Virus record (IMG/VR): IMGVR_UViG_2563366930_000006
Span: 1-39,600 of that record
Reading direction: 5' to 3' (one strand)
Source of the DNA: a virus
Taxonomy: Duplodnaviria > Heunggongvirae > Uroviricota > Caudoviricetes
DNA length: 39,600 nucleotides
Shown: one piece after another, positions 1-39,600 of the stretch
How the letters are laid out: each line of letters starts with the position of its first letter
Position numbering within the stretch: the first letter of the stretch is position 1
Made by a program: the position numbers and the translations under genes
Notes under the pieces: generated by a model
Told to the model about the DNA's origin: nothing
What the model saw: the letters and a program-made list of their open reading frames with translations, nothing else
The model's database searches: none

Positions 1-2955
1 TTAGTGCTTCCCTTCTATTAAGTCTAACCTAGCTTTTATTCTTTCTATTTCTCTGCGCTGCCATGCCGCCTCGATATAGAATAAGAGATCAGGTCTGACC
101 CCCCATCTAGATCCTGCTGGCGTTATTTCAACGCGCTCAATGATGTCTTCCATTACCATCACTGGATTATCATCCTCATCAACAATGATGCTCCCGTCAT
201 TATCAGTCAGCGGCATTTCCCTTTGGCCAGTAATGACGTCATCATATACTGCGGGATAATCGTCATAGCAAAGAAAGGCATATCGGCATGTTGTGCTTTC
301 TTCTTCCATGAGTCCGTGAGAAATAAGAACATCACGAAGTTGCTGCGCGATTACACCATGATGTATCCTCGCCCCTTCTTCCCCCTTTATAGCGACAGCG
401 TTCAGCCATTTATAAGCGATATACCTGACGTCACCCCAGGCATCCAGCAATGCTTCGTCAGGAGAGACCGGCTCTGTCTTTAATGTTCCGTCACTGGTAA
501 CCACAGGATTGGAGCCAAGATAAACTGTCGAGAACCTGTTTCCCGGACCACCAAGAGCATTTACATTATCAAGATAAGGTTTAACATCTCCGTTCTCAAA
601 AAGATGTTCGAGTGCGTTATATACCGCGCGACGTGGAGTACTGCTTCCGGAACCATGCAACGTTATCATTGCACCATCTGCTGAAGACGTTGTTTCACCG
701 CCGCTAACGATTAATCTCTGAGCGGTAACATCATCAGACGGTACTTTCTTCGCAATAATGGCGTAATTACCCTCAAGTTTGACTTCCGCGCGAACTTGTC
801 CTGATGTACCTGCATGGACAGTCAGTGACTGGACGGCAACATCATCTGTGAAATCAACGGGTACAGGAACCGTCCTCACGCCTGACGTCGACATAAAAGT
901 AGGAAGCGTTCTGTTAGGAGTGGCTCCGTAGACAAAATCCCTTGAAACAAATTCTTCCTGTTTAATTTTCACCCTGAAACAATACAAATCAGCCGGGTGA
1001 CCATCGTGAACATAAGGATATTTTCTGTTGTTATCCCCTATGCTCCATGGGTTTAGAAAGTCTTCCCCACCGAAAATGTAGTACAGCCAGTTGTCTTTGA
1101 TACAAACTGAACCAACACCAACCGCAGAGTTAACTATTCCGCCCTGATAAATCTGATCAGTAACATTAACCCACTCTACATTATCCAGACTCCACTCATT
1201 GACGTTAACTCTGGTCATAAATGTTCTTGGATAATTTCCTGCATAACGGTTATCAGGTTCTCCTCCTTCCCACTCACCAAATGCGCGCTCACTGCCAAAA
1301 ATAATCAGCTCATCGCCAACTTTGGCAAAAGGAAGGTTTGAGTGATGAACATTATTTGGGAAGCGAAGAGAATTCCATGATGTACCTAAATCAGAGCTTC
1401 TGTGCAATGAACTACCGGGTTGAGTACTTAATGTCCCCCTGGTCGTCAGATACAGAATGCCATCATAATATTTTACACATGGCTCAGATGCATTCGCCTC
1501 ATATTCTACAGGTATGCGTCTGCGAACAAAGCTACCAGGAGAACCGAAAGCATCAGAGAAATAGAGTATCCCAAGCTCGCGTGGATCAATATCACCATTA
1601 TGGTAGCCAACAGCAAAACTGTTATCGCTAATCGTCGCAAAACTGTGAATCTCAGTAACAGGAGTGCTTCCGTCAACAAAAGAAGGAATAGTTCCAAGAC
1701 TGGTTTTTCTCCATGGTGACGAGTGAAATGATGTACCAAAACTCCAGTATCTACCCTCGTTATTCTGATCCACATCCTGGGTATTTTGCGTCGTAACTGT
1801 AAAAGTATTTTTATCAATAACAGTAGTCACCGTCATATTCCCGGTAACACCTGTAACACCAGAGTTTGAGAAGTTGACAAAATCACCAGCAAATAATCCG
1901 TGATCAGTAATGCGAATATAAGCGACTTGCTGATTTGCTGCTTTCGTTATACCACCATAAACGCGAAGGCTGCGACTCATTGGGCGATCCCACAACTCTG
2001 CAACCTGCAGTTTATTTCCGCTCACGGTCCGCGTCTCAATTACAGCAAAAAGGCGATTTCTGACAACCCCCATACTCATGCAGTGATAGTTAACTGTGGG
2101 ATAGTTTTCATGTAAATCTGTAAGCCATTCCGGCGTTGTCCAGGTCTTCCCGTCATCTCCTGAGCGAACCCATGCAACATGGAGGTTATTTACACCATGG
2201 CGGTCTCCAGCCATAAAAGGCGCATAGATGACATTGTCATATACAAACGTTTTATCCTGCGTCCAGGCGTTGTACCACGGTGTATCTGTAATTTTAAATA
2301 ACTCTCCCTGGATAAAATCTTCAGAAGCATAAAAAAGAGGCTGACCCGGTATTCTCTCAAATAAAAAACGAGCATTTTTAAATCGACTGACATCTGGAAG
2401 AGTTGATACTTTAAAAGTAAGCCCTCGCCCATCTATCTTTTCACCACCTGTTGCAACAGAAAGTAATTCTGATAGAGCTGATGTATCATCATGAACACCA
2501 TCACCAATAGCCCCCCAACCTCTTACATCATAACTGTCTCTCCATCTTGCTATCTGAAGTTTTGGGTATTTATTCGCTCCATCTGGGTCTTCTAATTGCT
2601 GCCGTAACTGATCAGGATCATACTTCAGCACATTAGGAAAATAGAACTGCTGTGTACCATACGCATCATAAACAGCCATAGAATGGCCTTGCACGGTTAC
2701 GAATTTGGCAATCTGTCCGTTATATACCGGATATCCAGCAGCGTTAATGATGATTGGTTGCGAAACAGGAACGTGAGAACCGTTTTCGTTCTCCACATAA
2801 ACCTGAATCTGGTTTTCAGGATTTACAGGGTCAGTATCAATTTTACCGATATAAATTTTGCCATTGGCATTTGCTTTAAACGAGCGAGCTAAAGTAAATA
2901 ACTGACTTGGTTGTGAAACAACTACGTTGTATAATTGTTCTGGCATAATAAACAT
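1..2955 (-). CDS. Tailspike protein with P22-type N-terminal head-binding domain and C-terminal intramolecular-chaperone (S74-like) domain
   Basis: 984 aa ORF; N-terminus [37 protein letters not shown] resembles the P22 gp9 head-binding domain; C-terminal ~150 aa resembles the autoproteolytic chaperone of endosialidase-type fibers; stop TAA at 1-3. Confidence 0.9.
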
Positions 2956-2968
2956 TCCGGAGAAAATA

Positions 2969-3469
2969 ATGAGTAAGAGACGTCACGAGGTAGTAACTCG
3001 GGAGCGCCTTATGGAGGTTCTCGATTACAATAAAGAAACAGGAGTTTTCACTTGGAAAAAGAAATTAAGCGCCAGAGGTGCTGTTGGGAAAGTTGCTGGC
3101 ACAATTTCTTATGGATATAACGCAATTAATATTGATGGCGTAAGATATTTTGCACATAGACTTGCCTGGCTGTATGTATATGGCGAATGGCCCAAACAAG
3201 AGATTGACCACATTGATAGAAACAGAAGAAATAACGCAATCTCAAACCTTAGGGATGTCAGCAGAGTCGTAAATGCATTAAATGTCGGACCTCGAAATAG
3301 CAATGCTGGAATCAAGGGGGTAACTTTCTGTCAAGCCAGAAATCAATGGCAAGCTCAGATAAATGTCTCAGGTAAAAACATAACCCTTGGGAGATTCAAC
3401 ACCATTGATGAAGCGGCTATAGCTTATAAGGCAGCAAACATGGTTGCTGACCATCTGTTGAGTAGGTAA
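2969..3469 (+). CDS. HNH homing endonuclease with C-terminal AP2-type DNA-binding domain
   Basis: Motif [18 protein letters not shown] (HNH) followed by [40 protein letters not shown] (AP2-like); ATG at 2969 in the ORF frame. Confidence 0.75.
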
Positions 3470-3611
3470 TGTCTGTCATTTAATTTGCTCCAGATACAAG
3501 GAATCGCCGCAGCATGGCTACGGTTGATGTTTGTTGCATACCGAAATGGTACGATTGTTGATTTGTACAGTAGGTTTTACGATGCCATTCCACCCATTTG
3601 GTGAGGCATTG

Positions 3612-3869
3612 ATGATGTACAGCAAATACGATGAGGCGCAGTTCCACTTGAGGCTTACGCACGAGTTGCACGCTAAGATTAAGCAGCGTGCAAAAATGAA
3701 TAACAGGTCTATCAATTCCGAAATTGTGGCTACGATGGAAGAATCACTCTCCAAACCATCACCTGTAAGCGGGTATCGTGATGAAGAAGAGAGGTTGGCC
3801 TCATTAATCTCGGAGCGAGTAAAAGAAGTTGCGGCTGATATCCTTAGAAAAGAAAAAACCCGCGATTAA
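3612..3869 (+). CDS. mnt: Mnt-like ribbon-helix-helix repressor
   Basis: NNRSINSEIVATMEESLSKPSPVSGYRDEEERLA resembles P22 Mnt; GGTGAGG RBS before tandem ATG ATG at 3612. Confidence 0.75.
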   Translation: MMYSKYDEAQFHLRLTHELHAKIKQRAKMNNRSINSEIVATMEESLSKPSPVSGYRDEEERLASLISERVKEVAADILRKEKTRD

Positions 3870-3880
3870 GCGGGTTTAGT
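3853..3880. terminator. Bidirectional intrinsic terminator between convergent genes
   Basis: Stem CCCGC/GCGGG with loop GATTAA, A-run on one side and T-rich tract on the other; the mnt stop codon lies in the loop. Confidence 0.6.
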
Positions 3881-3883
3881 TGG

Positions 3884-4105
3884 TTAGTTATCAAAAAGTC
3901 CGTACGTTTCTTCTTCTTCAGGTGTAAGGGGAAGAATCTCTACTCTATCTATAGATATCTTTTCAATGTACCCATGAGGTCTACTTAAAATTAAAGCTCT
4001 CTCATGCCACAGAACTCCAAGAATGTGATACCTTCCAGCATCGCCTTTTACCCTGGCTCTTCCTTTGATTCTTGGCGGCATAATGCCATATTTTTTCTTT
4101 GCCAT
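3884..4105 (-). CDS. Hypothetical 73 aa protein, translationally coupled to the upstream gene
   Basis: ORF with ATG overlapping the upstream stop by one base (TAATG); followed by the bidirectional terminator. Confidence 0.45.
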   Translation of the reverse strand: MAKKKYGIMPPRIKGRARVKGDAGRYHILGVLWHERALILSRPHGYIEKISIDRVEILPLTPEEEETYGLFDN

Positions 4106-4833
4106 TATGCAACATTACTCCCATGAATCAGGTGTTGTAGTGCTTTAACACCTTCCTCATTGTAGCGGAATGCTTCCACCTGTTTGCTGGAATGCGCAGA
4201 TTTATCCAGGAAGAACTTCCCGTACTGCTCAGTTTTGAGGTTGTTTGCGTTAGCAATGCGACCAATCTTGTTGGCCGTTACTCCAAGCTGCTCTGCAACC
4301 TCCCCTGCTGAGTAGTAATGCTCTTCTATTGCTGGAAGAGGTATTGCATTAAAACCAACGATCGGGTTGATTATGCTTGCTGCCGCAGTCTGCTTTGCTT
4401 CCGGCGCAAGATTTGGCATCAAATCGAACAGATTGGTAACAGCTTCAACCGTCATTTTCAATGTTCGCGCCTGGCGATACTCAACAAGTCCACTAGACGA
4501 TTTACCGCTTTTAATGTGCGCTTCTTGCATACTTTCAAGTTGGTCTACAAGTGAGCGGCGAACAGCTTTAGATTCACGAGCAGCCACTCGAAGGGCTTGC
4601 TTAATTGACATAACAACTTTTTCAGAAGTTGTCTTGTTTGATTTTTGAACTACGAAAATTTCGTAGTGCTCACCTTCAAGTTCATCCTTAATGCGTGCAA
4701 TAAAGTCGTTATTGCGGACTTCTTTTTCCCCGCACTGTCTACGAGCATGATTGACCATCTCTAACAGGTACTGGCTATCAATGGTTTTATCCGTGACAAC
4801 GGATCCGATGTTTGCTACATTCTTAAAAGTCAT
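4105..4833 (-). CDS. Antirepressor-like protein with C-terminal KilAC-type domain
   Basis: C-terminal YSAGEVAEQLGVTANKIGRIANANNLKTEQYGKFF resembles the KilAC domain; ATG at 4833 with AAGGAA RBS; upstream in-frame codons judged non-coding. Confidence 0.6.
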   Translation of the reverse strand: MTFKNVANIGSVVTDKTIDSQYLLEMVNHARRQCGEKEVRNNDFIARIKDELEGEHYEIFVVQKSNKTTSEKVVMSIKQALRVAARESKAVRRSLVDQLESMQEAHIKSGKSSSGLVEYRQARTLKMTVEAVTNLFDLMPNLAPEAKQTAAASIINPIVGFNAIPLPAIEEHYYSAGEVAEQLGVTANKIGRIANANNLKTEQYGKFFLDKSAHSSKQVEAFRYNEEGVKALQHLIHGSNVA

Positions 4834-4902
4834 TAGGCATTCCTTATGTGGTAGTAAGGGTGTGACATAGGCCGCCAGCAGCACACTGGCGGTTTTCTTT
4901 TT
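4829..4902 (+). ncRNA. Candidate sar-like cis-antisense RNA (copy 2) over the start and RBS of the KilAC-domain gene
   Basis: Extended -10-like TGCTACATT at 4813-4821, then a canonical intrinsic terminator (stem GCCGCCAG/CTGGCGG, then TTTTCTTTTT) at 4871-4902 on the strand opposite the gene. Confidence 0.35.
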
Positions 4903-4921
4903 GCGCCGTCCGGCGCACCAA

Positions 4922-5548
4922 TCAATGAATCCATTCCTCGCCGCGCAGTTTTGCCAGCATTGGCTGAGCGTTCTTTACGACAAAATTGTTGGTATCAAGA
5001 TTCTTCATTTCACGAAGAAGTGATTTCTTGGTTTCTTCTGACATGTAGCGAGTCTCATATGCAATATCGTAAATCCTTCCTGAAAGCTCAGAACCAATTT
5101 GCTTCATTCCTGGGTAGATGTGTTTGCACATTTGTTGACTCTTCTCCATCCACAATTGTAAGTAGCAGAGATTAACCAGTTCTTCGTCAGTAAACTGTTT
5201 TGCAATCGGTGAGCATTCTGCCTGCCGATCCAAAATATCCAGCACCCAGCGGCGGAACTCTTTGGCTACCTGAGTGCGAGCAAACATCGCGATTAGGTGG
5301 GCACCGCGTAGTGAGAAAACACGCACTTTTTTGCGATAATTTCCTGAGGTACTCACTTCGAGTACCTGAGTCATTCCGGCGCTAAACTCATCGCTATACT
5401 TGTTATAAATCATTGTTACTGCACGACTATTTGCGTATTTAAGTGCAGATGCAATATTAGATGATGTAAACCAAACACCATGCATATCACGGGTGGGCAC
5501 CAATTCAACTCCGTGGAAGTTGTAATCTGATTTTGCTACAATATTCAT
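4922..5548 (-). CDS. ant: Antirepressor with AntA/Bro-N-type domain
   Basis: N-terminal region FHGVELVPTRDMHGVWFTSSNIASALKY typical of AntA-like antirepressors; ATG at 5548 with AAGGAAA RBS; sits downstream of arc. Confidence 0.7.
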   Translation of the reverse strand: MNIVAKSDYNFHGVELVPTRDMHGVWFTSSNIASALKYANSRAVTMIYNKYSDEFSAGMTQVLEVSTSGNYRKKVRVFSLRGAHLIAMFARTQVAKEFRRWVLDILDRQAECSPIAKQFTDEELVNLCYLQLWMEKSQQMCKHIYPGMKQIGSELSGRIYDIAYETRYMSEETKKSLLREMKNLDTNNFVVKNAQPMLAKLRGEEWIH

Positions 5549-5625
5549 GTTAGTTTCCTTGCATACGGTTACTGACATAGAGGCCCGGTTTGTGTTCACG
5601 CACTGCCGGGCTTCACTATTTTTAC
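5549..5625 (+). ncRNA. sar: Candidate sar-like antisense RNA (copy 1) covering the ant RBS and the arc-ant intercistronic region
   Basis: Extended -10-like TGCTACAAT at 5534-5542 directly antisense to the ant start; stem GCCCGG/CCGGGC at 5582-5610 then T-rich tract; same architecture as P22 sar. Confidence 0.4.
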
Positions 5626-5795
5626 TGGGCATTAGCTCTTTCCTCTCTCAGGCTTTTAGCCAGTCGCTGCACAATCGCAGAGTTGATAGAAATTCCATCC
5701 ATTTCAGCAACACGTCTAATCTCCTCCTTCATTCGCGCTGGCAAACGAAGCTGGAAACTTTGACTTTTACGACCTGTGTAAAGCACATCTTTCAT
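5622..5795 (-). CDS. arc: Arc-like ribbon-helix-helix repressor
   Basis: 57 aa; SQSFQLRLPARMKEEIRRVAEMDGISINSAIVQRL is an RHH fold; GGGAGGA RBS before ATG at 5795. Confidence 0.75.
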   Translation of the reverse strand: MKDVLYTGRKSQSFQLRLPARMKEEIRRVAEMDGISINSAIVQRLAKSLREERANAQ

Positions 5796-5822
5796 AAGTA
5801 ATCCTCCCACAATGATACCAAC

Positions 5823-5838
5823 TTGGTTCTAGAACCAA
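5823..5838. promoter_or_regulatory. Perfect 16-bp palindrome TTGGTTCTAGAACCAA in the divergent arc / mnt-like promoter region; candidate RHH operator
   Basis: Exact inverted repeat read directly in the 111-bp divergent intergenic region. Confidence 0.5.
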
Positions 5839-5906
5839 TTTAACACCATTTATTTTGATGTCAAGTTGGTGCTATTGTTTAGCGAACATCTTTACGTTGA
5901 GGTCAT

Positions 5907-6227
5907 ATGAGCAAGTTCCCTAGTCATGAAATGGATAGGTTCAATATCAGGCTTCCTGCAGGAATGCGGGATGCTATAGCTGAACGAGCCAAACGTAACG
6001 GCAGATCAATGAACTCAGAGATTGTTCAGATACTGGAAGATGCCTTGAATGCAGAAAATACACTCGGGGAAATAGCAGATAAAATCAACAGCGTCTCGGT
6101 TCCGCTAAATGTTGATGCGCTAGTTCAACTTCAAGCCCAGGTTATCGCCATGCAAAAAGAAATACAGGAAAAGTTCAGAGAGCAGAACGAAAAGTTGAGA
6201 GAACTGCTAAACAAAAAAACCACCTGA
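5907..6227 (+). CDS. Second Mnt/Arc-family RHH regulator with C-terminal coiled coil
   Basis: RFNIRLPAGMRDAIAERAKRNGRSMNSEIVQILEDAL is an RHH motif; divergent from arc as mnt is in P22. Confidence 0.7.
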   Translation: MSKFPSHEMDRFNIRLPAGMRDAIAERAKRNGRSMNSEIVQILEDALNAENTLGEIADKINSVSVPLNVDALVQLQAQVIAMQKEIQEKFREQNEKLRELLNKKTT

Positions 6228-6245
6228 CGGTGGGTTAATTTTTGC
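6216..6245 (+). terminator. Possible terminator after the second mnt-like gene
   Basis: Stem CCACC/GGTGG with the stop codon in the loop, T-rich tract 5 nt downstream; non-canonical spacing. Confidence 0.35.
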
Positions 6246-6260
6246 CTTTTTTGGACCATA

Positions 6261-6289
6261 TTGACTACTCATAAAATGAGATCAATATT
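6261..6289 (+). promoter_or_regulatory. Candidate promoter for the YjzC-like gene with a palindrome CTCATAAAATGAG in the spacer
   Basis: TTGACT at 6261-6266, inverted repeat CTCAT-AAA-ATGAG at 6268-6280, A/T-rich -10-like hexamer near 6283-6289. Confidence 0.3.
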
Positions 6290-6325
6290 TAATCGCCCAA
6301 TAACGGGTGCATGTTGAGGTATATC

Positions 6326-6505
6326 ATGGCGAAAAAACCAGGTGAAAACACAGGAAAAAACGGCGGAATATACCAAGAAGTTGGCCCGCGCGGAGGTAAG
6401 AAAGACAATTTTGCCACCGTCAAGGACAACGAAAGGCTTCCGCCAACAACAAAGCCAGGTCATGGCTGGGTATTAGATAAGCGAACTCCAGACAGCAAAA
6501 AGTAA
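6326..6505 (+). CDS. YjzC-like small protein (59 aa)
   Basis: KPGENTGKNGGIYQEVGPRGG...RLPPTTKPGHGW fits the YjzC-family pattern; GAGGT RBS before ATG at 6326. Confidence 0.55.
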   Translation: MAKKPGENTGKNGGIYQEVGPRGGKKDNFATVKDNERLPPTTKPGHGWVLDKRTPDSKK

Positions 6506-6511
6506 TAATCA

Positions 6512-6533
6512 AGCCGGGTCACTCCGGCTTTTT
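6512..6533. terminator. Intrinsic terminator after the YjzC-like gene, overlapping the stop of the convergent HExxH gene
   Basis: Stem AGCCGG/CCGGCT with loop GTCACT then TTTT. Confidence 0.5.
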
Positions 6534-6884
6534 GATATGTCGCTCGCAGAACTCAACAAGCCTGCTCATTAAGTAGCAGTAAGTCTCGTTGGCTCTTCCT
6601 GGTTCAACATCAACGCCGACCCTTGAGCAGATATCGAATGCCATGTGAGCGCACTCATGGGCAATAGTAGATAGTTTGCCATTGAACACACCTATCACAT
6701 GCAAAACACCATTCTCGCTGCTCATTGTATGAGACGCTCCGTTGGCATCCGAGTCCTGCACGTCCACGCCAAGTTTTTGATGCAGGCGTTGCCATTCTGG
6801 AAAGTCTCTGCAAAACACAATTGTACCGCTCTCAAAGAGCGGAACGAGCATTTTTGGTACGTTTCCAATGTTAACTTTTTTCAT
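6519..6884 (-). CDS. HExxH-motif protein, possible ImmA/IrrE-like (M78) metallopeptidase domain
   Basis: 121 aa; segment NGVLHVIGVFNGKLSTIAHECAHMAFD carries an HExxH motif in a context resembling ImmA-like peptidases; the family assignment is tentative. Confidence 0.45.
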   Translation of the reverse strand: MKKVNIGNVPKMLVPLFESGTIVFCRDFPEWQRLHQKLGVDVQDSDANGASHTMSSENGVLHVIGVFNGKLSTIAHECAHMAFDICSRVGVDVEPGRANETYCYLMSRLVEFCERHIKKPE

Positions 6885-6914
6885 GGTATCCTGCTCAAAA
6901 CTAAGGAGGTTGGT

Positions 6915-7142
6915 GTGAAGCGATGGTTCCTCATAATTACTGTTTTCGCGATCATTTACACTATTTTCCCTGCGTTAAAAGCACCAATGCAAATAATTTC
7001 GCTAGCAATAATTGCAATTGGTGCTTTCATTGCAGTAGCCGTACTTGTGTTTAAGGTTTTAAAGTTTTTAGTTTGGCTATCAAAAGATGATGGATGCAAA
7101 GTTCATCAAGAAAAAGAAGGCAAAATAACCAAAGTTGACTAA
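6915..7142 (+). CDS. Small predicted membrane protein (about 75 aa, two hydrophobic helices), GTG start
   Basis: Strong RBS TAAGGAGGT before in-frame GTG at 6915; hydrophobic stretches WFLIITVFAIIYTIF and IISLAIIAIGAFIAVAVLVF; no competing ORF on the other strand in this gap. Confidence 0.4.
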   Translation: MKRWFLIITVFAIIYTIFPALKAPMQIISLAIIAIGAFIAVAVLVFKVLKFLVWLSKDDGCKVHQEKEGKITKVD

Positions 7143-9262
7143 CTGTCACTAGCGAGCCATGTAATAATCCCCGTGCGGGCAATGGTTTTTGCTTCATCTG
7201 TTGATAAGGTTTTCTCCCATCTCTTAAATGCCCCAGATTGCATCAGTTTCCTTTCTATTACGCGTCTCACTTCTGCTCTGTCTACTGGTGCGTTTTGCAG
7301 GCGAAATAGCATTGATTTAAACTCAGGAGAAGACAGTAGAGCATCAGCAGCCTTTATCCTGCTTGTTTTCCCTGACATCAATGCTGACGTTATCACCCCT
7401 GTTGCACCTACACCAGGAAGACCAGATAAGCTTGTAATACCTTCCGCCGCAGCAGCTTTTGAGGCTATTCCATAAATTTTTGCGAGACTACCCTTTTCTT
7501 TCAGAAAGTTATTAACTTGCTGATCCACAAGGCTGCTAGCATACTGCTTACCAGTATTGAGTCTATTCATAGCCTTGGCTGCTTGATAAATCGTATCAAG
7601 GCGCTTTGATGCATCTGTGCCAATAGCATCACGGAGAGCCTTCATATTGGCCCCATTGCGTGACATTCCGTTATACCATTTTACAAATCCATCAACCCCT
7701 AATTGCTGACCTGGTGATTTAGCATAGCTGGTAAATGCTTTATTCATTGAGGTGAGCGCAACTTCCTGCCGCATATCCTTTGGAATTGACTTCATTAATT
7801 GCCTAAAGTCACCACCGTTTCCTTTTGCCATATTAACAACGGCACTTTCAACTTTTGGAATTGCTGATTGCTGAAGTTTTCTACCCAAAACGGTTACGGC
7901 ATCATCTTCAATGGATTTTCGTGTTTTTACCAACTCCTTACCAAGCGTCCATAACTCCCCTGCGCCATATTTTTCTGCGACAGCCTGTTGGTCATCTGTT
8001 ATAGCCGCATATAACTTTTTAAGAACACCTGTTTCTTCATCCTTGAATGGGCCAGAGCCTTTGCCAATAGCTTGCCCAACCTGCTTTCTAGCGAGATCTA
8101 AACGCCCATACGTTGGCAAGGTGTTTGGATCAAGTCGGTTCAATGTCCGCTTCATTATTGGAGATAATTCATCAATTCCACCTATATCATCAGCAAAATC
8201 CTCTAAAAAATTCAATGTATTAGTTGCCTCAATCCGGTCTCTTACAGGAACCTTTTCGGCAATTTTGTTGTAGATGTTATCTGACTGATTTTGTAATGAT
8301 GAAATGGTTTTATCAAAATTATCTGCAAGCCTGTCAGAAACCAGTTGCTTATCAAGGCTTCCCCCAAATGAAGTTATCATTTCATCAGCTTTTCTTCCTA
8401 ATTCAGTAATAAAACGCTTATGCGCCTCACTAATCTCTGTTCCAGGGAGACTTGCCACTGCATTATCAAGAGCCCTGACAGCAGGATTATTAGAGATCAT
8501 GCCTGGAGTGGCATAATTTTCCAGTTCTAGCTCACGAATAGCATTTATCGCGTTAAAATCAGGATTAACTTCATCGGCGAAATCTTGAATAGCTCGTTGC
8601 CCGCCGATAAATTTATTGTCCATTGCGCCAGCAGCTTTCTTTAACGTTGCTTTAGATGATTTACTACCCATCCCTACGGATGAGCGATAAATATCTCCGG
8701 CACTATTTTTAATTTTTCCTGCAATCTTCCCAAGCGCTGGACCAACAATCTCTGCTACAGGGCCAGCCACAGCGCCAATAGCAGCTCCAGAAGCAACATC
8801 GCTATTTGTTCCATTGGCTACAATAGCCCCTTCTCCAGCACCAAGCCCTGCGGCGGCAGCCAGCCTTGCCGCCCCTTTCGGAACCTGAGAAATAATCCCA
8901 CCACCACTAACAAATGGCGCTGCTTGTCCAACAAACTCACCAACATCTTGTGCGGTTGATGGTTTTGCCGCTAACTTCTGCTGTAGAGACTGAATTGCGG
9001 CTTGCTCTTCTGGTGTCATATCCTGAAACAGGCCAACACCTTTACCAACATCCATCAATCCACTGAGAACGCCATACATAAAACGGTCGAAACCGTTAGC
9101 ATTATTAACAACATTTTCCTGTCTGGAATTTTCCTCTGGTGAAACCAAAGGAGATTGCTGCTGTTCTGGTTGGGAATCAAGCACAAAGCCATCAGGAAGT
9201 TGTGAGTTATCAGGCTGTTCATCCAGAACAAACCCCTCTGGTAAACCTACATTGGTTGCCAT
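7139..9262 (-). CDS. Ejection / DNA-transfer protein, gene 16 position
   Basis: 707 aa ORF last in the 7-20-16 ejection-protein series; Gly/Ala-rich central region; assigned by position. Confidence 0.65.
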   Translation of the reverse strand: MATNVGLPEGFVLDEQPDNSQLPDGFVLDSQPEQQQSPLVSPEENSRQENVVNNANGFDRFMYGVLSGLMDVGKGVGLFQDMTPEEQAAIQSLQQKLAAKPSTAQDVGEFVGQAAPFVSGGGIISQVPKGAARLAAAAGLGAGEGAIVANGTNSDVASGAAIGAVAGPVAEIVGPALGKIAGKIKNSAGDIYRSSVGMGSKSSKATLKKAAGAMDNKFIGGQRAIQDFADEVNPDFNAINAIRELELENYATPGMISNNPAVRALDNAVASLPGTEISEAHKRFITELGRKADEMITSFGGSLDKQLVSDRLADNFDKTISSLQNQSDNIYNKIAEKVPVRDRIEATNTLNFLEDFADDIGGIDELSPIMKRTLNRLDPNTLPTYGRLDLARKQVGQAIGKGSGPFKDEETGVLKKLYAAITDDQQAVAEKYGAGELWTLGKELVKTRKSIEDDAVTVLGRKLQQSAIPKVESAVVNMAKGNGGDFRQLMKSIPKDMRQEVALTSMNKAFTSYAKSPGQQLGVDGFVKWYNGMSRNGANMKALRDAIGTDASKRLDTIYQAAKAMNRLNTGKQYASSLVDQQVNNFLKEKGSLAKIYGIASKAAAAEGITSLSGLPGVGATGVITSALMSGKTSRIKAADALLSSPEFKSMLFRLQNAPVDRAEVRRVIERKLMQSGAFKRWEKTLSTDEAKTIARTGIITWLASDS

Positions 9263-10587
9263 TGTCCGTTCCTGTAAATAATTTTCTGACCAGTTTTAGG
9301 ATTTTTCGCGGTCATACCTTCTCGAAATGTTTGACCGCCAGATGTTGCTTGTTGTGTCTGTTGTTGCGCAGGCTGCTGAATATCTTCATACAGCTTGGCT
9401 TTTCTGGATTGCAATTGCTTAGTTAGTCCGCTGGGGAGAGAATCTCCATAAGTTGAAAGATAATCATCCATTTGCTGATTAAACTTTTCGCCTTCAGTAT
9501 TTGCCATCAGTTTTGAGGTGTTGATTAAGTCTTGGACTTGCTCATTATTCAGCATCTTGCCGTTAGATAATTGGCTAACATAGTTACCAAGTGTGCCGAA
9601 TATTCCATCAGTGCGTTTTACCTGCACTTGCTCACCTTCGCGTACCACAGATTGCGGATCCAGCGATTTCATATAGTTGAAAATCATTCCCAACTGCGCG
9701 GCTGGAGTGTTGCGCTTCCCAAGGGCTTGTAGGTTGTCAGAAGCACTGCGCATTGCAGAATAATTCTTTGAGAACCCATTAATATCACTATTCAGATCTC
9801 GAACAAGTTTTGGGTCAATCTTTCCGCTTTCCTGTTGTTTCATCCCTAATTCCTGCAACTTCAGGGCTACGTTATCATTATGCATTTGTGCCCGCTGAGC
9901 CCTGTCTAGTTGAGCGTTTTGGATATTTGCCCATCCTCTCGCGTTCTCCATGTCAGCCTGACGGATGCTTTCATCCAATCGCCCTTTCTCAAGTTGGCGA
10001 CCAGCCATCTTGTCCTGAACATTGAAGTAATCAATCGGACCAAGAGCAGCCATTCCAAGGTGATCAACAAACTCACCAAATCCTGAAGGATTCTGCTGAT
10101 ACATCTGAGCAACGTTATTAGGGTCAACACCGACGCGAGTCAGTTCCCTGGCGTTGTTTTGCAGCCATGATTGCATTGCTTCTGGAGACGATGCTGCAAG
10201 ACGAGCGCCAGCCGCTAAGGTGCCAATAGAATTGCGCTGGTCTTCATCAATGAATCCCATGCCTTTACGAACAGATTCAATCTGGTCTGGATATTGAGTA
10301 GCCAACTGACGCAAAGCACCACGATCACCAGACGAATAGGCATTAGCGTATGCCTGCTGAAATTCTTTCTGCCGCTGAGCCTGCTTTTCCTGCTGAAACA
10401 CCCCCGCAATACCTGAAAGGCCTTGCAAAGCAGTCAGCCCAACATTGTTAGCGCCTGAACGCTCAATATCATTGTTCTGCCTGATAAGCTGAAGCGTATT
10501 GCCGATGTCATTTACGCTCGGAGCGTTTGAGTTGACGCCGCCGATACCAGCCAACAATCCGCCATTTGATCCTTGCCAAGTAGCCAT
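9247..10587 (-). CDS. Ejection / DNA-transfer protein, gene 20 position
   Basis: 446 aa ORF between the gp7-like and gp16-like genes; assigned by synteny. Confidence 0.65.
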   Translation of the reverse strand: MATWQGSNGGLLAGIGGVNSNAPSVNDIGNTLQLIRQNNDIERSGANNVGLTALQGLSGIAGVFQQEKQAQRQKEFQQAYANAYSSGDRGALRQLATQYPDQIESVRKGMGFIDEDQRNSIGTLAAGARLAASSPEAMQSWLQNNARELTRVGVDPNNVAQMYQQNPSGFGEFVDHLGMAALGPIDYFNVQDKMAGRQLEKGRLDESIRQADMENARGWANIQNAQLDRAQRAQMHNDNVALKLQELGMKQQESGKIDPKLVRDLNSDINGFSKNYSAMRSASDNLQALGKRNTPAAQLGMIFNYMKSLDPQSVVREGEQVQVKRTDGIFGTLGNYVSQLSNGKMLNNEQVQDLINTSKLMANTEGEKFNQQMDDYLSTYGDSLPSGLTKQLQSRKAKLYEDIQQPAQQQTQQATSGGQTFREGMTAKNPKTGQKIIYRNGQWQPM

Positions 10588-10596
10588 GATTACCCC

Positions 10597-11292
10597 TTAA
10601 AACAACGAGCCAAGCAGGCCAAGTCCGCCGCCAATTGCCGCACCTAATCCAGTGCCAAGTCCGGGAACAATAGAGCCAAGAGCAGCGCCAGTCATAGCCC
10701 CTGAAGCTCCGCCGCTAATTGCTGTCTGAAGGCCTGATGGTTTATTGGCGTTAGCAGCGGCAAGTGCTGCGCTTTGCTGCGCAATGCTGCTCATGTTGTT
10801 GGCGTATGTCTGCCCGGCGTTCGCCTGACCTTGCAGCGCACCAAGGCCAATGTTTGCCAGATTGTTGTAGTTGCTCATCTGGTTCGACAACCACGACTGA
10901 CCGAGAGTCGGGGCAATCGTGGCCAGTTGATTGCTTGTGGCTGTCGAGCCAAGTCCCCCCGTCGCCTCCGCAGCAGCAAGACTCTGGTAACGAGCCTGGC
11001 CTGCAAGGTCTTTATACTGCTGAGAGTTATAATACTGATTAAGTGCCTGCCCTTGGCCTTCTAAACTGGAAAGATTCTGAAGCTGGTTAACATACTGCTC
11101 CGCAAGCGGCGTGAACGGAGCAAGGTTTTTCATGATCGTCTGCCACTGCTGATTTTGCAGGTCTGCGGCATACTTCTGAGCTTCTGCTGCATACTTTGCG
11201 CTTTTATCAGAACTGCCACCTTTCCCGCCTTTTTCAGGGTAATAAGGTTCCTCGCCGCGCAGTTTTCTGCCCAGCTTAAATGCATATAACAT
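10597..11292 (-). CDS. Ejection protein gp7-like
   Basis: N-terminus MLYAFKLGRKLRGEEPYYPEKGGKGGSS resembles P22 gp7. Confidence 0.75.
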   Translation of the reverse strand: MLYAFKLGRKLRGEEPYYPEKGGKGGSSDKSAKYAAEAQKYAADLQNQQWQTIMKNLAPFTPLAEQYVNQLQNLSSLEGQGQALNQYYNSQQYKDLAGQARYQSLAAAEATGGLGSTATSNQLATIAPTLGQSWLSNQMSNYNNLANIGLGALQGQANAGQTYANNMSSIAQQSAALAAANANKPSGLQTAISGGASGAMTGAALGSIVPGLGTGLGAAIGGGLGLLGSLF

Positions 11293-11294
11293 GG

Positions 11295-11750
11295 CTATCT
11301 CCCGTGCTTCAGGAAGTCGATTAGTTCTTCGCGTGTGGCGCTGTAAAACGTCACGTCATCCACGCCTTTGAAGTATTTCTTGATGGTTCCTACACGCTTA
11401 AGGCCAATCATTGCGCAGTACATCTGCCCGTGGCGGAATTTGCGTGCAGCGAACGATGTGACGCACTGAACGGTGGTGTTAGTCAGAATGTATCGCCAGA
11501 ACGCCAGCCCGATTTCCTTGCTGAAGCCGCGAATCTCTGGCAGGTACATGGCGTGGCAATCAAAGGTCAGCGGCTGAATCTCCTGATAGTAAACAATTCC
11601 GCCGAACTGCCCGTGCACGTTCACCTCAAAGTAACGGCATTCAGGTTTGTAGTCGTATCCATCACCGTTGTTGCTCCCGGCGATAATGTCAGGGTGATTT
11701 CCTACGGCTTCTATCAGGTCGATGTTTCGCGTTGGTTTGAATGTAATCAT
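11295..11750 (-). CDS. gp14-like head assembly / DNA stabilisation protein
   Basis: 151 aa ORF between the tail needle and gp7 genes, as gene 14 is in P22. Confidence 0.65.
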   Translation of the reverse strand: MITFKPTRNIDLIEAVGNHPDIIAGSNNGDGYDYKPECRYFEVNVHGQFGGIVYYQEIQPLTFDCHAMYLPEIRGFSKEIGLAFWRYILTNTTVQCVTSFAARKFRHGQMYCAMIGLKRVGTIKKYFKGVDDVTFYSATREELIDFLKHGR

Positions 11751-12451
11751 CAGTCAATCAGCCCATGTAATCTAAGTGCCGTTTCAAGCGCCAGAATACG
11801 CTGCCGCGCCTGCTGCAAACCTGTAGCGAGGGCTGCGACTTCGGATTGTGTGTACGTAGTGCCGACTGTGTATGACTGGTTAGCGTTGAATGAGCCAAGA
11901 AGAGGTGTACCTGTGGCTGCAGTCCATCCGGTATTTCTTGCTCCAACAACCTGAATTCCATCAACTGAATATGATGTTTTTACATCCAGCGGTGACGCAA
12001 GAGACTGCAATTCTGTTACGGTTTTCGATACGTAATCACTCTTAATGCCAGAGACATCGTTTTCTACGTCATCCAGTCTTTGGTCAACAGTGACCAGATG
12101 CCCCTGAATATCGATAACCTCATCCAGCAAGTAATCAACATCGCTACGCAGTACGACTATCTTCCCTTCGGCGGTTGTTAACCTGACCTCAAGGAGATTT
12201 ATCGCTTTTGTGTTTGCGGTGATTCTTGCGTCGTGATCAGCCAGTTCTACGTCCTGTTCATCGTTTTTTACCTGGGCATCGTAAGCGCCCTGACCAGCCT
12301 GATTTGCCTTCCCAGCAATTGCACCGACATCAGCTCCCTGATTTATGACATACAGCAGGTAAGACTGGCTGAATATATTGCGTGGCAAAATTGAAGCATC
12401 AAGGCGCGTAGCCTGAACCACGACAGGATCATTCAGTGATGAATCAACCAT
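11750..12451 (-). CDS. Tail needle protein gp26-like
   Basis: 233 aa; [29 protein letters not shown] and C-terminal [22 protein letters not shown] resemble P22 gp26. Confidence 0.9.
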
Positions 12452-13869
12452 TACTCAATCCTTATCTGGCAGCCTGAGAGAGTGACAGGTGACTTAGTGA
12501 TAACGCGCAATTTGAAGCCGACATTTTTCCTGATGCGTCCGACCCGCTTCCACAAAACGCGTTTGTCGTAAACGAACGGTTCATTCTGCTCAATCATCTG
12601 CTCACGCCCGTAATTGATGCCGTCAGTGGTTGCAGAGAGAAAAAGGCGGTCAGCATACTGCGCAACTCCAGTTGACGATTCAACTTCAAGGTCGAAAACT
12701 CTGGCGTTATCCGCTTTGAACAACGGAGTAAACAGCAGGTGTTCCTGCTGCTTGTCGTACTGGCTGCTGATATCGAACTGCAATTTCCCGGTCACGGATT
12801 CCAGCTTATCGCCGCACGTTATCTGATTGCCTTCGTAAATGAAGTCGATAGCGCGGTACACATCGTCATACAAGCCAGTTTTCAACACACACCATTGCGA
12901 ACCATTGGCGCTTGAAGATGCGTCGTACACGAGAACATGGCGCGGAAGGTGGATAATCAGCAACTCATGAGCATCAAATCGCAGCGATTCCATCACACCA
13001 TCAGCCAGTTCATCAGCAGTGTAGGAGCGGAGGATTTTCTCAATGCTCGCGCTGGCGATTGGTGACACCTGACCGGAACCGATGATGTACACAGACGGCG
13101 CACCTGTTGCCGGATTGCTGATGAACGCATACGAATCAGCAAACGGCGTTTTGCAGTAAGTCCCGGCAATGCCTTTCTGCACCATCAGCGATGGCTGTGC
13201 GACATACAAAGCAGCACCAACTGTGGTTGCACCAGTCAGGGAGAAATATTCAATCGTCGATGAGCCAAAGCAGACGATGAAGTCTCGCCATGTTCCGATG
13301 CCGATGATGCCGTCAGGCTGTGATTCTGCCCGATATTGTGCGCTGTAGCGGTCAGGATGCGATTCGTCTTCAAGATCAGTGATAAACCATGAATCAGTAC
13401 CGTCTTTTGACCACGCATAACGCCCACGTAAGCGAGTAATGTCACGAACCGAACCTAATTCATACTGCGTAAATCCGCTGTCTGCAGGCCAGTTTGAGAC
13501 GGTTTTAACCGTGCCATCATAGCGATACTCGAAAAGTTGACCATTAACGCCTACCGCCTGTGATGTCCGACCATGCGCCATTGATACGCGACCACTTCCG
13601 GCAACATCACCGACTTCACTTTCTCCTTTGTACAGCTTGCCACCACACACGCGATAAACAGCATTCTGCGCCATGTTGTACTCGACGCCTCGAGATACAC
13701 CGTTCACATCAGAACGTTTTGCAATGCCCGGGAATGAGCGAAGATATCCGCTGCTGTTAAGGATTTCTTTGGGTGTAGCCAACATATTTACTGGCAGATA
13801 GTCGATATAGTCGGCGTTTCGAAAGTCTTTGCCGACACCTTTCATAAGCGGAAGTTGCTGAATCGGCAT
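12451..13869 (-). CDS. Tail hub / head completion protein gp10-like
   Basis: 472 aa; [49 protein letters not shown] nearly identical to P22 gp10 as recalled. Confidence 0.9.
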
Positions 13870-13878
13870 TTATTCACC

Positions 13879-14340
13879 TCACGTACTCGGATCATCTTTC
13901 TCGATGTAAAACCGATTCCACGTAAACGCGCTTTTGTTACCACTACCGCGAGGCATGTCATTTCGTCGCTCAAGTGGTGGTATTTTGGTTAAAGCGATAC
14001 AGATTGTCTGATATGCACTGTCAGCAGCGGTAAGGAGAGCGTCTGACGGCTGAATGACGTTATCCATGCACACTTGCACAGCGAGTTTCAAAGCGACGCC
14101 ATCATTTGCCCATGCAGGGATACCTGAATCATCGTCAGGTAACGGCATGATGCCGTTTTCTGTATCAGCAAACTGATACCCAAGCTCGATACCTTTAGCC
14201 TGCCATGCTGCCATCATGTCTTCGAGGTCATTAATGGCATCTTCAATTGCCTGAGGGTCAGCATCTGTCAACGTGGCATTGGAATACAGCCCGGCTTTTC
14301 GTAAAGCCTTAAGAACGAGATCACCCTTCGTTTTCGCCAT
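13879..14340 (-). CDS. Tail accessory factor gp4-like
   Basis: KTKGDLVLKALRKAGLYSNATLTDADPQAIEDAINDLEDMMAAW resembles P22 gp4. Confidence 0.85.
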   Translation of the reverse strand: MAKTKGDLVLKALRKAGLYSNATLTDADPQAIEDAINDLEDMMAAWQAKGIELGYQFADTENGIMPLPDDDSGIPAWANDGVALKLAVQVCMDNVIQPSDALLTAADSAYQTICIALTKIPPLERRNDMPRGSGNKSAFTWNRFYIEKDDPST

Positions 14341-14509
14341 CTTCTTCCGCCTTAGCCACTTTTTGCTTCGTTGCGGTTTCTTCAGGAGTTTTTACCCAGC
14401 CTTTTTTCAGGTGAGATTTAACTTCTTCGTCATCAACAATGATGTAATCGACAGCAAACTGACCACAGGTGATCATGTTGCCAGGCTTATAGAGCATTGT
14501 TCGTGCCAT
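14321..14509 (-). CDS. Small hypothetical protein between the coat and gp4 genes (63 aa)
   Basis: ATG at 14509 preceded by GGGAGAAG RBS; the longer ORF start at 14548 would include the terminator hairpin. Confidence 0.5.
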   Translation of the reverse strand: MARTMLYKPGNMITCGQFAVDYIIVDDEEVKSHLKKGWVKTPEETATKQKVAKAEEDGENEG

Positions 14510-14520
14510 TGTCTTCTCCC

Positions 14521-14546
14521 AATAAAAATGGGGCCGAAGCCCCACC
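14521..14546 (-). terminator. Intrinsic terminator immediately after the coat gene
   Basis: Minus strand reads UGGGGC-UUCG-GCCCCA then UUUUUAUU, directly after the coat stop. Confidence 0.55.
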
Positions 14547-14550
14547 AAAA

Positions 14551-15804
14551 TTACTGCCCGGCAATAACGATGCCCGTATATTCAGGAACCAGTACAGAGC
14601 AACCGTACAGAGTGGTGAAACGTGCAGTGGTTACGCCTTTGATGTGGTCGAAGGCGTAAGACATGATCAGCGTAGCGCCCTGCTCGGTGGTTGCTGTCAT
14701 TACCTGTGGCCCCTGACCAGTCGGGAATGCCAGTTTGCCGTACATCAGTTCAACAGAACCATCAGCCCAGAACAGGTTAGCCGGTGCGGCATTTTTGTTG
14801 AGAATGGTAATTGCTGCACCATTTGCCGCGTTAGCATCAACGTTTGCATATGGACGGCTGGCGACATCCGCGTTGTCAGGCGGCAAAATTTTCGGGGAGA
14901 TAGTTACTGTCGTTCCGCTAACTGCCAGAACGCGGAATACCTGCGGCTGCCCGGTGGTGTCTTTGGTGATCTGGTGTACAGAATTCACCCCTGCAATGGT
15001 AAATGCATCGCCAACCTGCAAACCAGATGCAGATACCGTAATGGTCCCCTGTCGGTTATCCACTGGCATATCGTTGGCGTCTTTCGCTTCAACCTTGTGC
15101 GCAGGTTCGGCCGCCAGCGTAATGGAAGTCGCAGTCCCTTTCGGAACACGACCAGAAATATCGGTCTTGTAGCTATCAAAGGAAGCAATCGGAGGGATCT
15201 GCGCTTTTTCGTATGCTGTCAGGGTTGCGCCCTGAGCGTAGGCACGGTGACCAAGCTCGCCAGCAAGGTCTTTGTAGTTGAAGGGGTTCCAGAAAGAGCG
15301 ACGGTTGATACCCTGCGGTACACCAATCGCCGTCATGGTGGCATCAATACCTGCCGCACAGTTCCACAAATCACGGCCCTGTGAACCAGTGGTTGAGTCA
15401 GCCATTGTGATCACGTTAGTAGCACGCTGCGTGACCATGGAAATCAGGTCAGAGTCAATCTGTGCAGCAAGGCGCATACCTGCGGCGCGACCAGCTTCAG
15501 TTTTATGTTCCGGGTCACGCATTTCACGCGCATCCAGAGTGTACAGAATGTTTTTAGGCTCCTTGAACACAGAAGGAACAAGGCGCTGAACCAGTGCTGT
15601 TGGCGTTTTGCTGCTGAGGTCGAGGCCTTCCTCAATGTTCATGTGGTAATGCTGCGGACGATACAGAACATCACCTGCTCGCTGCATTGCTGTATCACCG
15701 GGACGGAATTTTTTAGCGTTACGGGAAACTACGCAGGCGGCCTCAAAGCCTTCAACGTAGTTTTCGAACATGATTTCAAGGTCTTTTGCTAATTGGTTAG
15801 CCAT
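14551..15804 (-). CDS. Major capsid (coat) protein, P22/Sf6 type
   Basis: 417 aa ORF in the coat position with P22-coat-like length and composition. Confidence 0.9.
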   Translation of the reverse strand: MANQLAKDLEIMFENYVEGFEAACVVSRNAKKFRPGDTAMQRAGDVLYRPQHYHMNIEEGLDLSSKTPTALVQRLVPSVFKEPKNILYTLDAREMRDPEHKTEAGRAAGMRLAAQIDSDLISMVTQRATNVITMADSTTGSQGRDLWNCAAGIDATMTAIGVPQGINRRSFWNPFNYKDLAGELGHRAYAQGATLTAYEKAQIPPIASFDSYKTDISGRVPKGTATSITLAAEPAHKVEAKDANDMPVDNRQGTITVSASGLQVGDAFTIAGVNSVHQITKDTTGQPQVFRVLAVSGTTVTISPKILPPDNADVASRPYANVDANAANGAAITILNKNAAPANLFWADGSVELMYGKLAFPTGQGPQVMTATTEQGATLIMSYAFDHIKGVTTARFTTLYGCSVLVPEYTGIVIAGQ

Positions 15805-15822
15805 GCTTAATGCTCCGATAGG

Positions 15823-16716
15823 TTATTTTTTTGCCTTTTTAGCGGCGAAATACGGCGTCCAGTCACCAGTTTCCAGCGCCTTGGCTTTCAATTTGTCGAG
15901 GTTGTTGATTACTGCGCCGTTGCTCCCCTTAACTGTCGGGGTTGTGGCTGCCGTGGTTTTTGCTTTTGGCATGATTCTGGCCTTCGATTCGATACGTTCC
16001 AGCAGACGACCAATTGCTACGGGGTTGGTAGCTTCTGCCAGTTGCTTGCGCAGTTCAGCGTTGCGACCGAGTGCCAGAACAACGATTTCCGGCTTCTCTG
16101 ACTCAAACAGGATCGCGTTTTGTGTCTCGATGGGGATTTCCTCGAGTACGGCCTGTTCTGCTTCCTGATAGCCAGGAACCTTGAGAGCCTTAACACGTTG
16201 CTGATATTTGGATAATCGCTCTTGATAGGCAGCCTGAAGCTCCTGCTCCTTCTGCTTGCGAGCTATCTCCTGTTGCTGGTACTTGCCGTTATCCTCTGCC
16301 CACTTAGCCATGCGTTGCTGATAGATTTCTTCATCGAAACCGATGTCCTCATCATCCAGTTTTGGCATTCGCGGTGGTTGAGTGATTACCGGCTGCTGCT
16401 CGACGGGTTTCTGAGACTGACGCATCAGCTCTTTCAGCTCGCGGTCTTTCTCTTTAATCGTCTTGCGCAGGTGTTTTACCAGTCCATGCTCTGCGCTATC
16501 TTCGCTGGTTGGCGAATCCAGCTTTTCGTCACCAAAGTAGAATTCCTGTTCTGATTCGTCGTCATCAGTGTCAGTAGCTTCCTCTGCATCATTTCCTGAG
16601 GACTCACTGCCATCTGCTGTTTCGACTTCTTCAGCCAGTTCGACATCATCAGGAATCTGCTCTGACGCGTCGGTTTCGATTTCAACTTCTGGTGTGTTTT
16701 CTGCCATCTGGTCCAT
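15823..16716 (-). CDS. Scaffolding protein
   Basis: Highly acidic N-terminus, coiled-coil-rich, between the portal and coat genes. Confidence 0.8.
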   Translation of the reverse strand: MDQMAENTPEVEIETDASEQIPDDVELAEEVETADGSESSGNDAEEATDTDDDESEQEFYFGDEKLDSPTSEDSAEHGLVKHLRKTIKEKDRELKELMRQSQKPVEQQPVITQPPRMPKLDDEDIGFDEEIYQQRMAKWAEDNGKYQQQEIARKQKEQELQAAYQERLSKYQQRVKALKVPGYQEAEQAVLEEIPIETQNAILFESEKPEIVVLALGRNAELRKQLAEATNPVAIGRLLERIESKARIMPKAKTTAATTPTVKGSNGAVINNLDKLKAKALETGDWTPYFAAKKAKK

Positions 16717-16806
16717 TTGTTACCCCTGTTTACTCGATGTTCAGCCCATCGGAAGGCAATAGGGTGCCAGGCCTCATAAAGACAGCCATTGCACGTTATG
16801 GGTTAA

Positions 16807-19005
16807 TTACTGCTGTGGTTGTTGCTGAGTTGATTTTTGTAGGATGCTGCTGATGTCCATGCGCTGCGCATGACCCTGTGCCTGACTTTTCAGGACAAGC
16901 TCTGCATCAGCACGGGCATTGTCTCCTTGCTGTTGCTGGAACTGTCCGAGCAGTTTCAGAGCCTCGCGGATATCAGATTTCTGCTGACTATCGGCAGATG
17001 CGAGGATTTTCACAACATTTGCCGCAGCAACCTGAGCATCAGTCTGTGCCTGGAATGCTTTAACCTGAATGGCTGCCTGTTCGTTCTGCGCTTTCTGCAA
17101 TTCAGCCTGACCAGCAAGAAGCTGACCTTGCGCTGCAACCATAGCCGGATCTGGCTGACTGGCCTGTTGTTGTTTCGCCTGCTCAACCATCTGCTGCTCT
17201 TCTGGCGTTCTCGGCTTGATAACTCCAGACAGAAGCAACTGATTGCGGTTGTATTCTTTAAGGTCATCCATCCCTTCGCCGTCCATATTGTCGAGAATCA
17301 TCGACGATACAAGGTCGTGCTTCGGCGTTCCTGGTGGGATAAGTGCCAGCATGGAAAGTAACGACTTAACCGTTGCATCACGGCGAGTAGCGAACGACTG
17401 ACCGACATCGACAGTCACTTCATAGTTACCCTGCGAAAGGTCGTTAAGCGCGATAACCTGCCCTGTCTGACGGTCAACCACTTCACCAGTCATCAGCGCC
17501 ACGTCATCGCTGCCGTCCTCATTAACAATGCGCATTGGCGTATCGCTGCCATAGACTTCACGAGCCATAGAAAGCCACACGACGCCAGCGCGGCGCATGG
17601 ATTTAGCCATGTTGTCCATGTAGATATAGGACTGCGTGTCCATCCGGTTAAAGATGCTATCAACGGTATCGGTAGCGACGTTGCTCGGCATATTCTCAAG
17701 CTGCGACGCACCTGTAATTTGCTGAATAGCCGTTCCGGTGTACTGCAATAGCCCGGCAAGAGCAGGAGGCATTTGTGTCGGAGGTGTATAACTGCTGACC
17801 TGAGCCTGCGCAGTAATATCTCCGTTTTTGTTTTTCAGACTTACCATCGGCAGGAACGCCGGGCGCTTTTTGTTGCGCTCCGCCCAATGATTGGCGAGAG
17901 GACCAGGAATCATGTCAACATCAACTACAGGAATGCCATCACCGCCAGCCTGAGTAGCGTTATCTGCAATCATGGAAACCATCAGGTTCTCAAGACGCTG
18001 TGCATCCATCGCTTTTGCTGCGTGGCCTTCGATTCGCTCCTGATTATCAACAAATGAGCGACGCCCATATACCGGGATGAGTGGAATATGTTCTCCCGGA
18101 ATACGCTTTGGTTCTTCCAGCCATTCAGCGCCAGACAGAAGGCCGCAATAAACGCGGCGTTTCTTCACCGTTCGCTCACCAATCAGTTCGAATGCGCCAT
18201 CGGTTAGCTCGTCGACAACATCTTTGATTTGCTCTTCATCATAGATTGCCGTTTCTCCGCTAACAGGGTTGCGCCACGCCGTGAGCTTCACCTTCTCTAT
18301 GCGAACTTCGTAGTAGCGTCCAACATAGATGGCATCGGGCGTTGACCAGTCATATTGAGTGCCAGTGTCATCACGAGAAAGGCTTGCCGCGATGGAATCA
18401 GGGTATTCAGCCTCGAACGCTTTAGGCGTCATGGAGAACATTTCCATAGCCCACATAGCATCAGAGCGGTCATATTGCTTGCTGTCCTGATCGAAGAAGA
18501 CGCATGTCGCTGGGTCGTAAACAGGAAGAAGGCTGATGCGTCGCTGCTCGTTACTCGGATCCATTTCATCTTCGTAATCAGCACACATGCGGAAACAACC
18601 GAATCCGCCCGTTACAGCATCATCAAATGCGTTATCACACGCTTCGCCACCGGATGTTTCCTGATAATCAGCGCGGAATTTGCCGTTCATCTTTTCGGCT
18701 AACGCTTCCGATGCCTTGTCATCCTTCGGCCTGAATTTAACGCTGATGCGATTCTGCCGATACTCGCCAATGATGCGATCACATTCACGGGAAATCTTAT
18801 TCAGTTCAAAACGCGGATAATGCTCAAACCTGCCTTCATCAAATGAGTAACCAGCGTTTGTGCTGCCTTCCCACTGTGCGCCGGACACCCGGACGAAACG
18901 TTGAGCCTCAATAATCTGCTCACGCATATCCTGCGTTGCTGACCAGGCATTATCAAAGTTGCACAGCACCTTGCGATGCCAGTCAGTCATCTTTTTTTCT
19001 GCCAT
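16807..19005 (-). CDS. Portal protein with long C-terminal helical barrel
   Basis: 732 aa; GEHIPLIPVYG and C-terminal PEEQQMVEQAKQQQASQPDPAMVAAQGQLLAGQAELQKAQN resemble P22 gp1. Confidence 0.9.
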   Translation of the reverse strand: MAEKKMTDWHRKVLCNFDNAWSATQDMREQIIEAQRFVRVSGAQWEGSTNAGYSFDEGRFEHYPRFELNKISRECDRIIGEYRQNRISVKFRPKDDKASEALAEKMNGKFRADYQETSGGEACDNAFDDAVTGGFGCFRMCADYEDEMDPSNEQRRISLLPVYDPATCVFFDQDSKQYDRSDAMWAMEMFSMTPKAFEAEYPDSIAASLSRDDTGTQYDWSTPDAIYVGRYYEVRIEKVKLTAWRNPVSGETAIYDEEQIKDVVDELTDGAFELIGERTVKKRRVYCGLLSGAEWLEEPKRIPGEHIPLIPVYGRRSFVDNQERIEGHAAKAMDAQRLENLMVSMIADNATQAGGDGIPVVDVDMIPGPLANHWAERNKKRPAFLPMVSLKNKNGDITAQAQVSSYTPPTQMPPALAGLLQYTGTAIQQITGASQLENMPSNVATDTVDSIFNRMDTQSYIYMDNMAKSMRRAGVVWLSMAREVYGSDTPMRIVNEDGSDDVALMTGEVVDRQTGQVIALNDLSQGNYEVTVDVGQSFATRRDATVKSLLSMLALIPPGTPKHDLVSSMILDNMDGEGMDDLKEYNRNQLLLSGVIKPRTPEEQQMVEQAKQQQASQPDPAMVAAQGQLLAGQAELQKAQNEQAAIQVKAFQAQTDAQVAAANVVKILASADSQQKSDIREALKLLGQFQQQQGDNARADAELVLKSQAQGHAQRMDISSILQKSTQQQPQQ

Positions 19006-19006
19006 A

Positions 19007-20422
19007 TCAACCTACACCACAAGGAATTGAGTAACTGGAATAGTCGGGTTGCGCAGCCGACTCCGGGCAATGCATACACATCATCAGCGCATCAGCCAGG
19101 TTAGGAGATGGAATACCGAGCTTCTGCTTCATTTCGACCTTAGTCATAAGCTCCAGCTTCCCGTTATTATTGAATTTGCGCTGAATCTGCGTCAGTTCTG
19201 CAAACAGCTTCTCCAGCATCTTCTCGCCTATCGCTTCTTTGTCGAAACTCAGCATGTCGTCGGGGTCTGCATACTCACCGTGGACAACCGCCCGATATGT
19301 CAGATACAGCCTGTCAGCCAGCGCGTAATAGAATTGCGCTCGCTTATTGCGGAATACATCGCCAATAGTGCGAACGTTGTCGCCCTGCACGACTTCATCA
19401 GCCCATGCTCCGGCCTGATATGGTGCATCTTCATCAAATGGCGATTCGCTGCCCTTGAACATCGTAGCGGTGATTTTCTTACCGGAGAATGCTTCCGTTG
19501 TCTGTCTGCGTAGCCCTGCACCAACGCCATCGCCATCCCACAAGTAGTGGTCAGCGCCGTCTTCAATCGCCAGCGAAGTTGCCCAGTCAGCACCTTCATT
19601 GATGTCCATCAGCAGACCTTCGGCAATGCGCTTAACTACCGAACCGTGGCGCGATGCATAACCTTTAGCATCCGGTCCTGTATCTGACGGGTCATGCGCA
19701 GAGACAACAGCGCCTTTCGCTTTCCATCCGAGTTTCTTGTGCGCATCGGTTGCGGCTTCAAGCCATTCACGTTTGATGATTGCCATATCACTTGCGCTTA
19801 CTGGCTCACCAAGCCAGATGTGACGATACAGTGTCGGATTTCTGCGTTTGCACTCTTCCATCTCCAGACGGAGAACTTCAGGAAAGTGCGGGTTGTCGGT
19901 GTAGTTCACCGTCAGCAGGCAAATATCATCGGGAGGATTTACGACGAATCGCTGATAGGTATCGTCGAGGATGTTCTTCGGGTTAAAGCTCACCCATATT
20001 TCAGAGAACGGCTTACGGATGGTTGGGATCAGGATATCCCATGATTCCTTCGTTACCGCTTCCGCTTCTTCCACCCAGCAGATATCAATGCCTTCGAGCG
20101 ATTTAATCTTCGTCGGGTTGTTTTTTATGCCGTAGAACATGAATTCAGCATTCGTTCCGAGATGACGAATCATTGAACGCTGAATTTCAAACTCAGCCGA
20201 ATATCCTTCACGCTCGATGGTGTCTTCAAGCAGCCGGATTACCGAATCGCTGATACTGTTTTGCAGTTCACGAGCGCAGAGAATACGCACAGGCTGCCGA
20301 CGCGCCGCTTCAACAAGCAGTCTCGCAATTGCCCATGATTTACCGCTACCTCGACCGCCTTTGGCGACTTTGTAGCGATGCGCCTCAATGAACGGTTCAA
20401 AGATAGGATTAATCGAGGTCAT
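19007..20422 (-). CDS. Terminase large subunit
   Basis: Walker A-like KGGRGSGKS near the N-terminus; 471 aa; start overlaps the terS stop (ATGA). Confidence 0.9.
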   Translation of the reverse strand: MTSINPIFEPFIEAHRYKVAKGGRGSGKSWAIARLLVEAARRQPVRILCARELQNSISDSVIRLLEDTIEREGYSAEFEIQRSMIRHLGTNAEFMFYGIKNNPTKIKSLEGIDICWVEEAEAVTKESWDILIPTIRKPFSEIWVSFNPKNILDDTYQRFVVNPPDDICLLTVNYTDNPHFPEVLRLEMEECKRRNPTLYRHIWLGEPVSASDMAIIKREWLEAATDAHKKLGWKAKGAVVSAHDPSDTGPDAKGYASRHGSVVKRIAEGLLMDINEGADWATSLAIEDGADHYLWDGDGVGAGLRRQTTEAFSGKKITATMFKGSESPFDEDAPYQAGAWADEVVQGDNVRTIGDVFRNKRAQFYYALADRLYLTYRAVVHGEYADPDDMLSFDKEAIGEKMLEKLFAELTQIQRKFNNNGKLELMTKVEMKQKLGIPSPNLADALMMCMHCPESAAQPDYSSYSIPCGVG

Positions 20423-20946
20423 TTTCCGAATAGAGTGCTCATCGGTGATGTTTCAATCTGGATTGCGCCGCCGTCTTTGCCTGTTAGTTCGTGAGAAGCT
20501 TGTTCTTTAAACGCCTGAACAGAAACATGCTTACCAAGAAGTTCGAGGTTTTTAACCTTATCAGGCCATTTGATTTTCTTCAGGAGTGCGGCGCTATCTG
20601 CGGATGCCATCTCCACGACATCCATTCCTGATAACGTTGTGCGCCATACCTTAGGCCAGTCTTTAATGGGTTTTAGCTCACCGTTTTGCAGGAGAATGTC
20701 AAGCACATCCATCTGGTCGATTTCAATAAGGCGATTAAGTACATATTCTGCATTAATACCAACAAGATCATTGCGTTGTGCTTTCAGTTCGGCGATTCTG
20801 AGTTGTATGTCAGGTTTTGACATGTTTTCGGACGCAGTACGGTTGGCTGTTTTTGCGCTGTACCCCGCCCGAATAGCCGCTTGCGTGGCGTTTAAATCGA
20901 TGAGGTACTCGCGACAGAACATTTCTTGCTTGTCGGTGAGTGCCAT
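20419..20946 (-). CDS. Terminase small subunit
   Basis: N-terminal DKQEMFCREYLIDLNATQAAIRAGYS motif; C-terminus GKDGGAIQIETSPMSTLFGK resembles Sf6-type small terminase. Confidence 0.85.
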   Translation of the reverse strand: MALTDKQEMFCREYLIDLNATQAAIRAGYSAKTANRTASENMSKPDIQLRIAELKAQRNDLVGINAEYVLNRLIEIDQMDVLDILLQNGELKPIKDWPKVWRTTLSGMDVVEMASADSAALLKKIKWPDKVKNLELLGKHVSVQAFKEQASHELTGKDGGAIQIETSPMSTLFGK

Positions 20947-20970
20947 TTAATTACCTTTGGGAGATGCCCA

Positions 20971-21504
20971 ATGAGTTTAGAAAAATTACTAATCAAAAAC
21001 AGAAAGTGCGGTTCATGCTCTGTGTGCTGCACTTCGCTACGAATTGAACAGCCAACGTTAAAAAAGTTGGCTGACATCCCATGCCAGCACCTTAAACATC
21101 AGGGAGGATGTGCAATTTATGATGAACGCCCTTCTGTTTGCCGCACTTGGTATTGCGGATGGCGAATTCTGGATATAGGACCAGAGATGCGTCCTGATCG
21201 GAGTGGAGTTCTAATCCGTTATGATGGATCATCACTCTGCTTTCAACCCGTAGACAAAAACCGCGTATCTGCTTTGATCGAACCAGAGCCTCTGCGAATT
21301 TTGGGTGGCCTGATAGATCAAGGTATGAAAGTGGAAATATCGGTTCCAACAAAGGAAGGGTATTGCTCAGCCAATATTAATGTCACTGAGCATATGTCAG
21401 AGGTTGTAAAAAGCAGAGAGTATGTAAAAATGCGTTCGGCTCTTTTGGCGCTCATTCAATTCGCATCACGAGCAAAGACAGATCCAGTAGAACCGCTGGA
21501 ATGA
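20971..21504 (+). CDS. YkgJ-family CxxCxxCC cysteine-cluster protein (putative Zn/Fe-binding), moron on the strand opposite the late operon
   Basis: CGSCSVCC ... CQHLKHQGGCAIYDERPSVCRTWYC fits the CxxCxxCC domain pattern; GGGAGA RBS before ATG at 20971. Confidence 0.65.
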   Translation: MSLEKLLIKNRKCGSCSVCCTSLRIEQPTLKKLADIPCQHLKHQGGCAIYDERPSVCRTWYCGWRILDIGPEMRPDRSGVLIRYDGSSLCFQPVDKNRVSALIEPEPLRILGGLIDQGMKVEISVPTKEGYCSANINVTEHMSEVVKSREYVKMRSALLALIQFASRAKTDPVEPLE

Positions 21505-21512
21505 TTATTCAG

Positions 21513-21536
21513 GTCGGGTTTAACACCCGGCTTTTT
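21513..21536 (+). terminator. Intrinsic terminator after the YkgJ-like gene
   Basis: 7-bp stem GUCGGGU/ACCCGGC then CUUUUU. Confidence 0.55.
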
Positions 21537-21779
21537 GAAATGGTACTCATTGCATCGCTTAATTTTCTTTAAATGAGAAACGTCCTCTTTCTTAACTGAA
21601 GACATTAATTCTTTATCAGTTCGAACATTCATTTTTTTCCATTGCATGATCTTCGCTAATTTATAATTTGCAGTTCTCCTGCAACGATTTGTTATGTGAT
21701 AGGATATCTCTCTTCGTTTGGCGGTCCATTACTTCAATATCGTGATCATTAAGGTATAGGCTTTGTAATGCCTACATGG

Positions 21780-22259
21780 TTAAATGATTTGCCAGTCTTC
21801 AGCCATCAGGTCGCCAATGGATGGAGCCCATGTAGCAAGGCGGTTCTGTGAGTTTTTCAATACAAGCGTGTCATTGAAAGTTGGCTCGCCAACATATTCG
21901 CCAAAGCCATAACCCAACGCAGACGCTAATTTTTCTCCTTTCACGAGATAAACAAACTGATCTTTCCCATTCCATCCTGCCCGCTGCAAACTTTTGCCCT
22001 GTTTTAACGCTTCCATGGCAAGGCCGAAACTTAGCCCTGATACCGGACGATAAGCCTTTTCGAATACTTCTTTTGGACTCCAGCTAACGTAGCCATCAAA
22101 GCGATCGGTGTTAGGTTTTCCGCCATCCAGATATTCAACCAGATAGCCTTCGTCCTCGCCGTTTTCTCCGGCAGGAAGCTGCCAGCCACGAAAATCGTTA
22201 TATGCCTGTCTCGTCATCGGAAAGGCGTTAATCAGTTTTACGCCAATATGCTGGGTCAT
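21780..22259 (-). CDS. DUF2829-like (Tad2-like) protein with an N-terminal extension of about 75 aa
   Basis: C-terminal half LAMEALKQGKSLQRAGWNGKDQFVYL ... ATWAPSIGDLMAEDWQII matches the DUF2829 pattern; ATG at 22259 favoured, the upstream in-frame start would be TTG. Confidence 0.5.
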   Translation of the reverse strand: MTQHIGVKLINAFPMTRQAYNDFRGWQLPAGENGEDEGYLVEYLDGGKPNTDRFDGYVSWSPKEVFEKAYRPVSGLSFGLAMEALKQGKSLQRAGWNGKDQFVYLVKGEKLASALGYGFGEYVGEPTFNDTLVLKNSQNRLATWAPSIGDLMAEDWQII

Positions 22260-22283
22260 AAAATTACCTATGGAGTTGGGAAT

Positions 22284-22306
22284 AAAAAAACCCCGCGAAT
22301 GCGAGG
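22284..22306 (-). terminator. Intrinsic terminator between Rz and the DUF2829-like gene
   Basis: Minus strand CCUCGC-AUUC-GCGGGG then UUUUUUU. Confidence 0.5.
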
Positions 22307-22481
22307 CTAAATCCTGGTGTTTGTGATGACTGGCTCTTATCTCAACGCAGCCCCTTACCGCGCGCCAGATGCTCAATATCAAGCATCAGCAATGAGATGT
22401 TTAATCTGGATTCACTCCAGAAGTGATCACCACCCTGTCTACAGAGCCAGATGTGAAGGATGATGAGTAAAATTATCGTTA

Positions 22482-22919
22482 TCATCGAAGGCATTGCGCC
22501 CTGATGTACTCCTGCAGGTAGTTAACCTGCGCGGTTATTCTGTCGATTCCACTTCGTAGACGGTAATAATTGAGTTCAGCATCTGCTGTAAGTCTTGGGC
22601 TTTCTCCATCGCCCATGCTGCTGGCTCCGGTCGTTGACTTTGCACAGGTGGCAGCGACTTGCAGGCGCTTACGACCAGCAGAAATATCAGCACGGAGACT
22701 TTCGATAGTCGCGTTAGCATCAGCAAGCTCCTTTGTATATCTGGCATCGAGTTCTGCTACATCACGTTGACGCTTCTGCATATCAGCGATTGTGGATGTG
22801 GCCTTATCGCGCTGCTCTTTGTAGGTAATGGCGTTATCACGGTAATGATTAACAGCCCATGACAGACAGACGATGATGCAGATAACCAGAGCGGAGATAA
22901 TCGCGGTTAACCTGCTCAT
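22482..22919 (-). CDS. Rz: Rz i-spanin
   Basis: N-terminal TM helix [20 protein letters not shown] then coiled-coil periplasmic domain; downstream of the endolysin. Confidence 0.8.
22535..22720 (-). CDS. Rz1: Rz1 o-spanin lipoprotein, embedded in Rz in another frame
   Basis: Signal peptide with lipobox LLVVSAC then proline-rich [15 protein letters not shown]; start may be 22747 or 22720. Confidence 0.6.
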
Positions 22920-23419
22920 TGCTGCCCCCACAAACAGACTTCACGCTCAATATCGCGACGGGTCATCAGCCCTTTCCATTGCTTACCGCCAGCGTATGTC
23001 CAGCGACGCAGCTGGTCACATGCGCCCTTGATATCGCCCTGGTTGATTTTGCGAAGAAGCGTCGATGTTCTGAAATTGCCAGCCCCCACGTTGTAGACGA
23101 ACGAGTAAAGAGCGCCGCGCGTTGTTTCCGGTATATCGACTTTGATGTACGGGTTAATTTGTCTGGCGACCGTGGCAAGGTCTTTGTTCAGGAGAGCTTT
23201 GCATTCTGCTTCGGTATACGTTTTACCGAGCATGATGTCTTTTCCGGTGTGTCCGTGACATACAGTCCATACACCAACAATATCTTTGTATGGTATGTAG
23301 CTGACACCTTCCAGACCATCGTTACCACTTGGTCCAGTGATTAACACAGATGCTATAGCAATAGCCCCGCCACTTATCGCCGCTATTACGCTATTTCGTA
23401 GTGCCGGTGACATTGCCAT
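22916..23419 (-). CDS. SAR endolysin (lysozyme with N-terminal signal-anchor-release domain)
   Basis: Gly/Ala-rich weakly hydrophobic N-terminus [20 protein letters not shown] then lysozyme-like domain, as in P1 Lyz and phage 21 R. Confidence 0.85.
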
Positions 23420-23594
23420 TCAATCTGTCCTCGCGCTCTTTGCGCTTGTAGTACCAGTTGATGCCAAATGTGCCGACAGTACAAAGAATACCAATGATGA
23501 CAGCCCAGTCATTCAGGGAGAGAATGCCACCCATCGCAGTCAGTCCTCCGAAGCTGTAACTGAACCATTCTCTGATTTTGTCCATACGGTACAT
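23391..23594 (-). CDS. Class II holin, pinholin-like, with dual-start motif MYRM
   Basis: 67 aa, two TM segments, charged C-terminus; Met1 and Met4 separated by Arg; directly upstream of the SAR endolysin. Confidence 0.75.
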
Positions 23595-23893
23595 GCTCTA
23601 CCCCTTCATTGAGGGGATTTGCTCTATTTAATTAGGAATAAGGTCGATTACTGATAGAACAAATCCAGGCTACTGTGTTTAGTAATCAGATTTGTTCGTG
23701 ACCGATATGCACGGGCAAAACGGCAGGAGGTTGTTAGCGCAACCTCATGCCACCCGCTTTCACGAAGCCAGCCATTGCGCTGGTTTTCTTTTATGCAAAG
23801 CACACCGCACCGTAGCCACAGCGGATAAGGTGATTATTTTTGTCTGTCTGGTATTTGGTTTGATGTGCTTTCAGAAAGGCCGTGCTTAAAACG

Positions 23894-23925
23894 CAAAAAG
23901 CCCCGAGCTATTAACTCAGGGCTTT
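23894..23925 (-). terminator. tR-prime-like terminator in the late leader
   Basis: Minus strand GCCCUGAG-loop-CUCGGGGC then UUUUUGCGUUUU, about 30-50 nt downstream of the PR-prime -10. Confidence 0.45.
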
Positions 23926-23958
23926 ATTTAACGAGTGCATTTATCCATCGTTGAGTCA

Positions 23959-23987
23959 AATTTACCCAACTTTATTCAATAAGTCAA
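23959..23987 (-). promoter_or_regulatory. Late promoter PR-prime (lambda-type)
   Basis: Minus strand TTGACT, 17 bp, TAAATT downstream of the Q stop; flanking sequence closely matches the lambda PR-prime region as recalled. Confidence 0.55.
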
Positions 23988-24029
23988 TATTATGCCGTTA
24001 ATATGTTGCCATCCGTGGCAATCATGCTG

Positions 24030-24653
24030 CTAACGTGTGACAGCATTCAAAATGTTGTCTGCGATTGACTCTTCTTTGTGGCATTGCACCACCAGAGCGT
24101 CATACAGCGGCTTAACAGTGCGTGACCAGGTGGGTTGAGTAAGGTTTGGGATTAGCATCGTTACAGCGCGATATGCGGCGCTTGCTGGCATCCTTGAATA
24201 ACCGACGCCTTTGCATCTTCCGCACTCTTTCTCAACAACTCTCCCCCACTGCTCCGTTTTGGCTATATCAACCGCACGGCCTGTACCGTGGCAATCTCTG
24301 CATCTTGCGCCCGGCGTCGCGGCACTACGGCAATAATCCGCATAAGCGAATGTTGCGAGCACTTGCAGTACCTTTGTCTTAGTATTTCCTTCAAGCTTTG
24401 CCACACCACGGTATTTCCCCGATACCTTGTGTGCAAATTGCATCAGATAGTTGATAGCCTTTTGTTTGTCGTTCTGGCTGAGTTCATGTTTACCACAGAA
24501 TGCAGCCATTCCGAATCCGGCTTGTGATTGCGCCATCCCCATAGCAGCCATCACATCAGTACCGGAAAGAGAGTCAGAAGCCGTAGCCCGTGGTGAGTCG
24601 CTCATCATCGGGCTTTTTGGCGAATGAAATTTAGCTACACTTTCGAGTCTCAT
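24030..24653 (-). CDS. Q: Late-gene antiterminator Q (lambda type)
   Basis: 207 aa, MRLESVAKFHSPKSPMMSDSPRATASDSLSG ... matches lambda Q as recalled. Confidence 0.9.
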   Translation of the reverse strand: MRLESVAKFHSPKSPMMSDSPRATASDSLSGTDVMAAMGMAQSQAGFGMAAFCGKHELSQNDKQKAINYLMQFAHKVSGKYRGVAKLEGNTKTKVLQVLATFAYADYCRSAATPGARCRDCHGTGRAVDIAKTEQWGRVVEKECGRCKGVGYSRMPASAAYRAVTMLIPNLTQPTWSRTVKPLYDALVVQCHKEESIADNILNAVTR

Positions 24654-24838
24654 GGTCTACCCCTCTTGCCCTGTTTGACCATCAGGACGCCGTTAACTAT
24701 TACGTGACGCTCACCTTTGCTGTCTCGGTTGTACTTGAGCACTGTTCCTCTTGCACAGGAAAGCATCCTCGCCACCTCGGTCTGATTGCCTCGTGTCTGG
24801 ATAAGAAGCTCTGGTATCGTTTGAATTGTGGCGTTCAT
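24650..24838 (-). CDS. ninH: NinH-like small DNA-binding protein
   Basis: 62 aa with HTH-like segment QTEVARMLSCARGTVLKY, immediately upstream of Q. Confidence 0.5.
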   Translation of the reverse strand: MNATIQTIPELLIQTRGNQTEVARMLSCARGTVLKYNRDSKGERHVIVNGVLMVKQGKRGRP

Positions 24839-25197
24839 GCGTTCTCCAGTTCGGTGATTTTTATTCCAAGCCGTCCGCCTGGTACTTTCACACCACGAAT
24901 TACGCTAATGTCATCGAATTGCTCGTCGTCTTCCGCAAATCCGGCGTGGATAAGGGAATCGAGTAAACCTTTCAGGATGTTATCGAGGTCGCGGCGGCGG
25001 TAGTCTGGAACGTCTGCGATGACTTTGATGCGGAGTCGTGATTTGGTGAAAATATCTAACTTGAGTTGGTGGATGATTTGCTGAACGTCTTTTCGGTATT
25101 TCTGGCCTTTATGGCTGATGTAGTATTGGCTTCCCCGTCTTCGCCAGTAGGTATTCACCGACGGCGGGTATGGAAGCACAAACTGATATTCGTTCAT
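24835..25197 (-). CDS. rusA: RusA Holliday-junction resolvase
   Basis: 120 aa; PDYRRRDLDNILKGLLDSLIHAGF matches the RusA catalytic region. Confidence 0.85.
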   Translation of the reverse strand: MNEYQFVLPYPPSVNTYWRRRGSQYYISHKGQKYRKDVQQIIHQLKLDIFTKSRLRIKVIADVPDYRRRDLDNILKGLLDSLIHAGFAEDDEQFDDISVIRGVKVPGGRLGIKITELENA

Positions 25198-25484
25198 GAC
25201 TTAATCTTCCCCTCCTTCAGCAGTATCGCCTGCGTCCTGATTACGCCTTCGAGGTGGTAAAGTCTGGCGTCTTTGTTGTCGAGATTATGGGTGCGTCGGT
25301 CGATTTCATCGTGACACGCGCTACAAGCCCATGCGCCGATCAGGTCGTCAGGTTTCATTCCCGTTCCGCAAATTCCAGCCATCCGGTAATGTGCCAGAAC
25401 TGTAGTTTCAGGATTACCATTGCATACGCCGTAAATACGTACCTGGCATTCTCTGCCGCGCGCTTCTTTGCGTAGGTTAGCCAT
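25194..25484 (-). CDS. YbcO-like (DUF1364) Cys-rich protein
   Basis: 96 aa with Cys cluster, adjacent to rusA as in DLP12-type nin regions. Confidence 0.55.
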   Translation of the reverse strand: MANLRKEARGRECQVRIYGVCNGNPETTVLAHYRMAGICGTGMKPDDLIGAWACSACHDEIDRRTHNLDNKDARLYHLEGVIRTQAILLKEGKIKS

Positions 25485-26206
25485 TAAGCAGCCTCCCCTG
25501 TTACTTTCAGCATTCCGTTATCGAGCAGCTTTCTGGTCAGCCACTGTTGACCACGCCCGGTGATTTTTGTGGTGAACGATATCTGTATTCCGTGATTTGT
25601 GTTGACCGCTGTTTCTTTCACTGTGAAATAGCCGCGATCCATATATTCCTGCATTGGCACATTTCGCCGGGAACCTGAAGCAATAAGGATTTTGTGATCG
25701 CGCATCCACGCAAACAGTTTGTTTGGACCAATTCCAACAACCTTTGCAAAGTTTCCAATCAAAATTCCGCTGGCCTCGCCAACGCGATCGGCAAACTCAA
25801 CTTTAGGTGCGGCAATTGCGAGCTGGTTTTCCAGTTGCATTTTCTGCTCAGCAAGATCAGCAGCAAGGCGCAACGCTTCCGGTAGCGTTTTGGGGATATT
25901 AACCGCAGCTTCTTCAAGCTCTCGCCAGCGGTCAACAAGGCGAGCGGTGAATTCCGGCGACAACTGGGCAACAACAACAATACTATCTCGCTTACCTTGT
26001 TCGCCTTCGAAGACGTAATGCTCGTACTGAACATTGAACCCTAAGTTATTGATTCTTTCGGAAACCTCAATTTGAGGAAGCCGGATAACACCATTTTTAG
26101 CCAGCGTTTCGATGGTACGTTTCACATTGTCATGACGCTTACCCACCAACTCAGCGATTTCAATGCTTGTCATTTTGATGGCATTGCCATTTATTAACTC
26201 ATTCAT
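25484..26206 (-). CDS. Rha-family phage regulatory protein with KilAC-type C-terminal domain
   Basis: N-terminal MTSIEIAELVGKRHDNVKRTIETL; C-terminal ILIGNFAKVVGIGPNKLFAWMRDHKIL. Confidence 0.7.
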   Translation of the reverse strand: MNELINGNAIKMTSIEIAELVGKRHDNVKRTIETLAKNGVIRLPQIEVSERINNLGFNVQYEHYVFEGEQGKRDSIVVVAQLSPEFTARLVDRWRELEEAAVNIPKTLPEALRLAADLAEQKMQLENQLAIAAPKVEFADRVGEASGILIGNFAKVVGIGPNKLFAWMRDHKILIASGSRRNVPMQEYMDRGYFTVKETAVNTNHGIQISFTTKITGRGQQWLTRKLLDNGMLKVTGEAA

Positions 26207-26411
26207 CGTCTTCTTCCTCGTACATTGAGCTATTCGGATCGCTCATCAGTTCTGCACAGCAGTGCTCACACACGTGAACTTCCAGCACATGCAGCTTCTG
26301 ACCGCAATTAGCGCACGTTAAAGCCCGCTCGACGCTTTCTTGTTCGTAACTTCGATTTTGGTCAATCACCTTGTTTTCCTCGCACGATGTCTTAGCCACC
26401 GGATATCCCAC
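26199..26411 (-). CDS. ninF: NinF-like zinc-ribbon protein (start uncertain)
   Basis: [34 protein letters not shown] Cys cluster; acidic C-terminus. Confidence 0.5.
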
Positions 26412-26548
26412 AGGTGAGCCGTGTAGTTGAAGGTTTTTACGTCAGATTCTTTTGGGATTGGCTTGCGGTTATTTCTGGAGCGTTTCGTTGGAAGGTATTT
26501 GCAGTTTTCGCAGATGATGTCGGTGATACTTCGTCGCTGTCGTCTCAT
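26366..26548 (-). CDS. ninE: NinE-like protein
   Basis: 60 aa [51 protein letters not shown] resembles lambda NinE. Confidence 0.6.
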
Positions 26549-26985
26549 GCTGCCCTGTCTCCCCATCGCGCTTTCCATTCGAGAGCCAGTCGCGCTTCGT
26601 CTGACCACTTAACGCCACGCTCTGTACCGAATGCCTGTATAAGCTCTAATAGCTCCGCAAATTCATTTACACGCATCCTGCTGGTTGACTGGCCTATTAC
26701 CACAAAGCCATTCCCGGCAAGGTTAGGAACAACGTCCTGCTGCTTTAATGCTGCGGTAAACACACACTTCCAGCTTTCTGCATCCAGCCAGCGACCATGC
26801 CATTCAACCTGACGCGAAACGTCACCAAGACAAGCCCAAAGCTTCCGATTCTGGTCTAAGCTGCGGTTGCGCTCCTGAATGGTTACTACGATTGGTTTGG
26901 TTGGGTCTGGAAGGATTTGCTGTACCGCGTGAATAGCGTTTTGCTGATGTGCTGGAGATCGAATTTCAAAGGTTAGTTTTTTCAT
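26545..26985 (-). CDS. ninB: NinB recombination protein (Orf family)
   Basis: [57 protein letters not shown] matches lambda NinB. Confidence 0.85.
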
Positions 26986-27014
26986 GACTTCCCTCTCCCC
27001 CAAATAAAAAGGCC

Positions 27015-27045
27015 TGCGATTACCAGCAGGCCTGTTATTAGCTCA
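27015..27045 (-). terminator. tR2-like intrinsic terminator between the helicase gene and the nin region
   Basis: Minus strand GGCCUGC-loop-GCAGGCC then UUUUUAUUUG. Confidence 0.5.
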
Positions 27046-27058
27046 GTGATGTAGATGG

Positions 27059-28435
27059 TCATACGTCAGCCCCTTGTGCATATCGTCTGCCACGTGCAGC
27101 GGGTGCATTTGATGCTGTGCAAATCTGTCTGGCTTCATCCTGGTCACATGCAACAAAGTGTCCGTTGCAGAACCGCTGGTAAACCGTACCAAGCGAGCCA
27201 AAACGGTTTTTCGTCACGATGATTTCAGCAAATGGCGCGGCGCTACTGTTCTCGTCATATACCGCTTCCCGATAGAGCATGATGATTGAGTCTGCGTCCT
27301 GTTCAATGCTTCCTGAATCACGCAAATCTGCGTTTGTCGGGCGTTTGTTTGGTCGCTTCTCAACATCGCGTGAAAGCTGACTTAGGGAGATAACAGGCGT
27401 TTTCAGGTCTTTCGCCATCGCCTTCAGGCTTCCGGAGATGTGAGCAATTGCGAGGTCGTTGCGATCTGCTTTCGGCTTCTCAATCAGGCCAAGATAATCC
27501 ACCATGATGAGTGACAGGTTTGGATTTTCCTGTTTGTGCCGTTCTGCGATTGAGCGTATTTCTTCGACCGATAACCGCGAGGCATCGACCACCCATACAT
27601 CCAAATCTGCAAGCTGACTCATGCCGTTAGCAACGCGCGCCCAGCCTTCGTCATCCATCGATGCAGGATTTCGCAGCACGCTAACCGACATCCTCCCGGC
27701 GTTGGCGATGCTTCGCTCTGCAATCTGCAATGCGCTCATTTCCATCGAGAAAATCAATACTCCACGCCTGACGTCAGAACCAGGAATAACGCGGCTTGCA
27801 ACGCCTTCGGCAATCTTCAGCGCCAGTTCGGTTTTCCCCATACCAGGACGAGCAGCGATTATCACCAGGTCTTCCGCGTTCATCCCTCCGGTGATGGCGT
27901 CAAGTTCTTCGATTCCGGTCTTCAGGGTATCTGACTCTTCTCCGTTCCTCAGACGCCTGTCAAGCGTGTCAGTGTAGTCAGTAATGATTTCCCCTAACCG
28001 TACAGGTTTAACCTCGTCACGGGGCTTTCTGATGGCTGAAAGACGCTTTACAAGCTCGTCCATCGCCTGACTCGATGTATCGATGGTTCCGCTCTGAATT
28101 GGTTCACGCATTTCATCCATGATTTCCAGCACCAGACGGCGGTGATAGTTATCCGCGACCATTCCGGCATATCCCTTCAGGTTTGCGGCACTCGGGCAGT
28201 TTTTGCTGGTCATCAGGATTGACGTGAAATGCTCCTCTCCGCACGCCTCGGCAACCATCAGCGCGTCGATTAGGTTTCTGTTTCGCGCCTGCTTGCGGAT
28301 AACCTCGAAGGCTTTCCGGTAGAGCGGAATTGAAAACGCTTCCGGCTCCAGCGTTGCCAGAACGTCGCTGGCGGTTGGTGTTAATCCACCAATCAGCAGG
28401 CCACCGATAACGCTCGCTTCGATATCCTGTTTCAT
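27059..28435 (-). CDS. Replicative DNA helicase (DnaB family)
   Basis: 458 aa; Walker [17 protein letters not shown] and DnaB-like C-terminal motifs. Confidence 0.9.
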
Positions 28436-29379
28436 GCAATCCCCCTGTCTGCAAACTTCCCTTCCCGTACTCCCGTTAACGAGTCTTCCCTCAGCAGGTA
28501 ATCAAAATCAGCTGTCCAGCCCGTGTCGTTGTCTCCGAAGTAAAACGGCTTGGCCTGATGCACAAACGCCCTGACATACGCTCTGAAACCGTCCACGTTT
28601 GGCGTTTTCAGTTGCGGGATGATTTTCTTCAGGCGGCGTTTGCGTTTCTCGTTGACCGCAACAGCGTGTGGCAGTCTGTCACCGACTTCGGTGTTGTAGG
28701 CGTTCAGGAAGGATTCGTAGTCGATTCGTTCTGCCTTGCGACGTTCAGGTTTAACCTGCCCATCGCCTCCCCCATTGGGGGGTAGGGGGGTATTATTTAT
28801 ATTCTTGTTAATACCTTCTTGTTCATGATGTGCGGTTGTTTGTTCGGCTTCATGTGCGCTTTCATGTGCGGCATGTGCGCTGAAAGCCGCGCCATTACTG
28901 GCTTCGCCATGTGCGGCATCATGTGCGGTTGTTTGTGCGGCTTCATGTGCGGGTAAATTGTCCATTTTTTGAGCATATTCATGGTAATTTGTGATGGTTA
29001 TCACACGACCTTTTTGCTTCTCTCCATCAATGGAGATCATCCCCTCTTTCACAAAAACCTGAAGCATCCGCTCAACCTGATCACGGCTTGCTGGCTTGCC
29101 ATGTCTGTCGCATAACTGAAGACCTAAATCAGCTGCTGTCACAACCAGTTGACCGGGTTGCAGATGCCATTCATGACCTTTGAAATTCGCTTTGTATGGC
29201 TTTCTGGCGGCATTCAGGAGAAGGTTTTCCCACAGGGTGCGAAGATAAACATCTTTCGCCCATGACTGTTTCAGAATGCTCCGGTACAACGGAATGTAAC
29301 CAGTTTTCTGGTTCTCCATCCTGTTGCTCCTGCGCTCGTGTGCGGCGCTGAAATCGTAGATTTTTGCTGTATTGCTCAT
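28432..29379 (-). CDS. Replication initiator (O-like) with internal His/Ala-rich repeat region encoded by the origin iterons
   Basis: 315 aa upstream of and overlapping the helicase gene; central low-complexity region coincides with the DNA repeats. Confidence 0.7.
28824..28952. repeat. Origin-like iteron array (about 7 copies of CATGTGCGG-type repeats, including a duplicated ~36 bp unit) with adjacent AT-rich tract, inside the initiator gene
   Basis: Repeats read directly at about 28826, 28849, 28862, 28872, 28908, 28919 and 28942; AT-rich TATTATTTATATTCTTGTTAATA at 28791-28813. Confidence 0.55.
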
Positions 29380-29381
29380 AA

Positions 29382-29654
29382 CTACCTGCCTTGACGAAAG
29401 ACCTTAAGAACATCGTTAAACTGACTTACGGATATGTCTTCTTTGAGAAGCTTTTCCAGAAATGTGTTTGGAATGAACGTATATCCCTCCTCTTTTGGTA
29501 GAGACGGGAGCAACGCCCTCGCCTCAGCCTTCAGAAGCTCAGTTCTGGCAACTTTCACAAAAGAGATTTGAGTTCTTTCATCAATGGAACGAAGGAAGCG
29601 CAAACGCTTAGCTTCTTTGTGTGTATCAGGTGGATTAAAGCCTTTGTTTCGCAT
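29382..29654 (-). CDS. Hypothetical protein (90 aa) between the cII-like and initiator genes
   Basis: ATG at 29654 with GAGGT RBS; corresponds in position to the small ORF between c1 and gene 18 in P22. Confidence 0.5.
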   Translation of the reverse strand: MRNKGFNPPDTHKEAKRLRFLRSIDERTQISFVKVARTELLKAEARALLPSLPKEEGYTFIPNTFLEKLLKEDISVSQFNDVLKVFRQGR

Positions 29655-29694
29655 ATAATTACCTCGTTGGATGTTGTTAAAATTCCATTTGTAT

Positions 29695-29970
29695 TTAATC
29701 AGAACGCTCGGTTGCCGCCGGGCGTTTTTTATTGGTGAGAATCGAAGCAACTTGTCGTGCCAATCGAGCCATGTCGTCGTCAACGACGCCCCATTCAAGA
29801 ACAGCAAGCAGCATTGAGAACTTTGGAATCCAGTCCCTCTTCCACCTGCTGATCTGCGACTTATCAACTCCCACAGCTTCCGCTGTCTTCTCAGTTCCAA
29901 GCATTGCGATTTTGTTAAGCAACGCACTCTCGATTCTTAGAGCCTCGTTGCGTTTGTTTGCACGAACCAT
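29695..29970 (-). CDS. cII: CII-like transcriptional activator
   Basis: MVRANKRNEALRIESALLNKIAMLGTEKTAEAVGVDKSQISRWKRDWIPK matches lambda CII; AAGGAAAT RBS. Confidence 0.85.
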   Translation of the reverse strand: MVRANKRNEALRIESALLNKIAMLGTEKTAEAVGVDKSQISRWKRDWIPKFSMLLAVLEWGVVDDDMARLARQVASILTNKKRPAATERSD

Positions 29971-30003
29971 ATGTAAGTATTTCCTTAACAAATAAGAAGT
30001 TAT

Positions 30004-30072
30004 GCGCATCAACTTATGCGCGTTGTATTCCCGCATTTCGGCGGGAATGAGGACCATGACTGTTAAAGAGCA
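30004..30072 (-). promoter_or_regulatory. nutR-like site (boxA and boxB) and tR1-like hairpin downstream of cro
   Basis: Minus strand boxA-like TGCTCTTTAACA (30061-30072), boxB hairpin CCCGC-CGAAAU-GCGGG (30030-30045), then hairpin GCGCAT/ATGCGC (30004-30021). Confidence 0.5.
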
Positions 30073-30078
30073 ATTTGC

Positions 30079-30264
30079 TTATGCCGCTTTGCGGTAAGCG
30101 CTTTCTTGATACTTCAGGGCGCCAGCTGTAACGACTTCCAGTCGATAGGCGTCTTTCTCTGGGATGACTTCCTTCCACTGAGAGACTGCTGCGTCGCTAA
30201 TGCCTAACGCTTTAGCTACAGCACGCTGGGTTCCGAAGTGGTCGATAACATCTTTCTTGTACAT
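30079..30264 (-). CDS. cro: Cro repressor
   Basis: 61 aa; QRAVAKALGISDAAVSQWKEVIPEKDAYRLEVVTAG is a Cro-like HTH; divergent from c2. Confidence 0.85.
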   Translation of the reverse strand: MYKKDVIDHFGTQRAVAKALGISDAAVSQWKEVIPEKDAYRLEVVTAGALKYQESAYRKAA

Positions 30265-30278
30265 AGACTCGCTCCGAA

Positions 30279-30343
30279 ATTAAAGAACACTTAAATTATC
30301 CACTAAAGGAATCTTAAGTCAAGTTTATTTAAGATGTCTTAAC
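30279..30343. promoter_or_regulatory. OR operator array (three 18-bp sites of ANTNAAG-NNNN-CTTNANT type) with PR and PRM
   Basis: ATTAAAGAACACTTAAAT (30279-30296), ACTAAAGGAATCTTAAGT (30303-30320), ATTTAAGATGTCTTAACT (30326-30343); PR -35 TTGACT and -10 GATAAT on the minus strand; c2 ATG directly follows the last operator. Confidence 0.65.
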
Positions 30344-30344
30344 T

Positions 30345-30995
30345 ATGAAAACTCAATTGATGGGAGAGCGCATTCGCGCTCGGAGAAAAGAACTCAAGAT
30401 CAGGCAGGCCGCACTTGGAAAGATGGTCGGCGTGTCTAATGTTGCCATATCTCAGTGGGAACGCTCTGAGACAGAGCCAAATGGAGAGAATCTTCTCGCC
30501 CTGGCTAATGCGTTGAAGTGTTCCCCTGACTATCTGATGAAAGGAGAGGAAAGTCTTTCAAACATTGCCTATCACAGTAGGCATGATCCAAGAGGGTCAT
30601 ACCCTCTGATTAGCTGGGTGAGCGCAGGATGCTGGATGGAAGCTGTAGAACCATATCATAAGCGTGCAATAGATAACTGGTACGATACAACCGTAGACTG
30701 TTCAGAAGATTCGTTTTGGTTGGACGTGAAGGGAGACTCAATGACGGCTCCGGCCGGTCTCAGTATCCCTGAAGGAATGATAATACTCGTCGATCCTGAA
30801 GTAGAGCCGCGTAACGGGAAACTGGTAGTTGCAAAGCTCGAAGGAGAAAACGAGGCAACTTTCAAGAAGTTAGTTATTGATGCAGGCAGGAAGTTTCTAA
30901 AACCACTTAACCCACAATATCCGATGATCGAGATCAACGGAAACTGCAAAATCATCGGCGTAGTTGTCGATGCAAAACTAGCAAACCTTCCATAA
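30345..30995 (+). CDS. c2: C2 (CI-type) prophage repressor, P22 immC type
   Basis: 216 aa; QLMGERIRARRKELKIRQAALGKMVGVSNVAISQWERSETEPNGENLLAL and the C-terminal LexA-like cleavage domain closely match P22 c2. Confidence 0.95.
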   Translation: MKTQLMGERIRARRKELKIRQAALGKMVGVSNVAISQWERSETEPNGENLLALANALKCSPDYLMKGEESLSNIAYHSRHDPRGSYPLISWVSAGCWMEAVEPYHKRAIDNWYDTTVDCSEDSFWLDVKGDSMTAPAGLSIPEGMIILVDPEVEPRNGKLVVAKLEGENEATFKKLVIDAGRKFLKPLNPQYPMIEINGNCKIIGVVVDAKLANLP

Positions 30996-30996
30996 G

Positions 30997-31019
30997 GGGG
31001 CATTCGCCCCTTTTTTTTT
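30997..31019 (+). terminator. Intrinsic terminator after c2
   Basis: Stem GGGGC/GCCCC with loop ATTC then TTTTTTTTT. Confidence 0.65.
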
Positions 31020-31062
31020 ATTTCCTTTAAAAATCAAAGCCAAACTTAAGTTACGAAAGAAA

Positions 31063-31116
31063 ATTTAAGTTTTCTTCAAAAATACCCTTGACCATTAATT
31101 AAAGAGATCTTAAATT
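31063..31116 (+). promoter_or_regulatory. OL operators and PL promoter
   Basis: Operator-like ATTTAAGTTTTCTTCAAA (31063-31080) and ATTAAAGAGATCTTAAAT (31098-31115); -35 TTGACC (31088-31093) and -10 TAAATT (31111-31116). Confidence 0.5.
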
Positions 31117-31162
31117 TAAGCCATCAGCAGGACGCTGGAAGCCAAACGGAACAGATTGGCAG

Positions 31163-31202
31163 GCTCTTTAACATTGATGGGATTGTCCCGCCGAAATGCG
31201 GG
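31163..31202 (+). promoter_or_regulatory. nutL-like site (boxA and boxB)
   Basis: boxA-like GCTCTTTAACA (31163-31173); boxB hairpin CCCGC-CGAAAT-GCGGG (31187-31202), the same boxB as nutR. Confidence 0.5.
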
Positions 31203-31310
31203 AACCAAAGAGTAGTTGGCTTTGGGGTGACGTGAAGTGCAGCTGCACGACGGCAACCGGAAGATAAGCACCCGGCGCGTCACCGCCAAAGTCAATCATC
31301 GGAGGTCAAC

Positions 31311-31583
31311 ATGACAGTAGTCATTACATATCTGGCTGACGATAACGCCAGAAATCGCCGCAGAGCACGCAGACAGGCTCAACGTGAACAGGCAATGCAA
31401 GAGCAGCGACTGGCGCGAAAAATTGCGCTAAAGCTCTCTGGTTGCGTCAGAGCAGACAAAGCAGCATCACTCGGAAGCCTTCGCTGCAAGAATGCAGATG
31501 AATGCAGTGGAAGTATTTGCCTGCCAAACGTAGCCATTTACGCGGCAGGCTACCGGAAATCAAAACAACTGACGGCGAGATGA
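31311..31583 (+). CDS. N-type antiterminator (gene 24-like) with arginine-rich motif
   Basis: ARM NARNRRRARRQAQREQA near the N-terminus; C-terminus YAAGYRKSKQLTAR resembles P22 gp24; GGAGG RBS. Confidence 0.8.
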   Translation: MTVVITYLADDNARNRRRARRQAQREQAMQEQRLARKIALKLSGCVRADKAASLGSLRCKNADECSGSICLPNVAIYAAGYRKSKQLTAR

Positions 31584-31599
31584 TAAATTCATTTTCTAA

Positions 31600-32181
31600 T
31601 TACTTGTTTTTGCCATGCTCATCCTGAGCGATAAGTTCATCCATAAGGCTGTCTGCCTTCCCGGCAAACCTAATGTAGCACTCATGTCTATAGCTTTCCG
31701 GGATAACAAAACGGTCGGTATAAGGATATCCAACAGCAGGAGGCCTTCGAACGAGGAGTCCTTTTTTGAGCAATGAAATTGATTCATGAGCTCCCTTTTC
31801 CGTTTGTAGCTGGTTATTAGCGGCTACAGCGAGTGCCAAATACGCTCTTTCTCCAAGAGTTAACGAATCAAACAAATCTTGCACGTATTTCTCTTCTTTA
31901 GATTTGCGCTTCTGAGCAGCGGATACCTCAATTCTTTCAGTCACAGCGTGATAAGCGGAATTAACAACACCGTTAAGCACATAGCTAACGCAGAACAACA
32001 GGATGTAATACATCCAGTAATGAGGAAGGATTTCTGGATTATGCAGGTTTATCCATTCTTTTACGCTTACCGGCATAACAATAATCAATATGATCAGGAT
32101 GATTAGCATATGAATCAACTGTTTAAGTGTCATTCCTTGCAGGAAAAAATGCATTAGTTCCTGCCACCATGAGTTGTTCAT
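31600..32181 (-). CDS. sieB: SieB-like superinfection exclusion protein
   Basis: 193 aa, two N-terminal TM helices then cytoplasmic domain; convergent with and adjacent to the N-like gene as in lambda. Confidence 0.65.
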   Translation of the reverse strand: MNNSWWQELMHFFLQGMTLKQLIHMLIILIILIIVMPVSVKEWINLHNPEILPHYWMYYILLFCVSYVLNGVVNSAYHAVTERIEVSAAQKRKSKEEKYVQDLFDSLTLGERAYLALAVAANNQLQTEKGAHESISLLKKGLLVRRPPAVGYPYTDRFVIPESYRHECYIRFAGKADSLMDELIAQDEHGKNK

Positions 32182-32385
32182 CGGCGTTTCTCTTTTGCTC
32201 TCTGTAGGGGTGAATAGAGTTTATCCGATTTCTCGCTGTAGGGGTACACGAGAACCACCGAGCCTGATGTGGTTAAAAGACAGGCACAATCTTTACTACC
32301 GCAAGCCACGCAGTGAAATGGGCGTAACTTGTGTTGGTCGCCAGAAAATGAAATTAGGCTGCAAACCACTTATTTGAGGTGATAT

Positions 32386-32649
32386 ATGGACAAGAAAATT
32401 AAATCATTGAAGCCAGGAATTGTTATCAGAGACATAAGTGGTGATTACGATACAGAGACATATGATATTTTATATGTGCATGCAGATGGAAAATGTCAGT
32501 ATTCGAACGACATTTTTAATAATAAAGGTGGTGCCGAAATTGCTGCCACCACAGTTAATAAAGAGTTAGTAGCTAACGAGTCGTGGGATTATTTTATGCC
32601 ATCATCCACTTCTATGAACTGGAAAGTGGTTTTGTACATTCCATCATAA
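32386..32649 (+). CDS. Hypothetical protein (87 aa)
   Basis: GAGGTGA RBS before ATG. Confidence 0.5.
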   Translation: MDKKIKSLKPGIVIRDISGDYDTETYDILYVHADGKCQYSNDIFNNKGGAEIAATTVNKELVANESWDYFMPSSTSMNWKVVLYIPS

Positions 32650-32736
32650 TTGTAGCTGCCGTTCAAAAATGAAAGTAAATCTAACATCACAGGCCGCATA
32701 GTCGGACTTCTTTTGGCATAAACAACAGAGGCTAAC

Positions 32737-33006
32737 ATGGAATTTAAAGGTACTAGGAAAAAATTGGCGAGAAGCCAATTTGCAGGCTTAATTTTATTTT
32801 CACACCCGGGAATGGCCCTATCCGGTAAAGAAACAGAAGAGGCCGTAGCAAATGGAAGATTAGCTATGGCTGCACCGGATTTACTTGAAGCACTTCAGTT
32901 ATTACTTAAGCAAGCCGAAAATAGAACAACGACAACATATCCAGAATGGTATGGGGCTGTTAATAAGGCTCGCGAAGCTATCAAAAAAGCCATAGGTGAT
33001 GAGTAA
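32737..33006 (+). CDS. Hypothetical protein (89 aa)
   Basis: ORF in the operon frame; its stop overlaps the next start. Confidence 0.45.
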   Translation: MEFKGTRKKLARSQFAGLILFSHPGMALSGKETEEAVANGRLAMAAPDLLEALQLLLKQAENRTTTTYPEWYGAVNKAREAIKKAIGDE

Positions 33007-33164
33007 TGAATAAGAAATACATCGTTGAAGTTATAGAGCGAGAAACGAAAGAAGTAATTAAACATTTCGAATTTGATAATTATAGAAAAGCTGACCGCGT
33101 AGAAGAGGGATTGTTGCGACAAAGTAATCTCAAAAAATTTGATGTTGTCATGCGATGCGAATAA
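33006..33164 (+). CDS. Small basic hypothetical protein (52 aa); not in the supplied ORF track
   Basis: ATG overlaps the upstream stop (TAATG); read manually as MNKKYIVEVIERETKEV... Confidence 0.3.
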   Translation: MNKKYIVEVIERETKEVIKHFEFDNYRKADRVEEGLLRQSNLKKFDVVMRCE

Positions 33165-33303
33165 GCACCTATAGCAGATTTGCGAGTCTGCTATGTGAGC
33201 AATGTCGCTCGTAACTAAACAGGAGCCGACTTGTTCTGATTATTGGAAATCTTCTTTGCCCTCCAGTGTGATGGCAGTTTTTTATCTATGAGGATATGAA
33301 CAG

Positions 33304-33672
33304 ATGTCAAACATCAAAAAATACATCATTGATTACGACTGGAAAGCATCAATAGAAATTGAAATCGACCATGACGTAATGACAGAGGAAGAACTTCACC
33401 AGATTAATAATTTCTGGTCAGACTCTGAATACAGACTCAAAAAACACGGCTCTGTATTAAATGCTGTATTAATCATGCTGGCGCAACATGCTCTGCTTAT
33501 AGCAATTTCAAGCGACTTAAATGCATATGGTGTTGTGTGTGAGTTCGACTGGAACGATGGAAATGGTCAGGAAGGATGGCCTGCAATGGATGGTAGCGAA
33601 GGAATAAGAATTACCGATATCGATACATCAGGAATATTTGATTCAGATGATATGACTATCAAAGCCGCCTGA
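33304..33672 (+). CDS. Ea10-like acidic protein (122 aa)
   Basis: Same length and position (just upstream of cIII-like) as lambda ea10; strongly acidic. Confidence 0.5.
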   Translation: MSNIKKYIIDYDWKASIEIEIDHDVMTEEELHQINNFWSDSEYRLKKHGSVLNAVLIMLAQHALLIAISSDLNAYGVVCEFDWNDGNGQEGWPAMDGSEGIRITDIDTSGIFDSDDMTIKAA

Positions 33673-33747
33673 GTGCGGCTTTACCGCATACCAATAACGC
33701 TTCACTCGAGGCGTTTTCCTTATGCAATCAAATATAAGGAGTTACCC

Positions 33748-33882
33748 ATGATGCACTTTCAGCTCGCGGGTAGCGGCGTCATGTCCGCTTTCTACCCGCA
33801 CGAATCTGAATTATCACGCCGAGTTAAACAATTAATCAGAGCAGCAAAGAAACAACTGGAGGCGTTATGCGCAATGAAATAG
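33748..33882 (+). CDS. cIII: CIII-like small protein (putative FtsH inhibitor)
   Basis: 44 aa; ESELSRRVKQLIRAAKKQLEAL resembles the CIII amphipathic helix; AAGGAG RBS; adjacent to kil-like. Confidence 0.5.
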   Translation: MMHFQLAGSGVMSAFYPHESELSRRVKQLIRAAKKQLEALCAMK

Positions 33883-34019
33883 CCATCAATCACCAGATGC
33901 TTCGTGCTGCACAGAACAAAGCAGTAATAGCCAGATTTATTGGTGATTCAAAAATGTGGCTTGAAGCAAATAAAGCGATGAAATCAGCGATCAACACTCC
34001 GTGGTATCGCAGGAAATGA
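33867..34019 (+). CDS. kil: Kil-like small protein (putative FtsZ inhibitor); not in the supplied ORF track
   Basis: 50 aa; AVIARFIGDSKMWLEANKAMKS resembles lambda Kil IATFIGDEKMFREAVDAYKK; CTGGAGG RBS; overlaps the cIII-like end as in lambda. Confidence 0.5.
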   Translation: MRNEIAINHQMLRAAQNKAVIARFIGDSKMWLEANKAMKSAINTPWYRRK

Positions 34020-34100
34020 GTTTTACAGATAACTGGTCAGACGAAGAATTCATTCGTCAGATGAACAAAATGCTCAATCAGCACAAAGAACAGGAGAAAG

Positions 34101-34412
34101 ATGATGATTCTGACTCTGAATGATAAGCGTGAAATATCACAAATAATCGCAAGTTTTACTGATGAAGATTACGAACGAATCAACAGTGAAGTTGATCGCC
34201 TCTGCAAACGTTGCGACCCAATAAGCGAAATGCTTCGCTCATATAAACCAGATGAACACACTAAGGACGCTATCGACTGGCTGGAAGATGATGACTGTAA
34301 CTATCAGGAAAAAGCCGCTGAATGGTTCTGGGATGCAATAACCGAAAGAGTTAAGGCTGAATATGCCTTCGCAATATTCAAACGCAGACATATTTATGGA
34401 GAAGCTGCATGA
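34101..34412 (+). CDS. Hypothetical acidic protein (103 aa) upstream of RecT
   Basis: AGGAG RBS before ATG ATG; its stop overlaps the RecT start (ATGA). Confidence 0.5.
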   Translation: MMILTLNDKREISQIIASFTDEDYERINSEVDRLCKRCDPISEMLRSYKPDEHTKDAIDWLEDDDCNYQEKAAEWFWDAITERVKAEYAFAIFKRRHIYGEAA

Positions 34413-35311
34413 GCAATATCGTTGAATTCGTTAAACAGCAAGAGCAGTTATTCTGCGGAGCATTGACTGAACAGACGGTGACATGGGCTAAGGAAAGCCA
34501 GTTTGCAATTCAGTATTTCCAGAAAAACGATTACCTGGCTAAAACAGCACTGGCAAATCCAACCAGCGCACAGAACGCCATCATCAATGTTGCGGCGATC
34601 GGCATCACCTTAAACCCGGCCAGCAAACTGGCTTATCTGGTTCCTCGCGACGGCATGGTGTGCCTTGATATCAGTTACATGGGATTACTTCATCTTGCGC
34701 AATCGACAGGATCAATTAAGTGGGGGCAATGCAAACTGGTGTACTCAAACGACACCTATGAATCAAATGGCCTTGATTCAGCACCAACCCACAAATACAA
34801 CGCATTTGGTGAGCGAGGCTCTATTGTTGGAGGTTATTGCACGGTTAAAACAGCAGATGGTGACTACCTGACTGAAGAAATGAGTCTGGCAGAAATTAAA
34901 GCTGTGGAAGCAACGAGCAAGGCAAAGAATGGACCGTGGAAAACATTCTGGGAAGAGATGGCGCGTAAAACAATAGTTAAACGCGCCAGCAAATACTGGC
35001 CTAAAGCCCAGCGACTGGATAATGCCATTCACCTGCTTAACGAAGATGAAGGTATGCATCAGGAACCAGTTATGCCGCACAAATCAGAGGAAGATATCCG
35101 CGAAGATGAACGGAAACGCCAGCAGGAAATAATGGATAAAGCACAACTTCTTTGCGATGAAATGGTTCAGGCAGAAAACATGGATGATTTGAAGCGATAT
35201 TTTGCAGAAGCATATCGCCTGACATCTGGAATGAAATTGCAGCAGAACGTACAAGCCATTTACATAGAATGCAAAGCGAAACTGGAGGTTGCCAGTGAGC
35301 AAACTGTATGA
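34409..35311 (+). CDS. recT: RecT-family single-strand annealing recombinase
   Basis: NGPWKTFWEEMARKTIVKRASKYWP matches the RecT signature region. Confidence 0.85.
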   Translation: MSNIVEFVKQQEQLFCGALTEQTVTWAKESQFAIQYFQKNDYLAKTALANPTSAQNAIINVAAIGITLNPASKLAYLVPRDGMVCLDISYMGLLHLAQSTGSIKWGQCKLVYSNDTYESNGLDSAPTHKYNAFGERGSIVGGYCTVKTADGDYLTEEMSLAEIKAVEATSKAKNGPWKTFWEEMARKTIVKRASKYWPKAQRLDNAIHLLNEDEGMHQEPVMPHKSEEDIREDERKRQQEIMDKAQLLCDEMVQAENMDDLKRYFAEAYRLTSGMKLQQNVQAIYIECKAKLEVASEQTV

Positions 35312-35777
35312 AATTGCCAATGAATACGCAAAATTGATGGATTCAGATTTAGAACCAGAGATGATTGCTGACACAATAGAAGGCATGGAAGGAGAATTTA
35401 CCGATAAAATAGAGCAACTTCTTGCCATTATTAAAAATGAATCTGGTTATGCTGAACGCCTCAAGGAAGAGGCAAAGTCACTGAATGAACGAGCAGCAGT
35501 AATTCAAAATAAGATTGATAGCATTATGGCATATATAGCCTCATCGCTTGAAATGGTTGGCAAGAAAAAGATTAGAGCAGGTATTCACCAGGTAACAATC
35601 CGCAAACCGTCAGAAACTGTAGAAATCATCGACTCAAGCGCCCTTCCTCCTGAATACGTTGAGTTTGAAACGACAATTAAAGCCGACAAGTTGGCAATCA
35701 AGCACCAACTAAAAGCAGGAATAAATATCCCAGGCGCTCAACTCAAGGTTGGGAAACCTTCACTTCTTATCAAATAA
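35295..35777 (+). CDS. Gp157-family protein (coiled coil, commonly paired with RecT), GTG start
   Basis: CTGGAGGT RBS before GTG at 35295; SKLYEIANEYAKLM N-terminus typical of the Sipho_Gp157 family. Confidence 0.55.
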   Translation: MSKLYEIANEYAKLMDSDLEPEMIADTIEGMEGEFTDKIEQLLAIIKNESGYAERLKEEAKSLNERAAVIQNKIDSIMAYIASSLEMVGKKKIRAGIHQVTIRKPSETVEIIDSSALPPEYVEFETTIKADKLAIKHQLKAGINIPGAQLKVGKPSLLIK

Positions 35778-35788
35778 CGGTATCGCCT

Positions 35789-36103
35789 ATGAAAAAGACT
35801 CCTTGGGAGAAATGGGAAGTCGATTTCTTGCGCGAAGTAGCGGCAACAATGCCAGTTGAAGTTATCGCTGAAAAACTGGAAAGGACTGAGAAAGCAGTAA
35901 TGGCGAAAGCAACAAGGATTGGCGCGGACATTGTTAGCCGACTTCGAGGAAGACGATGGACAAGAGCCGAAGTATCACTTTTCGGTAAGTTCTCCGCAGA
36001 AGAAATAGCAATTGCAACCTGCCGCTCAATTTATTCAGTAAGAGCTATGCGATACAAGCTAAAAAAACTCGATGAAGAAAGAGCAGGCATACGAATAAAT
36101 TAA
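35789..36103 (+). CDS. Hypothetical protein (104 aa)
   Basis: ORF in operon orientation. Confidence 0.45.
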   Translation: MKKTPWEKWEVDFLREVAATMPVEVIAEKLERTEKAVMAKATRIGADIVSRLRGRRWTRAEVSLFGKFSAEEIAIATCRSIYSVRAMRYKLKKLDEERAGIRIN

Positions 36104-36119
36104 CATGGAATAATTAACA

Positions 36120-36401
36120 ATGAAGCTAAACATCGACCTCGGCAAATACGTTATCACCGGAACCAAACACGATCTGATTCTTAGCGAAAGAGGAATTGTC
36201 AAAGAAGGCGAGAATGCAGGGAAAGAAACACTAAGCCGTATCGGTTATTACAGCAAGTTTGAGCATCTGGTTAAAGAATTATGCAACCGTGAAATCCTGT
36301 TATCTCAGGCGCAGACGCTACAGGATATTCAGCAACATATCGAGAATTTAGGTGTGTCACTTAGCCTGGCTATTGACCAGTTCGTGGAGAGTAAATCATG
36401 A
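36120..36401 (+). CDS. Hypothetical protein (93 aa)
   Basis: ORF in operon orientation. Confidence 0.45.
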
Positions 36402-36561
36402 GAGGACTTGCATACAATCCCGGCATTCTTCCGGCAGAAATGATTATTCGCCAACGCGTAAAGCCAATGCCATCGAGAGAGGAATTGCTTAAGAGAAATT
36501 CTTTTCCATCAGTGAATAAAAACAAATATCTGAATGCGATGTGGCGCAAAGGAGGCAACCA

Positions 36562-37107
36562 GTGAGTGTAACGGTTGAAAAGATTGATGTGTTGTCATTC
36601 GTTATAACCGGTGCAGAGAGACTAGATCCGGTTCGAGTGATGATTGAAAACTACGAACCTGGAAAGGGAAGAATCACCATCACCTGCTACGGAAAAGCGT
36701 GGACTGCGGCTTGGTTTGCTATGGGCGGTGATGATGTGCAGACGTTCATTAAGCGAGTCAGCAACGACTATCTAATCGACAATTTCGACCCTCAACTGCG
36801 AAGCACGGTCGACGATGACAACGATGCAAATCTGCTTTTCGTGAAGTCAGAAATCATAAAGTTACGAAGAGAGAGAGAAATCGACGCCGTACTGGCTCGC
36901 GAAATGTGGTACGAGGCGGAAAACGCCGATGACGTAAAAGAAAGCTGCTGCTGTTTCGGCGTCGGTAACAAACTACTGAATCTCTTTGGTGATGATCCGT
37001 GGTATGCCAACTGGCCTACAATACCAAACCCGAAATACCAGTATCTGGAACGCGTACTTAATGCAGTGAGAGACGGTCTTAAGCAAATAGAGAAGGTGGA
37101 ACCATGA
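36562..37107 (+). CDS. Hypothetical protein (181 aa), GTG start
   Basis: AAGGAGG RBS before GTG at 36562. Confidence 0.5.
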
Positions 37108-37403
37108 CTGTATGTCTTATTGATAAACGTCGACGTGGGCAACAAATACCATCTGTTGAAATGCCGAATCACACATGGTTTTGCGTACTTGATATCGATG
37201 GTATGGATACGTTGGTTGACACTCGTCATTACTGCGATACCGCAACAGCTACTCCGGCGAAAGCAAAGAAAATGGCTGCTCTGATAGAAAACTGGACTCC
37301 ACCTGATGGTTGGTGCAATGGGAATGATCGAGATTGGCACGAAAAAATGAAGGGCTATATCTGCGATTTTTTACGTAAATGCAACGGCTTCAGGGTGATG
37401 TGA
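37104..37403 (+). CDS. Hypothetical Cys-containing protein (99 aa)
   Basis: ATG overlaps the upstream stop (ATGA). Confidence 0.45.
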   Translation: MTVCLIDKRRRGQQIPSVEMPNHTWFCVLDIDGMDTLVDTRHYCDTATATPAKAKKMAALIENWTPPDGWCNGNDRDWHEKMKGYICDFLRKCNGFRVM

Positions 37404-37404
37404 T

Positions 37405-37803
37405 ATGACCAAAATTAACTATCAGGCACTGCGTGAGGCGGCAGAACGTGCAATTCCGGCAATGGAACGCCTGTTAATGTTGCCAGTTGATGATGATCTG
37501 ATAAGCGAACAGGAACTTAAAGATTACGGTGTGGATATTGATGCGCTCAACGCCTTCAAATTTCTGGCCGGACCAGAAACCGTGCTGGCACTGCTGGATG
37601 AAATAGAAGCTAAAGACAGACGCATTACAGAACTGGAAGCGAGGGAAGTTCAATTACCGACTCGCTACGACCTTCGATATGGGCACCCAATAAATGCTGA
37701 TAAGCGACATGTCATGATACCTAAAGAAAATGGCAGCTGGCTTTGCCTGATTGACTTAGAACACGCACTACGCGTCGCTGGCATTCGCATCAAAGGAGAG
37801 TGA
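37405..37803 (+). CDS. Ead/Ea22-like protein
   Basis: N-terminal INYQALREAAERA and coiled coil typical of Ea22-like proteins. Confidence 0.55.
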   Translation: MTKINYQALREAAERAIPAMERLLMLPVDDDLISEQELKDYGVDIDALNAFKFLAGPETVLALLDEIEAKDRRITELEAREVQLPTRYDLRYGHPINADKRHVMIPKENGSWLCLIDLEHALRVAGIRIKGE

Positions 37804-37804
37804 G

Positions 37805-37996
37805 ATGAACGGACAAATCTCAATTGTTCGACCGGGAGCATGTGACGATCGCGAGATACGAATGATTATTCGTCTGTCGATGGGGAAAACAATAACGGCT
37901 CTCATTACTCCAGAAAATCTCGCATTAGCATTAACCGGAAAGTCAGACCTGCCAGTAGAGCTAAAGCTGCGAAATGTTGAGATTAAGGTGAAATAG
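37805..37996 (+). CDS. Hypothetical small protein (63 aa)
   Basis: Tightly packed ORF between neighbouring genes. Confidence 0.4.
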   Translation: MNGQISIVRPGACDDREIRMIIRLSMGKTITALITPENLALALTGKSDLPVELKLRNVEIKVK

Positions 37997-37998
37997 CT

Positions 37999-38541
37999 AT
38001 GACCACTATAACCGATAAGAAACAGTATCCCAGCGAGCAATATCTTAATGAGCTGATCACCAACATAGAGTTTGCTGCAAGGGCACCAGTTGAAGTCGTG
38101 AGAGCAATGGCAGCAGAGCTACAGAAGCGGCGCGAAGCTGATAGTGCCGAACCTGCAAGTAATCATGAAGAGTTGCCGCTTGATTATCTCCAAGGTCAAA
38201 AAGATGGTCTTGAATGGGCTGCGCAGCTTGCAGAAGCAAATCACCCACAAACTGGCGACTGGCTTTACGATGACCCGCTGGAGCTGGCTAAAGCTATCAG
38301 AAAAGGTCCTGACATGCCCGAATTCGATGGACCAACTCCGGTAACTCTGGATGGTTGGATAAGCTGTAGTGAGCGAATGCCCGCTCAAGATGATTGGATT
38401 TTAATTTATTCAAAGCACGGCGAGTATATGGCAGGACAGGTACAAGGGGAATACGTGGAGTTGAGCGACGGCACTTTATCGTGGTTAGGGAACGCCTTGT
38501 ACTGGATGCCTCTACCGGAACCGCCGCAGGAGGTTAATTGA
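37999..38541 (+). CDS. Ea22-like / DUF551-domain protein
   Basis: C-terminal DGWISCSERMPAQDDWILIYSK ... YWMPLPEPP resembles the DUF551 domain. Confidence 0.55.
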   Translation: MTTITDKKQYPSEQYLNELITNIEFAARAPVEVVRAMAAELQKRREADSAEPASNHEELPLDYLQGQKDGLEWAAQLAEANHPQTGDWLYDDPLELAKAIRKGPDMPEFDGPTPVTLDGWISCSERMPAQDDWILIYSKHGEYMAGQVQGEYVELSDGTLSWLGNALYWMPLPEPPQEVN

Positions 38542-38825
38542 TGGTCTCCTTCGCGAAATATACGATTATTGACTGGATAGCATTCATTCAGGTTTTGCTC
38601 ATCTGGTTTTATATGGCTTACAGGAGTGGACAGTGGATTGTCAGTGTAGCCTGTAGCAATGGATGGCGTTGGTGGAACCGAAAGAATAAAAAAGCGCTGG
38701 CCTTGGCTTCGTTTTACGAAGCATTCAATCTTAACAGTCTTCAGCCTGGTTCTGTCGTTGTAGTCACCACTCAAAGCGGCATGACGATACAAATTCACAA
38801 GCCAAAGGAGGAAGGTCGTGGCTAA
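38541..38825 (+). CDS. Hypothetical membrane protein (94 aa)
   Basis: N-terminal hydrophobic helix IIDWIAFIQVLLIWFYMAY; ATG overlaps the upstream stop. Confidence 0.45.
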   Translation: MVSFAKYTIIDWIAFIQVLLIWFYMAYRSGQWIVSVACSNGWRWWNRKNKKALALASFYEAFNLNSLQPGSVVVVTTQSGMTIQIHKPKEEGRG

Positions 38826-39102
38826 CCTGCAACTTGCCGTTAAAGGTGAATACTTCGATGCCATGATTCGCGGAGAGAAAACGGAAGAGTATCGCCTGTG
38901 TAATGACTACTGGAATAAGCGAATTATGTTCCGCGAGTATGACCGCCTGATTATCACAAAGGGATATCCGAAGCGCGACGATTCCAGCCGTAGAATTGAT
39001 GTTCCGTATGACGGATATGAAATCAAGACAATCACACATCCGCACTTCGGCGATAAACCGGTAAAGGTGTTCGCGATAAAGGTGAATATCAGCAATGAAT
39101 AA
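38818..39102 (+). CDS. DUF3850/ASCH-like protein, GTG start
   Basis: AAAGGAGGAAGG RBS before GTG; EYFDAMIRGEKTEEYRLCNDYWNKR ... EYDRLIITKGY fits the ASCH-like pattern. Confidence 0.5.
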   Translation: MANLQLAVKGEYFDAMIRGEKTEEYRLCNDYWNKRIMFREYDRLIITKGYPKRDDSSRRIDVPYDGYEIKTITHPHFGDKPVKVFAIKVNISNE

Positions 39103-39174
39103 CAATCCTCGCATTCGCGGGGATTTCTTTTATCTGAACTCGCTACGGCGGGTTTTGTTTTATGGAGATGATAA

Positions 39175-39342
39175 ATGCACTTCCGAGTCACAGGTGAATG
39201 GAATGGAGAACCATTCAACAGAGTTATCGAAGCAGAGAACATCAATGACTGCTATGACCACTGGATGATATGGGCGCAGATAGCACATGCAGACGTAACC
39301 AATATTCGAATTGAAGAACTGAAAGAACACCAAGCCGCCTGA
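39175..39342 (+). CDS. Hypothetical small protein (55 aa); not in the supplied ORF track
   Basis: GGAG RBS 7 nt before ATG at 39175; stop sits in the downstream terminator stem. Confidence 0.35.
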   Translation: MHFRVTGEWNGEPFNRVIEAENINDCYDHWMIWAQIAHADVTNIRIEELKEHQAA

Positions 39343-39356
39343 TGGCGGTTTTTTAT
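39334..39356 (+). terminator. Intrinsic terminator upstream of xis
   Basis: Stem GCCGCC/GGCGGT with loop TGAT then TTTTTTATT. Confidence 0.5.
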
Positions 39357-39399
39357 TGCCTGATTTGCAGGTTCGATTCCCTATTTGGAGATAGCACTC

Positions 39400-39600
39400 A
39401 TGCAACACGAACTACAGCCTGATTCACTGGTTGATTTGAAATTCATCATGGCTGATACTGGCTTTGGTAAAACCTTCATCTATGACCGGATTAAGTCCGG
39501 GGACCTGCCTAAAGCCAAAGTTATCCACGGGCGAGCAAGATGGTTATATCGTGACCATTGTGAATTCAAAAATAAGCTCTTAAGCCGCGCCAATGGGTAA
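39400..39600 (+). CDS. xis: Excisionase (Xis/AlpA-type winged helix)
   Basis: 66 aa; LVDLKFIMADTGFGKTFIYDRIKSGDLPKAKVIHGRARWLYRDHCEF fits the excisionase/AlpA pattern; last gene of the early-left operon; stop at the window edge. Confidence 0.6.
   Translation: MQHELQPDSLVDLKFIMADTGFGKTFIYDRIKSGDLPKAKVIHGRARWLYRDHCEFKNKLLSRANG

Follow-up and report, generated by a model that had tools for sequence, protein, structure and literature searches.

A predicted CUS-3-type K1 endosialidase tailspike in a P22-like prophage of Escherichia coli, with an HNH cassette in its ancestral gene start

The first 2955 positions of a 39,600-nt viral sequence (the whole stretch analyzed here, called the window) are occupied by one long minus-strand gene, and the locus raises the question of which tailspike this gene encodes, what that spike would degrade, and where its reading frame begins. 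The ORF list gives a single intact ORF running from 2955 to 1 (984 aa). The ATG at 2946, which is the fourth codon of this maximal ORF, is most likely the real tailspike start and gives a protein of 981 aa. It is favored because it aligns with codon 1 of P22 gp9, HK620 gp9 and CUS-3 siaK1, because genes of 2946 nt are annotated in CUS-3, vB_EcoP-720R6 and an E. coli RefSeq genome, and because of its spacing from a GGA: this triplet is 9 nt upstream of the ATG at 2946 but immediately adjacent to the one at 2955. We therefore count residues from 2946; Pfam and PDB ranges in ORF numbering are higher by 3. An earlier note on this DNA had placed the start at 2955, and its coordinates hold apart from that one correction.

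Judged by profile, structure and pairwise comparisons, the protein is a three-part mosaic, with similarities far beyond chance (Table 1). About the first 120 residues had been described as P22-like, and aa 1–113 are indeed 74% identical to gp9, with no real similarity beyond about aa 124. The same domain is 94% identical to that of HK620 and 93% identical to that of CUS-3, and it ends in the YDPDQ motif shared with the P22, HK620 and Sf6 tailspikes. P22 and Sf6 head-binding structures matched roughly residues 7–130 at E values of 1e-43 to 3e-60, the latter for 7sg7 (head-binding domain of Sf6 gp14); 1lkt matched at E 8e-43. At the junction, HK620-type similarity fades near aa 124 and K1F-type similarity starts earlier, at aa 114; the local alignment to P22 gp9 dropped to 27% identity over the 33 positions aligned within aa 114–160. 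The gp9 body (a right-handed parallel beta-helix, residues ~125–666) had no Pfam or PDB match in the tailspike, and full-length similarity to gp9 was looked for and not found.

Endosialidase domains take the place of that body, so the note was correct that the center differs from P22. The mature K1F endosialidase chains 1v0e, 3gvl, 3gvj and 3gvk matched residues 148–820 with E = 0, PDB 4hiz (deposited as "Endosialidase") matched at E 1e-272, and PHROGs assigned the protein to phrog_1171, tail spike protein, with E = 0. A chaperone tail of about 150 residues was also borne out, both by the Peptidase_S74 profile and by PDB 3gw6, a crystal of the K1F stalk and chaperone (E 8e-95 over aa 701–982). 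Since similarity to gp9 does not run the full length and an autoprocessing module is present, the mosaic reading stands.

Table 1. Features of the tailspike locus. Residues are counted from the ATG at 2946; profile ranges are in ORF numbering.
Feature	Window position	Strand	Residues	Profile (range)	Evidence and remarks
Endosialidase tailspike gene (siaK1 allele)	1..2946	-	1-981		981 codons, stop at 1-3; ORF list, identity with CUS-3
P22-type head-binding domain	2608..2946	-	1-113	Head_binding (4-116)	Pfam PF09008, E 3e-63, profile positions 1-113/113; PDB 1lkt, 2vky, 7sg7
Linker and module junction	2512..2607	-	114-145		Pairwise alignments
Endosialidase N-terminal extension	2311..2511	-	146-212	End_N_terminal (149-215)	Pfam PF12218, E 9e-37, full-length profile match; 61% identical to K1F
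Catalytic six-bladed beta-propeller	961..2310	-	213-662	End_beta_propel (216-665)	Pfam PF12217, E 8e-233, full-length profile match; 70% identical to K1F
Beta-barrel nested in propeller	1729..1977	-	324-406	End_beta_barrel (327-409)	Pfam PF12195, E 1e-46, full-length profile match
Stalk (triple beta-helix and beta-prism)	496..960	-	663-817	End_tail_spike (666-820)	Pfam PF12219, E 7e-78, profile positions 1-160/160
C-terminal intramolecular chaperone / Peptidase_S74	4..495	-	818-981	Peptidase_S74 (821-881)	Pfam PF13884, E 2e-10; PDB 3gw6
Equivalent of K1F H350			His250		Pairwise alignment with K1F
Equivalent of K1F R549			Arg456		Pairwise alignment with K1F
Equivalent of K1F E581			Glu488		Pairwise alignment with K1F
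Equivalent of K1F R596			Arg503		Pairwise alignment with K1F
Equivalent of K1F R647			Arg554		Pairwise alignment with K1F
Inserted cassette, about 537 bp	2929..3465				HNH ORF, 22-nt spacer and six tailspike codons; BLAST breakpoints, alignment
HNH endonuclease ORF	2969..3469	+		HNH_3	Pfam, E 2e-16
Replacement tailspike codons MPEQLY	2946..2929	-	1-6		Alignment
Stranded ancestral ribosome-binding site and first 14 nt (ATGACAGACATTAC = MTDIT)	3466..3524	-			BLAST, alignment

K1F endoNF (gp17) has the same architecture of propeller, barrel, stalk and chaperone and is 64% identical over aa 114–980 (56% in the stalk and 56% in the chaperone), and the propeller of the window protein carries a 7-residue insertion, FVDGSTP, relative to it. 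The two differ at the other end: K1F has a T7-type N-terminal tail-attachment domain, whereas the window protein has a P22-type head-binding domain with no K1F similarity before aa 114. P22 gp9, HK620 gp9 and Sf6 gp14 have right-handed beta-helix endoglycosidase bodies, which are absent from the window spike, and unlike it they have no cleaved S74 chaperone. The T5 pb1 fiber and the phi29 and GA-1 appendages, whose intramolecular chaperones belong to Peptidase S74, have the C-terminal module alone in common with it. They share the Ser-Lys dyad and the spacing of the Asp, Arg and Thr residues; their receptor-binding parts are unrelated.

The proposal that the chaperone cuts itself off is supported by the conservation of the cleavage residues within the predicted Peptidase_S74 module. 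K1F S911 and K916 align with Ser818 (493–495) and Lys823 (478–480), which lie in the motif TSDGTLK. Upstream of Ser818, Asp793 is 25 residues away and Arg804 is 14. The spacing of D793, R804, T817, S818 and K823 is that of T5 pb1 D1239, R1250, T1263, S1264 and K1269, and it is also in register with K1F. A mechanism of autocleavage by the Ser-Lys dyad has been described (PMC3742443). In T5 pb1 the serine departs with the chaperone and the arginine is supplied by a neighboring chain, so that cleavage needs a correctly folded trimer (PMC4690869). The mature endoNF crystal chains 1v0e and 3gvl stop at the threonine that aligns with Thr817. From those chain ends and the departure of the T5 serine with its chaperone, the predicted products are aa 1–817 and aa 818–981. 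By analogy with K1F and T5 biochemistry, the chaperone would be released autoproteolytically after the trimer has folded.

The closest characterized relative is siaK1 of CUS-3, a prophage of E. coli K1 RS218. The two proteins are identical at 962 of 981 residues (98%; ABQ88383.1) without a gap, and they share their length of 981 aa, their domain order, their catalytic and cleavage residues, and their genomic location, last in the late operon of a P22-like prophage. At the DNA level, positions 1–2868 are 99.3% identical to CUS-3 siaK1 and 99.5% identical to vB_EcoP-720R6. At least 80% of the tailspike gene is present in 181 of 5426 complete E. coli genomes. According to a review (PMC5380687), CUS-3, HK620, Sf6 and P22 have the N-terminal tailspike domain in common; the CUS-3 catalytic domain is a K1-antigen-specific endosialidase shared with K1F, whose N-terminus is T7-type. 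We are highly confident that the window encodes a CUS-3-type K1 endosialidase tailspike of a CUS-3-like, P22-like (Lederbergvirus) prophage of E. coli K1; its domain content, its near-identity to siaK1 and its conserved catalytic and cleavage residues are direct observations.

The surroundings point to the same kind of prophage. The remainder of the window shows synteny at 94–98% nucleotide identity with CUS-3 and with further P22-like phages, among them HK620, Kapi1 and Sf101. The CUS-3 match covers 56–58% of each half of the window, which is the usual lambdoid mosaic. The tailspike gene lies at the distal end of the late operon, after a gene 16 homologue and the ant/imm I region, with Arc-like and antirepressor genes at 3531–6227. 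Taken as a whole, the window is a CUS-3-like Lederbergvirus prophage. The AAGACTC heptanucleotide repeat of neuO, which adjoins siaK1 in CUS-3, had no match in the window. The window's first position belongs to the tailspike stop codon, which would place neuO and int, if the prophage has them, outside it. A tRNA scan of the window found none, so no att-site tRNA is visible there. Over positions 1–4200, a promoter scan gave 7 sites against a shuffle mean of 9.5, showing no excess of promoter-like sites, and a terminator scan gave a single convincing hairpin at 3877–3856.

The differences from CUS-3 are unevenly distributed along the gene. Ten of the 19 substitutions fall in aa 1–26, and the first 99 nt of the gene are 65% identical to CUS-3, rising to 97–100% from gene nt 199 onward. 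Informative sites are of the Kapi1 type from gene nt 1 to about 195 and of the CUS-3 type from about nt 210. The cause of this divergence is that the CUS-3 start has given way to an HNH cassette together with a 5' segment of Kapi1 type; immediately upstream of the tailspike, the window has an HNH gene where CUS-3 has the "bsq1" boundary sequence and ant. The remnant at 3466–3524, comprising upstream region, GGAG and the first five codons, is 91–98% identical to gene 9 of P22, CUS-3 and HK620, but it opens only a 20-codon ORF (3479..3417). The TAA stop of the HNH ORF overlaps ancestral tailspike codon 4, and the tailspike gene matches P22 gene 9 again from codon 7 on. In CUS-3, HK620, P22 and 720R6 the cassette is absent, both flanks lie close together and the gene-9 start is intact; the intact start in CUS-3, P22 or HK620 includes GGAGCAAATTAAATGACAGACATTACAGCCAATGT.

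The HNH protein scored 59.7 bits against HNH_3 (cut-off 24.8) and 27.7 bits against AP2, which is under the cut-off of 33.3. NCBIfam profiles matched neither this protein nor the tailspike. Its relatives, none above 47% identity, carry homing-endonuclease annotations, and T5-like phages have multiple copies of them. The cassette is 99.4% identical in phage Kapi1, whose tailspike body differs. Of 5426 complete E. coli genomes, 15 carry the cassette, with at least two annotated tailspike types, and only one, strain 23CRST044, pairs it with the endosialidase body.

This insertion is the basis for suspecting that the gene is a decaying or non-functional spike of a cryptic prophage. Under that reading, the cassette removed a strong ribosome-binding site and altered the N-terminus, so that the spike would be poorly made or unable to dock to the tail. 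The ancestral GGAG and ATG are indeed stranded 520 bp upstream, the new start has only a weak GGA, and the first six residues have been replaced. However, the ORF is intact through 981 codons, the same length as in CUS-3, and Kapi1, an isolated phage with a complete genome deposited, has an identical cassette and N-terminus. Since Kapi1 carries it, the 5' arrangement is compatible with a viable P22-like phage. In addition, the first 33 codons contain 22 codon differences, of which 13 are synonymous, consistent with purifying selection. Decay is thus highly improbable, and we rejected a pseudogene as the main explanation because of the intact ORF and the same 5' arrangement in Kapi1. The differences from CUS-3, more than half of them in the first 26 residues, may still affect translation efficiency or tail attachment.

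The earlier note had recognized the endosialidase-type chaperone but missed that the enzyme preceding it is itself an endosialidase, and its statement that sequence alone does not reveal the receptor specificity does not hold: the central 670 residues make up a complete endosialidase, and the protein shares 98% identity with the assayed siaK1 of CUS-3. All five reported catalytic or substrate residues of K1F are conserved, and their equivalents lie in the propeller (Table 1). A deep mutational scan of the K1F spike (PMC12632334) names these residues as catalytic or substrate-binding and as intolerant of mutation. In GenBank, CUS-3 siaK1 is annotated with endo-alpha-sialidase activity (GO:0016996, evidence code IDA, PMID 16689790). 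By this sequence relationship the predicted substrate is alpha-2,8-polysialic acid, the E. coli K1 capsule, because a protein 98% identical to it is annotated from direct assay and described as K1-antigen specific. The CUS-3 annotation serves here as a proxy, from which we infer that the window allele would hydrolyze alpha-2,8-polysialic acid.

Could the substrate preference have shifted relative to CUS-3, for example toward O-acetylated polysialic acid or the mixed alpha-2,8/2,9 K92 polymer? Of the nine substitutions outside the N-terminal tip, V207A, G454D, A480V and R767G fall in the enzyme body or stalk, and G454D is only two residues away from Arg456. The known catalytic residues are nevertheless all unchanged, nothing in the data indicates a change of specificity, and CUS-3 siaK1 alleles normally differ to this degree (98% identity), so we give a shift very little credence. 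The earlier proposal of a depolymerase body of unspecified capsule or O-antigen specificity, which fits a body unrelated to the P22 gp9 endorhamnosidase beta-helix, has a close to negligible chance of being right, given a complete endosialidase with 64% identity to the structure-solved K1F enzyme and 98% to the assayed CUS-3 enzyme, and with all checked catalytic residues conserved.

For a CUS-3-type K1 endosialidase tailspike, a mechanism can be proposed from homology to K1F endoNF, CUS-3 siaK1 and P22 gp9, and the activity, cleavage and virion attachment of the window allele are predicted on that basis. The C-terminal chaperone domain would guide trimerization and nucleate folding of the triple beta-helix. 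Once the stalk had formed correctly, the Ser818-Lys823 dyad would cut the chain at Ser818, assisted by Asp793 and by Arg804 of the neighboring subunit. This would free the 164-residue chaperone and leave a stable mature trimer of aa 1–817. [quoted passage not shown] Hydrolysis of the K1 capsule would in turn allow the phage to tunnel through it to the outer membrane.

How the cassette came to lie in the gene start is a separate matter. It shows a presence/absence polymorphism at a fixed site, and a conserved sequence is disrupted by the insertion. Together with a flanking tract of donor type, this is the pattern that homing produces, but homologous recombination of the ordinary kind, acting within the conserved head-binding region, accounts for it just as well. 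Under homing, the insertion would have detached the gene from its old start and given it a new one, and the co-converted tract would be the first ~65 head-binding codons, which are Kapi1-type here. We found no paper on the cassette and none linking Kapi1 and HNH; the one mention of a homing endonuclease in the epsilon34 paper concerns another gene. That the cassette encodes an active homing endonuclease targeting the conserved P22-like tailspike start, whose cleavage promotes body-swapping recombination and so spreads specificities, is a speculative idea that we regard as unlikely.

The tailspike itself is an ordinary, already characterized protein to which this analysis adds nothing new. The combination in CUS-3 of a P22-type anchor, a K1F-type enzyme and an S74 chaperone is published, textbook tailspike mosaicism. 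Its value is in annotation: the prophage would be specific for the K1 capsule, and its host would accordingly belong to a K1 or K1-derived lineage. As a reagent for degrading polysialic acid, the allele could be one more option. The cassette in the gene start is a mildly new side observation that could bear on the exchange of tailspike modules. If the homing proposal were true, cutting would promote recombination at precisely the module boundary used by P22-like phages to exchange receptor-binding bodies, and a selfish element would help to move tailspike specificities, here the K1 endosialidase, between phages.

The 5' end of the ancestral tailspike gene is interrupted by an HNH endonuclease cassette lying in the opposite orientation, whose endonuclease carries an HNH_3 domain together with a weak AP2 match. 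The former ribosome-binding site and MTDIT start of the tailspike were left stranded and now begin a 20-codon ORF, while the present start and six codons (MPEQLY) come from the cassette itself. Of 5426 E. coli genomes, 15 carry the same cassette, as does the P22-like phage Kapi1; in these it is linked to other tailspike bodies.

The initial ~195 nt of the tailspike gene are of the Kapi1 type and the rest is of the type found in CUS-3, an E. coli K1 prophage; recombination has therefore joined the two within the part of the gene that encodes the head-binding domain. In codons 1–33, 22 codons differ, and 13 of these differences are synonymous. Relative to K1F endoNF, the endosialidase of phage K1F, the beta-propeller contains seven additional residues (FVDGSTP, residues 420–426 of the window protein), and CUS-3 has them too. 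The position of endoNF Gln853, presumably part of a polysialic-acid binding site in the stalk, is occupied by Met760.

In CUS-3, the endosialidase tailspike gene siaK1 is flanked by int and neuO, an O-acetyltransferase gene with AAGACTC repeats. Since position 1 of the window is exactly the tailspike stop codon, both flanking genes are outside our view; the window contains neither an AAGACTC heptad repeat nor a tRNA. The right end matches, at 100% identity, a region with torI (excisionase-like) and an ASCH domain in prophages of strains that also carry this tailspike.

The tailspike is separated from the gene-16 homologue by a region resembling an "ant moron" or immunity I region. Its gene set differs from that of the equivalent region of CUS-3, which consists of ant and two mnt genes.

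Features in and around the tailspike gene and at the right end of the window
Feature	Coordinates	Strand
FVDGSTP insertion	1669-1689	
Tailspike segment containing the Kapi1-type to CUS-3-type change	2740-2946	
HNH cassette with the stranded former start region of the tailspike	2929-3524	
Former ribosome-binding site and MTDIT start	3466-3491	
Immunity I-like region	3531-6227	
Arc-like ribbon-helix-helix ORF	3531-3869	+
Terminator-like hairpin	3856-3877	-
ORF, no Pfam match	3884-4105	-
ORF, no Pfam match	4105-4884	-
Bro-N/P22_AR_C antirepressor	4922-5632	-
Arc-like ribbon-helix-helix ORF	5907-6227	+
torI/ASCH-domain prophage region	39000-39600	

Upstream of the tailspike, its coding strand contains a strong hairpin that resembles a terminator: AAACCCGC-loop-GCGGGTTT and then a T-run. 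Late transcription of the tailspike would have to pass both this hairpin and the antisense HNH gene.

Follow-up and report, generated by a model that had tools for sequence, protein, structure and literature searches.

What is an endonuclease gene doing at the very start of the tailspike gene of a P22-like phage, and by which route did it arrive there? The DNA analysed here (the window: the whole 39,600-nt stretch, positions 1 to 39,600 of IMG/VR record IMGVR_UViG_2563366930_000006) is a P22-like (Lederbergvirus-type) phage genome, and thus belongs to the group that is the classic model of mosaic genome evolution and in which tailspikes set host range. An initial annotation had described the locus as a homing-endonuclease insertion that may also have mobilised the receptor-binding module. 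These two claims fare differently once the gene, the site it occupies and its distribution among relatives are considered together.

An HNH-AP2 nuclease gene

The open reading frame runs from 2969 to 3469 on the + strand (166 aa plus a TAA stop at 3467-3469), preceded by a GGAG Shine-Dalgarno sequence at 2959-2962, six nucleotides 5' of its ATG at 2969. It stands back-to-back with the tailspike gene on the - strand, in agreement with the divergent arrangement first described. Pfam places an HNH_3 nuclease domain of the I-HmuI-like 'HNN' type at residues 60-103 (3146-3277, +), the match (PF13392) having E = 2.1e-16 and 59.7 bits against a cut-off of 24.8. An AP2-type DNA-binding domain follows at residues 114-156 (3308-3436, +). 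Pfam scores it below its threshold (PF00847, E = 3.5e-6, 27.7 bits, gathering score 33.3), and a profile built from 11 relatives and compared with the PDB matches the plant AP2 proteins WRI1 (7wq5, 6.6e-7) and TEM1 (7et4, 0.0015) as well as I-HmuI itself (1u3e, 3.7e-7). The HNH_3 domain and the WRI1 match bear out the claim of a free-standing HNH gene with an AP2 domain. The protein also matches phrog_99 (5e-63) and is 99.4% identical to Kapi1_066, annotated 'HNH endonuclease'; an NCBIfam search with it gave no match, and PADLOC matches for the gene are confined to generic 'homing endonuclease' models.

None of the catalytic residues is missing. In a pairwise alignment D80, H81, N93 and N102 pair with D74, H75, N87 and N96 of I-HmuI, which we take to be the catalytic histidine with its neighbouring aspartate, plus conserved asparagines, and all four are invariant among the 11 relatives of the window protein. 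A single-sequence AlphaFold model of the 166-aa protein is poor overall (mean pLDDT 51.6, with the HNH part below 50), but its AP2 part forms three strands (115-123, 126-133 and 136-143) and a helix (146-165), with mean pLDDT values of 64-82 over blocks of 10 residues.

The insertion point and the relocated tailspike start

The tailspike gene (1-2946, -; longest ORF 1-2955) joins a P22-type head-binding domain to a K1 endosialidase: Pfam finds Head_binding, then the full set of K1 endosialidase domains and a C-terminal chaperone domain. Over nt 49-2946 its DNA is 98.9% identical to the CUS-3 tailspike, and with a K1 endosialidase tailspike of the CUS-3 type the phage should target K1-capsulated E. 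coli. Two in-frame ATGs could start the gene, an outer one at 2953-2955 with GGA directly against it and an inner one at 2944-2946 (MPEQLY...). The inner ATG is the annotated start in Kapi1 and RefSeq and the sole start kept in all related lineages, where it lies 21-24 nt from the HNH ATG. Since it is both annotated and conserved in this way, the tailspike most likely starts at 2944-2946 and the true gap to the HNH ATG is most likely 22 nt; the spacing of 13 bp given initially holds only to the outermost ATG. The 22-nt spacer (2947-2968) carries the palindrome TCCGGA (2956-2961), which gives the HNH gene its GGAG; on the tailspike strand it yields no more than a weak GGAA, 8 nt 5' of the tailspike ATG.

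The comparison with phages that lack the gene shows where the insertion took place. CUS-3 and HK620 have no gene at this site, and their tailspike ATG comes directly after the ribosome-binding site GGAGCAAATTAA. The window still has this old ribosome-binding site, with its ATG and five codons, but beyond the HNH ORF, at 3465-3491. The leftover ancestral start itself (3465-3479, -) reads ATG ACA GAC ATT ACC (M T D I T), the junction falling after codon 5; its first 14 nt (through ATT AC) are those of the uninterrupted CUS-3 tailspike start, and the HNH stop and part of the last Arg codon are built from these leftover tailspike bases. In the CUS-3 background the junction is seen by comparing ATGACAGACATTAC followed by AGCC in CUS-3 with ATTACC followed by TAC in the window. 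In the Sf101 background, ATGTCAGATATCACC followed by GCA in Sf101 compares with ATCACC followed by TAC in an IMG/VR locus (L025); written in codons, the empty allele is ATG TCA GAT ATC ACC continuing with GCA AAT, and the filled one ATG TCA GAT ATC ACC continuing with TAC TCA. In L025 the local codon is ATC, not ATT, and the stop of the HNH gene is accordingly TGA. The same junction in CUS-3-type and Sf101-type backgrounds places the insertion between tailspike codons 5 and 6. Relative to CUS-3, the window has 605 nt (2860-3464) in place of tailspike nt 16-87, so that the new N-terminus (MPEQLY...) substitutes for MTDITANVIV while the protein length stays at 981 aa.

Alignment with relatives thus delivers both the insert-free alleles (CUS-3, HK620 and Sf101, together with E. 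coli prophages) and the exact site, and shows that the gene is not a fixed component of this junction. It also agrees with the proposal of a homing-type insertion at a module junction, the site being the annotated boundary bsq1 in the CUS-3 record. This conserved boundary sequence, which would act as the right homology arm, spans 3480-3524, includes the old ribosome-binding site GGAGC (3487-3491, -) and is identical or near-identical in Kapi1, CUS-3, JEP4 and HK620; a literature search on the CUS-3 boundary sequence found no paper. The gene had been placed between the tailspike and an mnt-like gene. The neighbours are correct, since an Arc/Mnt-family ribbon-helix-helix gene, whose JEP4 homologue is annotated mnt, lies outside the cassette at 3612-3869 (+), but the position is not intergenic: the insertion interrupts the ancestral tailspike ORF after codon 5.

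For annotation, the consequence is that the tailspike N-terminus of carriers becomes MPEQLY... instead of MTDIT..., its start having been relocated, and that the strong orphan ribosome-binding site and ATG upstream can mislead gene callers. In the window the orphan pair opens a 20-codon ORF (3419-3491, -) that runs antisense into the HNH 3' end; between lineages this ORF varies in length (8-48 codons) and sequence, and the ribosome-binding site and ATG are always retained. A GTAGG before the leftover start was considered as a sign of common ancestry of cassette ends and rejected, as the search pattern forced the AGG and only two further nucleotides were shared.

The recoded tailspike start also appears to hold the expression signal of the nuclease. 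It had been argued that the HNH promoter must overlap tailspike coding sequence, and the best candidate does so: a putative sigma-70 promoter at 2907-2935 (+) consists of TTGGTT (2907-2912), a 17-nt spacer and TATAAT (2930-2935), the latter sitting in tailspike codons 4-6, 33 nt 5' of the HNH ATG. Most diverged lineages keep the -10 element in place despite encoding other tailspike residues there; it takes the form TGnTATAAT in L043 and L051 and TATGAT in L044, and is weak in L047. The cassette of the NRG857C type described below has TTGTATAAT at a similar distance. A consensus promoter scan of 2600-4000 gave no match, and missed this candidate because its -35 matches at only three of six positions, so that it is solely the conserved -10 element that argues for the promoter. 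On the opposite strand, tailspike expression in P22 depends on late transcripts reading through the ant terminator, and the HK620 record annotates this terminator just upstream of the tailspike gene. By this layout the late transcripts of carriers presumably have to run through about 520 nt, antisense to the HNH ORF, before the tailspike, and the orphan ribosome-binding site and ATG would come first.

Distribution, linked tract and other occupants of the site

The cassette is present at 80% coverage or more in 15 of 5426 complete E. coli genomes, compared with up to 554 that have an uninterrupted CUS-3-type junction, a figure to be read as an upper bound because pieces up to about 630 nt apart were joined and a few carriers of the other nuclease genes may be counted in. 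None of the 15 has an annotated endosialidase tailspike, and the combination in the window may be unusual. Among sequenced phages a close copy was found only in Kapi1, the remaining tblastn matches being below 60% identity, and a scan of GTDB species representatives gave a single close copy, in Escherichia sp. ESNIH1. IMG/VR contributes 22 loci with a 99%-identical gene and nine with versions 77-81% identical, or 77-82% once the full length is aligned. All 31 abut a P22-type tailspike start, and in all of them the leftover ribosome-binding site, ATG and 4-5 codons follow the HNH gene. The near-identical copies stand beside at least 15 tailspike lengths (446-981 aa), with at least three right-flank classes and two leftover-start types. 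More distant phages have the 77-82%-identical versions at this site, and selection on them is strongly purifying: dS between lineages is saturated, dN is 0.12-0.21 and dN/dS, where estimable, is 0.03-0.06. One IMG/VR copy (L052, 3001-3497) has a 1-nt deletion at nt 351 that puts the HNH and AP2 parts in two frames; the copy may be degenerating, or the deletion may be an assembly error. Locus L030 was considered as an HK620 tailspike with the cassette and set aside, since the similarity extends only to nt ~615, at 87%; the clean matched pair of filled and empty alleles is the window and CUS-3.

A short piece of the tailspike gene is linked to the nuclease gene. We compared the first 480 nt of the tailspike in an alignment of four non-carriers with 23 carriers, the window among them, whose HNH genes are 99% identical. 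Over nt 1-18 the carriers do not differ from each other (0%) while differing from CUS-3, HK620 and NRG857C by 47%, and over nt 19-87 the corresponding values are 1.2% and 38%. Beyond this the distinction collapses: the differences among carriers and between carriers and the same non-carriers are 5.7% and 7.3% for nt 88-200, and 11.9% and 9.6% for nt 201-340, so that from nt 88 onward filled and empty tailspike alleles cannot be distinguished. The diverged tract thus covers 87 nt (2860-2946, -), made up of the new start MPEQLY and the recoded codons 7-29. The changes in nt 19-87 are mostly synonymous, as seen from the carrier peptide compared with NVIVSMPSQLFTMARSFKAVA. We propose that it may serve as a self-immunity tract, or that it is a co-conversion tract.

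That the tract might be an allelic variant unrelated to the gene was largely rejected, because among the coverage-ranked matches listed the only E. coli genome with the tract and without the gene is GF43. In this strain (L007, 3480-3600) the recoded part spans nt ~27-87 behind a native MTDSINA start, and with its first ~26 nt native a recombinant or a loss seems likely; an IS903B copy is present in the immunity region of this prophage. The tract lends no support to the suggestion that the element mobilised the receptor-binding module. It ends at nt 87, about 250 nt before the boundary between the head-binding and receptor-binding parts (nt ~345), and from nt 88 to this joint the carriers are as diverse as non-carriers, with at least 15 tailspike lengths behind it. 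Such a pattern would be expected of a cassette entering many backgrounds, or of modules swapped behind the cassette by the usual recombination, rather than of a cassette that brought a module along.

The window's gene is one of several occupants of the tailspike-start site. A second HNH-AP2 gene (169 aa, 42% identical over the core) is found in NRG857C and 14 other E. coli genomes (15/5426), and ends at the same leftover tailspike start. Here the tailspike start is native and there is no diverged tract, and the immunity-tract idea therefore cannot be general. The insert in NRG857C is flanked by two diverged copies of the tailspike start region; loci of this type (2999-3508 in L005, which is NRG857C, and also L006, L014 and L017) occur in no sequenced phage. 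In E. coli GDSC2227PM (L006, 2539-3508) an intact ORF of the second type persists in a decayed prophage remnant, which lies beside csc sugar genes and also holds a tailspike pseudogene and fragments of neighbouring genes. A third HNH-AP2 gene, which encodes 162 aa and shares 43% identity with that of the window, occupies the same site in 7 of 5426 genomes and has its own diverged tailspike 5' tract; examples are E. coli WP4-S18-ESBL-08 (L060, 2856-3344) and an IMG/VR locus (L011, 1-145). Altogether 37 of the 5426 complete E. coli genomes have one of the three nucleases at the site. Phage JEP4, finally, has an AT-rich, non-HNH insert of ~275 nt at the same junction (L003, about 3343-3616). Its annotated tailspike begins with an N-terminal extension, MNRRLFFKTIASLSAVIPFSS..., that resembles a signal peptide; this start is probably mis-called, MPDITPNVV being the likely true one.

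Explanations for the cassette and its relation to known systems

Taken together, the domains with their conserved catalytic residues, the patchy presence, the exact site, the linked tract and the convergence of three nucleases argue for a homing cassette. We consider it likely, with fairly high confidence, that a free-standing homing endonuclease gene of the HNH-AP2 type lies here in a compact ~605-nt cassette (2860-3464). The parts of this cassette are the nuclease ORF on the strand opposite the tailspike, the 22-nt spacer with ribosome-binding sites facing both ways, the new tailspike start and the recoded first 87 nt. The nuclease would be made from the promoter embedded in tailspike codons 4-6 and, in a P22-like phage or prophage sharing the cell, would recognise tailspike alleles that lack the insert by their conserved 5' end and cut or nick them there. 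Repair of the break from the insert-bearing genome would copy the cassette in, with the head-binding coding region from nt 88 onward and the boundary sequence upstream of the old start as homology arms. The carrier itself would escape cutting, its site being split by the insertion and its 87-nt tract being about 40% diverged, and late transcription would read antisense through the HNH ORF to reach the relocated tailspike start. In this scheme it is the cleavage of insert-free alleles, the cut position, the timing of expression and the immunity conferred by the tract that we infer. The sequence on which the three nuclease genes have converged owes its conservation to the head-binding domain it encodes.

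Several observations weigh on the other side, among them the -35 of the proposed promoter with its three matches of six and the lack of a diverged tract beside the NRG857C-type gene. With both flanks highly conserved among the P22-like phages, an insert of any kind could be moved by ordinary homologous recombination without a nuclease, and the non-HNH insert of JEP4 at the same junction counts against homing. The purifying selection and saturated dS at a fixed position would also fit long-term retention for the benefit of the phage. This second possibility leads to the strongest alternative, in which a prophage expresses the gene as an exclusion or competition nuclease against P22-like phages without the insert that superinfect or are co-induced, cutting them at the conserved tailspike start, and the copying of the cassette is a side effect. 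Besides dN/dS values of at most 0.06 with saturated dS at a position fixed across lineages, such a role would account for the apparent sigma-70-type -10 element of the gene, which faces opposite to late transcription and hints that the gene is expressed independently of the late programme, and for the intact second-type ORF in the decayed GDSC2227PM remnant. Kapi1_066 is absent from the list of undetected genes in an RNA-seq study of the Kapi1 lysogen (PMC12922286), a weak indication because spontaneous induction confounds it. The PADLOC result, with its restriction to generic 'homing endonuclease' models, has also been counted in favour. Against this role, the gene occupies no more than about 2% of the related junctions in E. 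coli prophages, a low share for a function of general use, and the frameshifted L052 copy is what one expects of a selfish element. We regard exclusion as the primary role as unlikely, though it overlaps with homing and does not exclude it. A related, speculative extension is that at least three HNH-AP2 nucleases contest the tailspike start as prophage weapons against incoming insert-free relatives, and that breaks ~350 nt from the joint between the head-binding and receptor-binding parts raise recombination at this joint and so contribute to the well-known shuffling of receptor modules; this too we think improbable, to about the same degree.

The gene could instead be a passive passenger (moron) that moves only by homologous recombination between conserved flanks, with a nuclease that is inactive or irrelevant to its spread. 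Nearly all P22-like phages do have these conserved flanks, a module boundary is annotated at the site, and JEP4 has an unrelated AT-rich insert there. A passenger does not readily explain why three different HNH-AP2 genes converged on the same nucleotide junction, why the catalytic residues are invariant under strong purifying selection, or why a sharply bounded, about 40% diverged tract lies exactly where the target site is expected, and we consider this account distinctly less probable than exclusion. Least credible by far is a packaging-associated HNH protein (of the HK97 gp74 type, with terminase) or an endonuclease encoded in a self-splicing tailspike intron, for which one can cite the generic HNH motif and the fact that the leftover 14 nt joined to ...C AAC GTA happen to be in frame: the neighbours are the tailspike and Arc/Mnt-family genes with the large structural ORFs beginning about 4 kb away, the gene is absent from about 96-98% of relatives, and the ORF, which runs antisense to the tailspike and takes up nearly all of the insert, is accompanied in every lineage by a new tailspike ATG at a conserved distance from GGAA or GGAG. 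Specifically, a group I intron is ruled out by the antisense ORF, the new ATG in each lineage and the lack of any Rfam match to a structured RNA or intron at the locus at E up to 1; with its own ribosome-binding site and ATG, the gene has neither an intron nor an intein context.

Returning to the homing cassette, its closest counterparts are already in the databases, where the gene is annotated as an HNH endonuclease in Kapi1 and RefSeq. Kapi1_066 (QOC59582.1) of phage vB_EcoP_Kapi1 lies in the same cassette as that of the window; the junctions agree, as does the altered tailspike start MPEQLY..., and RefSeq entries from E. coli prophages named 'HNH endonuclease signature motif containing protein' represent the same cassette type. 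Kapi1 differs from the window in its receptor-binding module, which is 791 aa long and not an endosialidase, and in its right flank. The accessible papers on Kapi1 do not mention the HNH gene, and a literature search with most subscription journals outside its reach found no paper on the gene or its site, on the replacement of the tailspike start or on the several occupants.

In its nuclease core the protein resembles I-HmuI, the nicking endonuclease of phage SPO1 (1U3E), which has the same HNH_3/'HNN' core without zinc-binding cysteines and in which the D-H...N...N residues are conserved. I-HmuI is encoded in a group I intron in sense orientation and has a different C-terminal DNA-binding module, whereas the window gene is free-standing, antisense to the gene it interrupts and equipped with an AP2 domain. 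The Seg enzymes of phage T4 are GIY-YIG nucleases and thus belong to a different family. In arrangement T4 SegG and MobE, which are known for marker exclusion and for co-converting flanking markers, are like the window gene in being free-standing, by or inside a conserved essential gene and linked to flanking polymorphism, a pattern that co-conversion or target immunity would produce (SegG is cited in PMC10448857). The window phage is temperate and phages of the T4 type are lytic, so that homing would have to occur during superinfection or co-induction.

Proteins combining HNH or HNN with AP2 are an established class of phage homing endonucleases (PMC2248197, PMC10448857). The same two-domain architecture is found in the Xanthomonas phages Xp10, OP1 and Xop411, in T5, T1 and Rtp, and in the ICP1 'IPA-HNH' protein, and the class shares with the window the boxes HRLAW, WP, DH and NLR, a sporadic occurrence and some degenerating copies (PMC2248197, PMC10448857). 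Neither conserved flanks nor a fixed site turned up for the HNN-AP2 genes in the Xanthomonas phages. The type described here differs from them in that the site is defined to the nucleotide and is common to three gene types, and in that an essential structural gene receives a rebuilt start from the cassette. As a mobile element the cassette is clear, fairly ordinary and of an expected kind; what the locus offers is a homing site that is known to the nucleotide and polymorphic in nature, within a group of temperate phages. Because matched filled and empty alleles exist (window and CUS-3) and Kapi1 is in culture, homing, marker exclusion and co-conversion can be tested outside the lytic systems of the T4 type.

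On the other side of the cassette, the Arc/Mnt-family gene 3' of the HNH gene is convergent with the antirepressor operon at a shared hairpin terminator (3856-3877). The consensus scan gave no promoter between the HNH and Arc/Mnt-family genes, so that their co-transcription is possible. The immunity region (3884-5810) has a small 73-aa ORF without a family match 3' of an Arc-like gene and two tandem antirepressor-like genes. One of these (4105-4884) has no Pfam match and corresponds to KilA by the JEP4 annotation, and the other (4922-5632) carries Bro-N and P22AR_C domains.

Follow-up and report, generated by a model that had tools for sequence, protein, structure and literature searches.

The ant moron (immI) of P22-type phages is hypervariable; it often gains and loses genes, and in some phages the ant and arc genes are degraded (PMC2629481). 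Morons that carry a lone mnt gene have been discussed (PMC2629481, PMC8022706), and the mnt-type gene of phage L has been called either a leftover or a gene that has acquired a new role (PMC8022706). Two mnt genes in one ant moron are not new, as CUS-3 was already annotated with two. In Kapi1, which is related but carries a different cassette, mnt expression in lysogens was not detectable (PMC12922286). The window analysed here, a 39.6-kb stretch of viral DNA, is a CUS-3/Kapi1-like P22-type prophage. Its ant moron (immI) covers positions 3470-6505 and is flanked by genes 16 and 9; in the gene order of the window, gene 16 and the tailspike gene bracket it. E. coli 55989 carries this block at 99.9% identity.

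The region is of immI type: it contains three Arc/Mnt-family RHH genes, and its arc-ant operon is divergent from an Mnt-like gene. All six ORFs (mnt2, orf73, orf242, ant, arc-like and mnt1) are intact, and the three small proteins Mnt1, Mnt2 and Arc-like all match Pfam Arc (PF03869) above its cut-off. Inspection of the ORF list and the sequence located the genes and a 16-bp palindrome where an earlier note on this DNA had placed them. The same note described an "expanded" immI, a term that suggests one enlarged circuit; the evidence rather favours two juxtaposed units. Mnt2 belongs to a separate one, which always adjoins the tailspike gene and also occurs in phages without an ant gene (Sf101), with a related form in ST64T/L. 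With moderate confidence, we read the locus as a complete, mobile immI cassette (unit 1, 3856-6505) lying side by side with the remnant of an older immI (unit 2, 3466-3869). Gene content, domain content, homology, synteny, conservation and covariation were all observed directly. The region is thus a mosaic of one full repressor/antirepressor cassette and a residual solitary repressor gene that always accompanies the tailspike gene; such patchwork is ordinary for this very variable location.

In unit 1, mnt1 (5907..6227, plus strand) sits in the mnt slot of P22, beside orf59a and divergent from arc. It encodes a 106-residue RHH protein (PF03869, 1.6e-20) with the recognition strand RFNIR. The RHH domain of Mnt1 is 54% identical to residues 8-44 of P22 Mnt, and its PDB matches are AmrZ, pArc, Mnt and Arc; its long C-terminal segment has no match to P22 Mnt beyond the RHH domain. 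The gene ends in a hairpin terminator (6220..6233), which holds the stop codon in its loop and passes the scan on both strands. The orf59a homologue (6326..6505, plus strand) is 98% identical to P22 orf59a; the scans gave it its own promoter-like site (6261-6289) and terminator (6511-6530).

The operon on the minus strand begins with the arc-like gene (5622..5795; PF03869, 8.3e-12), which encodes 57 residues, has the recognition strand SFQLR and shares 38% identity with P22 Arc. The next gene, ant (4922..5548, minus strand; phrog_245), encodes 208 residues. It had been called AntA-type; however, the Pfam search found no AntA match, and the protein consists of Bro-N (PF02498) and P22_AR_C (PF10548). 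Its C-terminal domain is 29% identical to that of P22 Ant (E=1e-9), and Ant is a probable antirepressor. The second ant-operon gene, orf242 (4105..4833, minus strand; phrog_1726), had been called KilAC-type. That label found no support, as the Pfam search returned no match even at E<=10; all 2099 homologues are likewise without Pfam domains. The names "anti-repressor" and "KilA" are given to orf242 by annotation only. The predicted model (AF2 pLDDT 72.6) contains one N-terminal alpha/beta domain, long helices and one C-terminal winged-helix-like domain, and its structural resemblance is limited to weak RacA/MerR/Xis-like matches.

As the earlier note held, ant and orf242 are distinct genes and not halves of a single reading frame broken by a sequencing error. 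Complete genomes at 99.9% identity annotate each on its own, about 50 of 80 related viral loci contain both as separate genes, and the 88 bp between them hold a conserved antisense promoter and terminator. The last gene, orf73 (3884..4105, minus strand; ORF list, phrog_4977), has no match in Pfam, NCBIfam or PADLOC; its start overlaps the orf242 stop in TAATG, in agreement with the translational coupling proposed for this 73-residue ORF. The intrinsic terminator of the arc-ant-orf242-orf73 operon (3856..3877, minus strand) is composed of an 8-pair stem and TTTTTTCTTTT, with the mnt2 stop codon in its loop. It had been described as bidirectional, which is only half supported, because it passed the scan on the minus strand and failed on the plus strand, where the T-run is weak.

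Two antisense RNA units, which like the HNH cassette described below are absent from the earlier note, lie on the plus strand. The sar-like unit (5534..5622) has an extended -10, TGCTACAAT (5534-5542), in the 5' end of ant; the region aligns with P22 Psar/sar, and the predicted RNA (~5549-5622) contains two hairpins and a T-run, folding as P22 sar does (z=-6.3). Its terminator stem covaries among 41 unique sequences, and the Rfam search of this region gave only a sub-threshold symR match (5546-5617). The candidate second unit, "sar2" (4793..4905), was found by the promoter and terminator scans. Its candidate promoter, GTGACA-17-TACATT with an upstream TG (4793-4821), would yield an RNA of ~4828-4905 that ends at a candidate terminator hairpin (4869-4895) followed by a T-run and is antisense to the orf242 start and RBS. 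Across 20 unique sequences the promoter hexamers are invariant and the 17-nt spacer is variable, and the terminator stem shows compensatory changes (14 unique sequences).

Control of unit 1 would be centered in the arc-mnt1 intergenic region. The promoter scan (threshold 9/12) identified one Pant-like promoter (5837..5864, minus strand; 10/12), TTGACA-16-TAAATT with an upstream TG. TGTCAA is kept in 51 of 52 aligned related intergenic regions and also in P22; only one Stx phage differs (TGGCAA). The mnt1 promoter is below the threshold of the scan; a putative extended -10, TGCTATTGT (5870..5878, plus strand), is suggested by the TGnTAnnnT pattern, which is retained in the two main operator classes though the intervening bases vary.

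When 54 unique intergenic regions were aligned on their -35, an array of six 8-bp boxes became apparent (5814..5873; consensus ~AGNACCAA). Boxes A (5814-21), C (5831-38), D (5842-49) and F (5857-64, equal to the Pant -35) are forward, and boxes B (5823-30) and E (5866-73) are reverse. A/B form one 17-bp dyad, O_L (centre 5822), and F/E form a second, O_R (centre 5865), with box E overlapped by the putative mnt1 -10. The distance of O_L from the -10 equals that of the annotated P22 Omnt, with the same 8-1-8 geometry.

Box sequence tracks the recognition strand of the partner repressor, not that of Arc, across these 54 unique regions. Partners with RFN[IV]R have 2.0-3.7 ACCAA sites on average by group, whereas RFT[VI]R partners, found with an unchanged Arc strand, have ~0.1 (none in 13 of 14 loci) and carry TGAYRYCA sites instead. 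VFNLRM partners have the P22-like CCCCAC-C-GTGGGG, and at locus L052 the Arc strand is different and the boxes are unchanged. As the boxes physically adjoin the partner N-terminus, this covariation could partly be simple linkage. The intergenic alignment showed no motif common to the four unrelated operator classes that carry the same Arc recognition strand; no Arc operator could thus be assigned, and Arc autoregulation is assumed by analogy with P22.

The 16-bp palindrome TTGGTTCTAGAACCAA (5823-5838) is perfect and lies beside arc and mnt1, as the earlier note stated, and over the predicted ant promoter start; it is not a stand-alone operator, but the middle pair of the array (boxes B and C). 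In one alternative, the palindrome alone is the key operator, a single RHH tetramer (Arc or Mnt1) occupies it where transcription starts, and the other boxes are incidental. It is the only perfect palindrome of at least 14 bp in the window and is centred on the predicted Pant start (~5830). Since chance alone predicts 0.64 perfect 16-bp palindromes per window and one turns up in 46% of shuffles, its significance lies in location and conservation, not in perfection. Among 29 unique relatives, 6-8 of its 8 positions are symmetric (mean 7.07); with mean symmetries of 7.1/8 for B/C versus 4.6 for A/B and 2.9 for F/E, it exceeds the favoured dyads and may itself be the actual unit of binding. However, many loci of the sister class, which has the same Arc, lack 1 bp of spacing in the equivalent back-to-back pair, whereas spacing within the head-to-head pairs is unchanged. 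Box B varies together with box A (GTACC/GTACC, GCACC/GCACC), not with box C; P22 Omnt corresponds to A/B, not B/C; and further box copies are conserved (F/E at the -35, D in the spacer). We therefore consider a single palindromic operator unlikely and prefer Mnt1 binding to the array.

Unit 2 begins at the tailspike border. The HNH/AP2 endonuclease gene (2969..3469, plus strand; Pfam HNH_3 2.5e-16, phrog_99), whose AP2 match is sub-threshold in Pfam (27.2 bits versus a cut-off of 33.3), is located within one cassette of ~520 bp inserted into the tailspike 5' end (~2943-3465). This cassette is identical in phage Kapi1 and missing from E. coli 55989; it lies outside immI and marks its left border. 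Adjacent to it, alignments revealed what is left of the canonical tailspike start, namely ATGACAGACATTAC (MTDI) and its SD GGAG (3466..3491, minus strand); the annotated tailspike CDS of E. coli 55989 begins at the matching position. The interval 3470-3611 had been regarded as the mnt upstream region alone; it is instead the conserved divergent intergenic region between tailspike and mnt2, with 3466-3479 belonging to the tailspike-start relic.

The mnt2 gene (3612..3869, plus strand; PF03869, 4e-15) encodes an 85-residue Mnt homologue. As the earlier note had it, this far-end gene is the more P22-Mnt-like overall: it shares 46.6% identity with P22 Mnt over 73 residues, the C-terminal domain included. 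In all 80 related loci mnt2 is divergent from the tailspike start, with its own dyad where ST64T has an Omnt-like one, and it is an orphan repressor adjoining the tailspike. The conserved 17-bp dyad O2a, CATACCGAAATGGTACG (TACC-N5-GGTA; 3537..3553), is the candidate operator of Mnt2 on sequence grounds. It abuts the putative -35 of a weak mnt2 promoter, TTGTTG-17-TACGAT (3555..3583, plus strand), which was read against the annotated P22 Pmnt and ST64T and is below the 9/12 threshold of the scan. O2a is kept in 67 unique Mnt2-type upstream regions, the most divergent of which have the perfect GTACC-TAAAC-GGTAC; with the recognition strand QFNLR, GACCAC-N-GTGGTC replaces it at the same position. 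One inverted repeat, CACC-CATTT-GGTG (3591..3603, plus strand), directly precedes the mnt2 SD. Its arms and spacing vary with compensation (CCAGT..ACTGG, CACTT..AAGTG) despite an unchanged Mnt2 recognition strand, so the probable role of the repeat is that of a 5'-UTR hairpin, not of an operator.

The resemblance of the Mnt1-type and Mnt2-type dyads means that a clean split into two circuits is not guaranteed. A second alternative joins them in one integrated, double-locked circuit, in which Mnt2 binds the A/B dyad TACCAACTTGGTT and Mnt1 the other boxes, both at the ant promoter, so that a single antirepressor operon would have two maintenance repressors. O_L departs from the Mnt2-type TACC-N5-GGTA at one base (against a chance expectation of ~0.016 such matches per 111-bp region), positions 3592-3602 fit the Mnt1-type dyad apart from two mismatches, and the O_L dyad of locus L040, GGTACCTAGTTGGTACT, is an almost perfect Mnt2-type dyad. 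However, the same O_L sequence is found in cassettes with no Mnt2 nearby (Oslo, L040), and the recognition strands differ (QFHLR, that is Q-H-R, in Mnt2 versus R-N-R in Mnt1). Mnt2 is found with operator classes 1 and 2, with the unrelated C2-type control region of JEP4, or with no ant at all; partnered with such varied contexts, it is not tied to Pant. A joint circuit is in our judgement slightly less plausible than the single palindrome. That the locus is a decaying, non-functional recombination patchwork, with repressors and ant genes that have fallen out of use, would accord with the gene turnover and degraded ant and arc genes of this region (PMC2629481), with truncated partner genes in some relatives (L009, an annotated pseudogene; L030, with a partner of 83 residues) and with the unexpressed mnt of Kapi1 (PMC12922286), but it is very improbable given six intact ORFs, a block found at 99.9% identity in five independent complete genomes and at 95-97% elsewhere, its reading frames preserved, and conserved promoter hexamers, operator boxes and RNA stems with compensatory changes.

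For the preferred reading of two units, we infer the protein-DNA assignments, the promoter activities, the existence of both RNAs and the antirepressor activity. In a lysogen, the weak extended -10 promoter would yield Mnt1, which would bind the ACCAA-type box array spanning the -35, -10 and start of the strong leftward Pant. This would keep arc, ant, orf242 and orf73 off, so that the main prophage repressor would remain active. During infection Mnt1 would be absent and Pant would fire; by analogy with P22, Arc would then build up and turn the operon down. The sar RNA opposite the ant RBS and the second antisense RNA opposite the orf242 RBS may both limit translation, and transcription would stop at the terminator that overlaps the 3' end of mnt2. 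Ant is the likely antirepressor, with orf242 and orf73 as putative co-regulated passengers. In unit 2, divergent from the tailspike, the arc and ant partners would be gone; Mnt2, with its own 17-bp dyad by its own weak promoter, most likely autoregulates and may also target incoming phages in trans or influence read-through into the tailspike gene.

Compared to P22 immI, unit 1 occupies the same genome position, with one RHH repressor divergent from arc-ant, one strong TTGACA promoter and one 17-bp dyad equally far downstream of the -10. Like P22, it also has a sar-type antisense RNA with its promoter within the ant 5' end, an orf59a that is 98% identical and follows mnt, and terminators that bracket the unit. 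Different from P22, the repressor in the mnt slot has a longer, unrelated C-terminal part; six boxes, with no recognisable Oarc, replace one Omnt and one Oarc; and Ant has Bro-N in place of the P22-type N-terminal domain. The locus further contains orf242, orf73, a second antisense unit and a second, P22-Mnt-like gene adjoining the tailspike, while sieA is absent.

Oslo (a Salmonella siphovirus) and Stx1/Stx2 phages, like this locus, carry an arc-ant cassette with a divergent RHH gene of 106-125 residues. Oslo shares Arc (88% identity) and the N-terminus of Mnt1, and its operator array is almost the same; the Stx phages share the C-terminal two-thirds of Mnt1 (95.7% nucleotide identity), but with a swapped recognition strand and different boxes. 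In both, however, the cassette is located among tail genes, not between genes 16 and 9, the ant product is ~325-335 residues, and orf242, orf73 and Mnt2 are absent. CUS-3, with its K1 endosialidase tailspike, is the closest overall genome match and is annotated with two mnt genes and ant; its moron gene content is different, both its mnt genes, arranged in tandem, lie to the same side of ant, and it lacks arc (PMC2629481). Unit 2 resembles the lone-mnt morons of ST64T, ST104, L and Sf101, in which an mnt homologue is directly divergent from the tailspike, with homologous flanks and a 17-bp dyad placed centrally in the ~135-bp intergenic region. It differs from them in pairing QFHLR with TACC-N5-GGTA rather than QFNLR with GACCAC-N-GTGGTC, and in being joined to a complete second cassette.

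The immI region of this P22-like (Lederbergvirus) prophage is flanked by an endosialidase-type tailspike ORF (1-2955, minus strand) and by the homologue of gene 16, which encodes a DNA transfer protein (7139-9262, minus strand); this is the location of the ant moron in P22-type phages. The top genome-wide matches of the window are phiv205-1, CUS-3, E212 and Kapi1; Sf101 and HK620 are also matched. Genes 16 and 9 enclose the "ant moron" of Villafane et al., for which ten different gene sets were counted among sixteen genomes (PMC2629481). Every ORF listed in the earlier note was found. The minus strand carries orf73 (3884-4105), orf242 (4105-4833), ant (4922-5548, 208 residues) and an arc-like gene (5622-5795, 57 residues); the plus strand carries mnt2 (3612-3869, 85 residues) next to the tailspike, mnt1 (5907-6227, 106 residues) and an orf59a homologue (6326-6505, 59 residues). 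Mnt1 (73.1 bits), Arc (45.2 bits) and Mnt2 all match the Pfam family Arc (PF03869) well above the cut-off. The ribbon-helix-helix (RHH) gene pair has the layout of P22-type immI, mnt1 being divergent from the ant operon and arc being at the operon head. As the 59-residue ORF beside mnt1 is 98% identical to P22 orf59a, Mnt1 occupies the mnt slot of P22. Of 5426 complete E. coli genomes, 17 carry the full block (coverage of at least 80%) and 1231 carry parts of it; the block is already annotated in RefSeq, with 99.9% identity in E. coli 55989 and four further genomes. Next to orf59a, the space of P22 sieA is taken up by a 121-residue ORF (6519-6884, minus strand; phrog_1365, unknown function) and by an ORF as annotated in 55989 (L002 6950-7177, plus strand), whose counterpart position is 6699-7142 (plus strand) in the window. 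No family was obtained for these sieA-position ORFs (for orf121, in Pfam up to E = 10, NCBIfam, PADLOC and PDB sequences).

The RHH domain of Mnt1 is 54% identical to that of P22 Mnt; the alignment is confined to residues 12-48, and the C-terminal tetramerisation domain of P22 Mnt was not found in Mnt1, where the alignment stops at residue 48. That domain is carried by Mnt2 instead, which shares 46.6% identity with P22 Mnt over residues 7-79. Judged from these alignments, Mnt2 is the true P22-Mnt homologue.

Upstream of arc, a promoter scan identified a strong leftward promoter, with TTGACA (5864-5859), a 16-nt spacer, TAAATT (5842-5837) and an upstream TG. The predicted start of this promoter, Pant, coincides with the centre of the perfect palindrome TTGGTTCTAGAACCAA (5823-5838), the only perfect palindrome of at least 14 bp in the window. 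Its perfection alone proves nothing, since dinucleotide shuffles hold 0.64 such palindromes on average per window, and an argument from perfection was ruled out. A set of 80 viral loci encoding an Arc homologue gave 54 unique intergenic regions between arc and its divergent partner, P22 and one Stx phage included; these were aligned by anchoring on the -35 element. In this alignment, an 8-bp box recurs six times in the window: boxes A (5814-21), C (5831-38), D (5842-49) and F (5857-64) are in forward orientation, F being the -35 element, and boxes B (5823-30) and E (5866-73) are in reverse orientation. The palindrome pointed out earlier consists of boxes B and C. Loose operator patterns searched across the whole window gave no enrichment over shuffles.

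Across the comparison set, the box sequence goes with the divergent partner's recognition strand rather than with that of Arc. Loci with RFN[IV]R partners have a mean of 2.0-3.7 ACCAA sites by group. With RFT[VI]R partners and an unchanged Arc strand, the mean is ~0.1, 13 of the 14 loci have none, and TGAYRYCA boxes occupy the same places. VFNLRM partners go with CCCCAC-C-GTGGGG, similar to P22 Omnt, and PFGLRM partners with CACGGTG-type boxes; in locus L052 the boxes are unchanged though the Arc strand differs. Linkage contributes to this association, the boxes and the N-terminus of the partner being neighbours. The A/B dyad (5814-5830) has the same 8-1-8 geometry as P22 Omnt, and its distance to the -10 element matches that of annotated Omnt; the 16-bp palindrome overlaps this dyad and is a rival candidate for the actual binding unit. 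The best reading of these patterns is that Mnt1 would bind the box array and occlude Pant.

A view of the palindrome as poorly conserved was overturned by the symmetry count among 29 unique class-1 relatives, where B/C keeps a mean of 7.07 of 8 symmetric positions, A/B 4.6 and the F/E dyad 2.9. Being the most symmetric element, the B/C palindrome itself may be an independent binding unit. In a group of relatives (L009, 4953-5099, and L030-L038), Arc is 96% identical and Ant, orf242 and Mnt2 are likewise shared, yet the operator is of another class. Similarity ends exactly at the arc start codon in these loci; the partner gene is shortened to 83 residues in L030 and is annotated as a pseudogene in L009. 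The mnt1 homologue of Stx1/Stx2 phages shares 95.7% DNA identity with mnt1 beyond codon 15 (window 5953-6234; L008 2455-2775), and its N-terminal recognition strand differs (KFNLRF). An intragenic recombination breakpoint changes the predicted DNA specificity and keeps the C-terminal part.

An Arc operator was also sought. No dyad was found in the -35/-10 spacer of Pant, the position of the 21-bp Arc operator in P22, and no motif tracked the Arc recognition strand across the 54 intergenic regions. A single Arc recognition strand occurs alongside four box classes that are unrelated to each other, with no motif present in all four. Among the SFQLR loci compared, ACCA at -25 and CCATT at -13 are common to classes 1 and 2 and missing from L074. 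The assignment by such motifs was abandoned, as L074 lacks them and the promoter region of L052 is unchanged with another Arc strand. In these two loci, Arc strand types assort freely with unrelated promoter/operator classes, which would not be expected were promoter binding by Arc required, as it is in P22.

Two predicted antisense RNAs were missed in the earlier note. The arc-ant spacer and the first ant codons align with the Psar/sar region of P22; 5549-5622 (plus strand) adopts a two-hairpin fold as in P22 sar (z = -6.3), and pairing in the sar-like terminator stem is kept through compensatory changes among 41 unique sequences. A sar-type antisense RNA is thus predicted, with its promoter in the 5' end of ant and its terminator in the arc-ant spacer. 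An Rfam search of 3300-6700 gave no family above threshold; the best match was a sub-threshold symR, which coincides with the sar-like RNA. A second candidate unit, sar2 (4793-4905, plus strand), overlies the orf242 start, where two minus-strand genes are 88 bp apart. The scan placed its promoter at 4793-4821 (GTGACA-17-TACATT, upstream TG) and its terminator at 4869-4895, both on the plus strand. The promoter hexamers are invariant, the 17 coding bases between them are free to vary, and the sar2 stem shows compensatory changes; the first hairpin alone is not significant (z = -1.8).

The family labels of the operon genes needed revision. Ant had been called AntA-type; the Pfam scan of the 208-residue protein gave only Bro-N (PF02498; 39.4 bits, cut-off 25.6) and P22_AR_C (PF10548; 53.4 bits, cut-off 22.4), each matched over almost its entire length, and in its C-terminal domain the protein shares 29% identity with P22 Ant. 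From the P22_AR_C homology, Ant is a candidate antirepressor of a c2-type repressor. The label "KilAC-type" (ANT, PF03374) for orf242 was dropped and no name replaces it: the protein has no Pfam family at E<=0.01 and, up to E = 10, HTH_31 alone (E = 0.13). Searches of orf242, orf73 and orf121 in Pfam (E<=10), NCBIfam, PADLOC and PDB sequences returned nothing informative. orf242 has 2099 homologues in enterobacterial prophages; the best 120 of these have no precomputed Pfam domain, and nearly all are named "hypothetical". Its AlphaFold (AF2) model has a pLDDT of 72.6; Foldseek against the PDB matched 60-70 residues at its C-terminus, only weakly (E>0.09 throughout), to MerR/RacA/Xis-type winged helices. 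The tie of orf242 to antirepressors consists of its PHROG label and operon position only. That ant and orf242 might be one protein, as had been considered, is contradicted by the complete genomes of 99.9% identity, in which they are annotated separately; the two co-occur as distinct genes in ~50 of the 80 related viral loci.

At the left end of the region, the earlier description of a terminator as bidirectional is half right: the operon terminator (3877-3856, minus strand) lies inside the last mnt2 codons and passed the scan in that direction only. The stop codons of mnt2 (3867-3869) and mnt1 (6225-6227) both lie in terminator hairpin loops. Because both hairpins are stronger on the minus strand, which is the late-operon direction, mnt1 and mnt2 end in signals that would be expected to stop unmodified late transcription too. 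The left border itself is a ~520-bp HNH cassette (2943-3479 region; gene 2969-3469), whose gene contains an HNH_3 domain and a sub-threshold AP2 match (27.2 bits, cut-off 33.3). It was inserted into the canonical tailspike gene, following codon 4-5; between the same flanks, Kapi1 has an identical block and 55989 has none. Such a precise presence/absence site in collinear genomes would fit the pattern of a homing endonuclease. The old tailspike start codon is left as a relic (3466-3479; 3466-3491 with its Shine-Dalgarno sequence), and the tailspike now starts with M(FIM)PEQLYN, at a distance of 14-23 bp from where the divergent HNH gene begins.

The adjoining region (3466-3611) aligns with the tailspike/mnt intergenic regions of 55989, JEP4, Sf101 and VSe13. 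It contains the 17-bp dyad O2a, CATACCGAAATGGTACG (3537-3553), which is kept in all QFHLR-type loci and is a perfect GTACC-TAAAC-GGTAC in the most divergent of them. In QFNLR-type loci (ST64T), AAGACCACGGTGGTCTT replaces it at the same position, beside the same ATTGT motif. O2a abuts the putative -35 element of a weak mnt promoter, as in P22. There is good comparative evidence for O2a as the putative Mnt2 operator. A second inverted repeat, O2b (3591-3603), lies just upstream of the mnt2 Shine-Dalgarno sequence; its arms and spacing vary with compensation while Mnt2 is constant, so O2b was rejected as a second operator and is more likely a 5'-UTR RNA hairpin. A decayed Pant facing the tailspike was also rejected, as no sigma-70 promoter toward the tailspike was found in 3480-3611, either at the scan threshold or by eye. 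On the tailspike side, there is an inverted repeat CCGCAGC-ATG-GCTACGG (3507-3524); divergent relatives keep a stem at this position with different sequences (CAGC-AGA-GCTG, CACATC-GGA-GATGCG), which suggests a tailspike-leader RNA hairpin or a plus-strand terminator. Mnt1-type and Mnt2-type dyads resemble each other, those of L040 included, so the two proteins may cross-talk.

Antirepressor modules determine whether a superinfecting relative can wake a resident prophage and are common in E. coli, Salmonella and Stx phages; the ant moron between genes 16 and 9 is a known hotspot of gene turnover. Most of what we found is ordinary, and its value is not in a new kind of system. It is in a testable regulatory map of a widespread, unstudied non-P22 immI cassette, with a probable repressor/box pairing, two predicted antisense RNAs and the second Mnt placed with a tailspike-adjacent unit. 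The loci also offer a natural swap series for RHH specificity, in which an Asn-to-Thr change of the recognition strand goes with an ACCA-to-ATCA change of the box. A bolder joint reading, which we consider improbable, would combine a readable recognition code, anti-immunity groups and a trans-acting shield. One recognition-strand residue (Asn/Thr/His) would set one base pair of the xCC(A)-N-(T)GGx box, and discrete anti-immunity groups would result. The prophage would keep Mnt2 as an extra orphan, with a dyad that overlaps the operator family of class 1, and Mnt2 would shut off the antirepressor operons carried in by phages of other groups or double-lock that of the prophage itself.

The earlier note was largely correct in its observation and partly supported in its interpretation. 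Its "expanded immI" holds in that the region is of immI type and its genes are present; the evidence favours two units over one enlarged circuit, namely the cassette from orf59a to orf73 and a lone mnt2 beside the tailspike. In each of the 80 related viral loci, Mnt2 diverges from the tailspike start at a distance of ~132 bp; it appears to be part of the unit beside the tailspike rather than of the ant operon. The region is a variant of a known, notoriously mosaic module. In Sf101, Mnt2 is present and the ant genes are wholly absent; in JEP4, it is present with a C2-type repressor where Mnt1 would be. ST64T and phage L carry a sister form of Mnt2 as their lone mnt, which in phage L was described as either a remnant or a gene that has taken on a new function (PMC8022706). 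The arc/ant cassette with its mnt1-like divergent partner is mobile; Salmonella phage Oslo and Stx phages have such a cassette and partner among their tail genes. Two mnt genes in one moron had been annotated earlier in CUS-3.

Follow-up and report, generated by a model that had tools for sequence, protein, structure and literature searches.

Phage P22's immI region, with its sar RNA, a transcript of 68-69 nt which represses the translation of ant, is a textbook example of antisense control, and the paradigm taken from it pairs one antirepressor with one antisense RNA. The descriptions of P22 sar (Rfam RF00262) are those of Liao et al. 1987, Wu et al. 1987 and Schaefer & McClure 1997, as cited in PMC2629481 and PMC12197685. 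The c4 RNA of P1 and P7 and the CA/c4-like RNA of N15 are further small phage RNAs which pair around a ribosome-binding site and keep an antirepressor off, and sequence variants of the c4 type define immunity specificity (PMC12197685, PMC3632133). The c4 RNA, however, arises by processing from the ant operon's same-strand leader, and the target sites on which it acts in trans are repeated (PMC12197685, PMC3632133). The OOP RNA of lambda and P22 and the sas RNA of P22 are short lambdoid cis-antisense RNAs, each with a constitutive promoter and an intrinsic terminator, which overlap a regulatory gene. OOP, which acts via cleavage by RNase III, covers the 3' end of cII/c1, sas effects a switch from one translation start to another in sieB, and neither of them lies in immI or covers the 5' UTR and ribosome-binding site of an antirepressor-type gene. 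The literature searched on sar, antirepressors, immI and P22-like phages describes the single P22 sar, with no mention of a second antisense RNA beside it.

The DNA analysed here (the window, 39,600 nucleotides of the IMG/VR record IMGVR_UViG_2563366930_000006) probably contains the immI-type antirepressor operon of a P22-like E. coli prophage, in which two independent cis-antisense small-RNA genes are predicted on the plus strand. One of these, copy B, lies over the start of ant, and the other, copy A, over the start of the following gene, gene 2 (Table 1). The minus-strand operon would run in the order Pant, arc, ant, gene 2 and orf73, from a Pant-like promoter whose position is that of Pant in P22. 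The divergent mnt-like gene is labelled 'Arc family DNA-binding protein' by RefSeq in E. coli SBF22. The ant gene lies downstream of arc and combines Bro-N with P22AR_C, the arrangement of a P22-type Ant; it is also assigned to the PHROG 'anti-repressor Ant' and annotated as a RefSeq CDS. Since the interval between ant and gene 2 is devoid of a minus-strand terminator, gene 2 is expected to be co-transcribed with ant; the separate ribosome-binding site of gene 2, 88 nt downstream, is out of the reach of sar. The hairpin closing the operon also sits at the end of a convergent plus-strand RHH gene. No ncRNA is annotated by RefSeq at the site of copy A or copy B in E. coli HS and SBF22, and the second unit is absent from both Rfam and RefSeq annotation.

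Table 1. Features of the operon and of the two candidate antisense RNA genes (positions in the window; + plus strand, - minus strand)
Feature	Position	Strand	Description
mnt-like ribbon-helix-helix repressor gene	5907-6227	+	Pfam Arc domain, E 1.6e-20; divergent from the ant operon
Pant-like promoter	5837-5864	-	TTGACA-16-TAAATT with TG; 10/12, top promoter-like match of the region
arc-like repressor gene, 57 aa	5622-5795	-	Pfam Arc domain, E 8e-12; RefSeq CDS of equal extent
Copy B, predicted sar-family antisense RNA	5549-5623	+	Whole element 5534-5623
Copy B, Psar-like extended -10	5534-5542	+	TGcTACAAT (TGCTACAAT), inside ant codons 2-5; aligns with P22 Psar TTGCTATACT
Copy B, stem-loop I	5549-5576	+	Contains anti-SD TTCCTT, 5555-5560
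Copy B, terminator hairpin	5580-5614	+	Followed by ACUAUUUUU, U tract
ant antirepressor gene, 208 aa	4922-5548	-	Pfam P22AR_C, E 2.7e-14; Bro-N, E 9.5e-10
Copy A, predicted antisense RNA, ~75 nt	4828-4902	+	Predicted start near 4828; whole element 4793-4902
Copy A, promoter	4793-4821	+	-35 GTGACA 4793-4798, 17-nt spacer, extended -10 TGcTACATT 4813-4821; within gene 2 codons 5-14
Copy A, terminator	4871-4892	+	GCCGCCAG-CAGCACA-CTGGCGG; ten-pair stem, then T tract TTTTCTTTTT 4893-4902
Gene 2, 242 aa, second gene of the operon	4105-4833	-	Predicted target of copy A; PHROG 1726 'anti-repressor', E 9e-101
orf73, 73 aa, last gene of the operon	3884-4105	-	ORF overlapping the gene 2 stop; PHROG 4977 (function unknown); RefSeq CDS
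Terminator hairpin closing the minus-strand operon	3856-3877		Terminator scan: AAACCCGCTTAATCGCGGGTTT then TTTCTTTT on the minus strand

Gene 2 had been described as a KilAC-domain gene in an earlier sequence-only reading, a description which agrees with fold and annotation and finds no counterpart in Pfam. A significant match to KilAC/ANT (PF03374) is absent, no Pfam family is reached at E <= 0.01, and at E <= 10 only a weak HTH_31 appears (E 0.13). Likewise, there is no NCBIfam match, and a sequence search of the PDB with gene 2 returned none. The AF2 model of the protein (pLDDT 72) matches by Foldseek viral proteins in BFVD named antirepressor, KilAC or KilA, with E-values from 6.5e-10 to 2e-7, and the fold search of the PDB retrieves only MerR/RacA/BldC-like HTH folds, over the C-terminal ~65 residues. 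By PHROG profile and predicted fold, gene 2 belongs to a broad antirepressor-like class, in which the names of the matched proteins are annotations and the activity is putative.

At the start of ant, the evidence supports a diverged sar-family antisense RNA gene over the ribosome-binding site, with a predicted transcript. The mnt/arc/ant gene order and the position of TGCTACAAT at the arc-ant junction agree with the annotated P22 record. Placed on the ant start codon by the earlier reading, the motif in fact lies 3 nt inside the ATG (complement of 5546-5548) and leaves the start codon itself uncovered; this register of 3 nt between promoter and CAT is constant in all sar-family copies. By reference to the annotated start of P22 sar, the first base of the transcript is predicted near G5549, immediately after the ant ATG. 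Its minimum free energy fold (-33.3 kcal/mol, z -6.4) has the topology of both P22 sar and the Rfam consensus, namely two stem-loops of which stem-loop II is the terminator, and compensatory changes are found at six pairs. The features in common with P22 sar extend from the extended -10 in the first ant codons and the start just past the ATG to a stem-loop I holding the anti-SD and to a terminator hairpin and U tract overlapping the arc stop.

The Rfam sar model RF00262 has no match in the window at its gathering score (43 bits), and sar is not found at E <= 10 in a search of positions 4600-5900; the same library scores P22 at 96 bits and SPN3UB at 48 bits. A covariance model built from 13 other sar-position sequences, with copy B left out (R3), has 5549-5623 as its sole significant match in the window (37.6 bits, E about 1e-5). 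The Rfam sar model is narrow, and copy B is too diverged for it. The alignment with annotated P22, the fold and the R3 match together support the proposal that an antisense unit reads across the ant ribosome-binding site to a hairpin with a T tract at the arc 3' end, as in P22 sar. A weak hit of symR at copy B (Rfam, E 0.33) was rejected as a spurious structural look-alike.

Copy A does not occupy the sar locus: it sits between ant and gene 2 and overlaps the start of the latter. Its extended -10, TGCTACATT (4813-4821), lies 9 nt inside the gene 2 ATG (complement of 4831-4833), and the promoter sequence has TGn and TAnnnT with a -35 at 17 ± 1 nt, under purifying selection, as would be expected of a sigma-70 promoter of the extended -10 type. 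The predicted RNA spans the start codon, the SD complement TTCCTT (4840-4845) and almost the entire spacer between ant and gene 2. The terminator proposed earlier at 4871-4902, on the strand opposite to the coding operon, is confirmed as a core stem with a T tract: the stem is GC-rich and covarying, the U tract is adjacent to it, and the site is the top-ranked terminator-like site of the window from 1 to 20000. The T tract follows the stem on the plus strand only, the minus strand being without one.

The fold of copy A has a z-score of -2.8, and in its minimum free energy structure the anti-SD is partly base-paired, whereas in sar it lies in a loop. There is an enclosing stem GUCA/UGAC (4829-4866). 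Conservation is lacking in the inner part of stem-loop I, and pairing in helix 1 reaches only 78%; the inner stem CCUUAU/GUAAGG of stem-loop I is absent from the consensus fold and is not claimed. The GUCA/UGAC stem could equally form in the mRNA. Searches of Rfam at E <= 10 gave Hrs13 and SgrS at copy A, both weak and spurious structural look-alikes.

The conservation of copy A was followed across homologous loci. All 81 of the 81 distinct start regions, belonging to two unrelated downstream gene families, keep xxGACA-17-TGCTAnAnT: the promoter is invariant in 36/36 distinct homologous starts, and an equivalent TCGACA-17-TGCTAnATT is present in 45/45 ORF6N gene starts. Among 18 diverged homologous starts the invariant parts are the -35, TGCTA.A.T, the CAT, the terminator stem and the T tract, with the spacer and the UTR varying around them. 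In 11 diverged coding sequences of gene 2 the third base is invariant in only 16 of 236 degenerate codon columns, and five of these 16 are exactly the codons of the -10 (5-7) and of the -35 (12-13). The background at the N-terminus is itself raised (8 of the first 21 columns), and invariance of all five promoter codons nonetheless has a p of about 0.003. The ORF6N family replicates the pattern, as 8 of 248 columns are invariant across 54 coding sequences and 6 of the 8 are -10 and -35 codons.

Furthermore, the terminator helix is 99.8% paired over 48 distinct sequences, with changes on both sides at four pairs, and its covariation score is higher than those of 500/500 shuffles and of all slid controls. 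One terminator pair occurs as CG in 27 sequences, GU in 17, GC in 3 and AU in 1; as the 17 G·U cells, read on the mRNA strand, would become C·A, the pair is valid only on the antisense strand, and the 12 G·U cells of a helix-1 pair are likewise restricted to that strand. The covariance model of the copy A family (R1) scores 92 bits at copy A and 27-93 bits at every related locus. With at least five different sequences upstream, the unit remains joined to the gene start, and it heads three unrelated gene bodies, PHROG 1726 ('anti-repressor'), ORF6N and Rha-type, a set of profiles which supports an antirepressor-like, putative function for the downstream genes that carry it. Nearly always it is found downstream of sar and ant, with a sar-family gene 0.6-1 kb upstream in nearly all loci. 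The observed synonymous-site conservation of the hexamers, the strand-specific covariation of the terminator and the way in which unit and gene start remain linked make it very likely that copy A forms a second cis-antisense RNA unit over the start of gene 2, with a predicted transcript.

The earlier reading regarded the two segments as recognisably homologous and took the duplication to imply that both genes are antisense-controlled effectors of the antirepressor type. An origin of A and B as homologous copies of one sar module, duplicated along with the antirepressor gene and then diverged, is unlikely. The two share the order of motifs, the strings TTTGCTACA and TGACATAG (the latter at 5573-5580 in copy B and 4863-4870 in copy A) and, overall, a two-stem-loop architecture; a glocal alignment has a p of about 0.03, and nhmmer profile cross-scores of 6.4-6.7 bits are slightly above 20 shuffles (maxima 4.4 and 3.1), this cross-similarity being confined to the promoter part. 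The local alignment, however, scores 19 against a shuffle mean of 15, a value that ~7% of 5000 shuffles reach, and the covariance models R1, R2 and R3 give no cross-matches between copy A and sar at E <= 10, with Rfam equally silent on sar at copy A and R1 matching no sar site. Moreover, the shared strings fall on parts with a functional consensus (extended -10; stem-loop I, 3' arm with its linker), the distance from promoter to CAT is 3 nt in the sar family against 9 or 24 nt in the family of copy A, a conserved -35 exists in A only, and the ant and gene 2 proteins targeted are unrelated to each other. Homology was not accepted because the direct alignment statistics are marginal; the resemblance is explicable by shared functional motifs (extended -10, CAT, anti-SD, 3' arm and linker) and does not amount to demonstrated homology. 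What survives of the earlier conclusion is the very likely second antisense unit and the antirepressor-like character of the targets, not the duplication.

It is decidedly improbable that the hairpin and T tract on the plus strand merely stop antisense read-through from the convergent plus-strand genes (3612-3869 and upstream), with incidental hexamers and no discrete small RNA. The plus-strand T tract after the hairpin at 3856-3877 is weak (TTTAGTTGG), so that some read-through into the operon is possible, and promoter-like matches are not enriched in the region, the promoter scan by itself being non-significant (4 sites found, 6.1 expected). Against this, in two gene families unrelated to each other the invariant synonymous sites cluster exactly in both hexamers, each of the 81 distinct sequences has a spacing of exactly 17 nt, and the terminator accompanies the gene start also in loci with a different context downstream. 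There is very little probability that the conserved bases of codons 5-14 and of the spacer serve instead a protein operator, for example of Arc/Mnt type, or a 5' structure of the mRNA for translation or translational coupling. Folds of the minus strand do form both the GUCA/UGAC stem and the GC hairpin, and N-terminal codons are generally under extra synonymous constraint; yet the G·U cells of the terminator and helix-1 pairs and the T tract are specific to the antisense strand, the five promoter codons stand out even from the N-terminal background, and the conserved bases fit a sigma-70 consensus (T-15 G-14, T-12 A-11, T-7, xxGACA, 17-nt spacing) and not a palindromic operator. Finally, a fortuitous, functionless combination of promoter-like string and hairpin would agree with the count of the 9-mer TGCTAMAWT in the window, which is at chance level (3 occurrences, 2.06 expected), but all comparative results are contrary to it, and the conservation data effectively refute it. 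The third TGCTACATT, at 31672-31680 on the minus strand, lies within a same-strand ORF with no terminator and was dismissed as a chance occurrence.

The likeliest reading is therefore that copy A would act as a separate sar-like antisense RNA which blocks the translation of the second antirepressor-like gene. A sigma-70 promoter inside gene 2 (GTGACA-17-TGcTACATT) would fire outward across the start codon and SD, and transcription would stop 75 nt on, at the strong intrinsic terminator. The RNA is predicted to pair with the translation-initiation region of gene 2 and so to prevent ribosome loading, and the duplex may also trigger cleavage. The two antirepressor-like products would then be silenced separately, one per RNA. 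In design principle copy A follows P22 sar, and presumably also in mechanism, with a ribosome-binding site blocked by an RNA antisense in cis. Copy A differs from sar in its lack of a detectable sequence or covariance-model relationship, in its conserved -35, in covering the start codon itself, in having the gene downstream of ant as its target and in occurring besides sar, not in its place. Unlike c4, it would be a convergent cis-antisense RNA with its own promoter inside the target gene.

The balance leans modestly towards copy A as a representative of an undescribed, widespread family of phage antisense RNAs. These would be built as a portable 'gene head', which joins a promoter within the first ~15 codons to the start codon, 5' UTR and terminator, recombined onto at least three unrelated antirepressor-like bodies just downstream of sar/ant in nearly all loci examined. 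Many immI regions would accordingly hold two separately RNA-silenced effectors, and the variable pairing segment may set immunity-specificity classes that act in trans on superinfecting relatives. Of 5426 complete E. coli genomes, 77 have the unit, HS and 55989 among them, and a pattern scan located it in at least 120 viral contig stretches, counts which overstate the number of independent events because many loci are closely related. These data suggest a second RNA-silenced effector within the operon of many phages of P22-like and SPN3UB-like type, whose hosts are Escherichia, Salmonella, Klebsiella and their relatives, and they flag gene 2 as a product that the phage probably must keep off. 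For sar itself, the Rfam model fails to recover most of its family. In addition, the conserved promoter overlapping the coding sequence offers a clean case of dual constraint on synonymous sites.

Two predicted antisense RNA units occupy the plus strand of the antirepressor region (immI) of this P22-like (Lederbergvirus-type) prophage of E. coli, copy A (4793-4902) over the start of gene 2 and copy B (5534-5623) over the start of ant. All the strings named in the sequence-only reading are present where it placed them, with one correction: the extended -10 of copy B does not cover the ant start codon and lies inside ant, at codons 2-5. The promoter scan by itself gave a chance-level result, and a third TGCTACATT (31672-31680, minus strand), in the interior of a same-strand ORF without a nearby start codon or terminator arrangement, was judged a chance occurrence. 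The copy A hairpin ranks first among terminator-like sites in a scan of the first 20 kb of the window. On the minus strand no T run comes after it or after the adjoining GCGCCGGACGGCGC hairpin, so transcription from Pant or the late operon should continue from ant into gene 2.

Features of the immI region and its surroundings
Feature	Position	Strand	Remark
TGCTACAAT (extended -10, copy B)	5534-5542	+	3 nt inside ant ATG
TGCTACATT (extended -10, copy A)	4813-4821	+	9 nt inside gene 2 ATG
TTCCTT (Shine-Dalgarno complement)	5555-5560 (ant) and 4840-4845 (gene 2)	+	
TGACATAG	5573-5580 and 4863-4870	+	
Hairpin GCCGCCAG-CAGCACA-CTGGCGG, then TTTTCTTTTT	4871-4902	+	
mnt-like RHH gene	5907-6227	+	
Pant-like promoter	5864..5837	-	
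arc-like gene	5795..5622	-	
ant	5548..4922	-	Bro-N + P22AR_C
Gene 2	4833..4105	-	242 aa
73-aa gene	4105..3884	-	
Terminator hairpin	3856-3877		
Second RHH gene	3612-3869	+	Arc/Mnt-type
HNH/AP2 gene	2927-3469	+	HNH_3 + AP2
Tailspike	2955..1	-	ORF listed as 984 aa

Relatives of gene 2 were collected from 80 viral loci, which are often close relatives, and sequence counts are not counts of independent events. Among 18 diverged representatives GTGACA, TGCTA.A.T, CAT, the terminator stem and the T tract are invariant, while the promoter spacer and 5' UTR are free to vary. The terminator keeps its link to the gene start in at least five upstream contexts that differ in sequence and genes. As the putative promoter lies inside coding sequence, synonymous sites were tested. 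In 11 gene 2 coding sequences (67-86% protein identity) the third base is invariant in 16 of 236 degenerate codon columns, five of which are codons 5-7, (AAT/ACT)(GTA/TTA)GCA, corresponding to TGCTAnAnT, and codons 12-13, xxT GTC, corresponding to GACA; the adjoining codons 8-11 and 14-15 use three to four different third bases. The hypergeometric chance of this five-codon invariance is ~7e-7 against the whole-gene background and ~0.003 against the first 22 codons, which are more conserved. On this sequence evidence copy A is a strongly conserved functional unit, a predicted sar-like antisense distinct from copy B.

The ORF6N family is an independent replicate of the conservation of this predicted unit. 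In phage SPN3UB, the gene after ant encodes an ORF6N-domain protein unrelated to gene 2, and its start carries TCGACA-17-TGCTACATT and the same terminator as copy A. The 80 ORF6N-family loci yielded 45 distinct start regions, all with GGATCGACA-17-TGCTA(C/A)ATT and the terminator of the copy A family. The third base is invariant in 8 of 248 degenerate columns (54 distinct coding sequences), six of them being the -10 codons (N-(V/L)-A) and -35 codons (xxT GTC GAT); the nearby invariant residues P24, V25 and R32-V34 use three to four different third bases. Some gene 2 homologues (loci L083 and L086) bear the very cassette of one ORF6N head subtype, MTSLNLA…, UTR and terminator included. A cassette pattern scan of viral contigs returned at least 120 stretches, and among 80 of these the cassette stands at the start of an ORF6N gene in 41, of a gene 2 relative in 35 and of a Rha-type gene in one.

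At locus L191 (7642-7720, IMGVR_UViG_2684622997_000003) a body of this Rha type is joined to the same cassette head, MLTANLAVQSEVVT…, which has GTGACA-17-TGCTAAATT and a terminator of the copy A family, making a third unrelated gene family under the cassette head; a sar copy lies at 8368-8440. In the Klebsiella phage phiKp_30 (L003:3930-4065), the full A cassette and ~30 nt of the ant 3' end are kept and ant is gone, and in E. coli HS (L087:2458-3121) the cassette is kept and gene 2 is truncated by an IS3 element. Relatives of gene 2 in Stx2a-converting phages (H84-H121) and at L074, L075 and L078, one of them annotated 'Roi', miss 4-10 residues of similarity at the N-terminus, differ in the upstream region and apparently carry no A cassette.

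Covariation was examined in a pooled alignment of 48 distinct sequences, in which the terminator helix is 99.8% paired, four pairs show changes on both sides, and the covariation score of 0.299 lies above 500 of 500 shuffles and every slid control. One terminator pair occurs as CG (27), GU (17), GC (3) and AU (1), and one pair of the enclosing helix as GC (19), GU (12) and AU (8). Since a G·U on the plus strand is a C·A on the mRNA strand, these pairs, together with the strand-specific T tract, show the copy A structure to be under selection in the predicted antisense transcript. Conservation of the inner part of copy A stem-loop I was not found.

Copy B belongs to a known kind. In the P22-pbi record the arc-ant junction bears annotations for Psar, sar RNA and t-sar, and copy B aligns with this sar column for column, having in common TTGCTAnAnT-ATT-CAT-GTTrGTTT at the 5' end, TTACTGACA in the middle, and a GC hairpin, CTTCAnCT and a T run in the 3' part. 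An identical two-stem-loop fold is predicted for copy B, P22 sar and the Rfam consensus, in which stem-loop I pairs the 5' end GUUAGU with ACUGAC and encloses the anti-SD, and stem-loop II is the terminator; five sar-family members show compensatory changes at 6 pairs. The Rfam sar model (RF00262) gave no match to copy B at the gathering threshold or at E <= 10; elsewhere, it gives P22 96 bits and SPN3UB 48 bits. As a guard against circularity, the covariance model R3 was trained on 13 other sequences, from ant starts of other loci and all without the window's terminator type. Its sole significant match in the 39.6-kb window, at 5549-5623 (37.6 bits, E ~1e-5), places copy B in the sar family. 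Alignment, fold and independent match thus bear out the proposed P22 sar arrangement, and copy B is, judged from sequence, a diverged sar-family member missed by current libraries. RF00262 finds only P22 and SPN3UB sar, missing window 5549-5623, L001:4591-4665, L006:3290-3361, JEP4 and KP12. Since most of the ~60 sar-position copies found with the models of this analysis escape it, sar is probably under-annotated in phage genomes.

The two copies had also been read as recognisably homologous products of a duplication. Aligned locally, they score 19 (shuffle mean 15.0 ± 2.3), which ~7% of 5000 dinucleotide shuffles reach, glocal alignment gives p ~0.03, and the 9-mer class common to both occurs three times in the window, with 2.06 expected. 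Across ~360 kb, the A-family covariance model (R1) finds all A-family sites and the sar-family models (R2, R3) find all sar-family sites, with no cross-family detection at E <= 10. Profile HMMs that include the promoters cross-score at 6.4-6.7 bits (20-shuffle maxima 4.4 and 3.1), in the promoter part only, and the target proteins are unrelated. The common strings are explained by function: TTGCTAyAnT is the extended -10, and TGACAUAG forms, in both predicted folds, the 3' arm of stem-loop I and the linker ahead of the terminator. Given this marginal similarity and the functional account, homologous duplication is unsupported; copies A and B have the same architecture and are not detectably related.

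According to literature cited in PMC2629481, PMC12197685 and PMC12111858, translation of Pant and Plate transcripts is blocked by pairing of sar to the ribosome-binding site of ant. The predicted A RNA (~4828-4902) would be the full complement of the ant-gene 2 spacer and of the gene 2 Shine-Dalgarno and start codon, and by analogy with sar would block gene 2 translation. Gene 2 would be co-transcribed with ant, and since its own ribosome-binding site, 88 nt past the ant stop, would lie beyond sar silencing, a second antisense RNA would give independent control. Copy A differs from sar in its conserved -35, in its distance from -10 to CAT (9 nt, or 24 nt in one subtype, against 3 nt), in covering the start codon itself, and in an anti-SD partly paired in the minimum-energy fold.

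The KilAC domain ascribed to gene 2 was not confirmed in Pfam or NCBIfam. The protein falls in PHROG 1726 ('anti-repressor'), and its relatives are spread across Enterobacterales and nearly all unnamed. Viral proteins bearing the names antirepressor, KilAC or KilA match its AlphaFold model (pLDDT 72; E 6.5e-10 to 2e-7); resemblance to solved structures, HTH folds of the MerR/RacA/BldC type, is confined to the C-terminal ~65 residues. By PHROG and predicted fold, gene 2 can fairly be called antirepressor-like.

In almost all representative gene 2 loci, 36 of 37 ORF6N representatives, the Rha-type locus and E. coli HS, the A cassette has a same-strand sar-family gene 0.6-1 kb upstream, the recurring layout being arc - (sar) ant - (A) second gene. 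Copy A occurs in 77 of 5426 complete E. coli genomes, HS and 55989 among them. No ncRNA is annotated at copy A in HS or SBF22, and it appears neither in Rfam 15 nor in the RefSeq/GenBank annotations of the examined records, nor in the literature searched, whose coverage was incomplete. Locus L010 (4873-6301, IMGVR_UViG_3300045988_074162) holds two immI modules in tandem; the gene 2 module is followed downstream by an arc and an ant, both P22-type, an 89-aa ORF and a second sar (5299-5370).

Over the immI segment, identity with E. coli SBF22 is 99.9%; with phage JEP4 it is ~93% across the ant/gene 2 part. The second RHH gene, whose JEP4 equivalent is annotated 'regulatory protein mnt', converges on the ant operon 3' end, the hairpin at 3856-3877 being common to both. 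The HNH_3 + AP2 gene, between immI and the tailspike gene, resembles a homing endonuclease. The tailspike ORF is unlike that of SBF22 past the head-binding N-terminus, though the SBF22 prophage is otherwise 99.9% identical, a difference that would fit the usual exchange of tailspike modules.

Follow-up and report, generated by a model that had tools for sequence, protein, structure and literature searches.

Gene content of the region and its correspondence to phage P22

The window, which is the whole stretch of DNA that was analysed, comprises 39,600 nt of a virus of the Caudoviricetes (IMG/VR record IMGVR_UViG_2563366930_000006). Four small ORFs were found in the region under study, at 5907–6227 (+), 6326–6505 (+), 6519–6884 (−) and 6915–7142 (+), and all four are annotated by RefSeq as CDS in Escherichia coli 55989, which confirms the four small genes reported there in an earlier note made from the sequence. 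They encode a ribbon–helix–helix (RHH) regulator of the Mnt type, the product of gene 59a, the product of gene hkcC and a 75-aa protein with two hydrophobic segments, here called TM75. The ORFs are bracketed by arc (5622–5810, −) and a gp16-type gene (7139–9262, −). The cluster is placed between the homologues of genes 16 and 9, as in the late operon of P22-like phages, and the tailspike gene at 4–2955 encodes a P22 head-binding domain (Pfam Head_binding, 3e-63).

Positions 6211–6917 form a mosaic block with approximately 97.5–98 % DNA identity to P22 (AF527608, 13828–14535). Its junctions are sharp and lie at 6211, inside the 3′ end of mnt, and at 6917, in the start codon of the slot that sieA occupies in P22, while the DNA on its flanks is 45–60 % identical to P22 and is unrelated. 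The block consists of the 3′ end of mnt, 59a, the mnt terminator, hkcC and the promoter and ribosome-binding site (RBS) of sieA; in the P22 record the matching DNA is annotated with mnt, orf59a, t-mnt, PsieA and the initial codon of sieA. Roughly 620 E. coli genomes contain the block. P22 itself has 59a, hkcC, the mnt terminator and the sieA promoter and RBS, all alongside sieA. The region has been named the ant moron, with sieA, hkcC and 59a listed for P22 (Villafane et al. 2008, PMC2629481).

Gene order, strands and the position between a gp16-type gene and the tailspike gene are the same as in the ant moron/immI of P22, and in both mnt is divergent from arc–ant, with a palindromic control region. 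The prophage differs from P22 in that sieA is exchanged for an unrelated 75-aa gene, mnt, arc and ant are other alleles, a further Mnt-like gene and a further anti-repressor lie after ant, and gp16 is of another type. The region is the gene-16-proximal arm of a P22-type ant moron in a P22-like E. coli prophage; the full reading, in which TM75 would be SieA-like and hkcC would encode a zinc peptidase, is held with moderate confidence. Within the cluster only the 75-aa membrane protein is new; the other three genes are ordinary P22 genes.

No Rfam family reached its gathering threshold in the whole window, and no match to sar RNA was obtained there. A search of the four proteins against PADLOC-DB 2.0 returned no defence model, the RHH protein giving only a chance-level match to PbeC (E=0.005). 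P22 SieA is likewise without a model in PADLOC-DB 2.0.

The mnt-type regulator and the arc–ant control region

The arc gene (5622–5810, −) encodes an Arc-like RHH repressor (Pfam Arc, E=1.1e-11) and is the first gene of the arc–ant operon. It is followed by ant (4922–5632, −), whose product combines Bro-N and P22_AR_C domains and is matched by the PHROG anti-repressor Ant (5e-65). The two divergent genes arc and mnt are separated by a control region (5811–5864). It contains an imperfect 40-bp palindrome at 5811–5850, the core of which, TTGGTTCTAGAACCAA, is perfect over 16 bp, and, on the minus strand, a Pant-like promoter (TTGACA-16-TAAATT, 5864–5837). By position this region matches the annotated Omnt, Oarc, Pant and Pmnt of P22.

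The divergent gene at 5907–6227 (+) encodes a protein of 106 aa that profile searches placed in Pfam Arc (1.6e-20; 73.1 bits against PF03869, cut-off 20.4) and in phrog_1287 (3e-47). Its 54 % identity to P22 Mnt is confined to the RHH part (residues 12–48), and its C-terminal part is unlike the tetramerisation region of P22 Mnt. This protein, which had been regarded as a second regulator belonging to the accessory cluster, is instead the Mnt-type regulator of immI, a repressor encoded divergently from arc–ant that controls the anti-repressor. A weak terminator-like hairpin (CCACC-TGAC-GGTGG, 6220–6233) spans the mnt stop codon, with T-rich DNA on both sides, and varies among alleles.

Gene 59a and its upstream DNA

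Gene 59a (orf59a of P22; 6326–6505, +) encodes a protein of 59 aa (phrog_3202, 7e-31) that is 98 % identical to the P22 product, with a single residue change (H47 against N47). A scan of viral contigs for 59a was dominated by near-identical loci. The gene had previously been called YjzC-like. Homologues at 50–60 % identity have a precomputed PF14168 assignment, and closer ones are named 'YjzC family protein' in UniRef; the score of the 59a product itself against PF14168 is 19.4 bits, below the Pfam cut-off of 25. Membership of 59a in the YjzC family, as a distant relative, is supported only transitively, by way of these homologues.

A sigma-70-like site, TTGACT-17-AATATT (6261–6289, +), lies upstream of 59a and matches the consensus at 9 of 12 positions. 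Three such sites were found in the region against 3.0 expected from shuffled sequences, a number at chance level. The two hexamers are invariant in all related loci examined, in a block that is 97–98 % conserved as a whole. The spacer contains the palindrome CTCAT-AAA-ATGAG (6268–6280) to which the earlier note had drawn attention. It is present here but is a minority allele, found in 11 of approximately 70 related loci; P22 and most of the others have CTTAT. The palindrome is probably a chance occurrence, and its reading as an operator was rejected on account of this low frequency.

hkcC, a small gene with an HExxH motif

The gene at 6519–6884 (−), on the sense strand of the late operon, is hkcC of P22 and HK620. 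It encodes a small stand-alone zincin-like protein of 121 aa that is identical to the intact P22 ORF. Substitutions among hkcC alleles comprised 29 synonymous and 4 non-synonymous changes, and the gene is under purifying selection. Relatives were matched in 581 representative clusters, and hkcC is a member of a large uncharacterised phage family; a scan of a genome collection with one genome per species gave two loci. A literature search by the name hkcC returned unrelated acronyms only.

The putative active site consists of H76-E77-x-x-H80 and E100, counted from Met1. In an alignment of 68 relatives with a mean column identity of 27 %, these His, Glu and His residues and the Glu at +20 were the sole invariant columns. 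The AF2 model (pLDDT 94.5) has a β-sheet, an active-site helix and, after this helix, a Glu helix. The best structural and profile matches are weak and are to zinc peptidases. Weak SprT-like matches (PF10263) were obtained for 13 of the 68 relatives, with a best E of 1e-4, and none for hkcC itself; no Pfam or NCBIfam model matched the hkcC protein. Its BFVD neighbours include proteins named 'SprT-like' (two) and 'Metalloprotease'. With its invariant HExxH and a Glu 20 residues past the second His, hkcC resembles the gluzincins (thermolysin type). It differs from gluzincins and SprT-like zincins in having only 121 aa and no extra domains. Most likely, hkcC is a small gluzincin-type zinc metallopeptidase whose catalytic activity is predicted from these residues. 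A function as an ImmA/IrrE (M78) anti-repressor protease beside mnt was also considered and was rejected, as neither the sequence nor the fold of hkcC supports it.

Conserved DNA upstream of hkcC is limited to the approximately 30 bp that it shares with PsieA. Read-through from the late operon is thus the most likely source of hkcC transcripts.

The convergent pair of 59a and hkcC

Between 59a and hkcC lies a terminator hairpin of 8 pairs (6511–6530), which overlaps the hkcC stop codon. It is 't mnt' of P22, placed 3′ of 59a in the P22 record, a placement that qualifies the earlier description of 59a as independently promoted. The two P22 backbone genes converge on this one hairpin, with 59a on the strand expressed in the prophage and hkcC on the strand of the late operon.

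Such an arrangement raises the possibility that hkcC and 59a function together as a unit, their products acting on one another or sharing a target. In one version, a 59a product made in the lysogen from its own promoter might be removed by a late-expressed HkcC zinc peptidase, so that the phage would not interfere with itself. The two genes are convergent and 10–25 bp apart with a single hairpin between them. hkcC often occurs in this pairing, which is preserved across five or more phage contexts. These include P22-like phages, a prophage of Proteus that carries tail-tube genes, a lambda-like cluster of tail genes in Rosenbergiella, a site at the end of a Xenorhabdus lysis cassette and, as a further context, locus L086. 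The pairing persists where hkcC has diverged (profile E=1.7e-12) and 59a is still 76 % identical, and in every context hkcC points the same way as the late genes that flank it, with 59a running against them. However, 59a stands alone in Salmonella bongori and in compost contigs, remote relatives of hkcC occur inside operons without 59a, and hitch-hiking in a small mobile block could give the same linkage. Interaction or cleavage is a conjecture, and we consider a functional unit of the two genes rather doubtful. The pair is nevertheless of interest, as hkcC is present in P22 itself and the DNA is 98 % conserved between Salmonella and E. coli phages; a probable zinc peptidase, as judged from its sequence, that is paired with 59a offers a concrete experiment in the best-studied podovirus.

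The sieA slot and its cassettes

Homology to P22 reaches the sieA start codon, from which point a different coding sequence of 75 aa begins. This bears out the earlier statement that the region lies where P22 has sieA, with the difference that only the 75-aa gene, rather than the four genes as a set, occupies the sieA position. The 85 bases 5′ of the slot start codon are identical to P22 at 83 positions. Mapping of the P22-pbi annotation onto the window (L001 3645–3675, offset +3210) places the PsieA promoter at 6855–6885 (+); a consensus promoter scan of the region detected no PsieA-like site. The promoter is followed by a conserved RBS and start codon, AAGGAGGTTGGTGTG (6903–6917, +). In P22, sieA with just 85 bp of upstream DNA is sufficient for exclusion of at least 1e7-fold (Leavitt et al. 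2024, PMC10883804).

Across 82 related loci, the promoter, RBS and start of the slot are fused to 11 protein families with no mutual BLASTP similarity, including SieA (13 loci), the 75-aa type (8) and a lipoprotein (17). The RBS and start codon are common to 10 of the 11 families, the lipoprotein family keeping AAGGAG alone and having its own ATG start. A hydrophobic segment was computed at the N-terminus for 8 of the 11 families, and a lipobox or signal-like sequence was seen by inspection in the other three. Representatives of the other ten cassettes were searched against Pfam, PHROGs, NCBIfam and PADLOC. One is a YobH-family protein, the sole informative family match, and PHROGs returned only families of unknown function.

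SieA, which stops the gp16/gp20 conduit, is the sole characterised occupant of the slot. It is present in 22 of 66 P22-like phages, and two thirds of sequenced P22-like phages are without sieA. A tentative proposal, to which we give only limited credence, is that the sieA slot is a promoter-fused site of cassette exchange at which each cassette is a different blocker of genome entry, that TM75 represents a new minimal exclusion family matched to its own gp16 type, and that hkcC and 59a are a separate, portable conflict unit in which a small protein expressed in the lysogen is joined by a late zinc peptidase. If one promoter does serve many unrelated envelope proteins, the slot would supply approximately ten natural candidates for new blocks to podovirus DNA delivery. 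These could be assayed by published P22 recombineering and plating, and among them is the 75-aa protein, which is small enough for exhaustive mutagenesis.

The 75-aa protein and the adjoining gp16-type gene

The TM75 gene (6915–7142, +) starts with a GTG codon 5 nt after AAGGAGG, and its product (phrog_7294, 3e-49) has hydrophobic segments at approximately residues 4–21 and 26–46 and a charged C-terminal tail. These features uphold the earlier description of a small membrane protein with two transmembrane (TM) segments and a strong RBS. No family was found for TM75 in Pfam, NCBIfam or PADLOC, and PHROGs gave a family of unknown function only, so that the profile searches that identified the RHH protein as Pfam Arc assigned the 75-aa protein no function. 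A word-indexed search found homologues in E. coli and Salmonella only, at 85 % identity or more, and intact in hundreds of contigs. Substitutions in the gene (4 synonymous, 6 non-synonymous) are too sparse to show selection.

The stop codon of the TM75 gene overlaps that of the gp16-type gene (7139–9262, −) by 4 nt. The latter encodes an ejection (DNA transfer) protein of 707 aa (phrog_6704; phrog_770 'DNA transfer protein', 1.5e-26) of a type distinct from P22 gp16, to which it is 23 % identical. The TM75 gene is linked to this one gp16 type in 8 of 8 cases. The linkage holds in phages EC.P3 and E212, whose left flank differs and in which the gp16-type protein is 99.6 % identical.

These comparisons bear on the suggestion in the earlier note that the four genes are jointly an exclusion or defence module standing in for sieA. 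They are neighbours on the DNA, regulators, small metallopeptidase domains and membrane proteins recur in conflict systems, and a SieA homologue is absent, as had been noted: no protein similar to SieA was found in the region. However, mnt, 59a and hkcC do not form a module that replaces sieA, because P22 has them together with sieA at approximately 98 % DNA identity. EC.P3 and E212 have the 75-aa gene without hkcC and 59a. Conversely, hkcC and 59a are found with the 10 other cassettes and also in phages without the slot, and the four genes have alternating strands and separate control signals. A joint module is already contradicted by these comparative data and is very unlikely. For the 75-aa gene considered separately, an exclusion or defence role is plausible in view of its position, promoter and predicted membrane location.

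Possible roles of the 75-aa protein

The slot keeps the P22 sieA promoter, RBS and GTG codon, with the sieA coding sequence swapped for that of a 75-aa protein predicted to be an inner-membrane hairpin. Most likely, TM75 is produced in the lysogen from PsieA and spans the inner membrane so that its two ends are both cytoplasmic. The location of its gene exactly at the sieA position of P22 suggests that TM75 probably has a role similar to that of SieA, and that, like SieA, it most likely hinders superinfecting P22-like phages at the step where their DNA is delivered through the membrane. The predicted periplasmic loop has approximately 5 residues, so that any contact with an ejection protein would be within the membrane.

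TM75 shares with SieA an identical slot, promoter, RBS and start codon, a predicted integral inner-membrane location in a P22-like prophage and a gene that is convergent with and abuts the gp16 ejection-protein gene. In contrast, it has no sequence similarity to P22 SieA (BLASTP E=3.6) and is without the conserved cytoplasmic motif of SieA, FxRYPxEAxxFNK. It has 75 aa and two TM segments, whereas P22 SieA (type A) has 162–164 aa and three predicted TM segments; SieA types B and C are longer than type A and have one TM segment more (Leavitt et al. 2024, PMC10883804).

An alternative is that TM75 acts in lysogenic conversion: it would alter the physiology of the host, for instance through a host membrane transporter or sensor that it modulates, and would play no part in phage exclusion. 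There are many small bacterial proteins with two TM segments that regulate membrane proteins of the host, one other slot cassette belongs to the YobH family, a small protein of host type, and no defence family was matched by TM75. However, the one characterised occupant of the slot is an exclusion protein, and the TM75 gene is strictly linked to one type of ejection protein. Moreover, almost all of the slot cassettes are directed to the envelope and their turnover is fast, a pattern that phage–phage conflict would be expected to produce. We consider a conversion factor somewhat improbable. Should the 75-aa gene prove to have no phage phenotype, the finding would be one more moron variant.

Class II holins and small membrane toxins are of similar size, with a pair of TM segments and a charged tail at the C-terminus. 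TM75 has these features, with both ends predicted inside, and could be a toxin of the holin-like or membrane-depolarising kind that serves as an effector of abortive infection or as a type-I-toxin-like peptide. Against this, its gene is not in a lysis cassette, has no holin match in Pfam or PHROGs, is stably kept in hundreds of assemblies and has no neighbouring antitoxin candidate specific to it. It also combines a strong RBS with a promoter that is known to work in lysogens, so that an ungated toxin would be lethal. We regard a toxin as distinctly unlikely. Assignment of TM75 as a class II holin or pinholin was rejected, the layout being superficially alike with both a lysis-cassette location and a holin match lacking.

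With a SieA-like role preferred for TM75, other blockers of entry can be compared. T4 Imm and HK97 gp15 are small inner-membrane proteins encoded in moron-type units that stop genome injection. TM75 is likened to them by description only, as a small, prophage-encoded, predicted inner-membrane protein in a moron-type unit, and the target phages and mechanisms differ. The variable region and the idea of a hotspot are already in print. Against a SieA-like role for TM75, other genes at prophage hotspots, such as Tai, work by quite different means.

Gene content and comparison with P22

The window is a P22-like prophage, because it carries a gp16-type ejection-protein gene (707 aa, 7139-9262, −), arc (5622-5810, −) and ant (4922-5632, −), which overlap at 5622-5632, and a tailspike gene (4-2955, −) which joins a P22 head-binding domain to the beta-propeller, catalytic and chaperone domains of an endosialidase. 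The phage is thus presumably one that infects K1-capsulated E. coli; in E. coli 55989 a shorter, different tailspike stands in this position. Between arc on the left and the gp16-type gene on the right (5907-7142), four ORFs with alternating strands were read: a 106 aa RHH protein (5907-6227, +), the 59 aa 59a (6326-6505, +), the 121 aa hkcC with an HECAH motif (6519-6884, −) and a 75 aa ORF with two hydrophobic segments (6915-7142, +). Prophages of E. coli SBF22, DETEC-E601, ET826 and 55989 match a 1.9 kb stretch with 99.4-99.9 % identity, and in 55989 all four are RefSeq-annotated CDSs. The earlier note was thus right about the presence of these genes and about a two-segment membrane protein with a strong RBS (GTG start five bases after AAGGAGG).

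The segment 6211-6917 is 97.5 % identical to P22 (megablast). In the P22-pbi record it covers, in order, the last mnt codons, orf59a, the terminator 't mnt', 320 bp without annotation, the promoter PsieA and the first sieA codon; on the opposite strand, an intact ORF within the unannotated 320 bp encodes exactly the 121 aa protein of the window. Base-by-base alignment gave sharp junctions, with 96-100 % identity over most of the block, 74-88 % in 50-column windows across its two ends and 45-60 % beyond, and the right junction is the sieA start codon. The region has been described as the ant moron, with sieA, hkcC and 59a listed in P22 (Villafane et al. 2008, PMC2629481). On this alignment, mnt, 59a and hkcC are backbone genes, present in P22 together with sieA, and the 75 aa gene alone occupies the sieA position. 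The proposal that all four genes stand as a set in place of sieA is therefore contradicted.

The sieA slot as a cassette site

The site behind PsieA, its RBS and start codon, beside gene 16 (the sieA slot), was surveyed in 82 loci, comprising 80 viral contigs encoding hkcC, P22 and the window. After the conserved CAAAACTAAGGAGGTTGGTGTG, from the start codon on, these loci encode 11 protein families without mutual BLASTP similarity: a 161 aa lipoprotein (17 loci), SieA (13), a 129 aa secreted protein (11), two 109 aa N-anchored coiled-coil types (10 and 8), the 75 aa type of the window (8), and proteins of 106 aa (5), 62 aa (4), 68 aa (YobH family, 2), 149 aa (2) and 99 aa (2). An N-terminal hydrophobic segment was computed for eight families, and the remaining three have a lipobox or signal-like N-terminus as judged by eye. 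Pfam matched only the YobH-like family and PADLOC matched none. P22-type gp16 co-occurs with five different cassettes (slot-encoded proteins). In phage Kapi1, which is integrated at argW, has a 52 % identical gp16 and lacks hkcC and 59a, the slot (5715-6257 of its locus) holds two signal-peptide ORFs, one of 102 aa and one of 60 aa, that converge on gene 16.

Variability of the ant moron region was published in 2008 (PMC2629481). That most P22-like phages lack sieA was published in 2024 (PMC10883804), and the site has been called a 'recognized hotspot of immunity'. The searchable literature, of which coverage is incomplete, gave no description of one promoter/RBS joined, exactly at the start codon, to many unrelated envelope proteins.

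The 75 aa gene and superinfection exclusion

SieA, present in only 22 of 66 P22-like phages, is the only characterised slot occupant; mutants escaping it map to gp16 and gp20, and in both Salmonella and E. coli sieA needs no more than the 85 bp in front of it to give exclusion (Leavitt et al. 2024, PMC10883804). Since 83 of the 85 bases upstream of the 75 aa gene are the same as in P22, it is reasonable to infer that this gene is expressed in the lysogen. The gene is paired with the 707 aa gp16 type in all eight loci, overlapping the gp16 stop by 4 nt. This linkage is also kept in phages EC.P3 and E212, where everything left of window position 6884 is replaced, only TGGTATCCT...AAGGAGGTTGGTGTG is left upstream, and both genes are 99 % identical to those of the window. 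The 75 aa protein is intact and at least 85 % identical in hundreds of contigs from E. coli and Salmonella. Judged from its sequence layout (MKR, hydrophobic 4-21, KAPMQ, hydrophobic 26-46, charged tail), it would form a hairpin in the inner membrane, its two ends lying in the cytoplasm.

With SieA as the only characterised precedent in the slot, an exclusion role is the best guess for the 75 aa gene. Against this role, the protein shares neither sequence similarity nor the conserved motif with SieA, Pfam, NCBIfam and PADLOC searches assigned it no family, its tiny predicted periplasmic loop offers little surface for extramembrane contact, and its substitution pattern is uninformative. It could instead be a conversion factor acting on host physiology. 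The other alternative, a holin-like toxin, is hard to reconcile with a lysogenic promoter and a strong RBS ahead of the gene. Exclusion remains the preferred reading; no function for the family was found in the searchable literature, which is incompletely covered. A promoter-like GTGACA-16-TATTTT (7122-7149, −) at the overlap with gp16, directed towards hkcC and antisense to the 75 aa gene, is a chance-level pattern match.

hkcC and its partner 59a

Alleles of hkcC differ by 29 synonymous and four non-synonymous substitutions, and homologues with up to 48 % identity occur in Moraxella, Proteus and Rosenbergiella. When 1.84 billion representatives were searched with a profile, 581 clusters matched, and almost all of their proteins consist of this domain alone, at a length of 105-140 aa. 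Among 68 aligned relatives (27 % mean column identity), only four residues are invariant, the two His and the Glu of HExxH and a further Glu 20 residues past the second His, spaced as in the thermolysin-type gluzincin signature. The AlphaFold model from this alignment (pLDDT 94.5) has a small sheet, an HExxH helix (70-87) and a helix beginning at the Glu (99-115). No Pfam model matches HkcC, SprT-like hits are weak and confined to 13 of the 68 relatives, the PDB profile search returned only myroilysin and BMP1 (E=0.02-0.3), and BFVD returned uncharacterised proteins of many phages with a few named SprT-like or metalloprotease. HkcC may thus be described as zincin-like, with narrower family membership not established; the searchable literature, incompletely covered, held no such assignment.

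The gene lies on the late-operon strand and starts ~30 bp from the slot start codon, beyond which the DNA varies with the cassette, so hkcC lacks its own conserved promoter region. Its mRNA probably comes from late transcription reading through out of gene 16, which crosses the ant moron (PMC2629481). Remote relatives (<40 % identity) are co-directional within other phage operons and have no 59a partner: between a DUF5675 gene and an Rz-like lysis gene (L171 4001-4360), after a DnaT_2 replication gene (L169 975-1343), and between head-morphogenesis and tail genes (L005 4965-5300).

The YjzC-like label given to 59a is supported only through relatives: the protein scores under the YjzC cut-off, but its homologues grade into PF14168 carriers. 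The promoter pattern noted before 59a is real, but its density is at chance and the P22 annotation places the mnt terminator 3' of 59a; the 5 bp inverted repeat in the spacer (6268-6280) is present, but as a minority allele (11 of ~70 related loci), broken by a T in P22 and most others.

59a and hkcC are convergent with a common hairpin (6511-6530). The convergent pair recurs in a Proteus penneri prophage that also has tail-tube genes and a mnt/arc/ant set of its own, in Rosenbergiella with a lambda-like tail cluster, in Xenorhabdus after a lysis cassette, and in a further locus (L086), yet each gene is also found alone, so functional coupling is only plausible. This pairing was not found in the incompletely covered searchable literature. 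In EC.P3 (L002 1949-4031), and likewise in E212, a SocA/Panacea antitoxin-domain gene and a 139 aa partner replace hkcC/59a, and a ClpP-like gene follows the Mnt-like RHH gene. The mnt-to-slot segment is therefore a second variable site, which can hold toxin-antitoxin-like genes.

immI regulators

The RHH protein (5907-6227) is 54 % identical to P22 Mnt across the DNA-binding part, and an imperfect 40 bp palindrome lies between its gene and arc-ant, the arrangement expected of the immI regulator. Rfam gave no family at gathering score in the window (1-39600), and no sar antisense RNA between arc and ant. A second immI-like set (3531-4884) comprises a Mnt-like RHH gene with a C-terminal half like that of P22 Mnt (3531-3869, +), a 73 aa ORF (3884-4105, −) and, immediately after ant, another anti-repressor gene (phrog_1726; 4105-4884, −), giving two tandem anti-repressors and two Mnt-type regulators in total.

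Follow-up and report, generated by a model that had tools for sequence, protein, structure and literature searches.

The window analysed here, 39,600 nucleotides of a P22-like Escherichia coli prophage, carries a gene for a small cysteine-rich protein that points against the late operon (about 17 kb) and begins next to the gene of the small terminase (terS). In the annotation of an identical prophage, it is the sole plus-strand CDS from the Q gene to the tail genes. The locus thus raises two questions: whether the gene serves the packaging and morphogenesis genes around it or is a passenger among them, and what its product might do. The comparisons below answer the first question plainly; the gene is dispensable, horizontally mobile cargo of the moron type. 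For the second, we favour a metal-cluster protein, probably an enzyme, that would act in the lysogen, and we regard this picture as a whole as evenly poised between right and wrong.

Organisation of the locus

The open reading frame list and the raw sequence agree on an ATG at 20971 and a stop codon at 21502–21504, giving a product of 177 amino acids with a computed mass of 19.9 kDa, a pI of 8.5 and no membrane segment. An in-frame TTG lies upstream (20926), and a start there would extend the product to 192 residues. RefSeq/PGAP has both CDSs, the cysteine-cluster gene and terS, in the identical prophage exactly as here, the former under the product name 'YkgJ family cysteine cluster protein'. 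As the terS ATG ends at 20946 and the plus-strand ATG begins at 20971, the spacer between the divergent genes is exactly 24 bp. It accommodates both Shine-Dalgarno sequences back to back, AAGGT for terS (minus strand, complement of 20953–20957) and GGGAGA for the cysteine-cluster gene (plus strand, 20959–20964), 6 nt ahead of the ATG. An earlier, sequence-only reading of this DNA had described a 177-residue CxxCxxCC protein encoded opposite the late operon, 24 bp from the terS start and with its own ribosome-binding site; the coordinates and the PGAP annotation agree with that description. The features are listed in Table 1.

Table 1. Positions of the features discussed, in window coordinates
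Feature	Position	Strand	Basis or remark
terS ORF	20419–20946	−	ATG at 20944–20946
Divergent spacer, terS ATG to cysteine-cluster ATG	20947–20970		24 bp, sequence TTAATTACCTTTGGGAGATGCCCA
Mobile low-GC cassette, ~760 bp	20958–21721		blastn against L003–L006, window 20958/20961–21721
Cysteine-cluster protein gene	20971–21504	+	ORF list, raw sequence, PGAP CDS WP_001525208.1
Eight-cysteine N-terminal domain, residues 11–76	21001–21198	+	51-sequence alignment A1
C-terminal alpha/beta domain, residues 77–177	21199–21501	+	Specific to the ~180-aa family
Small convergent ORF, 58 aa, MNVRTDKELM...	21456–21632	−	Homologous ORFs in other copies
Intrinsic-terminator-like hairpin, GTCGGGT-TTAAC-ACCCGGC then TTTTT	21513–21536	+	RNA folding, own scan

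A mobile cassette opposite the late genes

The gene lies in a cassette that is about 91% identical at the nucleotide level to segments of Citrobacter and metagenome prophages (blastn, L003–L006) that are otherwise unrelated to this one. The base composition is foreign, with a GC content of 41.9% for the cassette against 46.7% for the window and a GC3 of 37% against 46% for terS and 54% for terL. Even at distant sensitivity, the gene is found in no more than 5 of the 5426 complete E. coli genomes; the neighbouring DUF2829 region has matches in 2268. The prophage of E. coli E41, whose terS is related, and phage Kapi1 have no cassette at the same junction. Elsewhere the junction is occupied repeatedly: many enterobacterial prophages whose terminases are unrelated carry the cassette between their lysis and terminase genes, in every case antisense to the late genes, and the same junction and orientation are found in Citrobacter, Rahnella and Providencia prophages and in about 30 IMG/VR contigs. 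The packaging genes beside homologous cassettes are of the Terminase_2, Terminase_4 plus HNH, or Nu1 type.

Given its rarity in E. coli and its absence from close relatives, the gene is dispensable cargo. The moron-like placement proposed from the sequence is borne out by an insert opposite the late operon that is missing in E41 and Kapi1 and recurs at the same junction in other phages; the empty junction in relatives, the gene's own terminator and the divergent base composition together are what is expected of a moron. With E41, Kapi1 and most E. coli devoid of it, the gene is clearly not an essential morphogenesis factor common to all relatives. An accessory role in packaging or morphogenesis, in partnership with the adjacent small terminase, has in its favour the 24-bp proximity to terS and nothing else. 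Against it, the gene stands beside four unrelated terminase types, often with other genes in between; it is missing in relatives with a related terS (E41) and in 5421 of the 5426 E. coli genomes; it lies on the strand opposite to the late operon; and its homologues in Alphaproteobacteria are chromosomal. We regard this role as effectively refuted and almost certainly wrong.

The arrangement resembles that of bor in phage lambda, a single extra gene that lies on the opposite strand, with the lysis genes on one side and the packaging end of the late operon on the other. It has its own terminator and a foreign base composition, is missing in close relatives and is expected to be expressed from the prophage; its product is an outer-membrane lipoprotein with a serum-resistance phenotype, and its promoter is documented. 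Placement, antisense strand, terminator, foreign composition and patchy presence are common to both loci, whereas the product described here is cytoplasmic and the conserved promoter region has been lost from this copy. To this extent the locus is an ordinary example of known phage cargo: the gene already has a RefSeq annotation and stands where a textbook moron would.

Upstream region and terminator

The sequence-only reading had held that the promoter must lie inside terS. This follows from geometry only, and neither of two scans revealed an above-chance promoter there. A promoter scan upstream of the gene gave no sigma-70-like site above chance, and in a position weight matrix scan the best upstream scores were 8.8 and 7.5, compared with 9.7 for the 90th percentile of random 200-nt windows. 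Of 32 distinct homologous cassettes, 24 have a box (CTG-N9-CAGGAT) that is conserved 76–117 nt upstream of the ATG, together with a −10-like element; cassettes in other phages would carry a regulated promoter region of their own. The box was considered as a LexA site and rejected, as its spacing is CTG-N9-CAG instead of CTG-N10-CAG. Homology of the window to these cassettes reaches no further upstream than 13 nt from the ATG, so the region with the box and the −10 element is missing here and the native control region has been lost. Expression in this prophage is therefore uncertain, and the gene may be weakly expressed or silent.

The gene was also said to have a clean terminator. A hairpin followed by five T residues is indeed present, but it is a modest terminator and not of the textbook kind. 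The stem-loop (21513–31) has 7–8 pairs, of which 5 are G-C, and the T-run follows at 21532–36. A 46-nt segment containing the hairpin folds at −13.7 kcal/mol (z = −2.7 compared with shuffled sequences). It was detected by our custom scan and is not listed by a consensus terminator scan. The copies L003 and L005 keep the hairpin with an interrupted U-run, the Rahnella copy (L007) has an unrelated strong terminator at the same place, and L084, like L007, has a canonical hairpin with U-run. A terminator of this kind as a universal property of the cassette was rejected, as in most divergent copies the 110 nt after the stop codon contain no canonical hairpin with a U-run.

These observations bear on the reading in which the gene is here an intact but unexpressed remnant, useless now to phage and host, left when the cassette was joined to terS by recombination and its promoter and operator were lost. 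The point at which homology starts, the absent CTG-N9-CAGGAT/−10 region and the lack of any promoter-like site beyond chance speak for this reading. Decayed versions are known as well, with a frameshift in one copy (L089) and a truncated product of 105 aa in Shigella/E. coli (P0012). The eight E. coli-type copies are essentially identical to one another and give no sign of selection after the fusion, although for the same reason selection since the rearrangement cannot be judged from them. The ORF, the ribosome-binding site and the terminator are nevertheless intact, strains from human, marsupial and chicken hosts all retain this prophage, and weak or activator-dependent promoters escape consensus scans. 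We consider a silent remnant possible, though on balance rather improbable. The cysteine-cluster protein as such is under purifying selection, with a dN/dS of 0.127 (12 non-synonymous against 25 synonymous differences) in comparison with a copy from a Citrobacter prophage that is 91% identical.

The eight-cysteine domain and its relatives

A word-index search gave 57 homologues; at E ≤ 1e-30 there are 249 cluster representatives of full length. The protein has two domains. The N-terminal domain contains the CxxCxxCC motif (C13-G-S-C16-S-V-C19-C20), and in the alignment A1 eight cysteines (C13, C16, C19, C20, C38, C47, C57 and C62) are retained in all, or at least 90%, of the 51 homologues. Other invariant or near-invariant positions are R11 and K32, and further on G46-C47-x-I-Y50, R53-P54, Y61-C62-G-W-R65 and R74-P75-D76. 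The AlphaFold model has a pLDDT of 91.3, and none of the solved structures resembles the protein. A compact two-domain family is defined that lies outside the Pfam and NCBIfam models and has no solved structure.

The assignment as YkgJ-type holds as far as the motif; the relationship itself is distant and sub-threshold. PF03692 matches residues 12–59 with 21.1 bits (E = 5.3e-4), below the gathering cut-off of 23 bits, and at E ≤ 0.01 it matches 19 of 51 family members (best E = 2e-4). It is the only Pfam match at E ≤ 0.1, and no NCBIfam family was found at the same threshold. BLASTP against E. coli YkgJ gave E = 0.007 with 12 of 42 residues identical, and hhalign gave a probability of 47% over the 16-column block C-x-I-Y-x-x-R-x-x-x-C-R. 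Both proteins share the N-terminal C-x2-C-x2-C-C and a later G/C-C-x-I-Y-x-x-R-x-x-x-C-R, but E. coli YkgJ has 109 aa and is without the C-terminal domain of about 100 aa.

The statement that the function of such proteins is unknown is partly outdated, since N-methyltransferase activity has been characterised for two proteins with the same motif type, FliB (PMC8598068) and DpdM (PMC10516641); a literature search for CxxCxxCC or cysteine cluster proteins together with prophage gave no functional work besides these. FliB, the flagellin lysine N-methyltransferase of Salmonella, has a CX4CX3CC motif and eight conserved cysteines and requires an oxygen-sensitive [4Fe-4S] cluster for SAM-dependent methyl transfer (PMC8598068); it is absent from E. 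coli (PMC10399903). The phage-encoded dPreQ1 N-methyltransferase DpdM (DUF3109), a YkgJ homologue according to its authors, has CxxxCxxCC and four further cysteines, which are predicted to build two four-cysteine metal pockets (PMC10516641). Our comparisons with both are based on family models and published motifs. FliB and the protein described here share an N-terminal cysteine-rich motif ending in CC and eight conserved cysteines; they differ in that the spacing here is CX2CX2CC, the protein is much smaller, it has no flagellar context and it does not match the FliB family model. DpdM is similar in being phage-encoded and in having a CC-ending motif plus four more cysteines, with a different spacing (CxxCxxCC here). 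The DUF3109 profile did not match the protein (Pfam, E ≤ 0.1), and the 65 features annotated in the identical prophage include no 7-deazaguanine gene (dpdA, queC/D/E/F). The [4Fe-4S]-dependent chemistry of FliB is at present the best guide to what a cysteine domain of this kind does.

The genomic surroundings of the homologues point to no substrate. Cellular homologues are mostly from Alphaproteobacteria and chromosomal; clustering of the ORFs at 53 GTDB loci gave spurious high-GC antisense ORFs only and no conserved neighbour indicating a substrate. A link to a fused hydantoinase A/B operon was dropped, as it is true of three loci only (P0051, P0038 and L061). A tblastn search of phages gave no match beyond cyanophages, one Rhizobium phage and one marine virus, and at E ≤ 1e-3 none in Vibrio or Cellulophaga phages.

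Proposed function

By analogy with FliB and DpdM, the eight cysteines would form two four-cysteine sites for iron-sulfur clusters and/or zinc, and it is likely that the protein binds metal. As the soluble, 20-kDa, two-domain product of a passenger cassette in a P22-like E. coli prophage, it would most likely be a small enzyme with a metal cluster that modifies some molecule of the host or the phage during dormancy. Under Q antitermination, transcription of the late operon would cross the gene and silence it; its natural time of action would therefore be lysogeny, a timing that we think somewhat favoured. As to the chemistry, our best single guess is the transfer of a methyl group to an amine, the reaction type of FliB and DpdM, and it is a tentative one that we would not expect to hold. 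We know of no SAM-binding motif in folds of the CxxCxxCC type. The studied enzymes of this motif type use an unusual iron-sulfur-dependent methyl transfer, and a soluble member of 20 kDa would be an easy system both for that chemistry and for the benefit that prophages draw from it.

Alternatively, the cysteines could hold structural zinc, and the protein would be a non-catalytic finger that binds a host or phage protein or nucleic acid, with superinfection exclusion, anti-defence or regulation as possible roles. In Pfam, PF03692 is described no further than as a 'putative zinc- or iron-chelating domain'. With a pI of 8.5 the protein is basic, K32, R53, R65 and R74 as well as aromatic residues are conserved in it, and the cargo hot spot also holds genes of the anti-defence type, such as the adjacent Tad2-like/DUF2829 gene and, in a Kosakonia prophage (L156), an Acb2/Tad1-hairpin gene. 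However, the protein matched no family among the PADLOC defence models (E ≤ 0.01), and a gene antisense to the late operon does not fit the early or late expression that anti-defence genes normally show during infection. Homologues on the chromosomes of free-living Alphaproteobacteria point to a biochemical activity of general use more than to a phage-specific inhibitor, and both characterised proteins of this motif type are enzymes. We consider a purely structural finger unlikely.

The convergent small ORF

The 3′ part of the cassette contains a second, conserved ORF on the minus strand, which was absent from the sequence-only account. It covers the last 49 nt of the cysteine-cluster gene and runs through the terminator hairpin; an alternative ATG at 21647 would give 63 aa. 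Homologues lie 3′ of the main gene in every examined enterobacterial copy that is at least 42% identical, except for one truncated contig (L101), and share the core [ST]D-xx-LM ... LxK[IF] ... [FY]x[FW]. In one lineage, the ORF is preceded by AAGGAGG ribosome-binding sites. Gene callers predict 20 clusters of it, and PGAP does not annotate it. An early suspicion of gene-caller noise, raised as the versions in L007 and L011 looked unrelated, was dropped after a motif search and alignment. The cassette recurs in a fixed orientation, and besides the conserved control box it includes this companion ORF, which is unannotated.

The cysteine-cluster protein and the small ORF could form a two-gene module in which the latter is regulator, inhibitor or substrate, and the overlap of the convergent transcripts would allow only one of the two to be expressed at a time. 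Besides the constant company of the two genes, their identities co-vary (Pearson r = 0.82 over 210 non-independent pairs), the core of the small ORF is moderately constrained (dN/dS 0.15–0.47), and the ORF is absent from the 53 chromosomal loci and from phages without the cassette. On the other hand, physical linkage via overlapping 3′ ends could alone explain the co-inheritance, the length of the overlap is not conserved (−62 to +46 nt among copies), and the Kosakonia prophage L156 has the small ORF between two late genes without the main gene. The structure model of the small ORF is also poor (pLDDT 61), and it has no Pfam or PHROG match. We judge a functional module improbable.

A bolder version, and in our view a long shot, would combine these elements. 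The proteins of about 180 aa would be a third functional branch of CxxCxxCC metal-cluster enzymes beside FliB and DpdM, taken up by temperate phages of enterobacteria as a self-contained and regulated cassette of three parts (the operator-like CTG-N9-CAGGAT box, the enzyme gene and the small convergent partner ORF) that acts in lysogeny. A host or phage target would be chemically modified in the lysogen, with lysogenic conversion or the exclusion of phages as the outcome; late transcription would be the off switch.

As for the fold of the small ORF, its N-terminus resembles ribbon-helix-helix repressors. Assignment as such a repressor is unsupported, with no Pfam match even at E ≤ 1; the model, at the pLDDT given above, consists of two short helices.

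Gene, junction and terminator

The + strand gene with the cysteine cluster (the main gene) encodes a soluble protein with eight conserved cysteines; it is mobile cargo, under selection and kept in one orientation. As a feature it is real, correctly located and ordinary in kind, and it is already annotated in RefSeq; new here are the definition of its cassette, the position and orientation fixed across unrelated phages, the control region lost in the window copy, an unannotated companion ORF and a putative link to iron-sulfur methyltransferase chemistry. The ORF coordinates give exactly the 24 bp between the divergent start codons of the main gene and terS (small terminase) that the sequence-only reading had reported, and PGAP calls both coding sequences identically in an identical prophage. 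The spacer, TTAATTACCTTTGGGAGATGCCCA, carries GGGAGA 6 nt ahead of the + strand ATG, the gene's own ribosome-binding site as that reading had it, and the terS Shine-Dalgarno AAGGT on the opposite strand. The protein N-terminus, MSLEKLLIKNRKCGSCSVCC, leads into C13-x2-C16-x2-C19-C20, the CxxCxxCC cluster ascribed to the product. The terminator, previously called clean, is moderate: hairpin and T-run are present (-13.7 kcal/mol, z = -2.7 for the 46-nt segment by RNA folding) and were recovered by our own terminator scan, but are not among the results of the tool's consensus terminator scan.

Coordinates of features at the locus and in homologous loci
Feature	Position	Strand	Remarks
Main gene	ATG 20971, stop 21502-21504	+	177-aa ORF in raw sequence
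terS ORF (small terminase)	20419-20946	-	ORF in raw sequence
Terminator-like hairpin GTCGGGT-TTAAC-ACCCGGC, then TTTTT	21513-21536		Downstream of main gene; RNA folding
Small ORF	21632-21456, 58 aa (63 aa from ATG 21647)	-	Unannotated; convergent with main gene
DUF2829 gene, Thoeris anti-defence 2 (Tad2)-like domain	21780-22259	-	Pfam E=2.4e-21; neighbouring late gene
Upstream box, homologous loci	L003 5914-5931; L005 ~2541-2558; L011 ~1056-1073		
Hydantoinase A/B-linked alphaproteobacterial loci	L012 2402-6540; L014 2405-6552; L061 ~1401-5531		
Loci with other cargo in lysis-terminase interval			L007, L011, L082, L086, L092-L100

Prophages in five E. coli chromosomes match the region at 100% identity. 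One of them is annotated as a complete P22-like (Lederbergvirus-type) prophage with integrase, tailspike, P22-type capsid and portal, a PBSX-type large terminase and Terminase_2 small terminase, lysis genes, the Q antiterminator and a lambdoid early region. From Q to the DNA-transfer (ejection) protein genes all coding sequences lie on the - strand with the main gene as the sole exception. The same annotation has a NUMOD4-domain (homing-endonuclease-like) gene at window ~11884-12429 (-), amid P22-type head and DNA-stabilisation genes. A phage record with a ~95-97%-identical DUF2829 region labels it 'anti-CRISPR protein'.

Dispensability and recurrent placement

The main gene is dispensable cargo. 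Of 5426 complete E. coli genomes, megablast finds it in only 5 (a more sensitive blastn mode gives the same count), and 2268 match the flanking DUF2829-gene region. In an E. coli prophage (E41), only ~300 bp of unrelated spacer separates the same DUF2829 gene from a related terS; phage Kapi1 has two small, unrelated co-directional ORFs at that junction. These relatives without the gene agree with the earlier description of a moron-like insert. The cassette (window 20958/20961-21721) is common to otherwise unrelated Citrobacter and metagenome prophages at ~91% identity, and is poorer in GC than the window as a whole (41.9% versus 46.7%), with a GC3 of 37% where terS has 46% and terL 54%. A classical moron such as lambda bor likewise sits at this junction on the opposite strand, with its own terminator and foreign composition. 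Compared with the Citrobacter copy, dN/dS is 0.127 (25 synonymous and 12 non-synonymous differences). Decayed copies occur: in a viral contig (L089 4001-4532) the main gene is frameshifted and terS split, and assemblies of Shigella flexneri and E. coli have an annotated 105-aa truncated product (P0012).

Placement was compared across Citrobacter, Rahnella and Providencia prophages, further metagenome contigs and ~30 IMG/VR viral contigs, with 42%-100% protein identity to the window protein. All compared copies are flanked by lysis genes (GH19 or lysozyme, Rz, holins) and packaging genes, and in every one the homologue is antisense to the late genes; in the distant copy L103 (36% identity) it is found on the opposite flank of the lysis genes. 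Across these phages the packaging genes fall into four unrelated kinds, among them Terminase_2/PBSX, Terminase_4 with HNH and HK97-type TerL, and Nu1/GpA. The alternative of an essential morphogenesis factor, present in all relatives, is effectively ruled out because the gene is rare and dispensable and the cassette recurs beside unrelated packaging genes. Different phages have other cargo there, such as a 485-aa protein weakly matching glycosyltransferase-2 and 196-218-aa proteins with no family matches; the lysis-packaging junction is thus a cargo hot spot, apparently for accessory or anti-defence genes. In a Kosakonia sp. H7A prophage (L156 176-457) it holds a gene with an Acb2/Tad1-hairpin domain.

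Expression signals and timing

It had been argued that the promoter must lie inside terS; no + strand site above chance supports this. The tool scan of 20300-20970 gave no promoter-like site on that strand, and the best PWM sites, TTGACA-15-TACGGT (127 nt upstream, score 8.8) and TTGTCG-16-TACCTT (13 nt upstream, 7.5), do not reach 9.7, the 90th percentile for 200-nt windows drawn at random from the same phage. In 24 of 32 distinct homologous cassettes CTG-N9-CAGG(A/G)T is conserved 76-117 nt ahead of the ATG (background density of the core pattern in the same loci 0.36 per kb), followed after 21-23 nt by a -10-like TATTGT, TATTTT or TATAAA. The box travels with the main gene regardless of upstream sequence, in L011 within the adjacent coding sequence, and the L085-L087 lineage has a strong sigma-70 site (TTGAAG-18-TATACT) instead. 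The box looks like an inverted repeat, a putative operator overlapping the -35 position; a LexA box is ruled out by the spacing. The window has neither such a sigma-70 site nor the box (absent from 20700-20970). Because homology to other cassettes begins only 13 nt before the ATG and the box is missing, we infer that recombination fused the cassette directly to the terS start, with loss of the native control region. We put the odds that the E. coli copy is expressed at roughly even.

In lambdoid phages, Q-modified late transcription passes through terminators. Here it would cross the small ORF and the whole main gene antisense before reaching terS; the main gene could therefore be expressed freely only with the late operon off, that is, in the lysogen. 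By this analogy we moderately favour activity in lysogeny.

Companion ORF

The small ORF shares 49 nt with the 3' end of the main gene, and the terminator hairpin lies inside the small ORF. It lies convergent behind the main gene in all enterobacterial copies examined with at least 42% identity, except a truncated contig (L101), with stop-to-stop offsets of -62 to +46 nt, and was absent downstream of all 53 chromosomal homologues. Its homologues share the core [ST]D-xx-LM ... LxK[IF] ... [FY]x[FW], with dN/dS of 0.15-0.47 for the informative pairs, and one lineage has AAGGAGG ribosome-binding sites. The small ORF and the main gene diverge in parallel (r = 0.82, pairs being non-independent). 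Among gene-caller predictions it forms 20 clusters, PGAP does not annotate it in the identical prophage, Pfam and PHROG searches gave no family match, and the structure model is poor (pLDDT 61). One occurrence, between two late genes of a Kosakonia prophage, lacks the main gene; the small ORF is therefore not strictly dependent on it.

Protein family and possible activity

The main protein (19.9 kDa, pI 8.5) has no hydrophobic segment. Its first 62 residues, with eight conserved cysteines, precede a variable domain of ~100 residues, and the two-domain AlphaFold2 model is confident (pLDDT 91.3, pTM 0.86). Across a 51-sequence alignment R11, C13, C16, C19, C20, K32, C38, G46-C47-x-I49-Y50, R53-P54, C57, Y61-C62-G63-W64-R65, R74-P75-D76 and G130 are invariant or nearly so. 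In a 206-aa metagenome homologue (P0027) a SEC-C zinc-binding motif (Pfam PF02810, E=7.9e-9) replaces the end of the C-terminal domain.

The label 'YkgJ-type' needs qualifying: E. coli YkgJ has the CxxCxxCC motif and the C-x-I-Y-x-x-R-x-x-x-C-R block in common with the protein, but Pfam CxxCxxCC matches residues 12-59 with 21.1 bits, below the 23-bit cut-off (19 of 51 relatives match at E<=0.01), and the direct comparison is weak (BLASTP E=0.007, hhalign probability 47%). Judged by these alignments, the protein is related to the YkgJ/CxxCxxCC family only distantly and below threshold. PHROGs gave one match, to a family of unknown function; NCBIfam and PADLOC family searches gave none, and a known defence protein is ruled out on the PADLOC result. 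Predicted viral structures matched at E<=1e-3 were four uncharacterised phage proteins, one from a cyanophage; by tblastn the N-terminal domain is matched in many T4-like cyanophages.

Two characterised proteins have this type of cysteine motif. In FliB, whose conserved cysteines number eight, a single oxygen-sensitive [4Fe-4S] cluster sits on CX4CX3CC and is essential for SAM-dependent lysine N-methylation (PMC8598068). The phage-encoded DpdM N-methylates dPreQ1 in DNA; its CxxxCxxCC motif and four further cysteines are modelled as two pockets of four cysteines each (PMC10516641). The main protein lies outside both families, with no model match, different motif spacing and neither flagellar nor 7-deazaguanine context, respectively. 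By analogy with them, its eight cysteines would form two metal sites; metal binding is quite likely and the protein is probably an enzyme, for which transfer of a methyl group to an amine is the leading, albeit doubtful, guess.

An exhaustive profile search returned 249 full-length cluster representatives at E<=1e-30 and ~5000 at E<=1e-10. With one genome per species, most members belong to Alphaproteobacteria (Acetobacteraceae, Rhizomicrobium, Micropepsaceae) and a few to Burkholderiales, Limnobacter and Dyella, and these loci have no conserved neighbours. At three loci the homologue lies 3' of, and overlaps by 4 bp, a fused hydantoinase A/B gene (1200 aa), which itself follows genes for a TPP enzyme and a CoA-transferase; in that subgroup only, it may be a small metal-binding subunit.

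Follow-up and report, generated by a model that had tools for sequence, protein, structure and literature searches.

A Tad2-family protein with a recurrent N-terminal module in the late region of a P22-like Escherichia coli prophage

The window analysed here, i.e., the whole stretch of 39,600 nucleotides corresponding to positions 1 to 39,600 of the IMG/VR record IMGVR_UViG_2563366930_000006 (Caudoviricetes), is a P22-like (Lederbergvirus-type) prophage of E. coli. On its minus strand the genes and features follow each other in the order Q, holin, lysozyme, Rz-type spanin, a 50-aa open reading frame (ORF), a terminator-like hairpin, the gene of 159 codons that is the subject of this study, a 63-aa ORF, the small and large terminase subunits, and the portal protein; the 63-aa ORF is separated from the terminase genes by a YkgJ-like gene of opposite orientation. 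The features that matter for the following analysis are collected in Table 1. The 50-aa ORF gave no match in a Pfam search; its counterpart in Escherichia phage vB_EcoP_Kapi1 (Kapi1), Kapi1_042, carries a predicted signal peptide.

Table 1. Position of the 159-aa gene, its two domains, and its upstream features in the window.
Feature	Position	Strand	Basis
CDS of 159 aa (N-domain plus Tad2-like domain)	21780..22259	minus	ORF list, RefSeq
Tad2-like (DUF2829, PF11195) domain, aa 77-159	21783..22031	minus	Pfam, identity to SPO1 Tad2, Foldseek
N-terminal module, small α/β domain, aa 1-75 (aa 1-74 taken as module extent)	22035..22259	minus	AF2, profile search
Stop codon of the 159-aa CDS	21780-21782	minus	
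Shine-Dalgarno-like AGGT	22266..22269	minus	Read from the sequence; last G of AGG 7 nt before the ATG
Intrinsic-terminator-like hairpin plus U tract	22281..22308	minus	Terminator scan, folding energy
50-aa ORF between Rz and the terminator	22342..22494	minus	Hypothetical protein in RefSeq, Kapi1, and Huey
Rz-type spanin gene, final gene of the lysis cassette	22482..22919	minus	RefSeq 'lysis protein', Kapi1 'Rz spanin'

The ATG at position 22259 opens the 159-aa ORF, and RefSeq places the start of its 'DUF2829 domain-containing protein' WP_001525210.1 at the same codon, with identical coordinates in the E. coli locus. Among the full-length homologs compared, the N-termini line up at this methionine, and the 159-aa protein matches phrog_872 along its full length (E = 1.7e-68). 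A longer ORF, beginning with the TTG at 22382, was considered and discarded, since it would have to cross the terminator hairpin and is unsupported by the homologs. The E. coli genomes carrying WP_001525210.1 are 100% identical in DNA across positions 21600-22500 of the window. This allele is uncommon in the species: out of 5,426 complete E. coli genomes, 45 contain the DNA of the N-domain and 37 the present variant of the C-domain.

The terminator-like element consists of an 8-pair stem with a 4-nt loop (22308-22289) and a 7-U tract (22290-22284), with a folding energy of -13.3 kcal/mol (z = -2.8 compared to shuffled sequences). The hairpin is conserved in the phages Kapi1 and Huey, and the records of phages epsilon34 and Ayreon carry an annotated 'terminator' at the equivalent match. 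An earlier sequence-only reading of this DNA had placed a strong terminator after Rz and about 25 nt ahead of the gene. The distance was right, as 24 nt separate the end of the U tract from the ATG, but the hairpin is not the immediate neighbour of Rz, because the 50-aa ORF intervenes. The terminator is upstream of the 159-aa gene and not downstream of it. In lambdoid phages, the Q protein renders late transcription from PR' resistant to terminators. Since Q acts in this way, readthrough is the simplest model for the expression of the gene, and a Q-dependent readthrough, by analogy with the lambdoid late operon, is plausible.

The same reading had assigned the C-terminal half of the protein to the DUF2829/Tad2-like family and had set apart an N-terminal extension of about 75 aa. 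Both assignments hold, the second being taken up below. As for the first, the Pfam model PF11195 matches aa 77-159 with an E-value of 1.4e-21 and 77.2 bits (the cutoff being 25 bits), covering positions 2-73 of the 73 of the profile. In a sequence search of the PDB the top match is Tad2 of phage SPO1 (8sme/8wje; E of approximately 1e-25, aa 75-159), followed by Myroides odoratus Tad2 (ModTad2; E of approximately 1e-18), while SptTad2 and AcrIIA7/HgmTad2 match much more weakly. The ungapped alignment of the C-domain with SPO1 Tad2 contains 40 identical residues out of 85 (47%). The predicted structure points in the same direction: the AF2 model of the full-length protein, for which an alignment of 58 homologs was used as input, has a mean pLDDT of 90, and its C-domain superposes on gcADPR-bound SPO1 Tad2, with Foldseek target TM-scores between 0.8 and 0.92 and E-values down to 3e-8 against 8smf/8wje. 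The model thus shows the Tad2 fold, in which an N-terminal helix is combined with an antiparallel β-sheet and short helices within the loops.

According to the structure paper on SPO1 Tad2, this protein is a homotetramer with two pockets, each located between non-dimeric protomers. The ligand is bound mainly by W25 and W73, through van der Waals contacts, and by N26 and D79, through polar contacts; in addition, three residues coordinate waters (S76, D67, and H71), and three others are in contact with the adenine (I63, T65, and T78). When these residues are transferred to the 159-aa protein (offset of 71), the main-contact residues are found to be kept, W96, N97, W144, S147, and D150 corresponding to SPO1 W25, N26, W73, S76, and D79, and each of them is retained by 45 or more of the 47 two-domain homologs. 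Five secondary residues of the pocket are changed with respect to SPO1 Tad2, namely I63L, T65N, D67Q, H71A, and T78G, which are L134, N136, Q138, A142, and G149 in the numbering of the 159-aa protein. At the adenine-side positions the 47 two-domain homologs fall into two sub-variants, with either the SPO1-like T/D/T or the N/Q/G set, and the 159-aa protein carries the latter. Because the secondary positions vary within the Tad2 family, these differences concern the ligand preference and not the membership of the protein; given the five changes, its preferred ligand could be another ADPR derivative. For other Tad2 homologs, the reported ligands are His-ADPR, N7-cADPR, or cCMP/cUMP. Finally, the insertion between strands β2 and β3 is 24 aa long and of the SPO1 type, agreeing with the SPO1 insertion in length and resembling it in sequence (LASALGYGFGEYVGEPTF here vs. 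LASDFGFGFGEYINEPVF in SPO1 Tad2). Since the insertion is this short, and since SPO1 Tad2 did not bind cGG or 3'3'-cGAMP, the nucleotides of the second pocket of HgmTad2, a second pocket of that type is not expected. Overall, profile, sequence, fold, and main pocket residues identify the 159-aa protein as a genuine, ordinary member of the Tad2 family.

The N-terminal extension is a domain with a fold of its own. Modelled alone with AF2, it forms a small α/β unit with a pLDDT of 94.5. Scans of this domain against Pfam and NCBIfam matched no model, and a literature search based on its peptide motifs found nothing. When 1.84 billion cluster representatives were searched with a profile of the domain, on the other hand, 2,710 of them matched at E ≤ 0.001. 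The partner domains were analysed in a set of 147 proteins, composed of the best 143 of the 2,710 matches and four added sequences. In this set, the Pfam partner of the N-domain is Tad2 in 46 proteins, Sequestin (PF21825) in 41, and Acb4 (PF13876) in 16; crAssphage KP06_gp41, for instance, consists of the N-domain and Acb4. Rarer partners, with one case each, are the Acb2/Tad1 hairpin, WDGH, and the RyR repeat, the last being found in CB1 gp68, which is one of the added sequences. Of the 147 proteins, 115 carry the N-domain at the N-terminus, 13 at the C-terminus, and 12 internally, while seven consist of it alone. Standalone N-domain proteins of 73-86 aa are also common in a word-index search. 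In Erwinia phage phiEaP8, one of their genes directly adjoins that of the virion RNA polymerase; another is located in a T7-like contig amid nucleotide-metabolism genes, a context that is uninformative. The N-domain is thus a separate module that occurs independently, and that recurs with several unrelated sponge families as well as alone.

Across the 147 diverse sequences, approximately 26 of the 74 positions of the module are conserved to at least 90%. Many of them are aromatic or charged, and they include K8, R17, Y20, R24, W26, Y39, Y43, Y57, W60, and P62. The module is more conserved than the sponge domains which accompany it.

Some more familiar identities of the module were considered and rejected. 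By eye, its GW and SWSP/WAPS motifs resemble those of the C-domain, as if the module were a diverged duplicate of the Tad2 domain, but the hhalign probability for this relationship is 0.4%. The title of PF13876 ('N4 Gp49/Sf6 gene 66') would suggest Acb4; however, this model matches neither the N-domain nor N4 gp49. Its matches fall on N4 gp48 and on Huey CDS0066, which exposes a trap in the gene numbering, as the title of the family names gp49, yet the protein matched in the N4 record used here is gp48. Likewise, the N-domain is not matched by PF21825, and its α/β fold differs from the all-helical Sequestin; in other N-domain proteins PF21825 occurs as a separate C-terminal partner.

A relationship was found with a protein of known structure. 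This protein, gp68 of Pectobacterium phage vB_PatP_CB1, was described under the name 'RyR Tad' in a preprint from 2026 that deals with N4-like phages; gcADPR is bound by its C-terminal RyR-like domain. Residues 5-69 of CB1 gp68 are matched by our N-domain profile with 32-34 bits, corresponding to an E-value of approximately 1e-6 with the nominal search space set to 1e6 sequences, and Foldseek matches the N-domain model to the RyR protein of Yersinia phage TG1 with a query TM-score of 0.61. The N-terminal domain of RyR Tad is a divergent copy of the N-module, lacking both the RGW motif and the DGGKPN loop in CB1 gp68. In the crystal structure reported in the preprint, the N-domains form a domain-swapped dimer in which strand β1 is exchanged, both domains of the protein contribute to dimerisation, and the N-terminal fold is called unknown. 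The preprint also reports that gp68_N (residues 1-86) has no activity against type I Thoeris, the C-domain alone being sufficient.

A tblastn search of phage genomes detected the two-domain architecture of the 159-aa protein in gp49 of Escherichia phage N4 (EF056009, 34003-34485; 160 aa), which is matched by PF11195 (E = 8e-24) and, with 103 bits, by the N-domain profile. In the literature searched, we found neither a functional study of N4 gp49, including any that links it to Tad2, nor an experiment on the 159-aa protein or on any other protein combining the N-domain with Tad2.

Taken together, these observations lead us to propose that the gene encodes, quite probably, a two-domain phage anti-defence protein, in which a Tad2 sponge is joined to the N-module and which is transcribed late by Q readthrough. 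By analogy with SPO1 Tad2, the C-domain would assemble into a homotetramer, and its two inter-protomer pockets would sequester ADP-ribose-derived signals that TIR-domain defence proteins produce. Its ligand would most likely be the signal of type I Thoeris, 1''-3' gcADPR (3'cADPR), whose sequestration would leave the ThsA effector inactive and allow the phage to replicate. The N-domain, judging from its homology with that of RyR Tad, is probably a strand-swapped dimer. As to transcription, the gene belongs to the late unit, where it comes after the lysis cassette and before the terminase genes, and it is therefore probably reached, late in infection, by a Q-modified polymerase that passes the upstream terminator.

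The contribution of the N-module to such a protein can be interpreted in more than one way. It could be an anti-defence effector in its own right, either sponging up another immune signal or binding a protein of a defence system, in which case two signals or two steps would be blocked. Its repeated fusion to other sponge families favours a second ligand-binding domain, as the module is joined to four sponge families defined by Pfam and, in the form of a divergent copy, to a fifth in RyR Tad; consistent with an effector, it is also encoded alone. Furthermore, in both N4 and phiEaP8 it is encoded beside the virion RNA polymerase gene, in an interval that has been called a hotspot of anti-signalling genes in N4-like phages. 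A protein of this kind would parallel the characterised Acb4-Tad2 and Acb4-Sequestin fusions. Indeed, according to a 2025 preprint, sponge domains are often fused together, and it was fusion partnership that led to the discovery of Sequestin; because only Pfam families were searched in that work, the N-module, having no Pfam model, would have been missed. The strong conservation of the module, with its many aromatic and charged positions, argues in the same direction. The inactivity of gp68_N against type I Thoeris, together with the sufficiency of the C-domain, argues against it. The N-domain of gp68 is degenerate, however, so that neither its lack of activity nor its dimeric structure may be transferable to the 159-aa protein. 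It is possible, though less likely than not, that the proteins combining the N-domain with Tad2, such as the 159-aa protein and N4 gp49, are two-target inhibitors in which the N-module is an unrecognised anti-defence domain.

Alternatively, the N-module could act purely as a scaffold, dimerising by strand swapping and thereby raising the valency, stability, or solubility of whatever sponge it carries. This is what the exchange of β1 and the participation of both domains in dimerisation of RyR Tad would suggest, as would the lack of anti-Thoeris activity of gp68_N and the preference of the module for the N-terminus, whatever its partner (115 of 147 proteins). In our models, moreover, residues 1-9 are unstructured in the isolated domain and become a strand only in the full-length protein. 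On the other hand, Tad2, Acb4, and Sequestin oligomerise without the N-domain, lytic phages encode it alone and with no sponge gene adjacent, and so strict a conservation of polar and aromatic residues of the surface type would be unusual for a mere oligomerisation tag. A role restricted to scaffolding is a possible but doubtful explanation.

A further alternative concerns the expression of the gene rather than its product. Instead of being a Q-dependent late gene, it could be a lysogenic-conversion moron, with independent transcription in the lysogen and a role mainly for the cell that carries the prophage; for example, it could pre-empt Thoeris-type abortive responses upon induction, or help related superinfecting phages. 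The upstream terminator would then insulate the gene from the lysis cassette. The RNA-seq data of a 2026 paper on Kapi1 are relevant here, since in lysogen cultures Kapi1_043, whose N-domain is 100% and whose upstream DNA is 97% identical to ours, reportedly reaches the highest expression of all Kapi1 genes in both media, i.e., under all conditions. However, the same data show high levels of the capsid and scaffold transcripts as well, and the authors attribute the signal from lytic genes to spontaneous induction in a part of the population. The expression of Kapi1_043 in the lysogen neither proves nor excludes an independent promoter, even if such behaviour would not be the obvious expectation for a late gene that depends on Q alone. 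Against a promoter of its own, a relaxed scan of the 440 nt upstream detected no convincing sigma-70-like promoter (the best match being 8/12), and only 24 nt are available between the U tract and the ATG. We consider this reading rather unlikely. Finally, it is highly improbable that the protein inhibits Cas9 in the manner proposed for AcrIIA7, a DUF2829 protein of gut metagenomes: homologs in phages Huey and Louie are annotated as 'anti-CRISPR protein', and weak matches to AcrIIA7 8kbi (E = 8e-6) and 9kzr (E = 3e-5) extend over only about 35 residues, but the 159-aa protein is far nearer to SPO1 Tad2, the Cas9 inhibition by AcrIIA7/HgmTad2 and other Tad2 homologs could not be reproduced in a follow-up that showed AcrIIA7/HgmTad2 to be a sponge for gcADPR and cyclic dinucleotides, and the group that discovered Tad2 has argued for an anti-Thoeris, and against an anti-CRISPR, role of the DUF2829 family.

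Returning to the two-domain anti-defence protein that we favour, part of this picture was already known: RefSeq labels the protein as DUF2829, and Kapi1_043 is hypothesised to be Tad2-like in the 2026 paper, whose passages on this protein make no mention of its N-terminal domain. We found no description, in the literature searched, of the two-domain architecture or of the breadth of partnerships of the N-module. The module might correspond to one of Tad3-Tad8; however, the authors of the RyR Tad preprint, who list Tad3 among the known inhibitors, still call the fold of the N-domain unknown. Tad2-family sponges are an established phage counter to Thoeris and related signalling defences, and another member is to be expected. 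The useful part is the N-module, which is highly conserved, has no Pfam model, is present in about 2,700 protein clusters, and accompanies several sponge families besides occurring alone. If it has a ligand or target of its own, a widespread anti-defence family would be added and orphans like N4 gp49 would gain a function; should it be no more than a strand-swapping dimeriser, it would illustrate how the valency of sponges is adjusted by phages. This module, which recurs with sponge domains, is the part worth testing.

Among the known systems, SPO1 Tad2 (Gp34.65; 8SME/8SMF/8SMG/8WJE) shares with the C-domain the Pfam family, the fold, the main pocket residues, and the short β2-β3 insertion. 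It is, however, a single domain of 89 aa from a Bacillus phage, whereas the 159-aa protein adds a module of 74 aa and belongs to a temperate phage of a Gram-negative host. HgmTad2/AcrIIA7 (8KBI-8KBM) likewise has the DUF2829 fold and the conserved gcADPR site of the 159-aa protein; unlike the latter, whose insertion is only 24 aa long, it has an insertion of 41 aa, which shapes a second pocket where cGG and 3'3'-cGAMP are bound. The known sponge-sponge fusions, namely Acb4-Tad2 (Pasteurella phage Pm86), Tad2-Sequestin, and Acb4-Sequestin (Ab09 gp59), resemble the 159-aa protein in combining a sponge domain with a second small phage domain in one short protein, but the partner found here is neither Acb4 nor Sequestin and has no Pfam match.

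The closely similar loci of the P22-like phages Kapi1 and Huey contain Kapi1_043 and CDS0064, respectively, in the same place, beyond the terminator that follows Rz and the small ORF. Their N-domains are nearly the same as that of the 159-aa protein (identity of 100% in Kapi1_043 and 96% in Huey CDS0064), whereas in their Tad2 domains the central part, comprising the β2-β3 insertion and the β3-β4 region, is replaced by unrelated sequence, giving proteins of 173 or 166 aa. The Tad2 domain is thus mosaic, the N-domain and helix α1 being shared with Kapi1 and Huey and the central segments being unrelated. RyR Tad is like the 159-aa protein in that the N-module precedes a sponge domain of the gcADPR-binding type, and unlike it in that this C-terminal sponge has the ryanodine-receptor-repeat fold and not that of Tad2. 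N4 gp49, finally, has both domains in the same order, with an overall identity of about 48% to the 159-aa protein and a different β2-β3 insertion; its gene lies in an accessory region of a lytic N4-like phage, where it adjoins the Acb4 gene gp48.

The Tad2-like domain of the gene under study is mosaic. The N-domain and helix alpha1 of the gene product are identical or nearly identical to those of the orthologs in phages Kapi1 and Huey, while the beta2-beta3 insertion and the beta3-beta4 region of these orthologs consist of unrelated sequence of differing length. The comparison suggests that the variable part of the sponge is swapped by cassette exchange. Variation also affects the adenine-side pocket, at which the N-domain-Tad2 family splits into two sub-variants at positions 136, 138 and 149 (alignment of 47 homologs, numbered by the gene under study). 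The T/D/T set, as in the crystallised SPO1 Tad2, is found in about 24 of the 47 members, and the N/Q/G set of the gene under study in about 14; judging from these residues, the two sub-variants may differ in ligand preference. Further architectures occur among the homologs: P0074 and P0097 carry an extra extension of 70-120 aa preceding the N-domain, and P0065 combines the N-domain, a truncated Tad2 domain and a P22-type portal fragment, which gives it the appearance of a prophage gene that has been rearranged or has decayed.

Coordinates of the features discussed
Feature	Record	Position	Strand	Remark
YkgJ/CxxCxxCC-type gene	window	20971-21504	+	
63-aa ORF	window	21456-21647	-	
Lysis cassette-terminase gap	window	21456-22494		
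Terminator-like hairpin	window	21483-21500	both	
Variable part of Tad2 domain	window	21840-21960		aa ~100-140
50-aa ORF	window	22342-22494	-	
Kapi1 ortholog compared	L003	2522-3043		
Acb4 gene, Huey	L001	382-762		PF13876
N-domain-Tad2 gene, Huey	L001	997-1497		
gp48, N4	L008 (EF056009)	2609-2980		PF13876 (Acb4 family)
gp49, N4	L008 (EF056009)	2980-3462		N-domain + Tad2-like

Within the late transcription unit, the YkgJ/CxxCxxCC-type gene runs antisense and overlaps the convergent 63-aa ORF; the hairpin has a terminator-like score for both strands. Between Rz and the terminator lies a conserved 50-aa ORF without a family match, whose start overlaps the Rz 3′ end. Its Kapi1 ortholog is annotated with a predicted signal peptide.

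In P22-like phages, the lysis cassette-terminase gap seems to be a collecting place for anti-signalling genes. That of Huey holds two, N-domain-Tad2 and Acb4 (PF13876, E=3e-35 in the Pfam scan); both are annotated there as 'anti-CRISPR protein'. In phage N4, Pfam scanning places the PF13876 match on gp48 (E=9e-35) and gives none on gp49, which has the N-domain plus Tad2-like architecture. The Acb4 family PF13876 is titled 'N4 Gp49/Sf6 gene 66', yet its match in EF056009 is gp48.
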